64,000 nt of DNA from Candidatus Margulisiibacteriota bacterium (GTDB taxonomy: Bacteria; Margulisbacteria; WOR-1; O2-12-FULL-45-9; XYB2-FULL-48-7): assembly GCA_025453605.1 (NCBI GenBank), contig JALOPZ010000002.1:388631-452630 (forward strand), in the 5' to 3' direction. Under the pieces are notes generated by a model, which was given only the letters and a program-made list of their open reading frames with translations, was not told where the DNA came from and searched no databases. Below, in pieces: positions 1 to 64,000 of this stretch (the first letter of the stretch is position 1; each line of letters opens with the position of its first letter). The translations under genes and the position numbers were made by a program.

Positions 1-1588
1 TCTCAGGCTCCGGCTTTTCTGCGACCAGGACTTCGGTGGTCAGGAGCATCGCTGCGATCGACGCGGCGTTCTGCAGGGCTGACCGGGTGACCTTGAGCGG
101 GTCAACGATCCCGGCTTTGAACATGTCGCCGTAATCGAATTTCTGGGCATCAAAACCGATCCCCGTCTTCTCTTTCTTGAGCCGTTCGACCACGACCGAC
201 CCTTCCATTCCGGCGTTGGTCGCGATCTGCTTGAGCGGCTCTTCGAGCGAGCGCAGGACGATCCCGACGCCGACCTTTTCATCACCCGAGGTACCGGTAA
301 AGAGCTTTTCCATCGCCGGCAGGATGTGAATGAAGGCCGAACCGCCGCCGGAGATGATCCCCTCTTCGACCGCCGCGCGGGTGGCCGACAGAGCGTCTTC
401 GATCCGGTGCTTCTTTTCTTTGAGCTCGGTCTCGGTGGCCGCGCCGGCTTTGATGACCGCGACGCCGCCCGACAGCTTGGCTAAGCGCTCCTGCAGCTTT
501 TCCTTATCATAGGAAGAGTCGGAGAGCTCCACCTCTTTCTTGATCTGGGCGATCCGGTCCTTGACCGACTTGGCCGCGCCGGCGCCTTCGATGATCGTGG
601 TGTCCTCTTTGCGGACGACGATCTTCTTGGCCTTGCCGAACCAGCTTTCGTCGATGTTCTCCAGCGACAGGCCCTTCTCCTCAGAGACGACCTCGCCGCC
701 GGTCAGGATCGCGATATCCTCGAGCATCGCCTTGCGCCGGTCGCCGAAACCGGGGGCCTTGACGGCCACGGCGTTAAGCGTGCCGCGCAGTTTGTTGACG
801 ACCAGGGTCGCCAGCGCCTCGCCCTCGATCTCGTCGGCGATAATGAGGAGCGGCTTGCTCGCCTGGACCGTCTTCTCGAGCGACGGGAGCAGGTCCTTGA
901 CCGCGCTGATCTTTTTGTCGGTGATCAGCATGAAGCAGTCTTCCAGGACACATTCCATCCGCTCACGGTCGGTGACCATGTACGGCGACGCGTAGCCCTT
1001 GTCGAACTGCATCCCTTCGACGACCTCGAGGGTCGTCTCGATCCCCTTCGATTCCTCAACGGTGATAACGCCGTCCTTGCCGACCTTCTCCATGGCGTCG
1101 GCGATCAGGTTGCCGATCTCGGCGTCGTTATTGGCGGAGATCGACGCGACCTGAGCGATCGCTTCCTTGGTCTCCACCGGCCGGCTCTGCTTCTTGAGCT
1201 CGGCGATCGCGCCGTCGACCCCGAACTGGATCCCGCGCTTGAGCGCCATCGGGTTAACGCCGGACACGACGTTCTTGAGCCCTTCCCGGAAAATGATCTG
1301 GCCGAGCACGGTCGCCGTGGTCGTCCCGTCGCCGGCGATGTCATTGGTCTTGCTGGCGACCTCTTTCAGGAGCTGGGCCCCCATGTTCTCGTACGGATCT
1401 TCCAGATCGATCTCCTTGGCGATGGTCACGCCGTCGTTGGTGATCGTCGGCGACCCCCACTTCTTCTCCAGCACGACATTACGACCGCGCGGGCCTAAAG
1501 TGATCTTAACCGCGTTGGCGACTTTGGATACGCCCTTTTCGAGCTTGCGCCACGCTTCATCTCCGAACATCATCTCTTTTGCTGCCAT
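1..1588 (-). CDS. groL: Chaperonin GroEL, partial (C-terminal ~16 aa lie beyond window start)
   Basis: Minus-strand translation from the ATG at 1586-1588 gives MAAKEMMFG... and the window start reads ...[17 protein letters not shown], typical GroEL termini. It is not in the ORF track because it has no in-window stop. It lies downstream of groES. Confidence 0.9.
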
Positions 1589-1601
1589 TTTGGGTCACCT
1601 C

Positions 1602-1898
1602 CTATCCTTTAATTGCTAAAATATCCCGCTCGGCCAGGATTATGTATTCGTCACCCTCGATCTTGACCTCGGTCCCGCCGTACTTGCTGTAGATCACCTT
1701 ATCGCCGATCTTCACTTCCGGCAGTACTTTCTGGCCGTTGTCCAGGACCCGACCGCTGCCGACCGCGACGACCGTCCCTTCCGACGGTTTCTCCTTGGCG
1801 GCGTCCGGCAGGACGATCCCCGACTTGGTCTTGGTCTCTTCCGGCTCCGGCTTGATGACGATCCGATCGCCGATCGGTGTCAGTTTTTTACTTACCAT
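1602..1898 (-). CDS. groS: Co-chaperonin GroES
   Basis: The ORF 1602..1931 contains [21 protein letters not shown]...[14 protein letters not shown], a GroES signature. The start is trimmed to an internal Met so that the CIRCE operator lies upstream. Confidence 0.9.
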
Positions 1899-1924
1899 GT
1901 AGAATTCACCTCCTCGTTTTCTTA

Positions 1925-1951
1925 TTAGCACTCACTCTATGCGAGTGCTAA
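1925..1951. promoter_or_regulatory. CIRCE element (HrcA operator) TTAGCACTC-N9-GAGTGCTAA
   Basis: ttagcactcactctatgcgagtgctaa is a perfect match to the CIRCE consensus, about 27 nt upstream of the groES start. Confidence 0.9.
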
Positions 1952-1974
1952 CATGGTAACACGCCGCTCAAATT

Positions 1975-2006
1975 CTTGTCAAGAGGCAACCGGGATATGC
2001 TATAAT
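1975..2006. promoter_or_regulatory. Bidirectional promoter: palindromic -35 (cttgtcaag read as TTGTCA on plus and TTGACA on minus) plus extended -10 TGCTATAAT (1998-2006) 8 nt before the glucokinase ATG
   Basis: Sequence cttgtcaag...tgctataatctcccatcATG. The groES promoter would use the TTGACA reading on the other strand, with CIRCE downstream. Confidence 0.6.
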
Positions 2007-2014
2007 CTCCCATC

Positions 2015-2887
2015 ATGATCATCGGCATCGATCTGGGCGGGACCAAGATCGCGGCGGCGCTGGCCGCGCCGACCGGCAAGATCATCACCGACGTCAATAT
2101 TCCGACCGAGGCGGCCAAGGGCCAGGCTCAGGTGATCGATAACCTGAAAAAAGCGACCGACGCGCTGATCCGCGGCCAGAAAACCAAGGTCAGCTGTATC
2201 GGCATCGGCGTCCCCGGCCCGATCGACTACGAGACCGGCATTGTGATCGAGCCCCCCAATCTCCCCGGCTGGAAAAAGGTCAACCTGAAAAAGATCCTGG
2301 AAAAAGAGTTCAAGGTCCCGGTCCACGTCGATAATGACGCGAACTGCGCTGCCCTGGGCGAGGCTTATTTCGGCGCCGGCCGGCAAGTCCGGCATTTTAT
2401 CTATATCACCATCTCGACCGGGATCGGCGGCGGGATCATTATCGACCGCAAGCTCTACCGGGGGGCGATCGGCGCCGCCGGCGAGTTTGGCCACATGATC
2501 ATCGATCCGGCCGGCCCGCTCTGCGGCTGCGGCAACCACGGCTGTTTTGAGGCGCTCGCTTCGGGGACGGCGATCAAACGGCGCTCCGGCATGGACGCCA
2601 TTGCCGTGGAGCTGGCAGCGCGGCAGGGCGACGCCACCGCGCTGAAAGTGATCAACGAGACCGCCCATTACCTGGCGCTCGGCATCGCCAATCTGGTCAA
2701 CATTTTTAATCCGGAAATGGTCATCCTGGGGGGCGGCGTCTCCAAGATGCGAGAACTGCTGCTTAACCCGATCCGCGTCGAGTTCAAGAAGTACGCCCTC
2801 ACCCTCCCGGCCAAGCATGTCAAGATCGTCCGCGCCAAGCTCGGTTCCGAATCGGGCGTCCTCGGAGCGGTCGCGCTATGTCTCTAG
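2015..2887 (+). CDS. ROK-family glucokinase
   Basis: MIIGIDLGGTKIAAAL..., ...CGCGNHGCFEA, a ROK signature with the zinc-binding Cys motif. Confidence 0.8.
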   Translation: MIIGIDLGGTKIAAALAAPTGKIITDVNIPTEAAKGQAQVIDNLKKATDALIRGQKTKVSCIGIGVPGPIDYETGIVIEPPNLPGWKKVNLKKILEKEFKVPVHVDNDANCAALGEAYFGAGRQVRHFIYITISTGIGGGIIIDRKLYRGAIGAAGEFGHMIIDPAGPLCGCGNHGCFEALASGTAIKRRSGMDAIAVELAARQGDATALKVINETAHYLALGIANLVNIFNPEMVILGGGVSKMRELLLNPIRVEFKKYALTLPAKHVKIVRAKLGSESGVLGAVALCL

Positions 2888-3501
2888 TTATTGTCGATTA
2901 CGGCGCCGGCAATCTGCGGAGCGTGCAGAAGGCCTTCCAGCAGGTCGGCCTCGCCGCCGAGATCACCCGGGATAAAGCGACGATCCGCGGCGCCAAAGGG
3001 ATCGTCCTCCCCGGGGTCGGCTCGTTTGACGCGGCGATCGGCGAACTCCGCGGTTTTGGACTGGAAGCGGTGATCGAAGAGGCGATCGCGCTCGGCAAAC
3101 CGTTCCTCGGCATCTGCCTCGGCATGCAGCACCTCTTTGAAGCCTCGGCAGAAGGAAAACAAAAAGGGCTGGCCCTCCTCCGCGGCCAGGTCAAGAAGTT
3201 CAACTTCAGCGGCACCCCCTGGTCAGGTCAGAGCATCCCCCACATGGGCTGGAACCGCCTGCTGTTCAAGCGCAAGGCGCCGATCTTTGAGGGGATCGAT
3301 GAAGGAACGATGATGTACTTTGCTCACTCCTACTACGCCGACCCGACCGACGAGCAGATTGTCGCCGCCCGGACCGACTACGGGCCGGAGTTTGTCTCCA
3401 GCGTCTGGAAAGATAATATTTTCGGGCTGCAGTTCCACCCGGAAAAGAGCGGCGAACAAGGGTTGCACATTTTGCGGAATTTTGGTAGGTTATGCTCATG
3501 A
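2878..3501 (+). CDS. hisH: Imidazole glycerol phosphate synthase, glutamine amidotransferase subunit HisH
   Basis: MSLVIVDYGAGNLRSVQKAF...GICLGMQHLFE...FGLQFHPEKS, a class-I GATase signature. Confidence 0.85.
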   Translation: MSLVIVDYGAGNLRSVQKAFQQVGLAAEITRDKATIRGAKGIVLPGVGSFDAAIGELRGFGLEAVIEEAIALGKPFLGICLGMQHLFEASAEGKQKGLALLRGQVKKFNFSGTPWSGQSIPHMGWNRLLFKRKAPIFEGIDEGTMMYFAHSYYADPTDEQIVAARTDYGPEFVSSVWKDNIFGLQFHPEKSGEQGLHILRNFGRLCS

Positions 3502-4208
3502 GCTTTGAAGTAATTCCCGCGATCGATATCCTCGGCGGCAAGGTCGTCCGGCTTAAACAGGGCCGCTACGACGCCGCCGTCGTCTACTCCGACAACCCGG
3601 TCGAGTTCGCCCAGAAATGGGCCGCCGCCGGGGCGAAAAGGATCCACGTGGTTGACCTGGACGGTGCCCGCTCCGGCACACCGGAGAACGTTGAGGTCAT
3701 CAAGAACATCATCAAGGAGATCAGTATCCCGGTCCAGGTCGGCGGGGGGATCCGCTACCACGCCGTGATCGCCGATCTGATCAAGTTCGGCGTCGATCGC
3801 GTTATCCTCGGCACGACCGCGATCAAGAATCCCAACCTCCTGACCAACGTCTGCGAAAAATACGGCGAAAAGATCGCGGTGGCGATCGACGCCAAGGGCG
3901 AGGTCGCCGCCGGCGAAGGGTGGATGTATGTCACCAAGAAGAACATCTTCACCTTTGCCAAAGAGGCCACCACCCTCGGGGTCAAACGCTTCATCTACAC
4001 CGACATCAGCCGCGACGGAATGCTGGAGGGGCCCAATTTTGCCGGGATCGAGAAGTTCGCCGCCGAGATCAAGGTGCCGGTGATCGCCTCGGGCGGTGTT
4101 ACCACTAAAGAGGACATTGAGCGGCTGAAAACGATCGGCGTGGAAGGCTGCATCGTCGGCAAAGCGCTCTACGACGGAAAAGTTAGGCTGGAAGAGCTGG
4201 TCGCCTGA
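3492..4208 (+). CDS. hisA: HisA, 1-(5-phosphoribosyl)-5-[(5-phosphoribosylamino)methylideneamino]imidazole-4-carboxamide isomerase
   Basis: FEVIPAIDILGGKVVRLKQG...GGGIR...ASGGV. The HisA-type N-terminal motif is used rather than the HisF motif RIIPCLD. Confidence 0.8.
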   Translation: MLMSFEVIPAIDILGGKVVRLKQGRYDAAVVYSDNPVEFAQKWAAAGAKRIHVVDLDGARSGTPENVEVIKNIIKEISIPVQVGGGIRYHAVIADLIKFGVDRVILGTTAIKNPNLLTNVCEKYGEKIAVAIDAKGEVAAGEGWMYVTKKNIFTFAKEATTLGVKRFIYTDISRDGMLEGPNFAGIEKFAAEIKVPVIASGGVTTKEDIERLKTIGVEGCIVGKALYDGKVRLEELVA

Positions 4209-5255
4209 TCAGCGCAGCGCCGCCAGGATCGCCCGAGCCCGGTGCCGGTAAGTATGTTCCGCCAGGGTCCGTTTTTGGGCCGCAGCCATGACCGCCTGAC
4301 GGGCCGCCTCATCACGCAGATAATACTCGATCTTTTCCTTCATCTCCGCGACTGAACCGACGACGATCACTTCGCGGCCCGGTTCATAAAGTTTTCCCAG
4401 GTCGGGCCGACTGGCGTCAACCAGCTGAAAAGCGCCGAGTCCGGCCAGGAAAAAGGTCCGGTCGTTGGGCGACTGCGCCGTTACCTTCCCCTCGTTCTGG
4501 TCGATCGGCTGGCCATAGCTGTCGCGGTGGAGGTTGAGATTGATCCGGGCGCCGCGCATGTAGCGGCTCGCCTCCGGCCAGGGGGTGAACTGTTCGGTCA
4601 CAAATTCCTTTAGTTGGTCGTAATGACGCAGGTTCTGCGCCCACGACTCGGACAGGACATGCGAACCGATCAGCCTGACCCGGTAGCGGCTCAAGAAATC
4701 GGCCGCTTCGTCAAGCCAGCGGACGCGGGTGGAAGCGCGGAACGGCGTGCCGATAAAACAGATGTCGCTCCGGTATTGCGCGGTGATCTCCCCACCATCG
4801 AACTGAGGCAAATAAGCCAGGGGAAGATAGGTCGCCGCCGGGCAACCGCCGGCGCGGTGCAGGTCAAGCGTCGACGAATCGACCGAAAAGAGCCGATCGC
4901 AATGGCGGGAGACCTTGAGCGAGGCGTCAACGCAGTAAGGCTCGTCCAGCTCCCAGTCGGCGATCCGGACCCCACCCGCCCGCAAGCGAACGAATACCTC
5001 GGCCGGCAAAAACCGGCCGTTGAGCGCCAGCAGCCACGTGTCAGCGGCCCCTTTGAGCTGGTCGCAGAGGACCGTGGCGACCCGGGCCTTAGCTTGCGCC
5101 TGGTCAAGCCCCAGTTGGGCCTTGACCTGTTCAGCAAGGGCAACATACTCCACAACCTCGGGCTCGACCCCTTCCGCCTGAAAAGCGGCCGTGATCTGCC
5201 GGCTGATCGACCCGATCAGCGTGGAAGAGTCAAAATTAACGAAGATCAATCTCAT
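4209..5255 (-). CDS. CgeB-family (DUF3880 + Glyco_trans_1_2) glycosyltransferase-like protein
   Basis: The C-terminal region ...NLNLHRDSYGQ...RTFFLAGLGAFQLVD...YYLRDEAARQ resembles CgeB/YkvP-type spore-maturation glycosyltransferases. Confidence 0.5.
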   Translation of the reverse strand: MRLIFVNFDSSTLIGSISRQITAAFQAEGVEPEVVEYVALAEQVKAQLGLDQAQAKARVATVLCDQLKGAADTWLLALNGRFLPAEVFVRLRAGGVRIADWELDEPYCVDASLKVSRHCDRLFSVDSSTLDLHRAGGCPAATYLPLAYLPQFDGGEITAQYRSDICFIGTPFRASTRVRWLDEAADFLSRYRVRLIGSHVLSESWAQNLRHYDQLKEFVTEQFTPWPEASRYMRGARINLNLHRDSYGQPIDQNEGKVTAQSPNDRTFFLAGLGAFQLVDASRPDLGKLYEPGREVIVVGSVAEMKEKIEYYLRDEAARQAVMAAAQKRTLAEHTYRHRARAILAALR

Positions 5256-6685
5256 GACCGTAAATTCTGCCTCATGGTCAGTTCCAGTTGTTTGAGCATG
5301 GTCCGCAGGTCGCGCTTCAGGCCGCCGTAAGCTTTTAGCTGCTCCCGGTAATCGCCTTTCAATGCCTGATCGAACTTAACCTGCGAGACCGACGGATCGA
5401 CGTAATAGTTGCGCAGCTGCGAGCGCCGGTAATACTTTTTGGCCCCCTCTTTGTTGCCGGCTTCAAAATTGACCATTGCCATCAACATATCCCGGTCAAG
5501 GGCACTAGTATTGATCACGTTCCGGAAGGTCGGCACAAAGACCCGGACAGCCGGGATGCCGAGCCGGGGGTGGGTCTTGTCGATCAGAAAAACGTCGTGA
5601 CCTTCGCCCCGCAGGAGCGCCAGTAATTCCAGGACCTCGTCCCGAAAATCATCCCGGCTTAAATTCCGGAGCGCCTCCATTTTAACCGGCGCGGCCGGCA
5701 CGCTGAGCATCTCGTCATTGAGCAGGGCGAGGAAACCGTAATTCTGGCGCGGCATTTTGGCAAGCATGGCCGGCCAGTTGAAATGGAGCTCCTGCTCGAT
5801 ATTGGTCATCAGCGAATAGCCTTCAAAATATTCGGCCAGAGCGCGGATCAGCGCTTTGTCCGGATCGGTGTGGGCGCCGTAGCCGCAGCCGCGGAACGAG
5901 AGTTTGTTCTGGCGCTGCCCCGCCTGCCCGTAAACACAGAAAGTCGGCACCCCCAGCTCGAACGAGATATCCTTGACCGCGATCCTGACCCCGACCGCGG
6001 CGGCGCTGGCCAGCGTGCGAACGACCAGCGGGTGCTTGACCGATCGGAGATCGAGTTCCCGCGGCGTCTTTTTAGCCGCAAAGAATCGGAAGACGTTTTC
6101 CCGCTCGATCACCTCGCACAGGGCCTGCACGATCGCTTCTTCCAGGGCGTTGCCGGCCGCCAACCCGTTGGAAGTTTGCGTGTAATTGTGCCAGTTGAGC
6201 GGATAATAATACGGCCGGTAATCGTTGAGCGAAACGGCCTTGAGCCACTTAAGCGGAATATCCTTGACCTGCGCCAGTAATTCTTCCCTATTATCCCAGT
6301 CGGGAAAACAACGGAAAAAATAAGTTTCGTCGGGGACCGGGAAACTCCATTTTTTCATCTCGCTCCACGACTTGACCATGTAACCGGGGGCATGCTCGTA
6401 ATCAAAATGGAGCCAGGAGTAGCGTTCGGCAAATTCCATCACCGCGCTCGCCTCGGATTGGTCGGGCGTCAGTCCTTTGCCGTTGGTCGTCAACTGGTCG
6501 CTAACGCTGGCAAAAGAGAAGGCCCCATCGACGTCGATCGGCCGCTCCTCCAGCTTTAGATGAGAGAGATCGGGCTGCTTTTGCAGTTTGGCCAGCGTCG
6601 CCTTGACCGTTTCGGCCGGCGCCGCGGCCTTGTCCTGGTCTTCCCAGGAGTGTTTCAGACAGCTTGCGAGTCGAAACTCAGCCAC
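5252..6685 (-). CDS. YcaO-domain protein
   Basis: TSNGLAAGNALEEAIVQALCEVIERE is the hallmark YcaO ATP-binding motif. The start is placed at a GTG preceded by GAAAGGA (RBS) rather than the ATG at 6745, which would overlap the upstream gene by 68 nt. Confidence 0.7.
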   Translation of the reverse strand: MAEFRLASCLKHSWEDQDKAAAPAETVKATLAKLQKQPDLSHLKLEERPIDVDGAFSFASVSDQLTTNGKGLTPDQSEASAVMEFAERYSWLHFDYEHAPGYMVKSWSEMKKWSFPVPDETYFFRCFPDWDNREELLAQVKDIPLKWLKAVSLNDYRPYYYPLNWHNYTQTSNGLAAGNALEEAIVQALCEVIERENVFRFFAAKKTPRELDLRSVKHPLVVRTLASAAAVGVRIAVKDISFELGVPTFCVYGQAGQRQNKLSFRGCGYGAHTDPDKALIRALAEYFEGYSLMTNIEQELHFNWPAMLAKMPRQNYGFLALLNDEMLSVPAAPVKMEALRNLSRDDFRDEVLELLALLRGEGHDVFLIDKTHPRLGIPAVRVFVPTFRNVINTSALDRDMLMAMVNFEAGNKEGAKKYYRRSQLRNYYVDPSVSQVKFDQALKGDYREQLKAYGGLKRDLRTMLKQLELTMRQNLRS

Positions 6686-7076
6686 GTTTTTTTCCTTTCG
6701 CTGATCGCAATAAGAGAAATTCAGCGCCGCTCCCCTCGTCCACAAAGCCGACCAGGAACGCCGGCGCCTGGCGGTATTCTATCATCCCGGCGGCGATCTG
6801 TACCGCTTCATTTAACCGGCCGATCACCGTCACGACCGGACCGCGCAACCCGAGCGCGATCGAGACCATGCCGGCCGCCAGATTAAGGACCGTGTGGGGA
6901 AAACGGAGGGCGGAGGCGTGCGCCGGCCCGTGCTTTTTCAGGTCGCGTAGGAACTCTTTGGTACTGCTCCGCGGCCCGGTCAAGGTCGCCACCACCACGC
7001 CGGTGCCGGACGGAATGTTTTTTCGCCCGGCCGCCACCAGGGCCGCGTCAACCGCCAGCCGCGCAAACCGGTCCAT
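6678..7076 (-). CDS. Truncated beta-ketoacyl synthase N-terminal-half protein lacking the active-site Cys (chain-length-factor-like)
   Basis: KMDRFARLAVDAALVAAG...FPHTVLNLAAGMVSIALGLRGPVVTVIGRLNEA aligns with FabF residues ~60-200, but the Cys of the ACTSG motif is replaced and the His-His C-terminal half is absent. The start is trimmed to MDRF so it does not overlap the KS gene. Confidence 0.6.
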   Translation of the reverse strand: MDRFARLAVDAALVAAGRKNIPSGTGVVVATLTGPRSSTKEFLRDLKKHGPAHASALRFPHTVLNLAAGMVSIALGLRGPVVTVIGRLNEAVQIAAGMIEYRQAPAFLVGFVDEGSGAEFLLLRSAKGKKRG

Positions 7077-7086
7077 TTTCCGGTAT

Positions 7087-8175
7087 TTATTTTTTAAAAG
7101 CGAGGACCGCATTGCTCCCTCCAAACCCGAAATTGGCGGACAGGACAGCCCGCAGAGGGCGGGACCGGGCCTGGTTCGGTACATAATCGAGGTCGCACTC
7201 CGGATCGCGCTTTTTGTAATTGATCGTCGGCGGAATGAACGAGTAACGGATCGCCAGGACAGAGGCGAGCGCCTCCACCGCTCCCGCCGCGCCCATCAGA
7301 TGGCCGATCATCGATTTGCTCGAACTGACCGGCAGCTTGGTCGCCCGCACGCCGAAAACCCGCTTAAGCGCCCGGGTCTCCATCGCGTCGTTCTGCGGCG
7401 TCCCGGTCCCGTGGGCGTTGTAATAATCGATCTCACTCCGATCAAGGCGGGCGGCGGTCAGCGCCGCTTTGATCGCCCGGGCGGCGCCCCGGCCGCTCGG
7501 ATCGGGGGCAGTTTCGTGATAAGCGTCACCGGTCAGGCCGTAGCCGGCAAACTCTGCCCAAATGTCAGCGCCGCGGCGGAGCGCCCGCTCCCGCTCTTCC
7601 AGGATGAGAAAAGCCGCTCCTTCACCGATGACCAGCCCTTGCCGGGCCGCGTCGAACGGCCGGCAACAGAGCGGGTCAAGCGAGCGGAGAGCGTGGAATC
7701 CGGAGAAAGTTAAAAGCTCGAACGCTTCAGCCCCGCCGGCCAGGACAACATCGTGTTTGCCTTGCCGGACCAGGTCAGCGCCGCAAGCGAGCGCGGTCGC
7801 ACCGGCCGCGCAGGCGTTGCTGACGGTGATCCGCCGGCCGGAAAAACCGAGCTGCCGCGCCAGGACCTGAGCGGAGCAGCCGCCGCCGCTGACGGTCCCG
7901 ACCGAGATCCCCCACGGTCCGGCGCCGATCCCCGCCTGTTCACTCGCCTCCCGGGCCGCCAGTAAAGCCAACTGGGCAACGCGCTCGACTCCCGGCAACA
8001 ACCCGGTTAACCCGCGAACCTCACCGCCGATCCGGGCGCGCATCTCCCTGGTAGAGAAAGAGGTAATTCTGGTAATGCCGGAGCGGCCGTGCGCCAGAGC
8101 GCGGTGGAACGAACGGAGGCCGACTCCGTTGGGGGCGACAACGCCGAGGCCGGTGATAACGACCCGGCGCTTCAC
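7087..8175 (-). CDS. Beta-ketoacyl-ACP synthase (FabF-like KS, 362 aa)
   Basis: The active-site Cys (ITVSNACAAGATAL), His (YYNAHGTGTPQND) and His (KSMIGHLMGAAG) are all present. It is shorter than housekeeping FabF. Confidence 0.8.
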   Translation of the reverse strand: MKRRVVITGLGVVAPNGVGLRSFHRALAHGRSGITRITSFSTREMRARIGGEVRGLTGLLPGVERVAQLALLAAREASEQAGIGAGPWGISVGTVSGGGCSAQVLARQLGFSGRRITVSNACAAGATALACGADLVRQGKHDVVLAGGAEAFELLTFSGFHALRSLDPLCCRPFDAARQGLVIGEGAAFLILEERERALRRGADIWAEFAGYGLTGDAYHETAPDPSGRGAARAIKAALTAARLDRSEIDYYNAHGTGTPQNDAMETRALKRVFGVRATKLPVSSSKSMIGHLMGAAGAVEALASVLAIRYSFIPPTINYKKRDPECDLDYVPNQARSRPLRAVLSANFGFGGSNAVLAFKK

Positions 8176-8432
8176 TTTTTGCCGGTCAGTTTTTCGACGA
8201 ACTCAGCCAGGGTGCCGACCGTTTTGAAGACCTGATCCGGCTTTTTTAGATTGCGGTTGTTGATCTTGACCTTGAACTCGCGCTCGATCGCCACGATGAT
8301 CTCGAGCGAATCGACCGAATCAAGACCGAGCCCTTTCCGGAAGAGCGGCTCGCTGTCTGGGATCCTGGCTGGATCACGGTCCAGGTTCAACTGCTCGACC
8401 AGCATTTTTTTCAAGCGTTCTTTTACCGTCAT
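8172..8432 (-). CDS. Acyl carrier protein
   Basis: 86 aa with GLDSVDSLE, the phosphopantetheine-attachment Ser motif. Confidence 0.8.
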   Translation of the reverse strand: MTVKERLKKMLVEQLNLDRDPARIPDSEPLFRKGLGLDSVDSLEIIVAIEREFKVKINNRNLKKPDQVFKTVGTLAEFVEKLTGKK

Positions 8433-8450
8433 TAAAGCACCTCCGTGAGA

Positions 8451-9182
8451 TCAGGCGGTCAAACCGCCGTCAACGACCATGGTCTGGCCCTGGACATAGG
8501 ACGAATCGGCCGAAGCGAGAAAAACAACCGCGCGGGCGACCTCGGCCGGCTTTCCGGCCTTACCCAGCGGGATCATTTTCAGATATTTACTTTTCAATGA
8601 GTCGGTCAGTTCCGATTCGATCAGTCCGGGCGCGACCGAGTTGACCCGAATGTTATAACGCGAAACTTCTTGCACCAGCGAGCGGGTCAACCCCGCGATC
8701 CCCGCTTTGGCCGCCGCGTAGTTCGCCTGGCCCTCCACGCCGCGGAGCGCGGAGACAGAGGAGACGTTGACGATCGCGCCGCTCTTGCGGGCGATCATCG
8801 GCTTAAGGACCGCCTGGCAGCAGTTAAAGATCCCTTTCAAATTGACGTTCAAGACCTCATCCCATTCCGCTTCAGACATCAGCATTAAGAGTTTGTCGCG
8901 GACAATGCCGGCATTATTGACCAGAATGTCGATCCGGCCGAAGCGGCGGAGGACCTCGGCCACTGCTTTTTCGACCGCAGCCGACTTTTCAACTTGAATG
9001 GCTAACGGAAAGGCGCGTCCACCGGCTGCCTTGATCTGCTTGACTGTTCGGAGCGCGGCCGCTTTATTGCGCCCGTAACCAACAACTACCAACGCCCCTC
9101 CCCTGGCCAATTCAAGGGCGATGGCCCCACCCAGTGCGCCGGAACCGCCAGTCACCACTGCCACCTGATTTTCCAGCTTCAT
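8451..9182 (-). CDS. 3-oxoacyl-ACP reductase (SDR, FabG-like)
   Basis: VTGGSGALGGAIA...NNAG...YAAAKAG, with the Rossmann motif and the SDR Tyr-x3-Lys. Confidence 0.8.
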   Translation of the reverse strand: MKLENQVAVVTGGSGALGGAIALELARGGALVVVGYGRNKAAALRTVKQIKAAGGRAFPLAIQVEKSAAVEKAVAEVLRRFGRIDILVNNAGIVRDKLLMLMSEAEWDEVLNVNLKGIFNCCQAVLKPMIARKSGAIVNVSSVSALRGVEGQANYAAAKAGIAGLTRSLVQEVSRYNIRVNSVAPGLIESELTDSLKSKYLKMIPLGKAGKPAEVARAVVFLASADSSYVQGQTMVVDGGLTA

Positions 9183-9264
9183 TTTATTAGATAATAACGC
9201 AAAATGTTTGACTAAGCAATAACGTTGTGTTAGTTTATCGACCGAAGCCGTTAAGGAGGATATT

Positions 9265-9774
9265 ATGCTGCATTATTTCGGTAAATTCTGGACCAGGGTC
9301 CTGTTATGGTTGACCAGAATAACAGTTAAGATTGAGGGGGAGAAGAATATTCCGGCCGGGCCGGTCATCTACATTCAGGACCCGGCCGAAGCGCGTGACG
9401 GGATGGCAACACTCGCCTATCTCCCCGGTAAAGCGCACTTTATCTTTTCCTGCCGCCGCTTGGTCATCCCGCTCTTTGGTTTTCTGACGCTGGACCCAGC
9501 GAACCTGACCGTAATGCACGACGACGCGCTGGCGATCATCGGTAAACTGGAGAAGAAAGAAAGCGTCATTTTCTTTACTGACAAAGGAGAGATCAAGGGG
9601 GGAGTAACACTGATCGCACTGGAGACCAAACTGCCGGTCGTGCCGGTCAAAGTAAAACGTCAGGGGAAAGTAGTGACGATCAAGATCGGCAAACCGCTCC
9701 GCGCGGGGAACGCCGCCGACGACCACCGGCACCGGCAGGCGCTGAAAGCCGACCTGGAGAAGGCGCTGGCTTAA
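9265..9774 (+). CDS. PlsC/LPLAT-like acyltransferase-domain protein (catalytic HX4D not evident)
   Basis: Weak resemblance to 1-acyl-sn-glycerol-3-phosphate acyltransferases, with an N-terminal hydrophobic segment. It is convergent with the sigma-28-type island. Confidence 0.35.
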   Translation: MLHYFGKFWTRVLLWLTRITVKIEGEKNIPAGPVIYIQDPAEARDGMATLAYLPGKAHFIFSCRRLVIPLFGFLTLDPANLTVMHDDALAIIGKLEKKESVIFFTDKGEIKGGVTLIALETKLPVVPVKVKRQGKVVTIKIGKPLRAGNAADDHRHRQALKADLEKALA

Positions 9775-10085
9775 CTCGCGCCGAGGCCGCCAAGCTGGTC
9801 TTTGGCCTGCTCGATCGCGGCCAGGACCTTGTTCGCTCTGGCCTGTAAGGTGGGCGGGATCTGGCGAAGTTGTTTTTCCAGTTGGCCCAGCCGCTGCATC
9901 GTCTGTTCGCGCAGCTTGGTCTCGGCGATCTTATTCCCCTGCGAGACTTCCTCGTTGGTCTTCTGGTTGTAGTCCCGGATGATCCGCGAAACCTCCGCTC
10001 CCACGTTATCGATCTGCAGCGCCATCGCCTGGGCAGAATTGGCCAGCGAACCGAAACCGTAACTACCGTTTATATTCATGTTCAT
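9771..10085 (-). CDS. Hypothetical 104-aa coiled-coil protein (last gene of island operon 1)
   Basis: The ORF has host-like codon usage, is predicted helical (KLREQTMQRLGQLEKQLRQ) and lies 13 nt downstream of the 540-aa gene. Confidence 0.5.
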   Translation of the reverse strand: MNMNINGSYGFGSLANSAQAMALQIDNVGAEVSRIIRDYNQKTNEEVSQGNKIAETKLREQTMQRLGQLEKQLRQIPPTLQARANKVLAAIEQAKDQLGGLGAS

Positions 10086-10098
10086 CCTTCTCCTCCTT

Positions 10099-11721
10099 TT
10101 AAACCGCTTCGCGGACCAGGCGCAATTCCTGGCCGGGATTACCCAAATTGGACTCGGCGCAGAGCCGGGCGATCACGTCAGTCAGCAGCTTCTGCTTGCC
10201 GGTCAGGAACGCGACCGGCCCCCGGGCCTCGATCGCCGCCTTGACCACGGCCAGCTCTTCCTGGGCTTCCTGCAGCATCTTGGCGTTCGCCTTGTCGCGG
10301 AGCGAATCGAGCTCGGTCTGCGACAGAGCGACGCCGAGCTTTTCCAGATTCCGCAGGACCGTCTTGATCTTCTTTTCCGTGATCGACCAGGCGCTGCCGG
10401 ACAGCTTAGCATAGGTCGCCCGCTCTTCAAAGCCCTCGCGCAGCATTTCCATCAGTCGATAACGGGCCAACCCTTTCCCCTCCGTCTCGATCTGTTCTGT
10501 ATTGCTGACGCCGAGCTTGATCAGCCCGTTCTTGAGCTTGATCATCTTGAACTGGGTTTCCAGGATTGTCCGGGAGTCGCCGTTGACCGCGCGGCGCAGA
10601 TAGAGGGCGCGGAGCTTATCGGTCAGGATATCTTTTTCCTCGTCGGCCGTGTACTGGTACTGCCGCGGCCGTTCGTCGGCACTTCCCCCCTGCCCGCCGG
10701 CCGCCGCCTGGGCCCCCTGGTTATGGGCGATAACCGGCAGCAAGCCCTGGTCGAGACTGATGTCGGGGAGGCGCTGCATAAAGCCCTGGATGTCGAAACC
10801 GATCTTCTCGCCGAGCTTGAGGACCTGGTCGATCTCCTTGACGATCTTGTTTTCCGGCTGTTCGCCGACAGTCTTGCTGGTCAACCCCTCGGTCAGTTTT
10901 TCCGCCACAAAATCCTTGAGCTCCTGGGACTGGTCGCCTGTTTGGCGGTCGACCGCCCCTTTCAGGTCGCCCTCCCGGCCGCCGAAATCGTAACCGCCAA
11001 GCTTGTCGTTAAAGAAAGCAAAATCGATATACCCCTGGACCTCTTTCTTGCTGAGCAGCTCTTCGACCGATTTGCCGGGGGCGCAGAGCTGCTTGATGTA
11101 GCTCTGCTTGACCTGGCGCATGATCTCGGAGCGGACCGAATTGGCGGCGTTGAGCTTGACGCTCTGCAGTTCCTTGGGCGAAAAGCCTTTATCCTTGAGG
11201 AGCGAGGTTTCCAGCTGCTCCAGCTTTTTCTTCGCTTCGCCGCCGCCGGAGACTAAAAATTGCGAATAGGCGCCAAGATATTCCTTGACCGCCGCCCGGC
11301 TCGCCGGCCGCTGGTCAGCCTGCTGGCCGTCGGAACCGCCCTGCTGGCCGGGATCCTGCTTGGCCTTCTGGTTCTTACCGACATAATAGTCGGCCGACTT
11401 GATCTCTACCCGGTCACGGCCGCCCTCTTCCTTGTTCTCCAGGGCAAAGCCGAAATCCTCTTTCAGGCTCTGCATGATCTTGTTCGCCGGCATCTGCTGG
11501 GCCAGGCGGGCGGCGATCTGCGCCAGGATATGTTCCCCGGCTTTGCCTCCCCCTTTCTCCAGCGCTTTTTGCAGAGCGCTTTCGCTCAGAACGTTGCTCT
11601 GTTCCTGGTTCTGATCAACTTTTTTGTCGAGCGTGTTCTGGAGCAGCGTGTCCAGGCTCTGAGCCTGCGCCAGATTGGCGGCGACCGCTAACTGTTGATT
11701 ATTGGCTTGTTCGATCCCCAT
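10099..11721 (-). CDS. Hypothetical 540-aa protein (island operon 1)
   Basis: Long ORF with no recognised domain, Gln/Lys/Glu-rich with Gly-rich linkers, 2 nt downstream of the GT2-TPR gene. Confidence 0.6.
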   Translation of the reverse strand: MGIEQANNQQLAVAANLAQAQSLDTLLQNTLDKKVDQNQEQSNVLSESALQKALEKGGGKAGEHILAQIAARLAQQMPANKIMQSLKEDFGFALENKEEGGRDRVEIKSADYYVGKNQKAKQDPGQQGGSDGQQADQRPASRAAVKEYLGAYSQFLVSGGGEAKKKLEQLETSLLKDKGFSPKELQSVKLNAANSVRSEIMRQVKQSYIKQLCAPGKSVEELLSKKEVQGYIDFAFFNDKLGGYDFGGREGDLKGAVDRQTGDQSQELKDFVAEKLTEGLTSKTVGEQPENKIVKEIDQVLKLGEKIGFDIQGFMQRLPDISLDQGLLPVIAHNQGAQAAAGGQGGSADERPRQYQYTADEEKDILTDKLRALYLRRAVNGDSRTILETQFKMIKLKNGLIKLGVSNTEQIETEGKGLARYRLMEMLREGFEERATYAKLSGSAWSITEKKIKTVLRNLEKLGVALSQTELDSLRDKANAKMLQEAQEELAVVKAAIEARGPVAFLTGKQKLLTDVIARLCAESNLGNPGQELRLVREAV

Positions 11722-11723
11722 GT

Positions 11724-12767
11724 TCAGTTCCCCGCCCCGAACGGATAGATGGCGCGCGCCAGCGCCAGGTTCGCTTCGGCTTTCTCGCGTTCGCCTTTCT
11801 GCTTATAGGCCTGCCCGAGCAGGTAGTGCGGCAGCGCCTGATAGAGATACGGGTTCTCGACCGGGCTGTCCCACTTCTTGCCAGTGACCTCGGTCATGAT
11901 CTCGATCACCTGATCGGCCTTCCCCTGCATCAGGAACATGGTCGCAAAGACATCCTTGGCCGGAATATTTTCTTTATCAGCGGTATAAAGCTCCATTGCC
12001 GCCCGGCCGGCCGCCTGATATTCACCGAGCTGCAACAGATTGATCGCGATCTTCTCCTTAGCTTGCAAGACCAGGTCGGCAGCGGCTCCGAGCGTAACCA
12101 CCTGGCGGTAATGCTCGATCGCCTCCGCCTTGCGGCCGACCTCGGCCAGCGTGTTGGCCAGAAGAAAATGATAATACGGATCGGTCGGATTGGCGGCGCA
12201 GGCGGTGCCGTAGAGCTCCAGATAGCGTTCCCGTTTGGCCGCCATCTGCTCCGCCTCGCGCTGCTTACCCCAGTGATAAAGGGTGATCGGCAGCGCCGGG
12301 CCGCTGACGACCTTACCAGCCGCGTCGACCAGCTGCTCATTGATCGGCCTAACAAAGTGAATACCGAGGCCGTTCCGGAAAGCCTTGACCCGCTGGTAGC
12401 GGAACCCGTTCTGCGTCGTGCCGTAAGGGGCTTCGCACATCGTGATCTCGTAAGCCTCGGCCTTCCCGTTCTCAATGGCCGTACGCAGCTTCTTCAGTTC
12501 TGCGGTCTCCAGATACTCATCGGCGTCGATCCAGATGATCCAGTCGCCGGTCGCGTGCTTGAGCGATTCGTTGCGGGCGGCGGCAAAATCCTTGATCCAG
12601 GGGAAGTGATAGACCCTGGCGCCGTACTTTTCGGCAACCGCCACGGTCTGATCGGTCGAGCCGGTGTCGACCAGGATGAGCTCGTCGACCCCCTGGGCCA
12701 GCGCCGGAAGGACCAGCTGCAGAACAGCCGCTTCGTTCTTGACGATCATGCAGGCGGAGATTTTCAT
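11724..12767 (-). CDS. Family-2 glycosyltransferase with C-terminal TPR repeats
   Basis: MKISACMIVKNEAAVL...LVDTGSTDQT...WIIWIDADEYL is the GT2 DxD region. The C-terminal half has TPR-like repeats (EAIEHYRQVVTLGA..., LLGQAYKQKGEREKAEANLALA). Confidence 0.75.
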   Translation of the reverse strand: MKISACMIVKNEAAVLQLVLPALAQGVDELILVDTGSTDQTVAVAEKYGARVYHFPWIKDFAAARNESLKHATGDWIIWIDADEYLETAELKKLRTAIENGKAEAYEITMCEAPYGTTQNGFRYQRVKAFRNGLGIHFVRPINEQLVDAAGKVVSGPALPITLYHWGKQREAEQMAAKRERYLELYGTACAANPTDPYYHFLLANTLAEVGRKAEAIEHYRQVVTLGAAADLVLQAKEKIAINLLQLGEYQAAGRAAMELYTADKENIPAKDVFATMFLMQGKADQVIEIMTEVTGKKWDSPVENPYLYQALPHYLLGQAYKQKGEREKAEANLALARAIYPFGAGN

Positions 12768-13153
12768 CAGACCGCCACCTTGACCCGGGTCGGGTTAAGC
12801 TGTTGAGCGGCACGGCGGACCAATTTGGTATCGCCCTGTTCTTTTTCGAGCGTCTTGGTCAGCTGGGCCGCGTGCTGGGCCCGCAGGGCCTGCGCTTTGC
12901 GGATGTAGGAGTTGAGCCGTTCCAGCTTGATCAGGATCTCTTTTTTGTTGGTGCCGAAGATGCTCATCTCGTATTCAAGGTTCGATTTTTCCATGTAGAA
13001 ATCGCCGGTGATCCGGTCGATCGCTTCCAGCTTCATCTCCGAGAGCACGGCCGGCCGGTAATCGTGGCTGATGCCGAGCCGCTCCGCCTGGACCAGGAGC
13101 TGGTTCTTCAGTTCGGTAATGACTTTTTTCTGCGCTCTTTTTTTCTTGCTCAT
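12767..13153 (-). CDS. Hypothetical 128-aa protein (island operon 1)
   Basis: The start is set at the internal MSKKKRAQKK, which forms an ATGA overlap with the upstream gene's stop. The rest of the 181-aa ORF is antisense to that upstream coding sequence. Confidence 0.5.
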   Translation of the reverse strand: MSKKKRAQKKVITELKNQLLVQAERLGISHDYRPAVLSEMKLEAIDRITGDFYMEKSNLEYEMSIFGTNKKEILIKLERLNSYIRKAQALRAQHAAQLTKTLEKEQGDTKLVRRAAQQLNPTRVKVAV

Positions 13154-13680
13154 GCCAGTATCTCGTGCATCGTTTCGTCGTAAATGGTCTGCCGCATCGC
13201 CGTGTGGTTCTGGTCGATCTGGTCGGCGCGGACCTGGGAGCGGAGGTCGGAGAGCTCTTCGGCGCTGACACCGAAGTGAGCAAGCTGGTCCATGACGTTG
13301 CCGACGAGCCATTCGGAGACGCGGGCCAAAAGCCGGTTGTGCGAAAACATGTTGCCGTAGGCGCCGACGTAGGCTTTCTTGAAGCGGTTGACCAGCTCTT
13401 CGCGCATGGTGGCCGGTTTGGCGCTGTCGAGCTTCCCGCCGACAGTGGTGGTAGCTGACGCGAGCAGTGAGGTAGAATCGTCAAGCCCGGGGACGACCGC
13501 CTTAAAATCGGCGCCGCTATTATCCTCGACCCATTTCAGCTGCGATTCCCTAGTCGCGGCAGCGGATTTGTCGGTCAGCGACTGCTGTTCTTGCGGCTTT
13601 TGCTGGCCAAGCGCCAACTTCGCCTGGAGGGCGTACTCTTTGGCTCCCGAAAATCCGCTGGTAAGTGCTAGTTCGCTCAT
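13150..13680 (-). CDS. Hypothetical 176-aa protein (first gene of island operon 1)
   Basis: The ORF lies 16 nt downstream of sigma-28-like motif P1. No known domain. Confidence 0.55.
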   Translation of the reverse strand: MSELALTSGFSGAKEYALQAKLALGQQKPQEQQSLTDKSAAATRESQLKWVEDNSGADFKAVVPGLDDSTSLLASATTTVGGKLDSAKPATMREELVNRFKKAYVGAYGNMFSHNRLLARVSEWLVGNVMDQLAHFGVSAEELSDLRSQVRADQIDQNHTAMRQTIYDETMHEILA

Positions 13681-13696
13681 AGCTCTGCTCTAATAA

Positions 13697-13725
13697 TATA
13701 TCGGGCCAAGAGGGGGAAAACTTGC
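13697..13725 (-). promoter_or_regulatory. Sigma-28-like promoter motif P1: GCAAGTTTT-CCCCCTCTTGG-CCCGATATAT (gene strand)
   Basis: Reverse complement of tatatcgggccaagagggggaaaacttgc. It matches TAAAGTTT-N11-GCCGATAA in both elements and in spacing. The ATG lies 16 nt downstream. Confidence 0.65.
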
Positions 13726-13754
13726 ATCAAAAGAGCGTTTTTTTGTAGGCTAGA

Positions 13755-16031
13755 TCAGGCTTTTTTCGGCTTCTTTTCGGGAGCTTTCTGCAACTGGCGG
13801 CTCCGTTCGGCCCGTTCCGCGTTGCTCCGTTTATCGGCCGCCTTAGCGGTCGCTTCCCGTTCCTGCTGCCGTTTCTCAGCCGTTTTCTGGTCGGCGCGGC
13901 GGCTGGCCGCCTTTCTGGCTTCGTTGGCCGCCTCCACTTTTTTGTTAGCGGCGATCTCGTTGCCCTTTTCGGTAAAATCTTCCTTATCCTGATTATATTC
14001 GCGCTCGTTAGCTTTGCGCACATGCGCCCGCTCCCCGGCCAGGCGGAGCCCCATCCCGTTGCCGCTCTTGTAGAGCTGGCCGAGCAGGTGGACGACCCAG
14101 TTCTTGGTGTAGGCCGTGCCGGAGGTCGCGGTCGTCGAGTTCAGGCCAACAAACTGCATCCCGGAGTAAGCCGGGTGGTAATAATCCTCGTTCTGCTTGG
14201 TGTTCATCGTCACCCCATAGAGCGAGCTGACGATCGAACGCCAGTAAACCGTTTCGTCATTCGGGGATAACCTGGTCGCGCCTCCACCCGATCCGTTATT
14301 GGCGATCAGGATAACACTATCGGCAAATTTTCGGTCGTAACCGTAAGCGGCTGTCCGCTGCTCCGCGGCATACTTGTGAACGTTATAAACATATGCGCCG
14401 TTCACCGGGGTCCATTTAATATCTTCAGTAAAATCGGCCCCGCCCGGCCCGCCAAATTCGCCATAGCCGATCGCGACCCATTTCCCCTCTTTATCCTGGA
14501 CATAATCGTTGGTCCCGATCGTCACCGGAATCCCGCTGACCGCCAACCCGATCCCGAGGTCGCCGCCATAATTTACCTGGTTCGCCTCGCGAGCATAATA
14601 ATTTCCGAACCAGCTCTTGATAAAGGCATTAGCCTTGTCGTAGAGCTTCTTGCGGTTCAGAAAATCCTGCTTTTCCGCGTCGCTTAGCTCATCGACGTCC
14701 GTGTTGTCATATTGCTCCTGGGTCAGGCCGGAATAAGTGTACCGCCAGGTAAAAAGGTTCTGGCTGGCCAGGTCGGAATCCTGATCGACCGATGGGGTAT
14801 GATCGTTCATCCGATAATTTTCGTAGTCGCCCAGATAGTCGTTGAACTGGCGGGCCCCCATCGCCTGGGAAAAATCCCAGAACCGCATATTATCCAGCTG
14901 GGAGAGACTTAAACCAGCATTTTTGTTCCCTTCCCAGTACGCAGTCATGTGATTGGTGACGGTATGCTGGAGCTGAAAATAATTGGTAAAAAGGGAGATC
15001 TCATGGTAGTTATAATACGGCTTGTGCGCCCGAACAAAGGCATCGATATGCGTCATCATCTGTTTGTCATTACGCGTCTGATCGACCGGGCCAAAGACCT
15101 GTCGCTCCATGAACCAGATCCGGCGTGACGATTCCTTCATTGCCAGGGTGAGCATCATCTTACCGGTGGCGTCGAGGCCATTATAAGCCCCGCTCATGAC
15201 GATGTCGTAAAAGCTTTTGTTGCCAAAAGTGCTGTTCAACCAACTGGTCAACCGGGTAAAGCTCCAGCTCTCACCGGTCCAATCGCTAAGCAGCCCTAAT
15301 CCCTCGTCCCCATTGATAAAGTAGGCCTGATTGGCATCAGCCGCCCCTACCGCGTCCGGTGTCCCCGGCCGTTTGGCCCGGCTTAGGTGGTTCCACTCGC
15401 CGGCAGCGACCCGGAAATCGAGATTTTTGTACGATAACCCCATGTTCTTACCGGCCGAGACATTGGCCTGCTCATTGCTGCCGGGGCCGAACGAACCGGA
15501 TTTGTGCCGCTGGCCGGAGACCCAGTTATTGCGCCAATCGTTCAGGCCGCTACTGCCGGGATGCGACGCCTCCCAGGCTTTGAGTGAGACTTCGTTATCG
15601 ACCACGCCATTTTTGGCTAATCGTTTCATTTCTTCGTAATACCGGTACATCTTTTGGTCGTCCGCGTTGCTGCTCCCGGCCTTGCTCTTCCAATCGTCGG
15701 TGAACTGGCGCCATTCACTACCGTCGTTTTCATCGATCGTAAAGCCCCATTCGTTGAACTCTTTCAGCCAGTCATCCGTGACTCTGGTCGTTTCTTTGCC
15801 GTTCTGCAGCGCGACTCCCTCGCCTTCGTCGGCAAACGCGGTCCCTTCACAGTACATCTGCTCAAAGCCGGGGAGCCACTTCATCATCTCCTGGCCAAAA
15901 TTGGCCAGCCGGGCTAAGCCGGCATCTTTGGTGAGAAAGTTCTGCAGGTCGCGGGTCCGGGGCATAAGCTTGCGGCGCGGCGGCCGCAGCTGATATTCGT
16001 CCGTAGCGAGGAGGTTATTCCACGACGTCAT
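13755..16031 (-). CDS. Hypothetical 758-aa Trp/Tyr-rich protein with a ~110-aa Lys/Ala/Glu/Arg-rich C-terminal tail
   Basis: Long ORF. The tail ...NKKVEAANEARKAASRRADQKTAEKRQQEREATAKAADKRS...KKPKKA is histone-H1-like low complexity. Third gene of island operon 2. Confidence 0.6.
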   Translation of the reverse strand: MTSWNNLLATDEYQLRPPRRKLMPRTRDLQNFLTKDAGLARLANFGQEMMKWLPGFEQMYCEGTAFADEGEGVALQNGKETTRVTDDWLKEFNEWGFTIDENDGSEWRQFTDDWKSKAGSSNADDQKMYRYYEEMKRLAKNGVVDNEVSLKAWEASHPGSSGLNDWRNNWVSGQRHKSGSFGPGSNEQANVSAGKNMGLSYKNLDFRVAAGEWNHLSRAKRPGTPDAVGAADANQAYFINGDEGLGLLSDWTGESWSFTRLTSWLNSTFGNKSFYDIVMSGAYNGLDATGKMMLTLAMKESSRRIWFMERQVFGPVDQTRNDKQMMTHIDAFVRAHKPYYNYHEISLFTNYFQLQHTVTNHMTAYWEGNKNAGLSLSQLDNMRFWDFSQAMGARQFNDYLGDYENYRMNDHTPSVDQDSDLASQNLFTWRYTYSGLTQEQYDNTDVDELSDAEKQDFLNRKKLYDKANAFIKSWFGNYYAREANQVNYGGDLGIGLAVSGIPVTIGTNDYVQDKEGKWVAIGYGEFGGPGGADFTEDIKWTPVNGAYVYNVHKYAAEQRTAAYGYDRKFADSVILIANNGSGGGATRLSPNDETVYWRSIVSSLYGVTMNTKQNEDYYHPAYSGMQFVGLNSTTATSGTAYTKNWVVHLLGQLYKSGNGMGLRLAGERAHVRKANEREYNQDKEDFTEKGNEIAANKKVEAANEARKAASRRADQKTAEKRQQEREATAKAADKRSNAERAERSRQLQKAPEKKPKKA

Positions 16032-16049
16032 GCCTGCTCCCTAGCGGGG

Positions 16050-16376
16050 TTACCCGCCAAACAGGGAGAAGAGCTTATTGGAGAGATCGAGATCGTTCTT
16101 CTTGATAGCGAGGAGGCGATCGATCACGGAGAGCGTATCGGAGTTCCACTTGTCGGCCAGATAGGTGGCGGCCGCCGAGTCTTTTCTCACGATGTGGCCC
16201 TGGATCTCGACCGTTTCGGTCGTGTCGTCCGACATCGCTTCAACATAGGTCTTCATGTCCTGGTTGAACTTCTGCCAGAAATCGACGATCTTATCGGTAA
16301 CGCTGCTGGCGTCCTTTTCGTAGGAAGCCCCCTGTAGCTGGGATAATATTGCGTAACCGCTCTGAATTTCACTCAT
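16050..16376 (-). CDS. Hypothetical 108-aa acidic protein
   Basis: ORF between the 111-aa and 758-aa genes. It could be chaperone-like (small, acidic), but this is speculative. Confidence 0.45.
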   Translation of the reverse strand: MSEIQSGYAILSQLQGASYEKDASSVTDKIVDFWQKFNQDMKTYVEAMSDDTTETVEIQGHIVRKDSAAATYLADKWNSDTLSVIDRLLAIKKNDLDLSNKLFSLFGG

Positions 16377-16463
16377 CTTTTTCCATCTCCTTTTCCGTCC
16401 GCTTCAACCAGGGTTGCCTGATTTAAGAGGACGGGGCCCCCGGAGGGGCCACCGTCAACATTC

Positions 16464-16799
16464 TTACAGCTTCTGGGACAGCTTCGCATTGATCTGCTTG
16501 TCGAGGTTCGAGGCAGAGGCCAAGCCGCTCGCCTGGTTCTGCTGCCGCATGCTAAATTGTTCATTGACGTACAGGAAAGCCGAACCGTCAACCTTGACCG
16601 CTTTCCCGGCGCTGGTGACCACGCAACCGGCCGCATTCGCTTCGGCAGTCGTGTGACCTTTTCCCGCGTTGTAATCCGAAGCCTGGATGTCAGCACCAGA
16701 GTTCGCGTCAACGCCTTCGAAAGCATTGATGACCTGGTTTTGCCACGCATCGGTCTTTTGGTCCATCTTTATAAAAGAATCTGTCATATCTACGCTCAT
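16464..16799 (-). CDS. Hypothetical 111-aa protein (first gene of island operon 2)
   Basis: Preceded by the RBS AAAAGGGGGTGA and a ~95-nt leader from motif P2. Confidence 0.5.
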   Translation of the reverse strand: MSVDMTDSFIKMDQKTDAWQNQVINAFEGVDANSGADIQASDYNAGKGHTTAEANAAGCVVTSAGKAVKVDGSAFLYVNEQFSMRQQNQASGLASASNLDKQINAKLSQKL

Positions 16800-16869
16800 G
16801 TTCTTTCACCCCCTTTTAGTTTGGCCCGCCTGTCGAGAGCGAGCCTGATCTCCGATCCCCTTCCAATTG

Positions 16870-16898
16870 CTTATCGGGTCGAGCCCCGCAAAACTTGC
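16870..16898 (-). promoter_or_regulatory. Sigma-28-like promoter motif P2: GCAAGTTTT-GCGGGGCTCGA-CCCGATAAGC
   Basis: Reverse complement of cttatcgggtcgagccccgcaaaacttgc. It is the closest match to the E. coli FliA -10 GCCGATAA. Confidence 0.65.
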
Positions 16899-16901
16899 AT
16901 C

Positions 16902-17156
16902 CTAGACAACGGTATTTTGGACCAGCATCCCGGGGAGCGGCAGCCCGCCGAGCCCGGCCATGTAGCTTTTCACTTCGTGGGCCGCCGGCATAATAGCGTC
17001 GAGCTTGGCGCCGGCGCCGGCCGTCCCCGACCCGTCATTCCCCAAACCGAGCGCCTGGGAGACGTTATCACCGAGGGAATTAAGCGAGAGACCGCCTCCG
17101 CTCAGGTCGATCCCGTATTTGCTCTTGAGAGACTCTTCGGCGCGCAGCATGCTCAT
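16902..17156 (-). CDS. Hypothetical 85-aa Gly/Leu-rich protein
   Basis: The track ORF 16902..17219 is trimmed to the internal MSMLRAEE, because motif P3 lies inside the longer ORF's first 20 codons. Gly-rich (LGLGNDGSGTAGAGA...AGLGGLPLPGML). Confidence 0.45.
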   Translation of the reverse strand: MSMLRAEESLKSKYGIDLSGGGLSLNSLGDNVSQALGLGNDGSGTAGAGAKLDAIMPAAHEVKSYMAGLGGLPLPGMLVQNTVV

Positions 17157-17165
17157 GGCACTGTT

Positions 17166-17194
17166 ATTATCGGGGGGAGAGGCGGAAAACTTGC
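17166..17194 (-). promoter_or_regulatory. Sigma-28-like promoter motif P3: GCAAGTTTT-CCGCCTCTCCC-CCCGATAATA
   Basis: Reverse complement of ttattatcggggggagaggcggaaaacttgc. The ATG lies 9 nt downstream (leaderless-type). Confidence 0.6.
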
Positions 17195-17219
17195 ATTGCG
17201 GAGGTGACAGGGAAAACAC

Positions 17220-17408
17220 TAATTCTCACTAATTTGTCCGCTCGCGAATAACGCTAATGGGATTTTCACTAATTAGGCGAAGCACTCTAATTGACGCTTA
17301 TATCGCGAATATTGAGTAACATTAAATAATTAGCGTAGATTAGTGATGATTAGCGTCTTTAGCAAAATCCCATTAGCGATATTAGAGATCCTGGGTAATT
17401 AGTGATAA
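17220..17408. repeat. AT-rich (~35% GC) spacer with reiterated TAATTAGCG / CACTAATTAG motifs and a perfect 15-bp inverted repeat (cgctaatgggatttt at 17252-17266, aaaatcccattagcg at 17364-17378)
   Basis: Read directly from the sequence. It lies between the end of the giant operon and motif P3. No ORF of 60 aa or more. Confidence 0.7.
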
Positions 17409-17720
17409 TTAGCGTTTTGAGGGGTGGCCCAGGTCATTTAGGAGCTGGCGGATCCGGTCTATCGACGATTCCAGGGCTTTTTCTTCTTCTTCGCTGAAGC
17501 TGAAAAGCTTTTCCAGCTTCTCTTCTTTCTGCTTGTTGAGGTTCAGCAGAGCGGCCGAATTACCGTCGGCAATTTGCAGGTTGGCCGACTTGGCCAGCTG
17601 GCTCAGGTTCGCCGCAAAGCTCGGGCCGTTCTGGGCCTGGCTCGACGAACTCTGCTTATTGGCCGGCTTGATCGCCGCCGCGTCGTTGATAATATTCGGA
17701 TTCACGTTCCCGATGTTCAT
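17409..17720 (-). CDS. Hypothetical 103-aa Ser/Asn/Ala-rich, likely disordered protein, translationally coupled (ATGA overlap) to the giant gene
   Basis: MNIGNVNPNII...AANLSQLAKSANLQ...EEKLEKLFSFSEEEEKALESSIDRIRQLLNDLG. The size and composition are reminiscent of FlgM-type anti-sigma-28 factors, but similarity is weak. Confidence 0.45.
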   Translation of the reverse strand: MNIGNVNPNIINDAAAIKPANKQSSSSQAQNGPSFAANLSQLAKSANLQIADGNSAALLNLNKQKEEKLEKLFSFSEEEEKALESSIDRIRQLLNDLGHPSKR

Positions 17721-20700
17721 GCTGAATAGTTCCTTCCGACCCCGGCCAGAACAGCTTCTTCCTGCTGGGCCGCCAGATACCGGTCGTAGGCCGACGCCGG
17801 CTTGGCGAACCGGGGCTGCTTGGTTTCTTTCTTGACGCTGGCCTCGGTCCGGGCCGCGGCAACCTCGATCTTCTTCGCCGGCTTCTCTTCCTTGACCGGG
17901 AGCTCGCCGACACTTGCCAGGATCATCCCGGCCCGCTCAACCTCAAGATTATACAACCGCGGCGGCTGAGGCGCCAGCGGGACAACCGGGACCGGCTGCG
18001 GTTGGACCGCTGCCGTTTTGACCGGCCGGGCCGCCGCCAGCTTCTTCAAGATCTCTTCGACCGTCGCCTTATCAACCCCCTTGAGCAGAGCGAGACAGGT
18101 ATTCTCGTCCTTATTTCTCAGGTTGAGATCGGCGATCAGCTGATCGGCTTTGGAGACATAGATATCCTGCTCTTCTTCGACCCGGTGGGCATTGGCTGCC
18201 TTGGCGTCGGCCGCCTTTTGCGCGGTTGCTTCGTCGATCTTCCGGCCGGCATCCAGAGCCGCCTGTCCGGCCGCCACGATCTGCTCCCCTGCCTGCTGCG
18301 CGGCCGGTGTCGCAACGCTGGCCAGAGTCGTTGTCTGGGTCGTCGATCCGCTGCCGCTTTCGACCGCTTCACCCAGGTTCTTGAGCATGGTCTGCAGGGC
18401 GGCGATCTCTCTGTTCAGCTCCTTGATCTCGCCGCGGTTCCCTTTGATCTCCCCCATCAGTTCGTCGATCTTCCCTTTGGCCGCCTCGGTCCCGGCCAGG
18501 GCCGCTTTATGAGCTAGCTTGGCGTTCCGATATGAATCATTAATAGCTATTTTGATATTCTCTTTCTTCGTCAGGTCTGCCTGCTTAGTTTTCCGCTCTG
18601 CCGCTGTCAGCTTACCGCTCTCCAACTCCTGCCGGAGCGCGGCGATCTCCTTCTTATTCTGAACATACTGTTGCTCCAGGCTGGTCAGGTTATTGGCTGT
18701 TTTGACGACCGTCAGCGCGGCTGTCCCCTTGGCTGTCGCCAGCTCGTTGCGCTGGGCGACCAGAGCGGTGATCTCCGCCTGTTTCTGGGCGATCTCCGCC
18801 TGTTTCTGGGCGATCAGCGTCTTGATCTCCGTTTTGGTCAGCTGCTCGGGGTTACCGGCTGCCGCCTGGTTCGGAGCGGTTTTGAACTGGCCTTTGAGGC
18901 CGGATACTTCCTGTTCCAGCTTGACCTGAGCCGCTTTCCCCGATTCGATCTTGGCGTCAAAAGATTTGGTCAGGGCGTCAAGCGAATCGGCCAGGACTTT
19001 CTGGGAGCGGGCCGCCTGTTCCTGCCGCTGGAACTGGTGGGTCACGACCTGCTGGGCCGCCGCCGGATTGCCGGCCGCCGCCGCACCCGCTTCACCGGCC
19101 CGGGTCTGATCGGACGCAGTTGCCTTCTCCAGTTCGTTAACGGTCGCGATATCCGGGTTAAGGAAACTCTGGATAGTATAAACGGAGCTCTCCGGCATCA
19201 TCTTAAAGAACGAAAGGGCGGCATCGGCCTGCATTGATTTAAAACCGAGAACGTCCATCCCCTCTTCGCTCTGCGCCATCATATACTGGTGGGTCTCGAT
19301 GTCAGACTCCATACTATCGAGCGCGCCGGCAAAACCGGCCCCCTCTTCTTCACGCTCTTCAGTCGCGCAGGCGTTATTCTCTTCCTTCTTCTCTTTCCCG
19401 TCCGTTTTCTTCCCGCTCAGATCATTATGGACCGTATTCGATTTTTCATCATCGCCGGTGAAGCAGAGCGGGATCAGAGCGTTCAAGGAGCGGCCGACCA
19501 GATTGATGGTTGAGGAGAGTTTACCAACATTGCGCATGCTCCGGATCAGTTCACCCTTCTGGGAATTCAGCTTTTCTTTATCGACGTTCGATTGCGCCGG
19601 ATAGCTCTCCGCGATCTGCTTATCGATCTGCGCGATCTCTTTCTTCGTCCCGGCCCTGGCGATCGAGCACGAGAGCGAGATGGTCGAGACCGCGGCGCCA
19701 ACGAACGCCTGGGTCATCTGAACATATGCTTCGCGCTTCTGGTTCTCGCGCTGAACGATCGACTCCAGCGTCCCCTTGAGCGCCTCCAGGATCGAGAGGG
19801 CCGCCGAGCGGTTCGCTTCGACGATATCGGTCAGACTGGTGGAGGCCTGGAACTTGCCCATCGCCGCCTTGATCTCGCGCATGATCTGCATCGCCATGGC
19901 GATCGCCAGCTTGGCGTTGTATAAGCGCTCCATCCGGGTGTTGACCAACGCGGTATCGCCGCTGACGGACGAAAGACCGTAGTCGAGCGAGTTGATCAGA
20001 TCGGTCGACATCTGGCGCATGATCTCGTCTTCGCGCGCGTCCAGCTCGTCGGTCCAGTCGCCGGTTTTTTCGCTCTTCTTTTTGCCGTTCATTTCGTCGA
20101 CCGTGTCGTTGACATTGTAGTTCTTGAGCGCGCCGATATCGGCATTGGTCGTGTTGTTCGCTTCGATCACGCTGTACATGTTGGCGGCCAGGTTGCCGAG
20201 GGCCGGCAGGACCTCAGCCAACGCCATCCCGAACGAGCCGGCGGAGGTGGTCGCCATCAGGGACATGCTGGCGGCCGAGCAGGCGATATTGATCCCGCCG
20301 GTAATGCCGGCGTTGATCAGCTGTTTCTCGGCGTCACGCCCCTGGTTCATTACCGCCGCGGTCGTCCGCAGGTCGGCCGCCAGGTTGCTGACGATCCGGA
20401 GAGCGGCCGAGAAGCTGGCCTGATTGACCGATTTGGTCAGCTCCTCGGCGGCGGTCCCCGGCGCGACGCCGGTCAGCTCGCGCTGGACCGCGGCCCGGAC
20501 CTTGGCGCCGAGCGTCAAGGCATCGGAGAGGACCTGCTTCAGGGTGAAGATCCGCTGGATCTGCTTGATCGTTTTGGCGAGCTGGCTGTTGTTAAGCCCG
20601 TGGTAGCCGTCGCCGGTCCCGATCAGACCATTGGCCAGGAAGTCGAGCATCGCCTGCGCTTCCATCCGATCCAGTTTCCCCTCGATCGAATCGTCGTTGG

Positions 20701-23677
20701 CCGCCCGATTCGCCAGAAAAGCGTCCATCTCTTTGTCATTGGACCGATAGCTGATATTGCGCGATTCGTTGCTGGCGGCCAGACCGATCGAAACAGCCGA
20801 GCCGGCGATCGCCGCGCCGAGGTTAATGAACGCCCCGGCGACCGAACCGGCCGGTAAGAGCGAGACGATAAAACCGGCGATCGCGCCGACGCTCTGCCCC
20901 GCCGCGCCAGCGTTCATTTTGCCAAGGGCGATCTGCTTCTGGGTCTCCATGTTCCGGGCGGTGATGTACTGCGACAGCTGGAAGGTGATCGCCGAGGCGA
21001 CCGCCTGCCGCTGAGCAAGGAGCGCTTCGACGCTCTTCATCGTCAACCCTTCGATCGTCGATTCGCCCAGGCTCCCGCCGAAGGTCGCCTTGACCAGCCG
21101 GTTAATATCCTGCTTCTGTTTGGCGAGATAAAAAAGGACGCGGATCGCGTTGTTAAGGGCGTTCAGCTTCCGCTCGAAATTGGCGATCGCCTTGGAATCG
21201 AGGTGGTACATCCCGTCCTTGGTTTTGACCAGAAAAGCGTCGCCTTTGGCGAGGGCGCTCTCCATCTGGGCGATCTCGGCGTCAATGCTGTTAAAGACGT
21301 CGACGACCGTCTCGCCGGTGGAAGCGGTATCCGCTACCACATCAGAAGGAGTCGGCGCGCTGACATTGGGGGTGTCGATATCGCTCAAGATCTGGGAAGC
21401 GGCCAAAGCGGCGGTAGCGCCGAGCGCCGCACAAGCCGCGCCGACCGCGGTCAGCGCCGGCACCCAGGCTGGTGTCGAGGAACCGAGAGAGGCGACCGTG
21501 CAGATCGCGGCGATCACGACCGACGCGATCATCAGAACAATAGCGGCCGCCTGCATCGCCTTGGCCTGCTCCAGCCGGTCAAAGGTGTCGATGTTGAGGA
21601 GGAGCTGGTTGAAAACCGCCGCCCGCATCATCAGCTGCGAGAGGGCGGCGTCGACGATCTGGGTGGTCGGGCCGGTCATCAAGTCGGCCCCGGCGGCGAC
21701 CAGTTCGGCGTTGGTGGCAAAACCGCTCAGGCCGGTCAGCTCGCGGTAAACAGTGTTGCGGATCTCGCTCTTGAGCACGGCCAGGGCGGCGGCCATCCGG
21801 TAAGCGTTCTGTGCTTTGACGACGTTCCCCCGAACGACCTTAACCAGCTGGTCGATGTGCAGGTCCTGGATCGCGTCGCTGTTGTAGAAACCCGGTTCCG
21901 CCCATTTCACCGCTTTACCGTTGCTGCTGTAGTAGATCCCGTCGGACGAATCGCCGTCGGGATCGAAATCTTCGATCCCGAAATAATCGCGCTGGCCCGG
22001 ATCTTCTAAACTATCGAGGACCATGCCTCCAGGCACCAAAAGAATGCCGTAACCGCCCAGCTTGTCGTTGACATAATTCCAGGCCCGGGAGATCCCCTCG
22101 TACAGGACAAAGCGGATCCCGTCGACGAGATTATCGAGCACGATGTTGTCGAGGATATCGTCAACGACGACCCGGCCGATCCACTGGATAGCGTCGCCAA
22201 CACCGCCGTGAGTGCCGTAACCGCCATCCGCCCCCCACCCCTCTTTGGACGCCCAGGCCTTCTCCCACCCTTCGCCGCTAGTCCAGTTCTCGTTATCGTA
22301 GGCCCAGCCGAAAAGGGTCCAAATGATGTGGTCGACGAACTCGCCGATATAATTGAGCGCCGTGGCGATCACGTCAAGGATATTGGCTACCAGGGTCAGA
22401 CAAAACTCGACCGGGTTACGGGTCATATTGATCCCCATCTGACCCAGGTTAAGGACCTGGCCGATGATCGCACCACCGACCCCCAGTTCTTCTCCCAGCC
22501 AGTTCTGGCCGGCGCGCAGACACCCCCCCATACCGGACCAGAATTCATCCCAGCCGCCCGACCACATCTTGTCCCAGGCGGCGTCGCAGTCGTCGATCGC
22601 CTCCATCTCCTCGAGCTTCTTGTTGACTTCCTCCATCTTATCGTCGATCTGCTTGCCGAATTCATCCAGCTTGACCGTCAGCGCGCCCAGCCCGGAGGCG
22701 ACCGAAAGGGCCAGCATCCCCATCGCGCTGTTCTCCGGCATCTGCGCCAGCCCGTCGGTCATCTCTTTGATCATCGTCTGGATCAGCTGCTTGAACACTT
22801 CCAGGTTCCGCTTCATCGCTTCCAGGTACTGTTTCTGGTCCTGGCAGATCTTCCGGTTCAGCTTCTGGGCCTCATAACCTTGCGACCACCAGTTCGACCA
22901 CTTAAAGCCGCTGCTGTTCGACTCGTTCTGAGCGTCGGCCAGCTTTTTGTTGTAAACCGCGGTGTTATGGGTGTTGACCTCTTCCAGCATCTTGGCAAAA
23001 CCTTGCTGAGAAGCTTTCAGGATACCGGAGAAAAGCTTGAGGACGCCGGCGCGCATACTGGCCGATTTACCGCCGTTATCCATCTGCTGGCCGGTATAGA
23101 TCTCGTCGATCAGGTTGTTGATATCCCCCTTGAGCGACATGGCGATCGCCAGGCCGAGGAGCATGTTGAGGTAATGCATCATCTTGCGGGTGAACTCTTT
23201 AAGCGCCTCGTCCTTGAGGTAATAATAACCGTCGGCGCCGGCGCTGGTGTCGATCATTTTATCGGGATCAAAACCGCTGAAGAGGCCGTCCAGCCCTGCG
23301 TCAACAGTGCCGAAAGCTTCTTCCGCGCCGTAGTCGCCGGTCTCGGTCGGGGCGCCGGTCTGGCCAGCGCCAGTAGTCGGGCAAGCATCGCCAGGCTGAC
23401 CGACGCCAGGGTTAACCGGCATGGTCGCCAGGCCGTAAGCGGCAGAGTTGACAACGTAGTTGTCGCCTTCCCGCCCGGCGGCGCGAATATGGGGAGCGGG
23501 GGGATTGGTCCCGGCGGTGACGGTTGCCGCGTCGGGGCCGTTCAACTCCGCCCCGGCCGCCAGGATCGGATCGGCGGTCACAAACTGCGGTTGAGCGGCA
23601 GCGGCGGATGAGCCAAGGAGCTCACCATCGCGGGTGATGTTCTTAATATCAGGGGCTTGAATGGTCGGTGCTGTCAT
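17717..23677 (-). CDS. Giant 1986-aa protein with multiple Ala/Gly-rich hydrophobic segments and a ~600-aa C-terminal coiled-coil region
   Basis: Single uninterrupted ORF with host codon usage. Hydrophobic or glycine-zipper stretches (AAAIVLMIASVVIAAICTVASLG..., AGFIVSLLPAGSVAGAFINLGAAIAGSAVSIGLAA, GITGGINIACSAASMSLMATTSAG). Heptad-like repeats (IAQKQAEIAQKQAEITALVAQRNELA). Trp-rich acidic segment (WDKMWSGGWDEFWSGMGG). Preceded by motif P4. Confidence 0.7.
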   Translation of the reverse strand: MTAPTIQAPDIKNITRDGELLGSSAAAAQPQFVTADPILAAGAELNGPDAATVTAGTNPPAPHIRAAGREGDNYVVNSAAYGLATMPVNPGVGQPGDACPTTGAGQTGAPTETGDYGAEEAFGTVDAGLDGLFSGFDPDKMIDTSAGADGYYYLKDEALKEFTRKMMHYLNMLLGLAIAMSLKGDINNLIDEIYTGQQMDNGGKSASMRAGVLKLFSGILKASQQGFAKMLEEVNTHNTAVYNKKLADAQNESNSSGFKWSNWWSQGYEAQKLNRKICQDQKQYLEAMKRNLEVFKQLIQTMIKEMTDGLAQMPENSAMGMLALSVASGLGALTVKLDEFGKQIDDKMEEVNKKLEEMEAIDDCDAAWDKMWSGGWDEFWSGMGGCLRAGQNWLGEELGVGGAIIGQVLNLGQMGINMTRNPVEFCLTLVANILDVIATALNYIGEFVDHIIWTLFGWAYDNENWTSGEGWEKAWASKEGWGADGGYGTHGGVGDAIQWIGRVVVDDILDNIVLDNLVDGIRFVLYEGISRAWNYVNDKLGGYGILLVPGGMVLDSLEDPGQRDYFGIEDFDPDGDSSDGIYYSSNGKAVKWAEPGFYNSDAIQDLHIDQLVKVVRGNVVKAQNAYRMAAALAVLKSEIRNTVYRELTGLSGFATNAELVAAGADLMTGPTTQIVDAALSQLMMRAAVFNQLLLNIDTFDRLEQAKAMQAAAIVLMIASVVIAAICTVASLGSSTPAWVPALTAVGAACAALGATAALAASQILSDIDTPNVSAPTPSDVVADTASTGETVVDVFNSIDAEIAQMESALAKGDAFLVKTKDGMYHLDSKAIANFERKLNALNNAIRVLFYLAKQKQDINRLVKATFGGSLGESTIEGLTMKSVEALLAQRQAVASAITFQLSQYITARNMETQKQIALGKMNAGAAGQSVGAIAGFIVSLLPAGSVAGAFINLGAAIAGSAVSIGLAASNESRNISYRSNDKEMDAFLANRAANDDSIEGKLDRMEAQAMLDFLANGLIGTGDGYHGLNNSQLAKTIKQIQRIFTLKQVLSDALTLGAKVRAAVQRELTGVAPGTAAEELTKSVNQASFSAALRIVSNLAADLRTTAAVMNQGRDAEKQLINAGITGGINIACSAASMSLMATTSAGSFGMALAEVLPALGNLAANMYSVIEANNTTNADIGALKNYNVNDTVDEMNGKKKSEKTGDWTDELDAREDEIMRQMSTDLINSLDYGLSSVSGDTALVNTRMERLYNAKLAIAMAMQIMREIKAAMGKFQASTSLTDIVEANRSAALSILEALKGTLESIVQRENQKREAYVQMTQAFVGAAVSTISLSCSIARAGTKKEIAQIDKQIAESYPAQSNVDKEKLNSQKGELIRSMRNVGKLSSTINLVGRSLNALIPLCFTGDDEKSNTVHNDLSGKKTDGKEKKEENNACATEEREEEGAGFAGALDSMESDIETHQYMMAQSEEGMDVLGFKSMQADAALSFFKMMPESSVYTIQSFLNPDIATVNELEKATASDQTRAGEAGAAAAGNPAAAQQVVTHQFQRQEQAARSQKVLADSLDALTKSFDAKIESGKAAQVKLEQEVSGLKGQFKTAPNQAAAGNPEQLTKTEIKTLIAQKQAEIAQKQAEITALVAQRNELATAKGTAALTVVKTANNLTSLEQQYVQNKKEIAALRQELESGKLTAAERKTKQADLTKKENIKIAINDSYRNAKLAHKAALAGTEAAKGKIDELMGEIKGNRGEIKELNREIAALQTMLKNLGEAVESGSGSTTQTTTLASVATPAAQQAGEQIVAAGQAALDAGRKIDEATAQKAADAKAANAHRVEEEQDIYVSKADQLIADLNLRNKDENTCLALLKGVDKATVEEILKKLAAARPVKTAAVQPQPVPVVPLAPQPPRLYNLEVERAGMILASVGELPVKEEKPAKKIEVAAARTEASVKKETKQPRFAKPASAYDRYLAAQQEEAVLAGVGRNYSA

Positions 23678-23684
23678 TACAAAT

Positions 23685-23714
23685 ATATATCGGTCCGAAG
23701 GGGGAAAAACTTGC
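23685..23714 (-). promoter_or_regulatory. Sigma-28-like promoter motif P4: GCAAGTTTT-TCCCCCTTCGG-ACCGATATATA
   Basis: Reverse complement of tatatatcggtccgaagggggaaaaacttgc. The ATG lies 8 nt downstream of the CCGATATA element. Confidence 0.6.
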
Positions 23715-23731
23715 GTAATTTGGGGACTTTT

Positions 23732-24964
23732 TTAGCTGGCGGATGGGACAGCAACCTGCCCCTTATTTTGCCTAATACCGTCTAAAATCTGACCGATCCG
23801 GCCGACATCCGTTTGACCTAATTGTTTAAGTGTTACCCTGATCTGCCAAAAAGCCTTGCTGTAGCCTGGCTCTTTGACATCGACCCGGGCGAGTTTCGCC
23901 TCAATTTCCGGGTTTTTAAGCTCCCGAAGCTTGCCGAGCGCCTTATCGTTCCACTCTGATTCTTCGATCGCCTTGCGCTCCGGCAGCTTACCCTCGATCA
24001 TGTACTGCCTGAGAATGGTCGCCGCGAACCGGTCGCGGGAGAGAGCGTCTGTCAACTCCATATCCAGCCCGTCGCGGGACATTTCGCCCTGAAGCTGCAA
24101 AGCCAGTTTGTAAAAGACCATCAGCGCCTGCTGTTGTTCGTGCTTTGAACCGTTGAGCAGCTCAGCCAGTTGGCTGGCCACGTCGTCGGCCCGGTATTCG
24201 CCGTCCTGAGGCGGGAAGTAAGCCTCCATCAGCGCCCGATGCCGCGAGGTCATCAGCTTGAGTTCTTCATGATTGTTTTCCGTCAATCCTCTGGCCACCG
24301 CCAGCAGGTTTTTGGCGCCGATCAATGTCCGGATCCGGGAGGCGGACAAAAAAGTCCGCGCGTCCTGACCGGTCCCACGCAAATAGGTTTTCCCCTGGCG
24401 CAAATTCTCGACCAGTTCACCGGTTGAGACTTTGTCCTTATCACCCATCAGACTGTGCCACTGCTGTTCGCCCACTTTCTGGCCGATCATCTCGGCAAAA
24501 TCCTCTCTGGTGATCCCCCCGCGCAGCTCCGCGGCGGTAAGGACCCTCATAAATTTATCCCGCGGCAGGCTGGCGACGTCGCCGCTCAGAAAATAGACAG
24601 TTTCAAAATAAGCATCCACCCCATCGTTAGCCGGCCGTCCGTTGGGTACAGCGGTCTGGCGCCCCCCCGCGACAGCCACCTTCCCACCCCCGGCCGCTGG
24701 GGCATCCCCTTTGATCTCCGTATCGGCCAGCAACCCGTCATCCCCGGCCACCGCTTTCCACTCCTTTTCGGAGAGAGAGATCTTGACCGTGTCGGAGCAA
24801 TAATCCTGCAGCTCCTTCAGGCTGATCTGTTTATCGCCATCCTGATCGAGCAGCTTGATCTCCCCATCGGCCCCCTGTTTGCTCGAGGAGGCGCTAAGCT
24901 TATTCTTACCGACATATGACGCCACCTGCCGGGCGCTCAATAAGACTTTACCGGTTTCGTTCAT
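23732..24964 (-). CDS. Hypothetical 410-aa protein with an N-terminal EF-hand-like Ca-binding loop
   Basis: DQDGDKQISLKELQDY fits the canonical 12-residue EF-hand loop D-x-D-x-D-x-x-I-x-x-x-E. The rest is unrecognised. Last gene of island operon 5. Confidence 0.55.
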   Translation of the reverse strand: MNETGKVLLSARQVASYVGKNKLSASSSKQGADGEIKLLDQDGDKQISLKELQDYCSDTVKISLSEKEWKAVAGDDGLLADTEIKGDAPAAGGGKVAVAGGRQTAVPNGRPANDGVDAYFETVYFLSGDVASLPRDKFMRVLTAAELRGGITREDFAEMIGQKVGEQQWHSLMGDKDKVSTGELVENLRQGKTYLRGTGQDARTFLSASRIRTLIGAKNLLAVARGLTENNHEELKLMTSRHRALMEAYFPPQDGEYRADDVASQLAELLNGSKHEQQQALMVFYKLALQLQGEMSRDGLDMELTDALSRDRFAATILRQYMIEGKLPERKAIEESEWNDKALGKLRELKNPEIEAKLARVDVKEPGYSKAFWQIRVTLKQLGQTDVGRIGQILDGIRQNKGQVAVPSAS

Positions 24965-25191
24965 TTTTTATCCCTCTGCTCGCGCAGCGCCGTCTTCAGG
25001 TCGGTCAGCTGGGAGCGCATCTTCTGCTGGACCTGCTCCAGATGCGCCTGGGCCGCTTTGGTCCGCCGCCGGGCAGCCGCCAGGGCGACATAGCCGGTCA
25101 GCACCCGCCCGATCGCCGAAACGATCAGCAAGAACGAGAGCGCCAGCGAAAAGCTGACCAGATTAAAGTTTTGCGCCAAATAATCGAACAT
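24961..25191 (-). CDS. Hypothetical 76-aa single-pass membrane protein with coiled-coil tail
   Basis: LVSFSLALSFLLIVSAIGRVLTGYVALAAA is a predicted TM helix, followed by a charged helix. Confidence 0.45.
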   Translation of the reverse strand: MFDYLAQNFNLVSFSLALSFLLIVSAIGRVLTGYVALAAARRRTKAAQAHLEQVQQKMRSQLTDLKTALREQRDKK

Positions 25192-25201
25192 TATTCTCCC
25201 C

Positions 25202-25489
25202 TTATTTCAAAAGCGAGATCGTCGCCGTATTGAACCACTGACGGACTTTCCCCTGAATAAGATCCGGCATAGTCGAACCTTGGGCGGCCGCGCCCACCTT
25301 GGGCTGGCCGTTCCGGTCAGTCCGCTGGACCGCGTTCTGCGCCGCTTTGGTATCGCCCTGGACCGGCGAATGAAGCATATCCAAACACCGTTCGGCCGCC
25401 TCATCGGTCGCCCGCCGGCGCTCGCCGAGATTTTGCCGGCCCGGGCACTTGTTCGAGTCGGCGAGCTGATTGGTCATTTGGACGCCCAT
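25202..25489 (-). CDS. Hypothetical 95-aa protein
   Basis: ORF in island operon 5. No domain recognised. Confidence 0.4.
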   Translation of the reverse strand: MGVQMTNQLADSNKCPGRQNLGERRRATDEAAERCLDMLHSPVQGDTKAAQNAVQRTDRNGQPKVGAAAQGSTMPDLIQGKVRQWFNTATISLLK

Positions 25490-25662
25490 TACAGCAACTC
25501 CTTACGGGCGGCGGCGTAGTCGCCCTTGTTGCCCGACGGTATTTCCTCGGGCGTGATGCCGGACCGGTTCTCCAGAGCGAGCAGATCGGTAACCTCTTTA
25601 CAGAGGGTATCGATCTCCGCTCCGAGCTTATTCAAATTGATGTTTTCGACCGTCGATTCCAT
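25489..25662 (-). CDS. Hypothetical 57-aa protein (first gene of island operon 5)
   Basis: The start is set at the ATG preceded by GGAGGG (9-nt spacing) rather than the upstream GTG. It lies 25 nt downstream of motif P5. Confidence 0.4.
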   Translation of the reverse strand: MESTVENINLNKLGAEIDTLCKEVTDLLALENRSGITPEEIPSGNKGDYAAARKELL

Positions 25663-25684
25663 ATCTGATAGTCCCTCCACTGGT

Positions 25685-25713
25685 TATATCGGGCTTACCC
25701 CCAAAAAACTTGC
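25685..25713 (-). promoter_or_regulatory. Sigma-28-like promoter motif P5: GCAAGTTTT-TTGGGGGTAAG-CCCGATATAA
   Basis: Reverse complement of ttatatcgggcttacccccaaaaaacttgc. Confidence 0.6.
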
Positions 25714-25720
25714 ATCGGGA

Positions 25721-26440
25721 TCACGGTTTTTTTACGGCCTCAACCAGGGGGGCAAAAAAGGCGCGGATCCGGTCAACTGTCCCAGCCTCCCCGGGGTCCC
25801 AGCTCTTCCCCAGGACCAGGTCAACCTCGCCCAGGAGAAAGATATCCCGGTTAGGCTTGTTCCCCTCGCCGACCGTCCTGATCGTCAGCGGACGGACGGT
25901 CGCCCCGGCTTTAGCCGCCAGACTAAGCAATTTCTCCAGTTTTTCGCGGGAATGACGGCTTTCTCCGTAGAAGATCTCATAGTAAATAACGACCGGTTTT
26001 TCGGACTGCAGCCGCTGATAGATCGCCCCGGCAAATAGCCAGGCAGCCGGCCGGTCATCATCCCGACGCGGATAGGGGATATAACCGAGGGTCCGCAAGA
26101 CCCGGCCGACGATCCAGAGCTTGAGGAGCGAATCGGCTACCACCATCGGGAGCTCGGACGAGAGGGCGGCTACCAGGTAGAGAGGAGCGTTGCGGCACGG
26201 TCGGTTGACCAGCAGAATGGTCCGGCCGGCGGCCAGCACCGCCTGACCGGGGGCGACGATCCGGACCCCGCCCAACCGGAGAAAAAAGGCGACGATCACC
26301 CGGGCGATCTGACGGTATAACACTTTTCCCGCCGGGCCCCATGGGGCGATCAGCCAGGAAAACAGGTAAAAGAAAAGAAAGAGCAGCCTAATCCCGAGCC
26401 AGTAATAAAGGTTGGCGATCAGGCGCCGCAGCCATCTCAT
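25721..26440 (-). CDS. PlsC/LPLAT-like acyltransferase-domain membrane protein (degenerate; no canonical HX4D)
   Basis: N-terminal TM region, then ...RTILLVNRPCRNAPLYLVAAL..., an acyltransferase-like fold with Arg in place of the catalytic His. Confidence 0.4.
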   Translation of the reverse strand: MRWLRRLIANLYYWLGIRLLFLFFYLFSWLIAPWGPAGKVLYRQIARVIVAFFLRLGGVRIVAPGQAVLAAGRTILLVNRPCRNAPLYLVAALSSELPMVVADSLLKLWIVGRVLRTLGYIPYPRRDDDRPAAWLFAGAIYQRLQSEKPVVIYYEIFYGESRHSREKLEKLLSLAAKAGATVRPLTIRTVGEGNKPNRDIFLLGEVDLVLGKSWDPGEAGTVDRIRAFFAPLVEAVKKP

Positions 26441-26646
26441 GGCTTGTTATCGTCGTCAACCTGGCTGAAAAAATCGATCTTATAAACCTCGGCCGTTTTC
26501 TGTTCCAGGGCGCTCTTTTCTTTTTCCAGCCGGTCGATGGTCTCACGCAGGCTCGCGGCGCTGGCCGCGGCGGCGACCGTATTCCGCACGACCAAACTGA
26601 TCAGCACGATCAGGACCACCAGCACGATCAGCCAGATGATCATCAT
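26437..26646 (-). CDS. 69-aa single-pass membrane protein with coiled-coil (FtsB/FtsL-like architecture)
   Basis: MMIIWLIVLVVLIVLISLVV followed by ...LRETIDRLEKEKSALEQKTAEVYK. Confidence 0.4.
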   Translation of the reverse strand: MMIIWLIVLVVLIVLISLVVRNTVAAAASAASLRETIDRLEKEKSALEQKTAEVYKIDFFSQVDDDNKP

Positions 26647-27323
26647 TTCCCCTCCTCCAACACCCGAAATAAATTCGCCAAAGTGCTCTTTTCGGCTGGA
26701 CCGGCGGGCCGCCAGGGGGAACCGATCTTAAGCCGGACCCGGCCGGGGTTGATCAAATACTCCGACGTGACCGGCGGCTGCTCGATCAGGAGCGGGATGA
26801 TCGCCGCTCCGCACAGGCGCGCGGTCCTGACCAGCGCGTCGTCAAGTTCGGCCGGTTTGCTGACCAGCCGCCGCAAGGCGGGCGGAAAGACCAACACCTG
26901 CTCTCCCCGCTGCAGCGCCTCCCGCAGGGATAAGAGAAAGGCGACGTCGGTCCCACCCAATTCGTAGATCAGGCAACCGGCGCTTTTTAAAACCCGGCCG
27001 AGGAGCGGAACCCGTAAAATATTGGAATCGGCGACCAGGCGCAAACGCTCCGGCCGGGCGGCGACCAGGTAAAGCGGTTCCAGTAAACCGGGATGCTCGG
27101 CTACCCAAAGAGAGCCGCCGCGCATTTTTCCCTGCGGCGCGCCGACCACTTCTACCCTGATAAAAGTGCAAGCCAGCAGAAGCTTCATCATTTGTCGGAA
27201 TATAGCGTAATACAGCGGACGAGCCAGGTCGCCCAGCGGCAACAGCAGCCAGGCCAGAACAGCCAGGATCAGCAAACCGATCAGGCAGAGGAGAAAGAAA
27301 TACGCCGAGAAAAGCCATGCCAT
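26643..27323 (-). CDS. PlsC/LPLAT-like acyltransferase-domain membrane protein (HX4E variant: EHPGLLE)
   Basis: N-terminal TM helix, then WVAEHPGLLEPLYLVAARP...VFPPALRR, an acyltransferase-like protein paralogous to 25721..26440 and 9265..9774. Confidence 0.4.
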   Translation of the reverse strand: MAWLFSAYFFLLCLIGLLILAVLAWLLLPLGDLARPLYYAIFRQMMKLLLACTFIRVEVVGAPQGKMRGGSLWVAEHPGLLEPLYLVAARPERLRLVADSNILRVPLLGRVLKSAGCLIYELGGTDVAFLLSLREALQRGEQVLVFPPALRRLVSKPAELDDALVRTARLCGAAIIPLLIEQPPVTSEYLINPGRVRLKIGSPWRPAGPAEKSTLANLFRVLEEGK

Positions 27324-27365
27324 GATGGGGGGATTATAGCAAATCGACCGGCCGGTGACTATCGT

Positions 27366-28271
27366 TTAGATCTCGTTCAAACCGGCCCGTTTGGCACTGG
27401 TTTCCGGTTCCGGCAGGATCGAGACCGACCAGTAGTGGACCGGGCTGGTCCGGTTCAAATAGGCGTAATCGAGGTTGATCCCGCCGACGCTGATCCCGAG
27501 TCCGGTCGTCGTGCAATCGGTGGAACGGCCGGTCCGCAGCGCTAAACCCTTGACCGGCGTCCATTCACAGCCGAGCTCCTCGCCTTCGACCGTCCAGGTG
27601 ACATTGCCGTCAAACAGCCGGCCGGCCGCGCCGGCCAAAACCGCGTACTGCTTCCGGTCGACGGTCGAGAGATTGGCAATGGCGCTCTTGTCATTCCCCA
27701 TAAAGTTCTGGACCGCCAGACCGAGCGACAGGTCGCCGTTCGGCTTAAAGATCGTCGCCAGGTCGAGGTCGACGCTGGAGCCGCCATCCTGGGCGAGACC
27801 GTTGGCGATGCCGATCTTCCGGCTCGATAATTTCACGTTCATCCCGAGCTGCAGGGAACCGAGGCTGGCGGGGACCCGCATCGCCTGGTTCAGGTCGCGG
27901 GCCATCGTGATATAAAGTGTCTGGGTCGTGTATTTGACCGGGCTGTCGCCGTCATAGGTCGTGACCGGGACAGTCCCCTCGATCGGATCGCTGGAGCCGA
28001 TGTAACCGATCCCGAGATTACCGAACGGGGTCGTTTCCACTCCGCCGATCATCGTATATTCCCGACCCTCCTGAAGCCTGGTGGCGGCCATGACCGATTC
28101 CCGCTTCAACCCGGCAATACCGGCCGGATTAATGAAGATCGCGTTGACGTCATCGGACATCGCGACCCAGGCGCCCCCCATCCCCATCGGCCGGGCCCCG
28201 AGGTTTTCCTGAGCCAGCGCCGGAACCATTAACATAACTAATAGGAGCGCACAGAGAGTTGTTTTGTTCAT
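27366..28271 (-). CDS. Outer-membrane beta-barrel protein, PorV/FadL/UPF0164-like
   Basis: Signal peptide MNKTTLCALLLVMLMVPALA, then MGMGGAWVAMSDDVNAIFINPAGIAGL, which is characteristic of this OMP superfamily. Preceded by motif P6. Confidence 0.6.
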   Translation of the reverse strand: MNKTTLCALLLVMLMVPALAQENLGARPMGMGGAWVAMSDDVNAIFINPAGIAGLKRESVMAATRLQEGREYTMIGGVETTPFGNLGIGYIGSSDPIEGTVPVTTYDGDSPVKYTTQTLYITMARDLNQAMRVPASLGSLQLGMNVKLSSRKIGIANGLAQDGGSSVDLDLATIFKPNGDLSLGLAVQNFMGNDKSAIANLSTVDRKQYAVLAGAAGRLFDGNVTWTVEGEELGCEWTPVKGLALRTGRSTDCTTTGLGISVGGINLDYAYLNRTSPVHYWSVSILPEPETSAKRAGLNEI

Positions 28272-28280
28272 TTCACTAAC

Positions 28281-28309
28281 TCTATCGGGCCGAAGGGAGG
28301 AAAACTTGC
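28281..28309 (-). promoter_or_regulatory. Sigma-28-like promoter motif P6: GCAAGTTTT-CCTCCCTTCGG-CCCGATAGAG
   Basis: Reverse complement of tctatcgggccgaagggaggaaaacttgc. The ATG lies 9 nt downstream. Confidence 0.6.
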
Positions 28310-28316
28310 GTGGTTT

Positions 28317-29408
28317 TTAGCCTAAATTATCGGGCCGGATCCGGCTCTGGGGAGGGACCTCCTGGCCGGGGCGGATGACTGCCCGGTTGGCGATCACCGT
28401 GCCGGCACCGATCCGGGCTTTTTTGCCGAGGTGGGAGAACGAACCGACCACCGCGCCGTCGACCACCGCCTCTTCGCAAACGACCACGTCTGACCAGATG
28501 ACCGACCCGGTCACCGCCGCGCCGTCGGCGATCACGCATTTGTCGCCAATGACTGAATCCTTGATATAGACGTCCCGGCCGATCCGGCAGCGGTCGCCGA
28601 TGATCACCGACCCCTCGAACCGGGCGCTCCGGTCGATGTTCTCCCGCTCGCCGACCCAGGTAGAGCTGGCCAGTTTTTTGCCGGGGATGCTGATCTTGAG
28701 CGCGCCGCTCATCGCGTCGTAATTGGAGCGGATGTACTGGTCAAGCCCGCCGACATCGTTCCAGTACTCAACCATCTGGTAGCCGAACAGCGGGGCCTGC
28801 TCCTTGACCAGGCGGGGAAAGAGCTGCTTGCCAAAGTCGTAAAAACCGTCCGGGATCAGATCAAGAATGGCCGGCTCAAAAATATAGATCCCGGTATTGG
28901 CCAGATCGCTCAAGGCGACCGCCGGCTCCGGCTTCTCCTGGAAACCGGTCACCCGCCCCTGCTGGTCCTGCAGAACTACGCCAAACCCCCTGACATCGGG
29001 GACCTTAGCCAGCGCGATGGTCGCCAGCGCTTTTTTCTCCCGGTGATAAGCAAGAAACCGGCCCAGGTTGATGCTGGTCAGCGCGTCGGACGATAAAACG
29101 AGGAATGTTTCGTCGACCCGGGCGATCCCGGCCATCTTTTTGACCCCGCCGGCTGTCCCGAGCAGCGTCTCTTCGTAGGAGTAATCGATATTGACGCCGA
29201 AGGAGTGCCCGTCGCCAAAGTAGTTCTCGATCTGCTCCGGGTGGTAGTGGATGTTAGCAACGATCTCGGAAAAACCGTGCTGTTTGAGCAGCTCGATATT
29301 ATGCTGCATCGTCGGCAGATTGACGATCGGGACCATCGGCTTGGGGACCGCCAGGGTCAGCGGTTCGAGCCGGGTCCCAAAACCGGCCGCCAGGATCAGG
29401 GCCTTCAC
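28317..29408 (-). CDS. Sugar-1-phosphate nucleotidyltransferase with C-terminal left-handed beta-helix (GlmU/GCD1/ManC-like)
   Basis: [25 protein letters not shown], then C-terminal hexapeptide repeats (VIGDRCRIGRDVYIKDSVIGDKCVI...). Confidence 0.75.
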   Translation of the reverse strand: MKALILAAGFGTRLEPLTLAVPKPMVPIVNLPTMQHNIELLKQHGFSEIVANIHYHPEQIENYFGDGHSFGVNIDYSYEETLLGTAGGVKKMAGIARVDETFLVLSSDALTSINLGRFLAYHREKKALATIALAKVPDVRGFGVVLQDQQGRVTGFQEKPEPAVALSDLANTGIYIFEPAILDLIPDGFYDFGKQLFPRLVKEQAPLFGYQMVEYWNDVGGLDQYIRSNYDAMSGALKISIPGKKLASSTWVGERENIDRSARFEGSVIIGDRCRIGRDVYIKDSVIGDKCVIADGAAVTGSVIWSDVVVCEEAVVDGAVVGSFSHLGKKARIGAGTVIANRAVIRPGQEVPPQSRIRPDNLG

Positions 29409-29836
29409 TTATCGATCTTCCTTAACCGCCTCAGGTGGCGCTCGTCACCGGAGAACGGGGTTTTTAACCAGATCCCGAGGAGTTTAAGCGCTTTAGCCGC
29501 GGTGATCACCCGACCGCCGAAACAGATGATGTTGCTGTCCCCGTGCTCCCGACTCTGTTTAGCTGTATAAGCGTCGGTGACGACCACCGCCCGCACCCCT
29601 TTGACCCGGTTCGCCGTGATGGAAACGCCGACACCGGAGCCGCAGACCAGTATCCCCCGGTCATACTTTTTCGCGGCAACCGCCCGGGCGACCGGATAAG
29701 CAAAATCGGGATAATCGCACGACTCCTCGGCAAAAGTGCCGAAATCCTTGAATTCGATCCCCCGCTTTTTCAAATACGCCAGGATCCTGGTTTTTAACGG
29801 AAACCCGCCGTGGTCGGAACCGAGTGCGATCTTCAC
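29405..29836 (-). CDS. rpiB: Ribose-5-phosphate isomerase B
   Basis: [15 protein letters not shown]...[12 protein letters not shown], an RpiB/LacAB signature. Confidence 0.85.
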
Positions 29837-30561
29837 TTGATAGCCTCCTTCATCTCCCGGGTCGCCTCTTCCAGGCCGACCAACAGGCCGCGGGCAATTA
29901 TCGCAAAGCCAATGTTAAGCTCTTCCAGCCCCGGGATCCGGGCGACCGGCCCGACATTCTGATAATCGAGTCCGTGCCCGGCGTTGATCCGCAGACCGAT
30001 CAATCTCGCCTGCTGGGCGGCGACCCCAAGTTTTTCCAATTCACGGGGCGCTCTTTTCCGGCAATAACGACCGGTGTGCAGTTCGATAAAATCGGCCTGG
30101 AGCACCGCCGCTTCGGCGACCTGATCGTGATCGGGGTCGATAAAGAGGCTGACGAGTATCCCTTTGTCCTGTAATTTCCGAATGACATTCCTTAATTTTG
30201 AATTTTTACTTTTTACTTTTGACTTAAGGTCGAGCCCGCCCTCAGTGGTGAGCTCGCGCCGTTTCTCGGGAACAATGGTGACCAGATCGGGTTTTAGTCT
30301 GATAGCGATCCGGGCCATCTCGTCGGTCGCGGCCATTTCCAGGTCGAGCCGGCCCGGCAAAGCGCGCAAGCGGCGGACGTCGGCGTCCTGAATATGCCGG
30401 CGGTCTTCGCGCAGGTGGCAAACCACTCCGTCGGCCCCGCCGGCAATGACCGCCCGGGCGGCGCTGACCGGATCAGGGATTGTTTCCTGACGGGCCTGGC
30501 GCAGGGTCGCAACGTGGTCGATATTTACCCCGAGTCTCATAGCTCTTTGTGGATCAGACAA
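29833..30561 (-). CDS. pdxJ: Pyridoxine 5'-phosphate synthase
   Basis: [16 protein letters not shown]...HLREDRRHI...TTEGGLD...LHTG aligns along its length with E. coli PdxJ. It carries a 4-aa-longer loop encoded by an AT-rich repeat (KSKVKSKNS). Confidence 0.85.
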
Positions 30562-31013
30562 ACCGCGTAAGCCTTGATCCCCTGCCTGGTCCCGGTAAAA
30601 CCGAGCCCTTCCTCGGTTTTCCCCTTGACGTTGACCAGCTCGGGCGCGATCTTTAGCGCGCCGGCGATCCGGCTCTTCATCGTCTCAAGGTAAGGAGCGA
30701 TCCGCGGCGCTTCGGCGACGACCGTCGAATCAATATTGTTGATAAAATAACCGCGGCTGCTGACCAGTTCACTGACAAAGGCGAGCATTTTTAAGCTATC
30801 GGCACCCTGCCATTCCGGGTCGCCAGGCGGAAAATGCCGGCCGATATCCCCCTCGCCGAGCGCGCCGAGGAGCGCATCGATGATCGCGTGGAGGAGAACG
30901 TCGGCGTCCGACCACCCCTCCAGCCCCTGGGGATGCTTAATCTCCACCCCGCCGAGGAGGAGCTTTCCCCCTTTTTTGAACTTATGAACGTCGTAACCAA
31001 AACCGATTTTCAT
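30537..31013 (-). CDS. ispF: 2-C-methyl-D-erythritol 2,4-cyclodiphosphate synthase
   Basis: [12 protein letters not shown]...GWSDADV..H, the IspF metal-binding motif. Confidence 0.85.
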
Positions 31014-31044
31014 TACTTTTTACTTTTTAATTTTTAATTTTGAG

Positions 31045-31641
31045 TTAATAGCCCTTAAAAAAGTATAACACATTGGCCACATACTCCCAAACAACGAACC
31101 CGGTGTCTTCGTGTCGGGTCCACCAGCGGTCGGGATTGAATTCGCTCCGGCGGCACGGGTACGAGATCACCCTGATCCCGGCCGGGGCAAAGACCTTGCG
31201 AAAGACGACCGCCGCCCGGCGGCTGTGGTAAGGGGAAGTGACCAAAATAACGCTCCGCGCCCCGCTCTCCTTCACCTGCGGCAGGGAAAAAATCGCGTCT
31301 TCGAGGGTCGAACGGGATTCGGCCTGGAGGCTGATCGCCGCCGCCGGGACTCCCGACTCGACCGCCTGCTTTTTCATCCACTGCGCGGCGGTCAGGTGCC
31401 AGGCGAGCGGACCGCCCGACATCAGGAGGCGCGGCGCGTAACCGGCCTTATAAAGACCGACCGCCTCCGCGACCCGCTCGCCGTTGTTGTCCCCGCTCAG
31501 CACGATGATCAGGTCGGCCCGGTCAAGGCTGTCGCGGACGACCAGATGATCGGCCAGGAACGGGAGAAAATACGGCTGCGTCAGGTAGATGCCGAGCGCC
31601 AGAATGAACAGGGTTAAAAGAAAACCTGCTAACCTTTTCAT
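31045..31641 (-). CDS. YdcF/ElyC (DUF218) family protein
   Basis: N-terminal TM segment and DLIIVLSGDNNGERVAEAVGLYKAGYAPRLLMSGG, a DUF218 core. Confidence 0.6.
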   Translation of the reverse strand: MKRLAGFLLTLFILALGIYLTQPYFLPFLADHLVVRDSLDRADLIIVLSGDNNGERVAEAVGLYKAGYAPRLLMSGGPLAWHLTAAQWMKKQAVESGVPAAAISLQAESRSTLEDAIFSLPQVKESGARSVILVTSPYHSRRAAVVFRKVFAPAGIRVISYPCRRSEFNPDRWWTRHEDTGFVVWEYVANVLYFFKGY

Positions 31642-32777
31642 CGCGGCAACCGGAAGAGCGACCGGAAGAGGAAGCGCGGATTGCGCGCCAGCCCCATCAG
31701 GAGGGCGCCGATCGTCGGGTAAGTGCGCGGATTGGAGACCAGGCTCCAGATGACCGACGAATGGTTCTCAAAATCACCGATCTTCTCGATCAGCCGGGAG
31801 TTGTCCCGGACATACTCGAACATTTTTTTCAGGACGTCTTCGCCCATGTTTTCCAGAATATTGCGCAGGAGGAGGCAGATCCGGATCTCCTGCTCGAACT
31901 CTTCCGACCAGCGGGTCTGATACTGGGCCAGGTTATTGTCCCGGACTGCGTCGACCAGCATTTCCGCCGCTTTTAACCCGTAGTAGATGCCGCCGGAGGT
32001 GATCGGTTTGACCTGGCAGGCGGCGTCGCCGACCAGCATTGCCTGCCCTTTAACCAGCTCGCAGGTGCCGATCGGGATCGCGCCGGCGTTTTTCTCGATG
32101 ATCTCCCCGGTCAATTTATGCTTTTCCAGGAAGCGGTTCAGTTCCTGGTACGGATTATTGCAGATCGTGCCGACCCTGGCCACCCCATTCCCTTCCGGGA
32201 TCAACCAGGTAAAAAGGGAGAACGGTTTGACGTAGTCGACTTCGACCGCGTCGAGCCGCTCGGGGGTCATTTTGATCCGGTACTGATAGCCGCGGTACAG
32301 CTTCATGTCGGAATTAAAACCGAGCGCCTTGCGGACCCGGGAATTCGGCCCGTCCGCGCCGATCACCAGGTCAGCAAAATACTCGCCGTTATTAGTCTTC
32401 AGAAAGTACCCTTCCCGGATCGGGTGGATGTCCTGCAAGGTGGTATTGAACTCAATCTCCAGTTTGTGGCTTAACTCCTGGTCAAAAAGAGCGCGATCGA
32501 CGATGTAGGCGACCGTCTGGCGATGGAGGTCAAAAGCGGCGCCATTGTAGCTGACCCGAGCGCCGTTGATCGTGTTCTGGATCGATCGCCGCGAGAGAGG
32601 GAGCCGAAGCTCTTCGAACAGCCCCTTCCCGACTATCCCGGCGCAGGAGACCGGCCGGCCGACCTGCGCGTGCTCTTCCAGCAGGAGCGGATTATAACCG
32701 GCGTGTTTTAAAAGCTGGGCGGTGTAGCAGCCGATCGGCCCGGCGCCGACAATGATGATCTTGGCGTTCTTTTTCAT
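31638..32777 (-). CDS. FAD-dependent geranylgeranyl-reductase-family oxidoreductase
   Basis: IIVGAGPIGCYTAQLL (FAD dinucleotide fold). The length and central motifs are typical of GGR/ChlP-like reductases. Confidence 0.6.
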   Translation of the reverse strand: MKKNAKIIIVGAGPIGCYTAQLLKHAGYNPLLLEEHAQVGRPVSCAGIVGKGLFEELRLPLSRRSIQNTINGARVSYNGAAFDLHRQTVAYIVDRALFDQELSHKLEIEFNTTLQDIHPIREGYFLKTNNGEYFADLVIGADGPNSRVRKALGFNSDMKLYRGYQYRIKMTPERLDAVEVDYVKPFSLFTWLIPEGNGVARVGTICNNPYQELNRFLEKHKLTGEIIEKNAGAIPIGTCELVKGQAMLVGDAACQVKPITSGGIYYGLKAAEMLVDAVRDNNLAQYQTRWSEEFEQEIRICLLLRNILENMGEDVLKKMFEYVRDNSRLIEKIGDFENHSSVIWSLVSNPRTYPTIGALLMGLARNPRFLFRSLFRLPR

Positions 32778-32836
32778 GTCGCAGCGTTAATTATAGCGTA
32801 TTTGCGGCGGCCGGTAAAGAATGGTAGAATCACGCC

Positions 32837-35221
32837 GTGCAGCGCTGGTTGCTCCTCACTCTGATCGTTCTGCTCGGCGGGACGGCATTCGCCGCGCCCC
32901 GGTTGACCGTCGACCAATCCGGCGCCCTTTACCAATCCTGGCTGGCCCCGACCGGTGAAAGCCTCGCCCTGACTATCCGCCGCTCCCCCGATCAGGGGAT
33001 CAACTTCGGTCCGGCGCAGATCCTTTACCGCTGTTCGGCGGAAACAACGAGCGCCGATCTCGCCTTCGGCCCCAACCGCGCGCTCGCCCTGGTCTATGGC
33101 ACTACCCGGGAAGCCTGGTTCACCTTCTCGGCCGATAACGGCCGCACCTTCTCCTTGCCGCAGCAGTTAACCGGCGAAGCGGCAACGGACCCGGCGGTCG
33201 CTCTGGATGGGGCCGGCCAGCCGCATTTTCTTTACCTGGTCAAGATAGCGGACCGCGATCTGACCGAACTCCGCTACGTCCCCGGTCTGTCGACCGAAGC
33301 GGTCGTCCTGGAGCGCTCAGCCGACACGCTCGGCGCGCCGCGGCTGTTCGCCTCCCCCTGGGGACTGATCGCCCTCTTCACCAAAACTTACCAGACCAGG
33401 CAGAACACTTTTTACGCCGTCTCCCCCGATAACGGCCGCCATTTTAGCCGTCCCCAGCTCCTCGACCCGGCGCCGGAGATCGCCGCGTTCATTTACCAAT
33501 ACCGGAACGGTAAACTGGATCTCCCCCGGCCCGCACCACCCGAACCGCACACACCTTCCCCCGAGGCGATCAGTAACAGCGCCACGGTCGAGATCAGTTA
33601 CCGGCAGCCGGCGACCGATCCGGTCGTCACCCGCCTCGATCTCTCGACCGACCCTGATTTTCCTGCCGACCGGACCTGGACCTTTGAACGGCTCGATCTC
33701 CCGGCGACCGGGGAAGGAGTGTATCGGCTGCCGATCGCTCTCGCCGACGCCGTTTACTACTGGCGGCTGATGACCTTTAACGGAGTGACCGCCAGCCAGT
33801 CCTCACCGACCAGGGTCCTCCGGCTCGACCGGCAAGCGCCGCTGATCACGCTGACCGGACCGGCGGGGACGACCAGCGAAGCGCGGCAGATCACCGTCAC
33901 CGGTCTGTTGAGTGAAAAAGGGACGCTGACGATCAACGGGACGGCGACGACCGTGGAGTCGGGAGGTAAGTTTTCCCGGCCATGGACGCTGGCGCCCGGG
34001 GCCAATCAATTGCGGCTGATCGCGACCGATGAGGCCGGTAACGCCGGCACCCTGACCCGGCCGGTCGCTTATTCGACGGTCAAGCCGCTGCTGACCGTCC
34101 TCAAGCCGCGCCCGGATGATTGGTTCAGACCCGATTCGAGCATTCTTTTTTCTATAACGGTCACCGACCTGCAGGCGGACGTCGCCGACGAGAGCGAAGC
34201 CGAGCTGGTGATCGCCGGCCAGAGCGTGCCGGACCAGCTTATTTACAGCCGGGACGACGGCTCGCTCTCCGGTTTTATCAAGCTGCCGATCGAGCTGGGC
34301 GACGGGCGGTTCAACGTCACCATCCGGTTGCGCGACGAGGCCGGCAACCTGGCCGAGGAAAGGTTGACACTGAACATCGATCGGACGGCGCCGGTTTTAG
34401 TGCTGGCCAGCGGTGAGGCGTTCTTCTGCAACGCGCCAGCCCTCGTCCCCCTGCCGCTCTGCGACACCGGAGCCGGGCTTGATCCGGCCGGCACGCTGGT
34501 CAACCTGCTCGGAACATCAGGCGAAGTTGTCGTCTCCGGCGAGGCCCTTCTGCTTAAACCGGTCAGATCGCTCGCGCCCGGTAGTTACGAAGTGATCGTC
34601 ACCCCGCGCGACCGGATCGGCAACACCGGACCGCAAACTATTTTTACCCTGGTGATCGACGATCAAGCGCCGACGCTGATCATCACCGGAAGTCAGGAGA
34701 GCGGCGGACGCCTTCGCCTGGCAGGAGAAGTAGTCGATCAGTCCCCCGACCGCCTCAAGGTTTATAATAGCGGCAAGCTGATCGATAATTACCAGCTATG
34801 TGGCCCCCTCTTTATCCGCGAGTTCCCGCTGACGGCCGGTCACAATGAACTGCGGATCGAGGCGGTCGATCGGGCCGGCAACAGCAGCAGTCAGCAGTTG
34901 AGCGTCCAGGTCGCGGCGATCCAGCGTTCAGCCACGGTCGCCAGGCTCGGCCACGCCCCCAACCCATTTACCGCCGGCTCCGGCGAAATGTACTTTACTT
35001 ACGTCCTGAACTCAAGTGCCGATCTCAAGTTCTTCATTTTCGACCTGAGCGGCACGCTGATCTGGCAGCGGACGCTGACCGGAACAGGCAGCGGCAGTTT
35101 GGCCTGGAACGGGATCGATCACTTCGGGCGGACCGTGGCGCGGGGGGTTTATCCTTACATTGTCCAGGTGGCGGCTGGCGGGGTTGACGAGCTCTACCGC
35201 GGTAAAATAATCGTTTACTAA
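32837..35221 (+). CDS. Secreted 794-aa multi-domain protein with C-terminal FlgD-Ig/T9SS-type sorting-like domain
   Basis: Signal peptide MQRWLLLTLIVLLGGTAFAA. The C-terminal ~80 aa (...LKFFIFDLSGTLIWQR...GVYPYIVQVAAGG...YRGKIIVY) resemble the C-terminal Ig-like sorting domain of T9SS cargo. Confidence 0.5.
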   Translation: MQRWLLLTLIVLLGGTAFAAPRLTVDQSGALYQSWLAPTGESLALTIRRSPDQGINFGPAQILYRCSAETTSADLAFGPNRALALVYGTTREAWFTFSADNGRTFSLPQQLTGEAATDPAVALDGAGQPHFLYLVKIADRDLTELRYVPGLSTEAVVLERSADTLGAPRLFASPWGLIALFTKTYQTRQNTFYAVSPDNGRHFSRPQLLDPAPEIAAFIYQYRNGKLDLPRPAPPEPHTPSPEAISNSATVEISYRQPATDPVVTRLDLSTDPDFPADRTWTFERLDLPATGEGVYRLPIALADAVYYWRLMTFNGVTASQSSPTRVLRLDRQAPLITLTGPAGTTSEARQITVTGLLSEKGTLTINGTATTVESGGKFSRPWTLAPGANQLRLIATDEAGNAGTLTRPVAYSTVKPLLTVLKPRPDDWFRPDSSILFSITVTDLQADVADESEAELVIAGQSVPDQLIYSRDDGSLSGFIKLPIELGDGRFNVTIRLRDEAGNLAEERLTLNIDRTAPVLVLASGEAFFCNAPALVPLPLCDTGAGLDPAGTLVNLLGTSGEVVVSGEALLLKPVRSLAPGSYEVIVTPRDRIGNTGPQTIFTLVIDDQAPTLIITGSQESGGRLRLAGEVVDQSPDRLKVYNSGKLIDNYQLCGPLFIREFPLTAGHNELRIEAVDRAGNSSSQQLSVQVAAIQRSATVARLGHAPNPFTAGSGEMYFTYVLNSSADLKFFIFDLSGTLIWQRTLTGTGSGSLAWNGIDHFGRTVARGVYPYIVQVAAGGVDELYRGKIIVY

Positions 35222-36627
35222 TACGCGCCGCTCCCGGTCAGCGTGACCGGGATGGTGCGGAGCAAGATCTTCAGGTCCTGCCAGAGCGACCAGTTCTCGA
35301 TGTAATAAATATCAAGCCTCACCATATCCTCGAACGGCAGATGCGACCGGCCGGAAACCTGCCAGAGCCCGGTGATCCCGGGACGGACCCGCAGGCGTTT
35401 GCGGTGCCAGGCGTTATATTTGGCTACCTCGCGGGGCAGAGGAGGCCGCGGTCCGACCAGGCTCATCTGGCCGAACAAAACATTGATCAGCTGCGGCAGC
35501 TCGTCGATGCTGAAGCGGCGCAAAAACCTGCCGGGCGGGGTCAGGCGGGGATCGTTCTTCATCTTGAAAATATGCCCTGCCACCTCGGACCGGTCCGCCA
35601 GCTGGTCGATCATTTTGTCCGCGTCCTTGATCATCGAGCGAAATTTATACATCGGAAAGGTGCGCCCGTCGAGCCCGACCCGCTCCTGCGCGTAGAGGAC
35701 CGGTCCGGGCGAGGTCAGCTTGACCAGCAGGGCGACCGCGCCGAGCAGCGGCGACAGGAGGAGCAAGCCGAGACCGGACGCGAGGAGATCGACCGACCGT
35801 TTAACTGCCGCGTTCAAACCTTGCAGCCTGATCTCGGAGACGGTCAGCAGCGGGACGCCGGCGATCTCGTCGACGTCGACCCGGCTGGCGATCAACTCCA
35901 GGATCCCCGGGACGATCTTAAACTCGACGCCGAACCGCTCGCACTCGGTAATGATATCGAGGACCTTGTCGGCCGGGATCTTGGCGCTGGCGATCAGCAC
36001 CTCATTGATCCGTTCGCGCGGGATAATGTCTCTGACCGCCGCCAGCGTCCCGAGGACCGGCACCCCTCTGATGCACTGCTTCTGCTTAGCCGGATCGTCG
36101 TCCAGATAACCGACCACCCGGTAGCCGAGCCCCCGGTCCAGCAGCAGCTTGGCGACCAGCGTCTCTCCCATCTCCCCCGCCCCCAGGACGAGCGTATTCT
36201 TGACGCCGCGACCGCAAGCGCGCAGCAGGCGCTGGCCGCCCGCCAGCGCGATCCGGCTGAGCGCCAGCAGGAGAAATGATATCCACCAGGCGTTCAAGAC
36301 GACCAGGCGGGAGAACCAGAGCTCGCGGTAGAGAAAAAGAAAGCCGACCAGCACCAGCGAGGAGACCGAGACGCTGAAAAAGAGGAGCGCCAGTTCATCG
36401 ACCAGCGCGGTGAACTTTTTATTGTCGTAGAGGCCGATCAGCTTGTTGATCGCCAACCAGACGATCACCACAAAAGCGAGCGTGTTAAAGTAACGTTCAA
36501 AGATCGGCAGCGACTGGGGGGCGAGAAAGAGCATGACCTTGAACCGGAGATAGTAAGCCAGGATGAAAGAGAGGATGATGCCGCCGGCATCGATCAGCGC
36601 TTTCAGGATCATCTCACTCTTTCCCAC
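35218..36627 (-). CDS. Polyprenyl-phosphate hexose-1-phosphate transferase (WbaP/exopolysaccharide 'bacterial sugar transferase' family)
   Basis: N-terminal TM helices plus a C-terminal catalytic domain ...MSLVGPRPPLPREVAKYNAWHRKRLRVRPGITGLWQVSGRS. Confidence 0.8.
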   Translation of the reverse strand: MGKSEMILKALIDAGGIILSFILAYYLRFKVMLFLAPQSLPIFERYFNTLAFVVIVWLAINKLIGLYDNKKFTALVDELALLFFSVSVSSLVLVGFLFLYRELWFSRLVVLNAWWISFLLLALSRIALAGGQRLLRACGRGVKNTLVLGAGEMGETLVAKLLLDRGLGYRVVGYLDDDPAKQKQCIRGVPVLGTLAAVRDIIPRERINEVLIASAKIPADKVLDIITECERFGVEFKIVPGILELIASRVDVDEIAGVPLLTVSEIRLQGLNAAVKRSVDLLASGLGLLLLSPLLGAVALLVKLTSPGPVLYAQERVGLDGRTFPMYKFRSMIKDADKMIDQLADRSEVAGHIFKMKNDPRLTPPGRFLRRFSIDELPQLINVLFGQMSLVGPRPPLPREVAKYNAWHRKRLRVRPGITGLWQVSGRSHLPFEDMVRLDIYYIENWSLWQDLKILLRTIPVTLTGSGAY

Positions 36628-38804
36628 GCTTTGTACAGTTCCAGGTTATCAGGGAACTTGTCGAGGCCGTCCTTGATCAGCCGGCGGGCGCTGACGAGCC
36701 GGCCGACCTGCCGGTCGAGCGCTTCCATCTGGTGGAGGACACCGGGAACCGTCGGATTAACGTAAAACGCCCGTTCGAACATCTCGGCCGCTTCGCGCAA
36801 GCGGCCTTCACTCTGCAGGAGCTGGCCGCGCGTTTCGTACGCTTCGGCATAGTACGGATCGATCTTCAGGGCGATCTCGATATTACGCCAGGCCAGCTCG
36901 CGGTTCCCCTGCGAATAGTAAACGCGGGCGAGCATATAATAGTTATCGGCGTTGAGCGGATCGACCTTCGTGCCGTATTGGAGGTATTTCAGCGCGGCCG
37001 AAGTGTCCCCCTGGTTCAGGTAGACGATCGCCAGGTGGGAGATCGTCGTCCCTTCGAACGGCATGATCCGGAGCGCCTGCTGCAGCTCGGCCGCCGCGGT
37101 CGGCAGCTGGCGCATTTCCATGTAAGTCTTACCGCTCTTAAAGTGGATGTCCTGGCGGAACGAAATGAACCCGACCGAAATAATGGCCGCGGCAATTAAG
37201 GCAATGACCGCGACCGCCAGCCACGGGAGCTCCGACCAGACGATCGGCGCCGCTTTCTCTTCCCGGCGTTCTCCGGCGACCATCACCATCCCCCAGAGGA
37301 CCCAGAAGAGCGAGGTGATTGCGACGACGCCAAAACTGAACTGGTTCTGGACCAGGTAAGCGACGATCGCCGCCAGCAGACCGGCCAGCATCAGCCGCTC
37401 GTGGTCGCTGGCCCGCGCCAATTTCTGCCAGCCGGTGGCAAAGACCGTCCCGATAATCAGCAAGTAGAGGAAGAACGAGATCAGCCCCTTGGTGACCGGG
37501 ACGTCAAAGGTCTCGTTGTGGCACCGGTCCTGCTTAACGTGAAAAGCCTCTTTGAAGCGGAAGAGATCGGTCTCGTAGCGGGGAAAGACCATCTTCAGGA
37601 CTTCCGGTCCGACCCCGAAGAGCGGATTATCGGCGACCACGCCGAACGCGCTTTTCCAGGTCTCGCCGCGCGAACCGGCCGCCCCTTTCAGCTCCAGTTT
37701 GCTGGTCACCTCACCCTGCCCGGCGCTCTCCTGCTTGGCGCCGATCTCGCCGGCAAACCGTTCGAACGGCGAATATTCCGGCCGGAGCATGGTAAAGAGC
37801 GAGATCGCGACGATGACCAGCCCCAGCACGCTCAATTCGCGCCAGTTGCGGAAAAGCCAGCGCCGCCCGGCGACGACGACAAAGAGGACCGCGCCGGTAA
37901 AAAAGCCCATGTAGCCCCCCCGGCTTTGCGTGTAGAGGAGACAGATGTAGATCAGCGTCAGCGCACCGCCCCAGAGCGTGTCCAGGACCAGCGGCTGCAG
38001 CCGGTCGGAGTGGAAGGCGAACAAAAGCGCCGCGGCGGTCGCCAGCGCAAAACCGAGATACCAGACCACGACATCGCTGGCCTGCAGGGTAAAGAGCATC
38101 GCGATAAAAACAATCTGGGCGGCCGCAAAATAACTGAGCGGCAGGATCTGCAGGGTCCAGTCGGTTTCTTTGACCGGTTTTTTCTCTTCCAGAAAAAGGT
38201 AGAGGCCGAGGAAGAAAGCCATCAGAATATAAGCGGCCAGGAAGTTCGGCTGGCCGATCGTGCCGATCACCCTCTGCCAGGTGATGACCCCGCCCCAGGC
38301 GTAGGGATCGAGCTCCTGGCGCTGAATGACGCCGTAAACCGCCATCGCCACCCCGGACTGAACGACGATGATGATCAGCCTTTTGAGCCGGTCGGCGGAA
38401 GCGGCAAAATTGGTCGTGATAAAGAAGAGGAGCCCGAACAGGTACCAGGTGGTCAGCCCTTCAAAGCGGCCGTAGAAGCCGGTAAAGCTGGTGTAAACGT
38501 GGACCGAGGTGATCGTGGCGACCGTGGTGGTTAACAGAAAGGAAACGACCGGCCAGTCGAGCGCGGTCCGGATAAAACGGTGCTCGCGCAGAACGATCAG
38601 CTTGAGCGACCAGACGCCGAGCGCGACGACCACAAAACAGCGGAGCCAGGCGACCTTAGTGCCGGAAAAAACGATCCCGAGCCGGCGGTCAAAAATGATC
38701 GGGATCAGAAAAACAATGACCAGCAGGCAGATCTCCATGATCTGGTCAAAGGAAATTGTCGTCCCGAAATTAGCGCCGCCGCTCTTGACCGAACTTTTCT
38801 TCAT
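36609..38804 (-). CDS. O-antigen-ligase/Wzy-like polytopic membrane protein with C-terminal TPR repeats
   Basis: About 12 predicted TM helices in the N-terminal 500 aa. The C-terminus has TPR-like repeats (ALKYLQYGTKVDPLNADNYYMLARVYYSQGNRELAWRNIEIALKIDPYYAEAYETRGQL). Confidence 0.6.
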   Translation of the reverse strand: MKKSSVKSGGANFGTTISFDQIMEICLLVIVFLIPIIFDRRLGIVFSGTKVAWLRCFVVVALGVWSLKLIVLREHRFIRTALDWPVVSFLLTTTVATITSVHVYTSFTGFYGRFEGLTTWYLFGLLFFITTNFAASADRLKRLIIIVVQSGVAMAVYGVIQRQELDPYAWGGVITWQRVIGTIGQPNFLAAYILMAFFLGLYLFLEEKKPVKETDWTLQILPLSYFAAAQIVFIAMLFTLQASDVVVWYLGFALATAAALLFAFHSDRLQPLVLDTLWGGALTLIYICLLYTQSRGGYMGFFTGAVLFVVVAGRRWLFRNWRELSVLGLVIVAISLFTMLRPEYSPFERFAGEIGAKQESAGQGEVTSKLELKGAAGSRGETWKSAFGVVADNPLFGVGPEVLKMVFPRYETDLFRFKEAFHVKQDRCHNETFDVPVTKGLISFFLYLLIIGTVFATGWQKLARASDHERLMLAGLLAAIVAYLVQNQFSFGVVAITSLFWVLWGMVMVAGERREEKAAPIVWSELPWLAVAVIALIAAAIISVGFISFRQDIHFKSGKTYMEMRQLPTAAAELQQALRIMPFEGTTISHLAIVYLNQGDTSAALKYLQYGTKVDPLNADNYYMLARVYYSQGNRELAWRNIEIALKIDPYYAEAYETRGQLLQSEGRLREAAEMFERAFYVNPTVPGVLHQMEALDRQVGRLVSARRLIKDGLDKFPDNLELYKAWERVR

Positions 38805-39879
38805 ATTTCTCCCTTATCAAACCGGCGATCCGCTCCAAAAAGAGCGGTTTGCTGAACCGCTGCGCTTGCTGCCGGACCCGCGCTTTAGCGAACTGCCGGA
38901 AGCGGAATTGGTGCAGGACCGCGGTCAGGGCGGCCGCGGTTTGCGGCGTAAAGAACAGGCCGCTCTCCCCTTCGACCACCGTTTCCCGGGCGCCGCCCGC
39001 CTTGTAAGCGATCACCGGTCGGCCGCAGGCCATCGCTTCCAGCGGCGTGATGCCAAAATCCTCTTCCCCGGGGAAAAGGAGGGCGCGGCAGCCGGCCAGT
39101 TGCGCGGCGACCTCCCGGTCGCCAAGCCGGCCGAGAAAAACAGTGTTCGGCCCGGCCCGTTTTTCCAGGGCGGCGCGGGCCGGACCTTCGCCGATGACCC
39201 GGAGCGGCACGTCGGCCGCGCGGCAGGCGTCGATCGCCACGTCGAGCCGCTTGTAAGCGGCGAGGCGGGAAACGACCAGAAAATAATCGCCGTCAACGCT
39301 CCCCGGCCGGAACAGATCGCTCTCGACCGGCGGATTTATTATAACAGAATCGCGACCGTAAATCCCGCGGATCCGTTCGGCCACGGTGGCCGAATTGGCG
39401 ATGAATTGGTCGACCCGGGCACTGGTCTGCAGGTCCCACGTTTTCAGCGGTTCCAGAAAAAAAGGGAGGATCTGTTTGACCAGCTCGGGTAAGCCTTCCC
39501 GGGCGACGTAATCGTCGTAGCGCCAGACAAAGCGCATCGGCGTATGGCAGTAGCAGAGGTGAAGTTGGTCGGGGCGCTTTTTGACCCCCTTGGCGTAGGC
39601 CGAGCTTGACGAAATGATCACGTCGTACTCGCCCAGGTCAAAGCGCTCGAACGCCAGCGGGTAAAAGAGGAACAACGCTTTGAACCAGCGGCTAGCCAGC
39701 GGAATATTTTGCAGCCAGGAGGTCCTGATATCCATCCGGCGGAAATTATCCGGCAGCCGGGTTGGATCGTAGAGCGAAGTGTAGATCGGCGCGTCGGGAT
39801 AAAGCTCATGGAGGGCGGCCACCACCCGCTCCGCGCCGCCGAACTGGACGAGGTAATCGTGGACGATCGCCACTCTCAT
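38770..39879 (-). CDS. GT4-family (GT-B) glycosyltransferase
   Basis: MRVAIVHDYLVQFGGAERV... and the C-terminal EDFGITPLEAMACGRPVIA motif. Confidence 0.75.
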   Translation of the reverse strand: MRVAIVHDYLVQFGGAERVVAALHELYPDAPIYTSLYDPTRLPDNFRRMDIRTSWLQNIPLASRWFKALFLFYPLAFERFDLGEYDVIISSSSAYAKGVKKRPDQLHLCYCHTPMRFVWRYDDYVAREGLPELVKQILPFFLEPLKTWDLQTSARVDQFIANSATVAERIRGIYGRDSVIINPPVESDLFRPGSVDGDYFLVVSRLAAYKRLDVAIDACRAADVPLRVIGEGPARAALEKRAGPNTVFLGRLGDREVAAQLAGCRALLFPGEEDFGITPLEAMACGRPVIAYKAGGARETVVEGESGLFFTPQTAAALTAVLHQFRFRQFAKARVRQQAQRFSKPLFLERIAGLIREKYEEKFGQERRR

Positions 39880-40967
39880 TTCAGCAGCCTGGCGGCCAGG
39901 AGCTCAAAGTTCCGGTCGGCCAGCCTTTTCAGGCTTTCCCGGACGCCGGTCAGCTTTGCCCGGATATCATTGGCCTGCTCCAGGCTCCGGACGATCCGGT
40001 CGCTCAGAGTGGAAAGGTCGTTAAGATCGAGGCACGGCTGATTGATCGTCGCCAAAAACGAGCGGACTTTGGGATCGTAGGTCAGGCCGATCAGCGGGAC
40101 GGCAGCCAGAGCGGCAAAGATCAGGCTGTGCAATCTCATCCCGACCAGGAGATCGAGCCCGGCCACGATCGTCAGCATTTCGGCGGGTCGGCAGAGGCGA
40201 AAAACGACTTCCGACCGTTCCTGCATCAGCTCGCTGATCCGGCGGGCCTGGCGGAGGTCTTCGGGGCATTGGAAGAGGAGAAAGACCGGGCGGACCCCTT
40301 TGTCGCGAACCAGGCGATCGAGCGCGGCGGCCAGATCGCTAGCCGACTGTTCACTCAGTAACGTCCGGTTGCGCCGCGAGCGGAGCGCGATCCCGGCGAG
40401 CGGCCGGTCAAGCGGGATCCCTTCCAGCGCCAGCAATCGTCTCCCCTCCGCCCGGTCCGGCAGAGGGAGAAGCGCGGTCGGATCGCCAGTCACGGCGAGC
40501 GGCGGGCGGTTCACACCGAGCCCGCGCAAGCCGGTTTCCGCGTCGGTGTCGCGCACGGTGATCAGATCGACCCGATTAAGGACCCAACGGGCCAAAAAAC
40601 GGTTGAACGGCCAGTTGAGCGGACCGTAGCCCTGGCCGAGGACCATCACTTTTTTGCCGAATAATTTCGCCAGCCAGACGATGCCGAGGTAATACCAGAG
40701 GCTGCGCGCGCTGGTCACGTCCTGGAAGAGGGTCCCGCCGCCGCTGATCACGATGTCGCTCCAGCGGAGCGCCCGCCAGACCGCACGTAATTTTCCGCGC
40801 GGGACGCCCGCCACATTGTAATAGGCGGCGGTTAATTGCGGCGCGGCCGAGAGCACGGCGATCTCAACGTCCGGCACGCGCCGGCGCAGGCCGATAACGA
40901 TCGACTCCAGCACCGCCTCGTCGCCGACGTTGTTGTAACCGTAGTAACCGGATAGGAGGACCCTCAT
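39876..40967 (-). CDS. Polysaccharide pyruvyl transferase (CsaB-like)
   Basis: MRVLLSGYYGYNNVGDEAVLESIV...ISGGGTLFQD, a PS_pyruv_trans signature. Confidence 0.7.
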   Translation of the reverse strand: MRVLLSGYYGYNNVGDEAVLESIVIGLRRRVPDVEIAVLSAAPQLTAAYYNVAGVPRGKLRAVWRALRWSDIVISGGGTLFQDVTSARSLWYYLGIVWLAKLFGKKVMVLGQGYGPLNWPFNRFLARWVLNRVDLITVRDTDAETGLRGLGVNRPPLAVTGDPTALLPLPDRAEGRRLLALEGIPLDRPLAGIALRSRRNRTLLSEQSASDLAAALDRLVRDKGVRPVFLLFQCPEDLRQARRISELMQERSEVVFRLCRPAEMLTIVAGLDLLVGMRLHSLIFAALAAVPLIGLTYDPKVRSFLATINQPCLDLNDLSTLSDRIVRSLEQANDIRAKLTGVRESLKRLADRNFELLAARLLK

Positions 40968-42865
40968 TCTTCCGCCTTGATATAGCGGGCGGCGATCAGC
41001 GCGACGAGCGCGCCGACGACCGCACCGAGGCAGAGGGCGTTGAGCGTCCGGACCAGCGAAATAAGGAGCGGCGTGTGGATGTGGGAAAAAGTATTAAAGA
41101 CCGAGGTCGAAGCGACCGCGCCGACCGTCGCCGCCAGCCAGAGCCAGGTCCGGTTGCCGCGCCAATAACAAAGCGCCGCCACCATCAGCGCCGGATAACC
41201 GATCAGGAATTCTTTGGTCCGCGGCCGGACGAACATCACGATCTCCAGCCAGTTGCGCAGGTATTTTTCGACCCCCGGCACCGGAATAATAAAGTTACCG
41301 GAGCGGGCAACGAGCAGCGCCACCGCCCCCAGACCGCAAAGGCCGAGGCCAAGCGTTAGCAGACTAACGCGGACGCTCAGAAAGGTCCGCAGCCGGTCGC
41401 GGAGAAAATAGGCGGCGACGATCAAAAGCGGGACCGTCAACGCCAGTTTAACCGCCGGAAAGACCTCGATCCCGCTTAAGAAGCGGCTATCGGCAAGGAG
41501 CCCGATCATTAGGATAATTCCGAGACCGGTCGTCAGGACGACGCCGAACAGGACCAGCCACGACTTAAGTAACCACTGTTTTTCGTCCCGGCCGCTCCCG
41601 CTCAGATTGGCGATCACCGCGTAGGAGGGGAAGACCAGACTAGCGAGAAAGGCGAGCCCCTTTTGCAGCAACAAAGTTTGGCCAAACTGCTCCGCCAGCG
41701 CGAGCCCCTCCACCCCGCCGAGCAGGATGATCAGGCTGAGCCAGCCCGGGATCTTAATGAACCGGTCAAGCAGAAAGAGGGAGCCGCAAAGGACGCCGGC
41801 CCCAAGTAGAATGATCTGCCACCCCTGAGGCGTCAGCGGTCGGGCGGCCGTCGCTCGCCCCAGAGTAAAACCGGCGCCTTGCAGGCGTTCGGTCAGCTCC
41901 CGGAAATAGCGGAGATTATAGGCGACCGGGAAAGCGTCGATCTGCGGCGGGAGGAAGGGCCGGAGGTAGATCAACCTGACTCCCCGTTCCCGGACCGCGC
42001 GGACGAAACGGTCGAGCGCCTCAGCTTTATCGATCTTGGCCAGCTCATCTTTGGGAACGCTGTGGACCCGGACGACGCTTTGCCCCATCAGTTTTTTAAG
42101 CCGCTGGTCGCCCTCCTGCTTGACGATCTCAACATATCCATAATTTACCCGGCTCTTGCGCAGAGCGTCGGCCAGGGCCGGGATCGCGTCGGGGTAACCG
42201 AGGAGCTCTTCGCCGTCAAAGATCACCAGGCCGTACGGCCGGAGCGCTTCGATCTTGCCGCCGAGGTTGCCGAGGTGATAATGCGGGTCGTTCCAGACCC
42301 GCGGGACAACGGTGAAACCGAATTTACGCAGGTACTGGAGCTGGACCTCCGAAAGACCGAGCCCGAGGAGCCGGAGATCTTCTTCCAGTTCATCGAGCTC
42401 AAGGACATTGCGGCCAAGGAAGCGGGCGCTCCGGTCGCCGAGCGCCCAGCGGAGCTGATCGGCGACGCGCCGGCGCGCCCCAGCGTCAAGGAGATATACA
42501 TAGGTCCGATCAGGTTTAATTAGGCCTCTGGCGGCCAGCGCCGACAACGCCGCCGGTCGCTCCTTAAGCCGCAATAAGCCCGACCCCTTGACGTAAAATA
42601 GCTCGCCGTTCGCCGCTCCGTCCGGCAAGGTCTCCTCAAAAACTCCGAGCTCGGTGATCCCGAGCGCGCGGACCTCCTGCAGGACCGTCCCGATCGGTTT
42701 TTTCTCGAACGCGGCCATCTTCTTCAAATCGTTCAGGTCGAGGACCAGTTCCACCGCCCGGCCGCCGCTTTCGGCGGTCAAGCGGAGCAGGCCAAGGTAG
42801 GCGCCGAGCAGCACCGCGGCGGTCAGGACCAGGAGCAGGATCGCCCGATTCAGTTTATCGATCAT
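40964..42865 (-). CDS. Large polytopic membrane protein (DUF5693-like), often adjacent to CsaB
   Basis: N-terminal TM anchor, a large soluble domain, then ~10 C-terminal TM helices. Family assignment is from memory, with low confidence. Confidence 0.4.
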   Translation of the reverse strand: MIDKLNRAILLLVLTAAVLLGAYLGLLRLTAESGGRAVELVLDLNDLKKMAAFEKKPIGTVLQEVRALGITELGVFEETLPDGAANGELFYVKGSGLLRLKERPAALSALAARGLIKPDRTYVYLLDAGARRRVADQLRWALGDRSARFLGRNVLELDELEEDLRLLGLGLSEVQLQYLRKFGFTVVPRVWNDPHYHLGNLGGKIEALRPYGLVIFDGEELLGYPDAIPALADALRKSRVNYGYVEIVKQEGDQRLKKLMGQSVVRVHSVPKDELAKIDKAEALDRFVRAVRERGVRLIYLRPFLPPQIDAFPVAYNLRYFRELTERLQGAGFTLGRATAARPLTPQGWQIILLGAGVLCGSLFLLDRFIKIPGWLSLIILLGGVEGLALAEQFGQTLLLQKGLAFLASLVFPSYAVIANLSGSGRDEKQWLLKSWLVLFGVVLTTGLGIILMIGLLADSRFLSGIEVFPAVKLALTVPLLIVAAYFLRDRLRTFLSVRVSLLTLGLGLCGLGAVALLVARSGNFIIPVPGVEKYLRNWLEIVMFVRPRTKEFLIGYPALMVAALCYWRGNRTWLWLAATVGAVASTSVFNTFSHIHTPLLISLVRTLNALCLGAVVGALVALIAARYIKAEE

Positions 42866-43933
42866 CCCGTTTCACTCCTCTCAAAGAGGCTTCGATGAAC
42901 GGATCGAGGTCACCGTCGATCACCCGCTGAACGTCGCCGACGTCGATCCCGGTCCGGTGGTCCTTGACCATCGTGTACGGCTGAAAAACATAGGAGCGGA
43001 TCTGGCTCCCCCACTCGATCTTCTTCTTTTCGCCGCGCAGCTCCTCGATCTTCTCTTTATGCTGGGCGAGCATCATCTCGTACAGTTTCGCCTTGAGCAG
43101 CCGCATGGCGATATCACGGTTGTTATGCTGGGAGCGGTCGCTCTGGCTCTGGGTGACCAGGCCGGTCGGCAGGTGAGTGATGCGGATAGCCGAGCTGACC
43201 TTGTTGACATTCTGCCCGCCGGGGCCGGAAGCGCGGTAAGTGTCGACCCGCAGGTCGCTCGGGTTGATCTCCACTTTGATGTCCTCGGTCGTCTCGGGAA
43301 TGACCTCGACCGAGGCGAACGAGGTATGCCGTTTCCCTTCGGACGAGAACGGCGAGATCCGGACCAACCGGTGGATCCCCGACTCATTTTTCAGATAACC
43401 GTAAGCGTACGGTCCGGAGATCATCATGGTGACGCTTTTTAAACCAGCCTCTTCCCCGTAGGAAAGTTCCGGGACCTCTACGCTAAACCCTTTCCCCTCC
43501 GCCCAGCGGCTGTACATCCGGTGGAGGATCTGGGCCCAATCCTGGGCGTCGGTCCCGCCGGCGCCGGCGTTGATCGCCAGAATGCAGTTGTTGGCGTCGT
43601 ATTCGCCGGACATCAGCGTGGCGATCTCCAGTTCGTCGGCTTTTTTACTCAGCTCTTTGAGTTCGGCCGCCAGCGCGTCGACATCGTCCTGCCCGGCCAT
43701 CCCGGCCAGCTCCGCCAAGTCAGCCACGCCGTGCTTGAGCGCCGCCCAGGTGGCGAGCGCTTTTTCCACGCTCTTCTTCTCCTGGAGGACGCTTTTCGCT
43801 TTGGCCTGGTCGCTCCAGAGCTGGGGGTCGGCCGCCTGCTGGTCGAGCGCCGCCAGGCGGGCGCGTTTTTTATCGAGGGCGATGATCTTTTCGATCTCCG
43901 CGCTCCGCGCCGTGAGGCCGGCGACCTTATCCC

Positions 43934-46435
<2,502 letters not shown>

Positions 46436-46441
46436 CGGCGG

Positions 46442-46816
46442 TCAAAGCTCAGGCGGGAGACCGGGGGACTTAAGGCGCGACTCGATCTTAAGCTTTTGCG
46501 CTTCGCGCTTCTTTTCGTGGCCGAGCTTTTCTTTGTGTTTCTCGACCTGCCGTTTAGCTTCGTCAAGCGCCAGGTCAAAGGCGGCGTACGCGTCCTGGCC
46601 CGCCTCCTGCGCCTGGATCACTTTTTTGCCGCTCAACCAGGCGCGGATCTCCGCCACCTGGCGCTGGTTATCATCGTAATTGGCCCGAGCTTCGAGGACG
46701 ACCTCGACCTTTTGGATCCCGCTGAAAAACTCTTCCAGCTTGGTGATCTTGCCCTGGACGTAATCGCGCAGCGCTGGGGTCAGTTCGAGCTTCTGGCCGG
46801 TGATTTGTATCTGCAT
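46442..46816 (-). CDS. hpf: Ribosome hibernation-promoting factor (HPF/RaiA family)
   Basis: MQIQITGQKLELTPALRDYVQGKITKLEEFF is the canonical HPF N-terminus. Confidence 0.8.
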   Translation of the reverse strand: MQIQITGQKLELTPALRDYVQGKITKLEEFFSGIQKVEVVLEARANYDDNQRQVAEIRAWLSGKKVIQAQEAGQDAYAAFDLALDEAKRQVEKHKEKLGHEKKREAQKLKIESRLKSPGLPPEL

Positions 46817-46825
46817 ACTCTTATT

Positions 46826-47452
46826 CTACTCGACCGCCCGGGAGAGTGTCAATATCTCGATCCGCCGGGCCCCGGCAGTTTTCAAGGCGCGAACGCACTC
46901 GCCGACCGTCGAACCGGTGGTGTAGATGTCATCGACCAGCATCACCTTGCGGTTTTGGACCGCCGCCCGGTCGCCGACCCGGAAGGCCTCTTTCAGGTTG
47001 GTGAACCGCTCCTGCCGCGGCAGGTCGAATTGAGCGTGGGTGTTGCGCTGCCGTTCCAGCGCCGTGACGACCGGTTTGTCGTAGTAGCGGCCGATCACGC
47101 GGGCCAGGAGCTCTGCCTGATTATACCCCCGCTGCCGCAGACGTTTCCGGTGGAGCGGGACCGGCACCAGCGCCTCGACCTCGCTCATCTTCAGGCCGGG
47201 GGCCTGGCTCAGGTACTGGACCAGGAGGACGCCGAGCGGCTCGGCCAGCCCTTGCCGGCCTTGGAATTTAAAGCGGTGGAGCGCCTCTTTGACGACCCCG
47301 TCGTAAACTGCCGCCGAGTAAACGCCAAGCTGCGGCCGGAGAAATTTGATCTGCCGGCAGCACTCCGGACAAAGCGCGTCCCGGCCGGGCTGGCGGCAAA
47401 CCTCGCATTTAGGGGGAAAGATCAGGTCGAGCAGCGCCTTGAACATTGCCAT
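46826..47452 (-). CDS. ComF-family phosphoribosyltransferase-domain protein
   Basis: N-terminal Cys4 (CEVCRQ...CPECC) plus the C-terminal PRTase motif VMLVDDIYTTGST. Confidence 0.7.
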   Translation of the reverse strand: MAMFKALLDLIFPPKCEVCRQPGRDALCPECCRQIKFLRPQLGVYSAAVYDGVVKEALHRFKFQGRQGLAEPLGVLLVQYLSQAPGLKMSEVEALVPVPLHRKRLRQRGYNQAELLARVIGRYYDKPVVTALERQRNTHAQFDLPRQERFTNLKEAFRVGDRAAVQNRKVMLVDDIYTTGSTVGECVRALKTAGARRIEILTLSRAVE

Positions 47453-47483
47453 TGATTATAGCATATGCTACGATTAACCCAAC

Positions 47484-48104
47484 ATGACCTGGGACGACAT
47501 TCTCGAGCTGATGGGGCAAGGCGAAGGCCAGTCGGTCGAGTTCGAAAAGAGCATCCCCGCGGCCGACGACATTGCCCGCGAACTGGTCGCCTTCTCTAAC
47601 GCCGACGGCGGCAAGATCATCTACGGTATCGACGACAAAAACCAGCATTTGGTCGGGGTCGACATCGACGGCCGGTTTGAAGATTGGGTCAAAGAGATCG
47701 GCAAAGAGCACTGTTCTCCGCCTATTACTCCGACCCTTGACTTGGTCAATAAAGCCGACAAAAAGATCGTGGTCATCACCGTCCCCGAGGGGCTTGATAA
47801 GCCGTATAAATCGGACGAGATCTGTTATGTGCGCGATGGCAGCACTTCCCGACCGGCCAAGGACAACGAGGAGCAGGAGATGACCAATCCATGGTCAGGC
47901 AAAGGATTAAACAAGCGCCAGATCCGTTCCCTGCAGCTGATGACCGAACACGGCGCCATTACCAATCGGGAATACCGCGAAGCGTTCAATGTCTCCCACA
48001 AGACCGCCCATTTGGAACTGACGATGCTGGAGGACAAAGGGCTGGCCAAGTCAGAAGGGGCCGGCCGCTCGACCCGCTACATCGTCGTCCCGCAAGCGGC
48101 GTAA
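47484..48104 (+). CDS. AlbA_2 (Schlafen-like divergent AAA) + HTH putative DNA-binding regulator
   Basis: DILELMGQGEGQSVEFEKS...ELVAFSNADGGKIIYGIDD is the AlbA_2 motif. The C-terminal region is HTH-like. Confidence 0.5.
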   Translation: MTWDDILELMGQGEGQSVEFEKSIPAADDIARELVAFSNADGGKIIYGIDDKNQHLVGVDIDGRFEDWVKEIGKEHCSPPITPTLDLVNKADKKIVVITVPEGLDKPYKSDEICYVRDGSTSRPAKDNEEQEMTNPWSGKGLNKRQIRSLQLMTEHGAITNREYREAFNVSHKTAHLELTMLEDKGLAKSEGAGRSTRYIVVPQAA

Positions 48105-48107
48105 TAG

Positions 48108-49064
48108 CTAGCCGCGTCTGACCAGGGAGCCGACGATCTCCAACCCGGCGAACCGGCCGGTCCCGGCAAAGATCTCGGCCCGACCGTTCTTCACCTTGGC
48201 GTATAACCTGACCCGGACGGTGGCCGGCAAATGTTCAAAGATCCGCCCCTCCATCGCCCCGACGACCGGAGCGGCAAGCTCTGTCCCGCCGGCCGCGCCG
48301 CCAACCGCCCCGATGTCGAGCACGTAATCCTTATCCTCAAAGGTCAGGGTCACGCCATTCGGCTGGTAAGTGAGCTCCTTGAGCCGGGAACCCAAATAGG
48401 TGGTGAACCGGTAGAGTTTACCGCCATGCCGGAAGCCGACGATGAAACCGTTGAACGACATCCCGAGCCACGGGACCCGCGCTACAGAAACGGACAAAGA
48501 AGTCCCCTCCGGCGCAAAATCGTTGCTCTGCAGCCAGACCCACGCTTTGGGCATAGAATGGCCCCAATCTTTCTCAATGTACCCGCGCCCGCCGGTGTAA
48601 TTCTCCTTACTGCCGCCAACTGTCAGTTGGCCGGTCAGGGAATGATCAAAACTGATGATCCCGTGCTGGCACTCCATCCGGGGAACAAAAGCGAACGGCC
48701 CCATCGCGCCGGGAGAGAATAAACTGACCGGCCACGGCTGCAGCCGGCCAAAAGTGACCGCCCCCTTAATCCCGGGGAGATCCAAAGCAAACCCCGCGCC
48801 GGAAAAATGGTTCGGACCGACCCGGAGATCGAACTTTTTCGGATCGGCTTTAAAGTCGGTGACCGGAAAACGGTGGTACGCTGACTGGTGGCTGCCGCCA
48901 TCCAGGATCTGGATAAATGAGTGCGCGTCGTTACGGGTGAGCGAAACCCCGGGGATAATGGCGATCGGCCGGACACCGGCCGGATCGACCAGCTTAAAGT
49001 ACCACCCTTCGAAATAACCGCTCTGCCGACCGGAGCCTTGAAAAGAAGCCGGCTCGTACAACAA
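48108..49064 (-). CDS. Hypothetical 318-aa protein (possible lipocalin/CrtC-like fold)
   Basis: ORF with host codon usage. The weak motif GWYFK hints at the hydroxyneurosporene-synthase/lipocalin-like family, which is uncertain. Confidence 0.3.
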   Translation of the reverse strand: MLYEPASFQGSGRQSGYFEGWYFKLVDPAGVRPIAIIPGVSLTRNDAHSFIQILDGGSHQSAYHRFPVTDFKADPKKFDLRVGPNHFSGAGFALDLPGIKGAVTFGRLQPWPVSLFSPGAMGPFAFVPRMECQHGIISFDHSLTGQLTVGGSKENYTGGRGYIEKDWGHSMPKAWVWLQSNDFAPEGTSLSVSVARVPWLGMSFNGFIVGFRHGGKLYRFTTYLGSRLKELTYQPNGVTLTFEDKDYVLDIGAVGGAAGGTELAAPVVGAMEGRIFEHLPATVRVRLYAKVKNGRAEIFAGTGRFAGLEIVGSLVRRG

Positions 49065-49067
49065 GGT

Positions 49068-49592
49068 TTAAAAGTTCACCCGATAAACCGGCACGCCAGG
49101 CTCAACGATATAGATCAGCCGGACCGGGTTATAGTCGCTCGGGATCTGGGCGACATAGCAGGCTTTGAGGCCGGCCGCCGGCAAAAGCCGCCGCGGTGAT
49201 TCCCATTTTTTCCAATCGTTCCGGTTGACGTGGCGGACCTTTTCAAAAAGCTGATCATCGGCGTCAACCAGCTGCAGCTTGCAGTTGACCCCGCCGTAGG
49301 AACCGGTGAACTTGCGGGCGTTCTTGACCTCGGTCTCGATAACGATCCACTTTTCGTCTTTTCCCGGCTTCTCCCCTTTGGGGCCGACCTCCGGGTATTC
49401 AACGCTGATCACCTTGAATTTGCTTGTCCCGTTAAAAAGCTGAGCCCCGATCTTTCCTTCGTCAATCCCTTTGAGCTGGTTCTGCCCGCCCGGGATGACC
49501 TTCTTCTGGACCGCTTCGGCCCGGCAGGTAAAACCGCCGACCAGGATCAGGGCGGTCAGGGAGAGGGAGATGATCTTGATTAGTTTTGTCAT
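49068..49592 (-). CDS. Secreted hypothetical protein (signal peptide)
   Basis: MTKLIKIISLSLTALILVGGFTCRAEA followed by a ~150-aa beta-rich domain. Confidence 0.45.
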   Translation of the reverse strand: MTKLIKIISLSLTALILVGGFTCRAEAVQKKVIPGGQNQLKGIDEGKIGAQLFNGTSKFKVISVEYPEVGPKGEKPGKDEKWIVIETEVKNARKFTGSYGGVNCKLQLVDADDQLFEKVRHVNRNDWKKWESPRRLLPAAGLKACYVAQIPSDYNPVRLIYIVEPGVPVYRVNF

Positions 49593-49594
49593 GT

Positions 49595-50095
49595 TTACAG
49601 CTTCGCTCCCGCCCGGTTGTCCCAACCCTGGGTGCTCTCCCCGCTCTTTGAACCGTCGGGGTGGAGCTCGATATTGTTCCAGCTGATCGTCTCATAGGCG
49701 AGCGTCACTTCTTCGATCAGCGCGCTCTCATACTTCAGCTCGACATTCTTGACAGTCGCTTTACCGAGCGTGATCTTGGTCACGACCATCATGCTGCCGC
49801 CGACCGGCTTCATCACATCGATCACCAGCGAAGGGTAAACGGTACCGTCCAGACAGGCCGCGAACAGCGTGTTGCTCGCCGCGTCCAGGTTTTTCTCGAT
49901 GACCAGCGGCCCCGAGCCGCCCGTCTTGTTCGACATTTTCAGCGCCACGAGCCCGACCCCGTCCCGGTGTTCCCGGTCGGTCACCTCACCCTTGAGCCCC
50001 GGCCCGGTCAGGACCATATTGTAAGCGGCAAAAGCGGGGACAACCGTCAGAGCCAGCAGGATCAGAACACCAACTAACTTTGTTTTCATTTGCAT
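49595..50095 (-). CDS. Hcp-family (T6SS tube/phage tail tube-like) protein carrying an N-terminal Sec signal peptide
   Basis: After MQMKTKLVGVLILLALTVVPAFA, the mature part aligns with Hcp1. GLKGEVTDREHRDGVGLVALKMS matches DVKGESKDKTHAEEIDVLAWSWGMS, NLDAASNTLFAACLDGTVYP matches YIDKSTPNLMMACSSGKHYP, and the C-terminal ETISWNNIE...GWDN matches that of Hcp1. Confidence 0.6.
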   Translation of the reverse strand: MQMKTKLVGVLILLALTVVPAFAAYNMVLTGPGLKGEVTDREHRDGVGLVALKMSNKTGGSGPLVIEKNLDAASNTLFAACLDGTVYPSLVIDVMKPVGGSMMVVTKITLGKATVKNVELKYESALIEEVTLAYETISWNNIELHPDGSKSGESTQGWDNRAGAKL

Positions 50096-50155
50096 CCTCC
50101 TTATCCAACTTATAAAGTATAGCATAAAGCATCATTTGGCCGTCCAGACCACTTG

Positions 50156-50164
50156 TGCTATATT
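50156..50164 (+). promoter_or_regulatory. Extended -10 (TGCTATATT) 6 nt upstream of the ABC-F ATG
   Basis: Direct read. Part of a recurring TGnTATAAT-ATG leaderless-type arrangement (also 1998-2006, 51993-52001, 58838-58846, 57029-57034). Confidence 0.5.
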
Positions 50165-50170
50165 GAATAT

Positions 50171-51970
50171 ATGCTGCAGATCAACGACCTTTCATTATCG
50201 TTCGGCGGGCAGGAACTGCTCGACGAGATCAGCTTTAACATCCACAACGGGGAAAGGATCGGGCTGGTCGGCCGGAACGGCTCGGGGAAGACGACCCTGT
50301 TTCGGTTAATAACCGGCGAAGTAAAACCGGATGAAGGGCGCATTTCACTGCCGAAGAACTACACCATCGGTTACCTTAAACAGCATCTCAAGTTCAGCCA
50401 GCCAACCGTACTGGAAGAAGCTTGCCTTGGCCTGCCGGAAGAGGAAAAGGACCAGATCTGGAAGGCGGAGAAGATCCTGACCGGGCTCGGGTTCGGCGAA
50501 GACGATCTGGCCAAGTCGCCGGCCGAGTTCTCCGGCGGCTTCCAGGTTCGCCTTAACCTGGCCAAAGTGCTGCTGGCAGAACCGCATCTCCTGCTGCTCG
50601 ACGAACCGACCAACTATCTGGACATCGTCTCGATCCGCTGGTTTACCCGCTTTCTGCAGCGCTGGCCCAACGAAATGATGATCATCACCCACGACCGCGA
50701 CTTTATGAACAGCGTCACCACTCACACCATGGCCATTCACCGGCGCAAGGTCAAAAAGATCGAGGGGGACACGGCCAAACTGTTCGAACAGATCGCGGTC
50801 GAAGAAGAAGTTTACGAAAAGACCCGCCAGAAAGAAGAGAAAAAGCGGGAAGAGACGATCGAGTTCATCAACCGGTTCCGCGCCCTCGCCGCCCGCGCCA
50901 GCCTGGTCCAGTCGCGCGTCAAGGCACTGGAGAAGATGGGAAAAAAGGAAGAGCTGGCCAAGATCATGGACCTCGGTTTCCGTTTCAACGCCCAGGAGTT
51001 CCCGGCCAAGCAATTGATGCGGGTCAACGAAATTTCCTTTGGTTACACTCCGGACCGGACCCTGATCGACCAGCTGTCGCTCAATATCGCCAAAAGGGAC
51101 CGGATCTGCGTCGTCGGCAAGAACGGCAAAGGGAAATCGACCCTCTTAAGACTGCTGGCGGGCGAACTCAAGCCGCAGTCCGGCGAGATCACCAGCCATG
51201 ACAACTGTCAGATCGGCTATTTCGGCCAGACCAATATCGAGCGGCTCAACGAGAGCCTGACGATCGAGCAGGAATTCAGCAAGCTCCGGCCCGATCTGCG
51301 CTACACCGAGATCCGCAAGACGTGCGGCGCGATGATGTTCGGCGGCGACCTGGCGTTGAAGCCGATCTCCGTCCTCTCCGGCGGCGAAAAGAGCCGGGTT
51401 TCGCTGGGGAAGATACTCCTCTCCCCGACCAATCTCCTCCTCCTGGACGAACCGACCAACCATCTCGACGTCGAATCGTGCGATTCGCTGATCGCCGCCC
51501 TCGACGAGTTCCCCGGTGCGGTCATTATCGTCACCCACAGCGAGATGTTCCTCCACCATCTGGCCAAGCGGCTGATCGTTTTTAATGAAGACAAGACGTT
51601 CGTCTTCGATGGGAGCTACCAGGACTTTCTCGACAAGGTCGGCTGGGAAACGGAGACGAAAAAGCCGAAAAAAGAAAAGGCGGCCGCGGCTGCCCGCCAC
51701 GCGCAGGAAAAGCGCGCAGCGGAATACCAAAAACAGCGCAGCGCGCTGCTGGCCAAAACGACCGCGGTCGAAAAAATGATCGACGACGAAGAAGTTGCGC
51801 TCGAAGCGGCCAATCTCAAGCTGGCAGAAGCGGCCGGCAAGCTCAGCGGCGAAGAGATCCAAAAACTGCAGATCAAAGCCCACCAGCATCAGGAAGTGCT
51901 CGACGCCGCCTACCGCCAGCTGGAACAACTGATCGCGGAGCTGGACACTCTGGACAAAGCGAAGCCGTGA
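50171..51970 (+). CDS. ABC-F family ATPase (two ABC domains, no TMD; EttA/Uup-like)
   Basis: Two Walker A motifs (GRNGSGKTT, GKNGKGKST), two ABC signatures (FSGGFQ, LSGGEKSR), an inter-domain linker and a C-terminal coiled-coil. The start is trimmed to MLQINDLSL, 6 nt after TGCTATATT. Confidence 0.85.
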   Translation: MLQINDLSLSFGGQELLDEISFNIHNGERIGLVGRNGSGKTTLFRLITGEVKPDEGRISLPKNYTIGYLKQHLKFSQPTVLEEACLGLPEEEKDQIWKAEKILTGLGFGEDDLAKSPAEFSGGFQVRLNLAKVLLAEPHLLLLDEPTNYLDIVSIRWFTRFLQRWPNEMMIITHDRDFMNSVTTHTMAIHRRKVKKIEGDTAKLFEQIAVEEEVYEKTRQKEEKKREETIEFINRFRALAARASLVQSRVKALEKMGKKEELAKIMDLGFRFNAQEFPAKQLMRVNEISFGYTPDRTLIDQLSLNIAKRDRICVVGKNGKGKSTLLRLLAGELKPQSGEITSHDNCQIGYFGQTNIERLNESLTIEQEFSKLRPDLRYTEIRKTCGAMMFGGDLALKPISVLSGGEKSRVSLGKILLSPTNLLLLDEPTNHLDVESCDSLIAALDEFPGAVIIVTHSEMFLHHLAKRLIVFNEDKTFVFDGSYQDFLDKVGWETETKKPKKEKAAAAARHAQEKRAAEYQKQRSALLAKTTAVEKMIDDEEVALEAANLKLAEAAGKLSGEEIQKLQIKAHQHQEVLDAAYRQLEQLIAELDTLDKAKP

Positions 51971-52010
51971 CGTTTGTTATCCGTTTGGCGTGTGCTATAA
52001 TATTTCCACT

Positions 52011-52751
52011 ATGACAAGAAAACCGATCATGGCCGGCAACTGGAAAATGTACAAGACCCCGACCGAGGCGGCGGATTTCGTTAAGGCGCTCGCCCCCCAG
52101 GTGAAGGATGTCCACGACAAGACGATGCTCCTCTGCGCTCCGTTCACGGCGCTGCAGAAATTGAGCGACGCCGCGGTCGGGACCAATATCGCCGTCGGCG
52201 CGGAAAATCTCTACTGGGAAGACGAAGGGGCCTTTACCGGCGAAGTCTCCGCCCCGATGCTCAAAGCGGTTGGCTGCACCTATGTTATCATCGGCCACTC
52301 CGAACGGCGGCAGTACTTCGGCGAGACCGACGCGACGGTCAATAAGAAGCTGTTTGCGGCGCTCAAGCACAATCTTCTGCCGATCATCTGCGTCGGCGAG
52401 ACTTTAGCCCAAAGAGAAGGGAACGAAACCTTTAAAGTAATCGAAACACAGATCAACGGAGCATTCCAGGGCGTGACCAACAGCCACTGGACGTCGATCA
52501 TAATCGCCTACGAACCCGTTTGGGCGATCGGCACCGGCAAAACGGCGACCCCGGCCCAGGCCCAGGAAGTCCACGCTTTTATCCGGAAGTTATTACCCAA
52601 AGATGTCGCCAACGATATCCGGATCCTCTACGGCGGTTCGGTCAAACCGGAGAACGTCAAGGAATTGATGGGTCAGCCGGATATCGACGGCGGGCTGGTC
52701 GGCGGGGCGGCCTTAAAAGTCGACAGCTATCTCAAGCTGATCAAGTACTAA
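52011..52751 (+). CDS. tpiA: Triosephosphate isomerase
   Basis: IMAGNWKMYKT...IIGHSERR...AYEPVWAIGTG, a canonical TIM. The start is trimmed to the Met 9 nt after TGCTATAAT. Confidence 0.9.
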   Translation: MTRKPIMAGNWKMYKTPTEAADFVKALAPQVKDVHDKTMLLCAPFTALQKLSDAAVGTNIAVGAENLYWEDEGAFTGEVSAPMLKAVGCTYVIIGHSERRQYFGETDATVNKKLFAALKHNLLPIICVGETLAQREGNETFKVIETQINGAFQGVTNSHWTSIIIAYEPVWAIGTGKTATPAQAQEVHAFIRKLLPKDVANDIRILYGGSVKPENVKELMGQPDIDGGLVGGAALKVDSYLKLIKY

Positions 52752-53767
52752 ATACTCTTGGCGATCGTCTGAAGCAGCCGCCGGTAAAGCAGTTTTTGCG
52801 TCAGTTCGTCCTTGTACGCCGCGCGTTCGTACTTCGGCCGGGCCTTCAACCCTTTGATCTCATCCGCCACTCGCTCTTGCTCCGCGCCCAGGCCAACCAC
52901 CATAATCGTCGGCAGTTTTTTGGGGAGCGCGGCCGAGAGGCCGGCCGCGAACCGGGCGACCAGCCCGCGCCTGGTCAAAGCGTCGCGGAAGATCTTTTCG
53001 CTTAGCCCCCGGCGAAGATAATCGATCGGCCCGACGTTGGTGGCGATCTCGGAGAGATTGCTGATCCGGACCTCGACCCCTTTCTTTGTCTCGACAAAGA
53101 TAAAATGGCTCGGGTTAAGATTCGACATGCCAACTTGCTCGTCCAGCGCTAAGATCCGGCCAAAGATCTCGCCGAGCGCGAAAATGTGCCGGTCGGTCAG
53201 CCTCTTTTTTTCGACCAGATCGTGCAGGGTGTCGCCAGCGATGTATTCCCGGACAAAAAGCGGCACGGTCACCCCCGGGCCGAGTTCGATCATATAGATC
53301 CCGTAATGTTTGGCCAGTAGGCCGGAGCGGCGGAGCCCATTGGGGACCCGCTCTTCCTTGACCAGTGCCTCCATCGCCCGCATTTTGCTGTCGCGCAGCG
53401 GCAGCATCAGCGCCAGCGCGCCGCTGCTTCCCAACGCGACCTGGCCGACCACATATCCGTCATCGTTAAAGACCCTGACCAGGGAACACTCGCCGACCGG
53501 TTTTCCGCCGAGCCGCCGGCCGATCATGGCGGCAAAATCGTTATCCCAACGCCGGTCGGTCAACAGCTTTCCCAAAAAGCGGATCAGCCGCTCGTGATTA
53601 CCGCCGACCTCCAGCCGGGCTTTCGGGGTCAGCAGGAAATTAGAACTGCCGGCCCGGACAACGCCGGCGAACGGCAGACACGACTGCCTCGCCTGACCGC
53701 CCGCTTTGATCCTTTTAATGCCGTTCATAGTTACCTGCTTATCGGCCCCCGGTCCGGATAATTTCAT
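52748..53767 (-). CDS. Kinase-fold protein (Kdo/RIO/APH-like), possibly degenerate
   Basis: VGMSNLNPSHFIFV resembles the HGDLNPGNIL catalytic loop of Kdo/WaaP-type kinases, with substitutions. Confidence 0.3.
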   Translation of the reverse strand: MKLSGPGADKQVTMNGIKRIKAGGQARQSCLPFAGVVRAGSSNFLLTPKARLEVGGNHERLIRFLGKLLTDRRWDNDFAAMIGRRLGGKPVGECSLVRVFNDDGYVVGQVALGSSGALALMLPLRDSKMRAMEALVKEERVPNGLRRSGLLAKHYGIYMIELGPGVTVPLFVREYIAGDTLHDLVEKKRLTDRHIFALGEIFGRILALDEQVGMSNLNPSHFIFVETKKGVEVRISNLSEIATNVGPIDYLRRGLSEKIFRDALTRRGLVARFAAGLSAALPKKLPTIMVVGLGAEQERVADEIKGLKARPKYERAAYKDELTQKLLYRRLLQTIAKSI

Positions 53768-53839
53768 CTTTTTTTGCCGGCTGATCTATGATAATATTGT
53801 AACGGTTCAACGCTGAAATAAACGAGGGGAGCGGATAAA

Positions 53840-54820
53840 ATGGCAAAAAGATTGTACGAAGAAATGGGCCTGGTCAACACGAAAGAGATGTTCCGGAAAG
53901 CAATGGCAGGGAAGTACGCGGTCCCGGCTTATAACTTCAATAATATGGAGCAGCTGCAGGCGATCATCGGCGGCTGCGCGGAGAGCAATTCCCCGGTCAT
54001 CATCCAGGTTTCGAGCGGGGCGCGAAAATACGCCAACCAGACCCTCCTCCGCTACATGGCGCAGGGGGCGGTCGAAATGTGCCGTAAAGATCTAAAATCG
54101 AACATTCCGATCTGTCTCCACCTTGATCACGGCGACACCTTTGAGCTGTGCAAATCGTGCATCGACTTTGGTTTCTCTTCGGTCATGATCGACGGCTCTG
54201 CCCACACTTATGAAGACAACATCGCGCTGACCAAAAAGGTCGTCGACTACGCCCACCAGTTCGATGTCACGGTCGAAGGGGAACTCGGCGTCCTGGCCGG
54301 GATCGAGGACGAGGTCAAGGCTGAGAAGCACACTTACACCGACCCGGCCCAGGTCGAGGATTTCGTCAAACGGACCGGCGTCGATTCACTGGCCATCTCG
54401 ATCGGCACCTCGCACGGCGCCTACAAGTTCAAGGTCAAGCCGGGCGAGTCGGTCCCCCCGCTCCGCTTTGATATCCTGGCCGAAGTGGAAAAAAGACTGC
54501 CCGGCTTCCCGATCGTCCTGCACGGTGCCTCTTCGGTCGTCCAGGAATATGTCGCCCTGATCAACAAGTTCGGCGGCAAGATGGACAACGCGGTCGGCAT
54601 CCCCGAAGAACAGCTGCGCAAAGCGGCCGGCTCGGCCGTCTGCAAGATCAACATCGACAGCGACGGCCGCCTGGTGATGACCGCGATCATCCGCAAGGTC
54701 TTCGCGGAATCACCGTCCGAGTTTGATCCGCGCAAATACCTCGGCCCGGCCCGCGAAGAATTAAAGAAGCTGATCGTCGCCAAGAACACGAATGTATTAG
54801 GTTCGGCTGGAAAAGCCTAA
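53840..54820 (+). CDS. fba: Class II fructose-bisphosphate aldolase
   Basis: AVPAYNFNNMEQLQAIIGGCAESNSPVIIQVSSGAR...HLDHG is the class II FBA/TBP aldolase signature. A conventional RBS GAGGGGAG lies upstream. Confidence 0.85.
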   Translation: MAKRLYEEMGLVNTKEMFRKAMAGKYAVPAYNFNNMEQLQAIIGGCAESNSPVIIQVSSGARKYANQTLLRYMAQGAVEMCRKDLKSNIPICLHLDHGDTFELCKSCIDFGFSSVMIDGSAHTYEDNIALTKKVVDYAHQFDVTVEGELGVLAGIEDEVKAEKHTYTDPAQVEDFVKRTGVDSLAISIGTSHGAYKFKVKPGESVPPLRFDILAEVEKRLPGFPIVLHGASSVVQEYVALINKFGGKMDNAVGIPEEQLRKAAGSAVCKINIDSDGRLVMTAIIRKVFAESPSEFDPRKYLGPAREELKKLIVAKNTNVLGSAGKA

Positions 54821-54836
54821 GAAAGAGGGATAACAG

Positions 54837-56045
54837 ATGAAGGTCAAGTTTCAGGGTAAAGAGCTGAATATTAAGCGGATCGGGATCCTGACCGGCGGCG
54901 GCGACTGCGCCGGCCATAACGCGGTGATCGTCGGCCTGCTCCGGCGGATCAACCAGGCTAACCTTACCCTTCCCACCGACGAAAAAATGGAACTGGTCGG
55001 CCTGCTGGAGGGGTGGAAATCGCTGACCCGCGATCCCGGGACAGAAATGGCTAAGATCGTTAAACCGCTCAACCTGATGGAGATCGAAGAATCTTTTACC
55101 GTCGCGGGAACTATCCTGAAATCTTCCCGCACCAACCTCTTCTCCAAGGCTAATCTCGAAGCCAAGCTGCCCGAGAAAGCGATGGCCAACCTGAAAAAGC
55201 TGAACATTGACTGTCTCTGCGTTCTGGGCGGTGACGATACTTTGGGCGCGGCCGGGAAATTGGGCCAGCAGTTTGTTTTCCCGATGTTCGGCGCCCCCAA
55301 GACGATGGACAACGACGTCCACGGGACCGAGATGACCTATGGGTTTGAATCAGCGGTCGAAGAAGCGACCCACTTTATCGAGAACATCCGGACGACCGCG
55401 GAATCGCACAACCGCTGCTTCGTCGTTGAGCTGCTCGGCCGCTCGGCCGGTTGGGTTGCCCTCTGGGCCGGGATCGCCGGCGGCGCGGAGGTCACCCTCC
55501 TCCCCGAAGAGAACCTCAACCTCGATAACGTCATCAAACAGGTCGAGCACGCCATCAAGCTGAAACAACACTGCCTCGTCGTCGTTTCGGAAGGGGTCCG
55601 CCTCTTCGACACCCGCTACCCGGCAGCGATCAACCAGCGGCATAAAGAGATGCTCGAAGCGGTCAAGGCCGATCCCAAATACGCGCTGGTCAAGGCGCGC
55701 GACGAAATGCCGAAAAAGAAAGATTCGTTCGGCAACGAACAGCTCGGCGGGATCGGCGAGTATATTTTCGCTATTCTGGAGAAACACACCAAAGGGTTTG
55801 AATACCGCTACCAGAACTGCGGTCACGCCATCCGCGGTGGCGTCGCTCACGTCATGGACCGGATCCTCGGGCTGCGCTACGGCGACGCGATCTTCCAGTT
55901 CATGAAGGATGGCCAGTTCGGGGTTTATCCGGGGCTGGAAGCCGATAAGATCATGGCGCGCGACTTATTGAAAGTCAAAGGCGAACGGTTCGTGCCGCAA
56001 GACCACCAATTATTCGCGATGCGCAACGCGGTCGAGTACTACTGA
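54837..56045 (+). CDS. Phosphofructokinase-family protein, likely PPi-dependent type
   Basis: GILTGGGDCAGHNAVI...LGGDDTLGAAGKL...TMDNDV has GGDD rather than the GGDGS of ATP-PFKs. 402 aa. Confidence 0.65.
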   Translation: MKVKFQGKELNIKRIGILTGGGDCAGHNAVIVGLLRRINQANLTLPTDEKMELVGLLEGWKSLTRDPGTEMAKIVKPLNLMEIEESFTVAGTILKSSRTNLFSKANLEAKLPEKAMANLKKLNIDCLCVLGGDDTLGAAGKLGQQFVFPMFGAPKTMDNDVHGTEMTYGFESAVEEATHFIENIRTTAESHNRCFVVELLGRSAGWVALWAGIAGGAEVTLLPEENLNLDNVIKQVEHAIKLKQHCLVVVSEGVRLFDTRYPAAINQRHKEMLEAVKADPKYALVKARDEMPKKKDSFGNEQLGGIGEYIFAILEKHTKGFEYRYQNCGHAIRGGVAHVMDRILGLRYGDAIFQFMKDGQFGVYPGLEADKIMARDLLKVKGERFVPQDHQLFAMRNAVEYY

Positions 56046-56047
56046 GG

Positions 56048-57022
56048 TCAAGTCGCCAGCATGTTGGCCAGCTTGTAGGCGGCCAGGTCGAGCTTCTTTT
56101 TGCGGCGGGCGACCTCGTCGATCGGGGTTTCCACCACTTTATCCGAGATAATACCGACCATTAAGGCCGATTTTCCCTCGATCAACAATTGAACAGCCCG
56201 GGCGCCAAGCTTGCAGGCGACTTCACGGGAGAGCGCCGACGGCGATCCGCCCCGCTGCATGTGTCCCAGAATGCTGACGCGGACGTCGAGCGTCGTCCGC
56301 TTGCGCAGATGGACGGCGACCTCGTTGGCCGAGATCGCCCCTTCGGCGACGACGATTATAAAACTCGATTTCCCCCGCTGCTGGCCGTAACGGATCTTCT
56401 GGCCGATCGCGTCGATGTTGTACGGGATCTCCGGAATAATGATCGCCTCGGCGCCGGCCGTCAGCCCAACGTCAAGCGCGATAAAACCGTTGTTCCGGCC
56501 CATCACTTCGATCACGAAAACCCGCTCGTGGGAGGTGGCGGTGTCGCGGATCTTGTCGATCGCTTCCAGGGCGGTGTTGACCGCCGTGTCAAAGCCGATG
56601 CTGTAGTCGGTCCCGTAAATATCGTTGTCGATCGAGGCCGGGATATTGATCACCCGGGTGCCGAATTCCTTGTGCAGGGCGTGGGCGGCCCCCAGCGACC
56701 CGTCGCCGCCGATCACCACCAGCCCTTCGATGTTGTAAGCGCACAGATTTTCGTAGGCCTTTTTGCGGGCCGCCTTCTGGCGGAACTCGGGACAGCGGTG
56801 AGTGTGGAGGATCGTCCCGCCGTGGTTGATGATCCCGCTGACCGAAGCGAGCTCCATGTTGATGATCTTGTTGTCGATCAGGCCGCGCCAACCCCGCTCG
56901 ATCCCGTAAACCTTTAGCCCGCTGAAGATCGCCGTCCGGACCACCGCCCGGATGGCCGTGTTCATCCCCGGCGCGTCGCCGCCCGGTGTAATGACGCCGA
57001 TCGTCTTGATTTTTTTACTCAT
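56048..57022 (-). CDS. pfkA: ATP-dependent 6-phosphofructokinase
   Basis: Trimmed to the internal MSKKIKTIGVITPGGDAPGMN. ...IGGDGSLGAA...PASIDNDI...MGRN. The upstream 87 codons of the track ORF are non-PFK and would overlap leuA. Confidence 0.85.
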   Translation of the reverse strand: MSKKIKTIGVITPGGDAPGMNTAIRAVVRTAIFSGLKVYGIERGWRGLIDNKIINMELASVSGIINHGGTILHTHRCPEFRQKAARKKAYENLCAYNIEGLVVIGGDGSLGAAHALHKEFGTRVINIPASIDNDIYGTDYSIGFDTAVNTALEAIDKIRDTATSHERVFVIEVMGRNNGFIALDVGLTAGAEAIIIPEIPYNIDAIGQKIRYGQQRGKSSFIIVVAEGAISANEVAVHLRKRTTLDVRVSILGHMQRGGSPSALSREVACKLGARAVQLLIEGKSALMVGIISDKVVETPIDEVARRKKKLDLAAYKLANMLAT

Positions 57023-57041
57023 AGTTAGTATAGTATATGTT

Positions 57042-58580
57042 ATGACGAGAAAAATCAAGATATTCGATACCACCCTGCGCGACGGCGAACAGTGCCCCGG
57101 CGCCTCGCTCAATCCGGAAGAAAAGCTGGAGATCGCCCGCCAGCTGGCCAAACTTAACGTTGACGCCATCGAAGCCGGTTTCGCCATCGCTTCCCCCGGC
57201 GATTTTGAGTCGGTCAAGCAGATCGCCGAGCAGATCAAAGGGCCGATCATCTGCTCGCTCGCCCGCGCTAAGAAAGAAGACATTCAGCGCGCCTGGGACG
57301 CGGTCAAATATTCGGCCAAACCGCGCATTCACGTTTTCCTGGCCACCTCCCCGATCCACATGGAGAAAAAACTCCGCATGACCCCCGAGGCAGTGCTTAA
57401 AACAGCGGTCGAGATGGTCAAATTCGCCTGCTCGCTCTGCCCCGACGTCGAATTTTCACCGGAGGATGCCGGCCGCTCCGAACCGGAGTTCCTTTATAAG
57501 GTCATCGGCGCGGTGATCGACGCCGGCGCCCAAACGATCAACGTCCCCGACACGGTCGGCTACACCACCCCGTGGGAGTTCGGCCAGCTGATCGAGAATA
57601 TCATCAAGCACGTGCCTCAAGTCAGGGCCAAGAACGTGACGATCTCGGTCCACTGCCATAATGACCTCGGCCTGGCGACGGCCAATTCGCTCGCCGCGGT
57701 CCGGGCCGGCGCCACTCAGGTCGAATGCACGCTCAACGGGATCGGCGAACGGGCCGGCAACGCCTCGTTCGAGGAAGTCGTCATGACGCTCAAGACCCGG
57801 CGCGATTTCTTCGCTGCCCAGGTCGACATCAACACCCGGGAGATCTATAAGGCGAGCCGGATGGTCAGCAATCTGACCGGGCTCGTCGTCCAGCCGAACA
57901 AGGCGGTCGTCGGAGCCAACGCCTTTGCCCACGAAGCGGGGATCCATCAGGCCGGCGTCCTGCGCGCCCGCGAAACCTACGAGATCATGCGGCCGGAAGA
58001 TATCGGGCTGACGGAGAACAAGCTGGTCCTGGGCAAGCACTCCGGGCGCCACGCGGTGGCGGAGCGGCTCAAGGCGCTCGGTTACGACCTTAACGAAGCG
58101 AACCTCGAAAAAGCGTTCAATAAGTTCAAAGAGCTGGCGGACAAGAAAAAAGAGGTCGGCGACCGCGATCTGGAGGCGATCGTTTCCGACGAGGTCTACG
58201 TCGTGCCGGAGACCTACACGCTCGAGGCGGTCGAGATCGCGTCCGGCACCCACACCAAACCGACCGCCAGGGTCAAGCTCCTTTATCAGGGGAAGGTGAA
58301 AGAAGTTAACGTGGCCGGGGTCGGCCCGGTCGACGCCATCTACTCCGCCATGCAAAAGATCACCGGGGTGGCGCCGGAGCTGGTCGATTTCACTATTCAG
58401 GCGATCACCGGGGGGACCGACGCGCAGGGGGAAGTGACGGTCCGGATCAAGGAGAACGGCCGGATCTACGTCGGCCACGGGGCGTCAATGGACATCATTA
58501 TGGCGAGCGCCAAAGCGTTCCTCGCCGCGATCAACCGGCTCCTCTACGCCAGAACAAACCCGACTACTCTTCGACAGTGA
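57042..58580 (+). CDS. leuA: 2-isopropylmalate synthase / citramalate synthase family
   Basis: Trimmed to MTRKIKIFDTTLRDGEQ...HCHNDLGLATANSLAAV. The LeuA_dimer regulatory domain is present. The LeuA versus CimA distinction is not possible from sequence alone. Confidence 0.8.
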   Translation: MTRKIKIFDTTLRDGEQCPGASLNPEEKLEIARQLAKLNVDAIEAGFAIASPGDFESVKQIAEQIKGPIICSLARAKKEDIQRAWDAVKYSAKPRIHVFLATSPIHMEKKLRMTPEAVLKTAVEMVKFACSLCPDVEFSPEDAGRSEPEFLYKVIGAVIDAGAQTINVPDTVGYTTPWEFGQLIENIIKHVPQVRAKNVTISVHCHNDLGLATANSLAAVRAGATQVECTLNGIGERAGNASFEEVVMTLKTRRDFFAAQVDINTREIYKASRMVSNLTGLVVQPNKAVVGANAFAHEAGIHQAGVLRARETYEIMRPEDIGLTENKLVLGKHSGRHAVAERLKALGYDLNEANLEKAFNKFKELADKKKEVGDRDLEAIVSDEVYVVPETYTLEAVEIASGTHTKPTARVKLLYQGKVKEVNVAGVGPVDAIYSAMQKITGVAPELVDFTIQAITGGTDAQGEVTVRIKENGRIYVGHGASMDIIMASAKAFLAAINRLLYARTNPTTLRQ

Positions 58581-58797
58581 TACAGGTCAGGGTCCGGGCC
58601 ACGCAACCGGTCGCCTGGATCTTTTTAACGATAAAATCGCCCAGCGACTTCAGGTCAGCCGTTTCCACAAAAGCGATCACGTCGTAGGGACCGGTCACCA
58701 GGTGGACGGTCTTCATCCCCGGCAGGTTCTTGATCGCGTTGATCAGCTCGATCGCTTTGCCCGGCAGCGCTTCAACCAAGATATAAGCTCTGGTCAT
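58564..58797 (-). CDS. Stand-alone Lrp/AsnC C-terminal (RAM) ligand-binding domain protein
   Basis: 77 aa, MTRAYILVEALPGKAIELINAIKNLPGMKTVHLVTGPYDVIAFVE, an AsnC_trans_reg fold. Confidence 0.6.
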   Translation of the reverse strand: MTRAYILVEALPGKAIELINAIKNLPGMKTVHLVTGPYDVIAFVETADLKSLGDFIVKKIQATGCVARTLTCITVEE

Positions 58798-58854
58798 GAA
58801 AAAGCACCCCCCTTATCTGGCCAAAGTATAGCACAAATGGTATAATGGCAATAG

Positions 58855-59487
58855 ATGAACGCTTTTTGGGCAAAACTGAGCACATATTTCGTCCGCGGAC
58901 TGATCACTCTGCTGCCGCTCCTGGTCACGATCTGGCTTCTCTGGTTCATGTTCTCGTTCCTCGACGGGATCCTCGGCAATATCATCACCCTCTTCATCGG
59001 CCACCCGCTGCCGGGGGTCGGTTTTATCATCACTATCGCTCTGATCTTCATCGCGGGATACTTCGGCACTCAGCTCTTCGGCGTCCGGCTCTTTAAGTTC
59101 GGCGAGACTCTCCTCTCCCGGGTCCCGATCGTCAAGAGCATCTACTCGGCGACCAAGCAGGTTAACGACGTCCTCTTCCAGGAAAAATCGGCCGATGAGT
59201 ACCGGCGCGCCTGTATCGTGGAATATCCGCGCAAGGGGATCTGGTCGCTCGGTTTCGTCACCTCGGACGCGGCGGCAGAGATCGAAGCGAAAGCCAAGGA
59301 AAAGATGATCAATATCTTTATCGCCAACACCCCCACTCCGGCGACCGGTTTTCTGATCATGGTCCCGGCCCGCGAGGTTATCCTGCTCGACATGAAGATC
59401 GAAGACGCGATCAAGTACCTGATCTCCGCCGGCGTGCTTAAGCCCGCCACCATCCCCCAGGAAGTGCCGATCAAAAAAGAGTCATAG
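58855..59487 (+). CDS. DUF502 family membrane protein
   Basis: LITLLPLLVTIWLLWFMFSFLDGILG... is the characteristic DUF502 N-terminus. TGGTATAAT lies 8 nt upstream of the ATG. Confidence 0.65.
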   Translation: MNAFWAKLSTYFVRGLITLLPLLVTIWLLWFMFSFLDGILGNIITLFIGHPLPGVGFIITIALIFIAGYFGTQLFGVRLFKFGETLLSRVPIVKSIYSATKQVNDVLFQEKSADEYRRACIVEYPRKGIWSLGFVTSDAAAEIEAKAKEKMINIFIANTPTPATGFLIMVPAREVILLDMKIEDAIKYLISAGVLKPATIPQEVPIKKES

Positions 59488-62400
59488 GCCGAGGTTAAAG
59501 TAGATCTGCTCTGTTCCGCCGCTGTCCAGCCCCCTGGCGTAACCGATCTTAAAACTGAAGAGATAATAGCTCCAAAAAGCGCTCCAGTCGATATTTAACT
59601 CCGCCCCGATCCCGCGTTTGAGCGGCATCTCGGTTATCCGGCCGGCGGTCGCATTCCCCAGATCAAAAAAGAGCGCCCCCCAGAACCGGTCGTAAAAGGT
59701 CATGCCGTAAAGCGGCCCGTTCTCCGGGTAGCCGAGCGGAAAGCGGTACTCCAGCGAACCGGCGGCCCCTTTATCACCGGTCAGATCACCGTAGTTATAA
59801 CCGCGGACATTGATGTATTTATAGTTAAAGTTCCCCTGCGCCATTTGGTGGCCGCGGCTGGCAAAGCCGTTCACCCTCGCCGCCAGGACGTGGTGGGCCG
59901 GCGGCAACCGAAAGTAGCTGCTCAGCACGCCGCTGTAGTTGGTGAAAGCAAAAGCGCTGTTCAGGTTCGGCGTATAGCTCTCCACTTTGCAGGAGAGATC
60001 GAACCCGTCTTCGTTGCTGATCGAAGCGGCATAAGCCCGGGTGTTAAGATAACGCCAGCCCAGGATCACGCCGTTCAAGGTCCCCCGGTCAGGGAACGGC
60101 GGGGTCAGACCGGCCGGATCGGTAACGCTGCTCAGGTTGATCGACTCCAGCCCGATCGTGAAAGCCTGTTTATCATATTCCCGGAACAGCCGGTTCTGGA
60201 ACCAGGAAAAGAGAAGACTGGCTGCCTGCTGTTCCTCCCAGTAGGCCTGGCCGCTCCAGTCGTAGCCGACCGTGTAGCGGTAGAGCCCGAGATTGATCTG
60301 CGGCGCGTATTGGTTATTGACGTAAGCGAGGGCGTAAAACGGTTTACCGGCGGCAAAATCCCACCCCCCGGTCAGCGAATAAAGGTGCTGGCCGAGCGGA
60401 TCGATCCCGGCCAGGTAGACCGACGTCTGGCCGCCGGTATTGGAAACGTAGCTCTCCGGCAGCCAGAACCGCGGTCTTAGCTCAGGCCACGGGTTGTAAT
60501 CCCTGATCGTCCAGCTTTCCGGTGACGCTTGCCGCTTTTCGCCCGACGTTTCGCGCTTCGCAACCGCCACCGCATTTCGCACTTCTGTCCAGCTAGCAGG
60601 GTTCAAGTCCAATACCGCGATATCATAACCGCGGGACGAATAAGAGACATAGGCCAGCTGCTTGCCGTCCGGGCTGACATCGGGCATCATCGCCCCGCCG
60701 ATCATATTCGTCACCTGGAATAATCGACCGGAAGCCAGATGTAAGGCGTACAGGTTAATGAAACCGGAATAGTCCGCATCGAAGAAAAGGTACTCGCCAG
60801 CCGGGGAAAAGACCGGGTTGGCTTCGCTGAACGCTCGGGTAAAAGGCCGGGCGGCATCGGTCAGTTCAACTTCGACCCCGGTCGCGGTATCGGCCAGAAC
60901 GATCACCTGGTTGCCGCTTGCCAGCTTCTTGGCGACCGCGATCTGCCGGTTGTCCGTTCCGAGGGCCGGGGCAAAATATTGGGCACCCGCCTCCGCCGAA
61001 AATATTCTGGTCTGGGCGAGACGGCCATTGTAAGCGGCAAAGGCCAGGCGCCGCTGCCCTCCCCGATTAACGATATAAGCAACGGTCTTACCGTCCGCGG
61101 CCAGGGTTGGGTCGGTCGCTCGCGCCCCTTCGCTCAGACGAGTGAGCCCGCCGCTCCCCAGGTCGAGCCGGTAAAGGTCCTTGTAAGTGTAATAATTGCG
61201 GTAAATATCCGCTTTAGCAAAGAGGAGCGACCGGCCATCCGGGGTAAAGGTAAAACGATCGTCACTGACCCGCGCTTCGAGCACTTTCTCGTCCCGCCGG
61301 TTGACGGGGTCGATCCGCCTGATCTGCGGATAGTCGTCCACGTTCTGCTGGAGATAATAAATGGCGCGGCCGTCGCGCGACCATTTGGGCTGCAGGTTGT
61401 AATTACCGCTCCGCGTCAACAGCCGCGGCTCGGTCAGCTTACCCAGCCCCGCGGCCTGCCGCTGATAAGTGAGCTTGCTCTTGTCCAGCCACTCTTGCCA
61501 GAGGGTTTTCAGGTTCTTACCGAAGTGGGCCTGGAACGCCTCGTCGATCCCGGTCGAAAAAAGGTAATCGCCGTAATCGTGGGTCAGCGCGATCAGTTCG
61601 CCCTCGCCGTAAGTTTTGGCCAGATACTGGAGGAACATCACCCCGTAAAGGTAGCGTAAATGGCCCTGCGGCCAACGGACGGTCGTCACCGCCGCCTGAT
61701 CGATGCTCTTGACGTTGTTCTCCAGCACGTCCATCCGCATCATCATCTGCCAGCGCGGGTCCCGCCCCCGGCCGGCGTTGGTGTAGGCGGTCTCCAGATA
61801 GGTAGCGATCCCTTCCGTCATAAAGGCCGGTTCGATCGCGTTGGGAAAGATCAGCCGGCCGATCACCGCGCGCGAGGCGGCAAAACCGTCCTCGACCATA
61901 TCCAGGTGGACGGCGTGGACATATTCGTGGAGAAAAAGATAACGGAGGTAATCGTCGTACTTGTAGGGGGTCAGATTGCTGCTTAGATCGGTCAGATAAA
62001 GAATGATGTTGGGGTACGGAAAGACCGTCGTCATTCCGTTACCATAGTCGGTCACGTCCATCAGCGCCACATGGGTCTTGAGGTCTAACCGGTATTTGAA
62101 GATCCCGCTGATCGTGGCGTGGACCTCTTCGGCCAGCGGCGCCAGCTGCCGCGCCTGCTCTTCGACCGCCGGATAGAAGTGGATGAAGAAGTGTTCGGTC
62201 TCCAGGGTTTTCCACTTTAGAGCGGGATCAAGATAGGTCGCGGCCTGGGCCGGCATGATCAGAGCAAGCCCCAGCAGCAGACCGGCCAGAACGGTCTTAA
62301 AACCCTTGACCAGAGCGTCGGCCAGCTCTTCAAACGACGGTGTCCGGCCGATGATCTCCGCGACGCTGACTGCGGTGAGGTCGTCAGACGGTTTTTTGAG

Positions 62401-62970
62401 AACGCGCAACATTTCCGCCGGGGTCTGACGGACAAAAACTGAGCCTTGCTGCAGCAAGGCTTTGCGGCCCCTCTTCTGTGCCGAGCCAACGATCTTTTGG
62501 CCGCCGACCACCACTTCATATTCAGCCGGGTAAGAGAAGCATAATGATGAATTCTCCGCCTTCGGCGGACCTAATGCCGAATTTTGGATTTCCGCCTGGA
62601 CTCCGCAACTATTTAAAGCGAAAACCACCGCCTCAGAGATTTTTTTGTACGCAGGGACCAGACCTTTGGGCAAGATCGGGTCATCTTTGTCCATGACCAG
62701 CGAGTATGTCACTTCCGCTTCGTTATGGAAGACGATCCCGCCGCCGGTCGGTCTTTTAATGACATCCCAGCCGCGCGCCGCCGCCAGTTCAACGTTGATC
62801 TCCGCATCTATTATTTGACTGTGGCCGAGCGTAATGCAGGCTGGCCGCCAGGAGTAGAGCCGCAGGGTTGGTGCGATCTTCCCCTGTTCAAAGTCGTGGA
62901 AGAGCTGGAGGTCGAACTCCATATTGGCCAGGCCGGTCGTCTGCGGAGTCTTTAGGAGTTGCCAGTCCAT
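59482..62970 (-). CDS. 1162-aa ORF. N-terminal LplA/LipM-like lipoate/octanoate-protein ligase domain (~225 aa), fused in-frame via a hydrophobic segment to an HExxH zinc metallopeptidase-like region, TolB-like PD40 beta-propeller repeats and a C-terminal beta-barrel-like region
   Basis: N-terminus [17 protein letters not shown]...GGGIVFH is a BPL_LplA_LipB signature. Then [14 protein letters not shown] (signal or TM), HEYVHAVH, repeated [11 protein letters not shown]-type PD40 motifs, and an aromatic-rich C-terminus. No stop codon separates the parts. Confidence 0.55.
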
Positions 62971-64000
62971 CGCAGGTCGGGCTCGCGGGCGGCCCTGGCT
63001 TCATCCAGGCGGCTGACGGGAGTGTGGTGTGGAGCGGACCTGACGAGCTCCGGATCAGTCGCGCATTCCCGGGCGATCTTGATCAGGGCAGCGCAAAAAG
63101 CGTCGAGCGTCGCCCGGGACTCGCTTTCCGTCGGCTCGATCATCAGCGCCTCCTCGACGATCAGCGGAAAATAGATCGTCGGCGGATGAAAACCGTAATC
63201 GATCAAGCGTTTAGCGATGTCGAGCGCCCTGATCCCGAACTTTTCCTTCTGCCACTTGGCCGAAATAACGAACTCATGCTGACAGGTCCGGTCGTACGGG
63301 AGGTAGTAATGGTCTTTCAACTGGTTCATCATGTAATTGGCGTTCTCGACCGCTTTTTCCGACGCGGCCTTCAGCCCGGCCGCCCCGAGCGACCGAATAT
63401 AAGCGTAAGCCCTAATTATGACGCCGACGTTACCGTGGAACGAATGGACGCGACCAATCGATCTGGGGTAGCTCTCGGCCGTTAGTTGGAAGCCGGCAGG
63501 CCCTTTAATTACCCTAGGAACAGGCAGGAAAGGTTCCAGCTTCCTGGTAACGCCGACCGGGCCGGAGCCCGGGCCGCCCCCGCCGTGCGGGGTGGAGAAT
63601 GTTTTGTGTAGGTTGAAATGAGCAACGTCAAAGCCCAGGTCGGCCGGACGGCAGATCCCCAGATTGGCATTGGCATTTGCTCCGTCGTAGTAGAGCAACC
63701 CTCCCGCCTGGTGCACCAGCTCGGCCACCTCCAGGATATGCTCATCGAAGAGCCCGAGGGTGTTGGGATTGGTCAGCATCAGGCCGGCGGTGTCATCCCC
63801 CAGCGCCTGCCTAAGCGCCGCCAGATCGACGTTCCCCCGCCCGTTCGATTTGATCACCACCGGCGTAAAGCCGACCATCGAAACGGAGGCCGGGTTCGTC
63901 CCATGCGACGAATCCGGAATAATGATCTTATTCCTCACTTTCAAATTTTGACTTTTTACTTTTGACTTATTCTCCTCGTGGTACGCTTTGATCATCATCA
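62952..64000 (-). CDS. gcvPB: Glycine dehydrogenase (decarboxylating) subunit 2, partial (N-terminus beyond window end)
   Basis: ...[14 protein letters not shown]...[14 protein letters not shown]...[20 protein letters not shown] aligns with B. subtilis GcvPB residues ~150-488. It contains a 7-aa insertion (KSKVKSQ) encoded by an AT-rich repeat. Confidence 0.85.

Follow-up and report, generated by a model that had tools for sequence, protein, structure and literature searches.

The 1986-residue protein analyzed here, encoded in a 64,000-nucleotide stretch of DNA (the window) from an uncultivated member of the Margulisbacteria, is the founding member of a giant-protein family that is restricted to this phylum and consists mainly of a novel module, a "helical stalk plus membrane hairpin", present in five copies. 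Our leading but tentative reading is that this protein, hereafter the giant, is a polytopic, cytoplasm-facing inner-membrane scaffold of an envelope-associated apparatus. The outline given by the first-pass annotation, namely a helical protein with multiple hydrophobic segments, no catalytic domain, and a sigma-28-type promoter, holds, and the sections below refine its individual claims.

An intact open reading frame defines a phylum-restricted family

As the first-pass annotation proposed, the giant is encoded by a single intact ORF, which starts with ATG and is free of internal stops (Table 1); the exact protein is on record separately in NCBI (MCU0641621.1, locus tag MUC35_05980, a "hypothetical protein" of a Candidatus Margulisbacteria MAG), in JGI, and in Logan. 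The start codon is supported because conservation with the orthologs P0002 and P0054 runs from Met1. That the ORF is an assembly artefact or the read-through of a pseudogene is suggested by a second assembly from the same population (GCA_025490975.1), which carries a 107-nt frameshifting deletion at window positions 23144-23250 and in which the giant is annotated as a 1807-aa product. However, the deleted stretch encodes residues that are conserved in P0002 and P0054, from which we take the intact giant to be the functional form, and orthologs of 2272 and 2288 aa are likewise uninterrupted, with ~50 relatives being of similar length. Given these observations and the three database records, we rejected an artefactual ORF as scarcely credible.

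An exhaustive HMM search recovered 53 relatives, nearly all of 1500-2460 aa, and every named relative that we sampled is from Margulisbacteria; the core of the giant is 56% identical to P0002. The giant has no match in Pfam, NCBIfam, PHROGs, PADLOC, or PDB sequences, and the first four of these revealed neither a catalytic nor any other domain, including Pfam translocator, colicin, ClyA/Hbl, and flagellar domains. No fold match was found (best BFVD match: E 0.049, TM-score ~0.1), and literature searches on the family returned nothing. The annotation's remark that the architecture specifically matches no known class is borne out by the lack of any confident match to a characterized family and of a prophage context. 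Several of the weak BFVD matches carry a tape-measure annotation.

Table 1. Positions of the giant ORF, its parts, and the associated island features in the window
Feature	Position (nt)	Strand	Details
Giant ORF	17717..23677	-	ATG start, 1986 aa, no internal stops
Conserved N-terminal peptide	23570..23629	-	residues 17-36, GELLGSSAAAAQPQFVTAD; at residues ~8-35 in most full-length relatives
Repeat module N	22643..23230	-	residues ~150-345; weakly hydrophobic end 317-337; hhalign; matched in most relatives
Trp-rich acidic insert	21881..22642	-	residues ~346-599; sub-clade-specific
Repeat module A	21323..21880	-	residues 600-785; strongly hydrophobic hairpin 704-764 (DNA 21386-21568)
Repeat module B	20753..21310	-	residues 790-975; glycine-zipper hairpin 923-969 (DNA 20771-20911)
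Repeat module C	20138..20695	-	residues 995-1180; moderately hydrophobic hairpin ~1125-1170
Repeat module D	19643..20080	-	residues 1200-1345; single hydrophobic segment ~1320-1340
Variable C-terminal region	17816..19642	-	residues 1346-1954; poorly conserved, length varies in the family
Conserved C-terminal tail	17720..17815	-	residues 1955-1986; ends SAYDRYLAAQQEEAVLAGVGRNYSA
103-aa protein	17409..17720	-	start overlaps stop codon of giant (ATGA)
Co-oriented island	9771..28311	-	19 genes, six transcription units
PorV-like outer-membrane protein gene	27366-28271	-	island
Sigma-28-type promoter	28283..28311	-	upstream of PorV-like gene; ATG 11 nt past CCGATA
Sigma-28-type promoter	25687..25715	-	upstream of 57/63-aa gene (25489-25680)
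Sigma-28-type promoter of giant	23687..23716	-	ACGCAAGTTTTTCCCCCTTCGGACCGATAT; ATG 10 nt past CCGATA
Sigma-28-type promoter	17168..17196	-	upstream of ~80-aa gene (within 16902-17219); ATG 11 nt past CCGATA
Sigma-28-type promoter	16872..16900	-	upstream of 111-aa gene (16464-16799)
Sigma-28-type promoter	13699..13727	-	upstream of 176-aa gene (13150-13680)

Five repeats end in hydrophobic hairpins and are flanked by conserved termini

The first-pass annotation had counted at least three hydrophobic blocks, quoting AGFIVSLLPAGSVAGAFINLGAAIAGSAVSIGLAA, which lies inside the block of module B. We find four, those of modules A to D, as well as weaker ones at residues 317-337 and 422-445; five homologous repeat modules terminate in these hydrophobic blocks. 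By profile comparison of their sequences (hhalign), the modules are true repeats, with scores of 99.5% for B/C (E 3e-23), 99.6% for C/D (E 5e-25), 98.6% for A/B, and 95.5-97.3% for module N against B, C, and D. Across 39 relatives, the hairpins of modules A, B, C, and D remain hydrophobic (median best 19-residue Kyte-Doolittle values of 2.46, 1.81, 1.64, and 1.57, respectively). In the giant itself, the first hydrophobic segment of module A reaches 2.75 in a window of the same length, and hydrophobicity is only marginal for the C, D, and N hairpins (1.21-1.59). An AlphaFold2 model built from the 39-sequence alignment (pLDDT 76.1, pTM 0.71) shows a helix/beta-hairpin/long-helix/hydrophobic-helix pattern four times; the loops of the hydrophobic hairpins comprise 4-9 uncharged residues, with Lys and Arg in the flanks.

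Outside the modules, the Trp-rich acidic segment reported earlier is present, with 12 Trp within residues 301-500, and the insert is limited to the window protein and the three relatives closest to it, P0002, P0054, and P0055. The variable C-terminal region consists of a charged linker, Ala/Gln/Lys/Glu-rich helical stretches, and a Pro-rich stretch. Here, the claimed ~600-aa heptad repeat stands in part: in a crude Fourier test, a 3.5-residue periodicity appeared in patches (residues 1501-1600 and 1701-1800) and not throughout the region, whereas IAQKQAEIAQKQAEI and the Pro-rich tail, also reported earlier, are both found in the translation. The family consensus of the N-terminal peptide is an acidic helix followed by AGAGAQPxY[LI]xS[DE], and that of the C-terminal tail is S.Y..QYE.A..EEE...GAGV[SA][C]-COOH.

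The giant gene lies in a conserved island with sigma-28-type promoters

The giant is the largest product of its co-oriented block of genes. Besides the giant, this island encodes a PorV-like outer-membrane protein, two PlsC-like acyltransferases (with weak matches of 33.6 and 18.7 bits), small transmembrane/coiled-coil proteins, a 410-aa protein, five proteins of ~80-110 aa, proteins of 758, 176, and 128 aa, a GT2-TPR glycosyltransferase, and proteins of 540 and 104 aa. The ATGA coupling to a 103-aa ORF, claimed earlier, follows from the coordinates; this small protein is 79% identical to its ortholog in the related genome L001, and the gene pair is kept in both L001 and L083. Several of the ~80-110-aa proteins near the giant are 64-82% identical between genomes.

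The island is chromosomal and vertically inherited: it occupies the same position in three genomes, between ispF-pdxJ-rpiB-nucleotidyltransferase on one side and acyltransferase-fabG-acpP-fabF on the other, with housekeeping proteins ~81% identical between these genomes, and the set of genes that it contains is preserved across a phylum. The Saganbacteria genome L084 has the downstream sub-cluster but no giant gene immediately ahead of it, so the giant may be dispensable for the apparatus. Genes for a secretion ATPase, an export gate, or an injectisome were found neither in the island nor in the 10 kb adjoining the window on each side, and capsid, portal, terminase, tail, and integrase genes are absent around the giant. 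In a PHROG scan of the giant and nine neighbors, the sole match, a weak and nonstructural one, came from a neighboring 76-aa protein ("hol-like chemotaxis", E 4.9e-4).

The previously noted sigma-28-type promoter is confirmed as a motif, GCAAGTTTT-N12-CCGATA, which is found in this island only. The form AAGTTT-N13-CCGATA occurs six times against an expectation of 0.03, always intergenic, on the minus strand, and within 13.7-28.3 kb, and it is kept at orthologous sites in related genomes (L001, L083, L084, and L085); the L001 ortholog of the giant has an identical promoter arrangement upstream. In three genes, the giant among them, the ATG lies 10-11 nt past the motif, which implies near-leaderless mRNAs; ahead of the ATG of the giant, no Shine-Dalgarno sequence is visible, which points the same way. 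Among ~14 plausible motif sites sampled from metagenomes, none precedes a flagellar gene. "Sigma-28" is used here to describe the promoter sequence only.

A proposed inner-membrane scaffold and its alternatives

If the giant is an inner-membrane scaffold, several helical hairpins would anchor it in the cytoplasmic membrane. It lacks a signal peptide and begins with ~140 disordered residues bearing a putative docking peptide, followed by the five ~185-aa modules, in each of which a short helix and a beta-hairpin would precede helices of ~40 and ~70 residues that are predicted to form an antiparallel stalk. At its end, the longer helix would pair with the next one, of 22-28 residues, to form the Gly/Ala/Ser-rich hydrophobic hairpin with its short loop. 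These hairpins probably insert in the inner membrane, those of modules A and B most surely: a strongly hydrophobic segment in a protein without a signal peptide is expected to be inserted cotranslationally through SRP targeting, which would apply to module A, and the short uncharged loops with Lys/Arg flanks fit an in-out-in hairpin. Every stalk would then face the cytoplasm, as would the Trp-rich insert, the C-terminal arm of ~600 residues, and the two conserved termini. A conserved core, a variable arm, and retained terminal peptides are what would be expected if these served as anchor, spacer, and docking sites, respectively; the hairpin bundle may fix the giant in the membrane, and perhaps shape it, while the two terminal peptides may dock partners from the same island, making the giant a scaffold or tether that is embedded in the membrane. 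Transcription of the giant and 18 other genes, as six units, would depend on an alternative sigma factor of sigma-28 (FliA/SigD/WhiG) specificity, several of the mRNAs being near-leaderless. In favor of this reading, membrane and envelope proteins are co-encoded in the island, including the PorV-like barrel, small proteins that combine transmembrane and coiled-coil segments, and the PlsC-like acyltransferases; we also count the vertical inheritance of the island and the promoter shared by its six units in its favor. "Scaffold" nonetheless says little about function. The marginal C, D, and N hairpins would also suit segments that are soluble before insertion, and the disordered N-terminus, the conserved amphipathic C-terminal tail, the sigma-28-type promoter, and the adjacent small helical proteins also weigh against it, these four features being characteristic, too, of the late substrates of flagellar type III export and of their chaperones.

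The main alternative, which we consider unlikely, is that the giant is exported without the need for a signal peptide, for example through the flagellar type III export apparatus, and inserts in a target membrane like a translocator, an Inc protein, or a pore former, its stalk and glycine-zipper hairpin modules entering the outer membrane of the cell itself or the membrane of a partner or prey cell. The co-encoded small proteins would be chaperones that keep it soluble, for which the coupled 103-aa helical protein and the highly conserved ~80-110-aa proteins nearby are candidates. Type III translocators and chlamydial Inc proteins contain similar Gly/Ala/Ser-rich bilobed hydrophobic segments with short loops, and the flagellar export chaperones FliS, FlgN, and FliT bind their substrates at the C-terminal tail. 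Export would also accommodate the moderate hydrophobicity of the C and D hairpins, the missing signal peptide, the disordered N-terminus with its conserved peptide, the amphipathic tail, and the promoter type, and some Margulisbacteria have flagellins and FlgV (PMC7018530, PMC11607428). However, all relatives have a strongly hydrophobic module A hairpin, which should drive SRP-dependent insertion in the cell's own membrane, and export is further opposed by the absence of secretion genes from the surveyed region, of relevant Pfam domains, and of flagellar genes behind the sampled motif sites.

Rather improbable, in our estimate, is that the giant shapes membranes or organizes lipid domains through wedge-like hairpins and oligomerizing helices, as reticulons, caveolin, and CurT do, bending or partitioning a specialized membrane whose lipids would be supplied by the PlsC-like acyltransferases and the neighboring fab genes. 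Both island acyltransferases share the promoter type, a third lies at the island edge beside fabG-acpP-fabF, and the hairpins are repeated and have short uncharged loops. Nevertheless, this proposal draws on analogy alone, the acyltransferases match weakly, the hairpins have the length to cross a whole bilayer, unlike a wedge confined to one half of it, the phylum has no reported intracellular membrane system, and the literature searches were empty. A phage tail tape-measure protein of a prophage or tailocin, to which the weak BFVD matches point, is barely conceivable. Some tape-measure proteins are superficially similar in size, helical content, hydrophobic glycine-zipper segments, and a Trp-rich stretch; we rejected this identity for the giant, within the reach of the searches used, on the lack of a PHROG match and of phage neighbors, the conserved chromosomal position between housekeeping genes, the phylum-wide gene set, and the negligible BFVD scores.

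Comparison with known systems

FliA/SigD/WhiG (sigma-28) promoters read TAAAGTTT-N11-GCCGATAA in Escherichia coli and TAAA-N15-GCCGATAT in Bacillus subtilis. The island promoters match them in the -10 element CCGATA[AT] and the -35 element AAGTTT, with a spacing at most 1 nt from the E. coli consensus, and they likewise recur ahead of six co-oriented units. They differ in that the -35 element starts with GCAAG rather than TAAAG, in that no sampled gene downstream of such a motif is flagellar, and in the distance of just 10-11 nt from the -10 element to several ATGs, from which near-leaderless mRNAs would result.

Phage tape-measure proteins are similar to the giant in how large and how helical they are and in having hydrophobic or Trp-rich segments here and there, but not in PHROG or BFVD matches, gene neighborhood, or the conserved chromosomal position. 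Type III translocators of the SipB/IpaB/YopB class and chlamydial Inc proteins likewise have no signal peptide, combine long antiparallel helices with a subsequent bilobed hydrophobic hairpin whose loop is short, and have small helical proteins encoded nearby; in Chlamydia, late genes are driven by a sigma-28 factor. In contrast to these proteins, which have a single hydrophobic domain and 300-600 aa, the giant has five tandem modules in 1986 aa, no sequence or fold match to them, no injectisome genes nearby, and a first hairpin far more hydrophobic than expected of a secreted substrate.

Mitofusin/Fzo1, in which a transmembrane hairpin lies between two heptad repeats, and bacterial dynamin-like proteins (IniA and the BDLP paddle) have long bundles of helices tipped by a hairpin that enters the membrane, as is predicted for the giant, but the giant has no GTPase domain and its repeat organization is unrelated. 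Although no homology was found to long membrane-tethered coiled-coil landmark and scaffold proteins, such as TipN, EzrA, HubP, or eukaryotic golgins (giantin), and these carry one or two transmembrane helices as opposed to four or five hairpins on repeated stalks, the giant shares with them a predicted membrane anchor, a long and variable helical arm, and conserved, putative docking motifs at the termini, which are retained even as the arm diverges in both length and sequence.

Integrity of the giant gene

The giant gene forms one intact ORF of 1986 residues with an ATG start, and its exact sequence is present in three independent database records, namely (i) NCBI, as MCU0641621.1 (MUC35_05980), a "hypothetical protein" of a Candidatus Margulisbacteria MAG, (ii) JGI, on the 527,632-bp contig Ga0392394_0000002, and (iii) one Logan assembly. 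A second assembly from the same population (GCA_025490975.1, contig JAOQIB010009129.1; locus L002) differs from the window only by two substitutions and a deletion of 107 nt (L002 8313/8314), which carries GATCG microhomology on its flanks and shifts the frame, resulting in a 1807-aa NCBI call. The residues encoded by the deleted stretch are conserved in the orthologues of the giant, and conservation with two of its closest relatives, P0002 and P0054, starts at Met1, so the long ORF is the functional form; the deletion may be a genuine disrupted allele or else a misassembly. The three records and the orthologue conservation thus rule out the reading of the giant ORF as an assembly artefact, an outcome that we regard as vanishingly improbable.

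Most of the features described in the first-pass annotation were recovered in the translation. Hydrophobic Gly/Ala/Ser-rich blocks lie at residues 704-764, 923-969, ~1125-1170, and ~1320-1340, and residues 317-337 and 422-445 form weaker blocks; the Trp-rich acidic stretch contains 12 Trp within residues 301-500; the IAQKQAEIAQKQAEI repeat and the Pro-rich stretch are both present near the end; and the 103-aa ORF overlaps the giant by 4 nt (ATGA). The proposed ~600-aa heptad region stood only in part, as a crude Fourier test found significant 3.5-residue hydrophobic periodicity in residues 1501-1600 and 1701-1800, and not throughout. The giant was also said to lack a recognizable catalytic domain and, indeed, it has no matches in Pfam, NCBIfam, PHROGs, or PADLOC.

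Repeat anatomy of the giant family

A profile built from two sequences over residues 160-1290 was run exhaustively with HMMER against 1.84 billion cluster representatives and retrieved 53 relatives of the giant at E<=1e-3 (30 at E<=1e-30), nearly all of them 1500-2460 aa long. Ten relatives were looked up, and every organism name given was Margulisiibacteriota. The low-complexity giant query saturates the candidate list of a word-indexed search, so that the family is visible only to the exhaustive HMM search; the word-indexed search returned only the giant itself and one 42%-identical orthologue, and a scan of the GTDB representative genomes gave no match. The best E value of the family profile against all PDB sequences was 0.72, and literature searches on the assembly accessions, Margulisbacteria motility, and giant proteins returned nothing on the family.

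Domain mapping showed that the family plan comprises an N-terminal peptide at ~residues 8-35 (an acidic helix, then AGAGAQPxY[LI]xS[DE]), a low-complexity linker, module N, a Trp-rich insert, modules A-D, a variable helical arm, and a conserved C-terminal tail (S.Y..QYE.A..EEE...GAGV[SA][C]-COOH). The Trp-rich insert is confined to the window protein and the three relatives closest to it (P0002, P0054, and P0055). When profiles of the module sub-alignments were compared by hhalign, A/B scored 98.6% (E 1e-15), B/C 99.5% (3e-23), C/D 99.6% (5e-25), and B/D 98.3%, and module N scored 95.5-97.3% against B, C, and D; these scores indicate that the five modules are homologous repeats. The N versus A score (E 8e-61) was disregarded as an artefact, because the module A sub-alignment held module N of other sequences.

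An AlphaFold2 model of residues 600-1345, built on a 39-sequence alignment (mean pLDDT 76.1, pTM 0.71), predicts the same order of elements in the modules: a short helix; a two-stranded β-hairpin carrying the conserved DGxYxLD / TGDGYxGVN motif; a ~40-residue helix; a 65-75-residue helix, the final third of which is the first hydrophobic segment of the module; and a 22-28-residue hydrophobic helix. In the translation, the loops of the module hairpins consist of 4-9 uncharged residues, with Lys/Arg on their flanks. Hairpin hydrophobicity is kept across the family, and module A is strongly hydrophobic in every case.

Among giant-family members longer than 700 aa, 9 of 49 end in Cys (GAGVSC, GVAC; families A4 and P0054-P0104 compared), and in the 540-aa family 27 of 42 members have the terminus ...EAC-COOH; the window copies of the 540-aa protein and the giant end otherwise, in EAV and YSA. 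The terminal Cys may serve modification, disulfide formation, or lipidation. Its co-variation between the two families, which would have indicated either a disulfide link or that the SunS-like GT2-TPR enzyme S-glycosylates this residue, was dropped, since same-contig pairs do not strictly co-vary. We also rejected the idea that the N-terminal motif serves a peptidase-ABC exporter as a double-glycine leader, because its hydrophobic and Gly positions misfit the -4/-2/-1 register and the island has no such transporter.

Conservation and content of the island

The island lies between ispF-pdxJ-rpiB-nucleotidyltransferase genes on one side and acyltransferase-fabG-acpP-fabF genes on the other, and it is identically placed in two further genomes (locus L001 of JGI 3300063055 and locus L083 of GCA_041650855.1). 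Window and L001 proteins are 81% identical for the flanking nucleotidyltransferase, 70% for the 540-aa protein, 42% for the giant, 40% for the 758-aa protein, 23% for the 410-aa protein, and 42-82% for those small island proteins with a match; the 95-aa and 104-aa proteins had no BLAST match in L001. Gene order is kept in the more distant locus L085 (giant, small genes, ~680-aa, 172, 132, GT2-TPR, and 543). A Saganbacteria genome (GCA_016219705.1, locus L084) has a sub-cluster encoding proteins of 84, 110, 106, 712, 172, and 128 aa, the GT2/TPR protein, and a 532-aa protein; it carries three promoter copies but no giant gene directly upstream, where divergently oriented dihydroorotate dehydrogenase genes are found. 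The giant of this genome, if present, is at another site. The island is a vertically inherited chromosomal block, and neither a mobile element nor a prophage.

According to the first-pass annotation, the architecture of the giant recalls phage tape-measure proteins, among others, without a specific match to any. The giant has no PHROG or Pfam family, its neighbors contain no structural phage domains, and a Foldseek comparison with viral predicted structures (BFVD) gave a best E value of 0.049 at a TM-score of ~0.1 and nothing at E<=0.001. This lack of similarity and the synteny between housekeeping genes in three genomes rule out a phage tail tape-measure protein, a reading to which we give next to no credence.

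Features and their positions (window coordinates unless a locus is named; island genes in order of transcription)
Feature	Position	Strand	Remarks
Island	9771-28311	(-)	19 genes, all co-oriented
PorV/PorQ-like outer-membrane barrel		(-)	First in island; 48.8 bits, under NCBIfam cutoff
PlsC-like acyltransferase, then 69-aa transmembrane-plus-coiled-coil protein, then second PlsC-like protein		(-)	
57/63-aa, 95-aa, 76-aa (transmembrane plus coiled coil) proteins, then 410-aa protein		(-)	410-aa protein fast-evolving
Giant	17717..23677	(-)	1986 aa
103-aa protein	17409..17720	(-)	Coupled to giant
~80-aa, 111-aa, 108-aa proteins		(-)	3' of 103-aa gene
758-aa protein	13755-16031	(-)	Trp/Tyr/Asn-rich
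176-aa and 128-aa proteins		(-)	Between 758-aa and GT2-TPR genes
GT2-TPR glycosyltransferase	11724-12767	(-)	Closest NCBIfam model, SunS peptide S-glycosyltransferase
540-aa protein	10099-11721	(-)	All-helical
104-aa protein		(-)	Last in island
Close-start promoters	28243-28311, 23648-23716, 17128-17196	(-)	ATG 10-11 nt past -10 element
107-nt deletion of GCA_025490975.1	23144-23250		Within giant
fabF-like ketosynthase and YcaO-domain genes	5252-8175	(-)	Beside acpP and fabG
T6SS_HCP gene	49595-50125	(-)	PF05638
339-aa protein	52748-53768	(-)	24 kb outside island
Saganbacteria sub-cluster	L084 4768-11599		GCA_016219705.1
3539-aa ORF	L148 2840-13680	(+)	JGI contig Ga0180007_10003295

Only the glycosyltransferase, the acyltransferases, and the barrel had a useful family match in Pfam, NCBIfam, PHROGs, or PADLOC; the other island proteins had none. 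The GT2-TPR enzyme matches the SunS model at E 2.9e-19 and 69 bits, far under the 350-bit cutoff, and this SunS-like character suggests that one island protein may be glycosylated. The 758-aa protein, for which a homologue search gave three matches, is named "cell envelope integrity protein TolA" in NCBI; it contains neither a TolA domain nor any other in Pfam and NCBIfam, its body is rich in Trp, Tyr, Asn, and Gly, and it probably owes the name to a C-terminal tail rich in Lys, Glu, and Ala. The 540-aa protein is recorded in NCBI from Candidatus Margulisbacteria, and its 51 named homologues come from Margulisbacteria, Margulisiibacteriota, or Saganbacteria, except for one Omnitrophota and one "bacterium"; a Pfam scan of every member of this family gave no consistent family.

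Rfam and tRNA scans of the whole window found no rRNA, tRNA, or other Rfam families, and the window SecA is at most 57-58% identical to proteins of many phyla among the GTDB representative genomes. A YcaO-domain protein directly follows the fabF-like ketosynthase gene, which the JGI annotation splits into 318-aa and 144-aa calls; this arrangement next to fatty-acid genes recurs in L083. In addition, the JGI annotation of the same contig assigns one window product to T6SS_HCP, with no other type VI secretion genes among the neighboring genes.

A promoter motif shared by the island genes

The 64-kb window contains six copies of AAGTTT-N13-CCGATA (0.03 expected), each on the reverse strand, in an intergenic position, and before one transcription unit. 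The extended consensus of this motif is [AC][TC]GCAAGTTTT-N12-CCGATA[AT], and the 54-nt upstream spacer of the giant reads ACGCAAGTTTTTCCCCCTTCGGACCGATATATATTTGTAATG. The same motif lies at orthologous sites in L001, L083, L085, and the Saganbacteria locus L084. The sigma-28 (FliA/SigD/WhiG) consensus is TAAAGTTT-N11-GCCGATAA. In agreement with the sigma-28-type promoter proposed earlier, the island motif has a TAAAGTTT-like -35 element and a GCCGATAA-like -10 element, both of which match, at a spacing within one base of the consensus. The term "sigma-28" is here a description of the sequence only, and the window contains no sigma-factor gene.

In front of the barrel gene, the giant, and the ~80-aa gene, and likewise in their orthologues, the ATG follows CCGATA by 10-11 nt without a Shine-Dalgarno sequence. 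If the usual distance between the -10 element and the transcription start applies, these mRNAs would be leaderless or nearly so, and we therefore infer leaderless or near-leaderless translation for several island genes.

An exact-pattern scan of metagenomes found the motif at at least 80 loci, and ~14 of those listed, a small sample, look like intergenic promoters. One copy precedes the gene of a 540-aa-family protein with 33% identity, and another that of a 176-aa-family protein with 24% identity. Ten downstream proteins were scanned from the ~14 sites listed; none had a flagellar domain, and nine had no Pfam domain. Flagellar genes are likewise absent from the 64-kb window and from 10 kb past either end, and flagellins and FlgV are present in some Margulisbacteria (PMC7018530, PMC11607428).

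Two genes at other sites carry related upstream sequences. The 339-aa protein has no Pfam or NCBIfam match, and the element GAAATTA-N-GCCGATAA ends 10 nt before its ATG; judged by this element, the gene may be a seventh, more divergent regulon member. At the metagenome locus L148, the motif lies ~200 nt upstream of the 3539-aa ORF, which contains a SecA_DEAD-like region (E 3e-11) and is another unannotated giant gene; it possibly belongs to a regulon of this kind in a related organism.

Proposed role of the giant and alternatives

We tentatively favor, with somewhat less than even confidence, a resident, polytopic inner-membrane protein. The giant has no signal peptide, and its first strongly hydrophobic segment (Kyte-Doolittle 2.75) comes only after 700 residues and should be inserted co-translationally. 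Every hairpin would bring the chain back to the cytoplasm. On this topology, all five stalks, the variable arm, and the two conserved terminal peptides would be cytoplasmic, atop a bundle of up to nine membrane helices. A conserved anchor with stalks, a variable arm, and conserved termini fit an anchor, a spacer, and docking sites, respectively, and the giant could thus act as a scaffold or tether for partners from the same regulon. The nature of its companions, namely membrane and envelope proteins together with lipid acyltransferases, suggests an envelope-associated structure. A membrane-shaping role, as a sub-variant of this inner-membrane reading, appears quite improbable.

The main alternative, which we consider unlikely, is that the giant is an exported, membrane-inserting protein. 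Several of its features are typical of late substrates of flagella and injectisomes and of translocators: a disordered N terminus that carries a conserved peptide, an amphipathic C-terminal tail that is likewise conserved, a small helical protein coupled to the giant, a sigma-28-type promoter, and hairpins C and D of only moderate hydrophobicity. However, hairpin A is very hydrophobic, the 64-kb window and 10 kb at each end contain no export-machinery gene, and the ten proteins downstream of the motif at the listed metagenome sites include no flagellar ones. The exit of MakA from Vibrio through the flagellum made a pore-forming reading attractive, but ClyA/Hbl/Nhe/MakA-like or colicin-like pore modules were dropped, as the giant showed neither a characteristic fold in structure comparison nor sequence support. 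The probability left over falls to roles so far unimagined.

The 19-gene island, which has sigma-28-type promoters and is conserved across Margulisbacteria and Saganbacteria, might specify an unrecognized envelope apparatus or organelle with the giant five-hairpin protein at its center, a joint reading that we hold to be rather improbable. Within it, the boldest form would make the giant and its small neighbors non-flagellar cargo and chaperones of type III-like export, with hairpins that enter another membrane, e.g., that of a partner cell, and with the giant mediating attachment or exchange. The phylum Margulisbacteria includes epibionts and endosymbionts.

Significance and comparison with known systems

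Margulisbacteria and Saganbacteria are uncultivated sister lineages of Cyanobacteria and, to our knowledge, almost nothing is known of their cell biology. Here, the repeat module of a phylum-wide giant family has no detectable relative in sequence or among solved structures, and a promoter motif conserved over deep divergence is dedicated to a block of ~19 genes, almost all of them unannotated. One motif and a defined gene set make a concrete, testable regulon, which marks an unknown structure or programme in a major dark-matter lineage. Should the giant prove to be exported, membrane-inserting proteins would gain a new class; should it be a resident scaffold, it would represent a new way to build a multi-hairpin membrane anchor. 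The surprise is lessened by the fact that uncultivated phyla can be expected to contain orphan clusters.

Among known systems, type III translocators have a class II TPR chaperone, whereas the sole TPR protein here is fused to a GT2 glycosyltransferase. The giant contains no translocator domain (SipB/IpaB/YopB, SseC-like) at E<=0.01 in Pfam or E<=0.1 in NCBIfam, and neither the 64-kb window nor 10 kb beyond each end holds Sct or Fli/Flh genes. The bilobed hydrophobic domain of chlamydial Inc proteins (~40-60 residues with a short loop) is fitted by residues 704-764 and 923-969, and in the giant it is repeated. Inc proteins are effectors that intracellular bacteria secrete by type III systems and that enter the vacuole membrane of the host. 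Translocators and Inc proteins, mitofusin-like stalk-hairpin anchors, and long coiled-coil landmark proteins are analogies only; the giant and its gene block fit no characterized family, fold class, or system.
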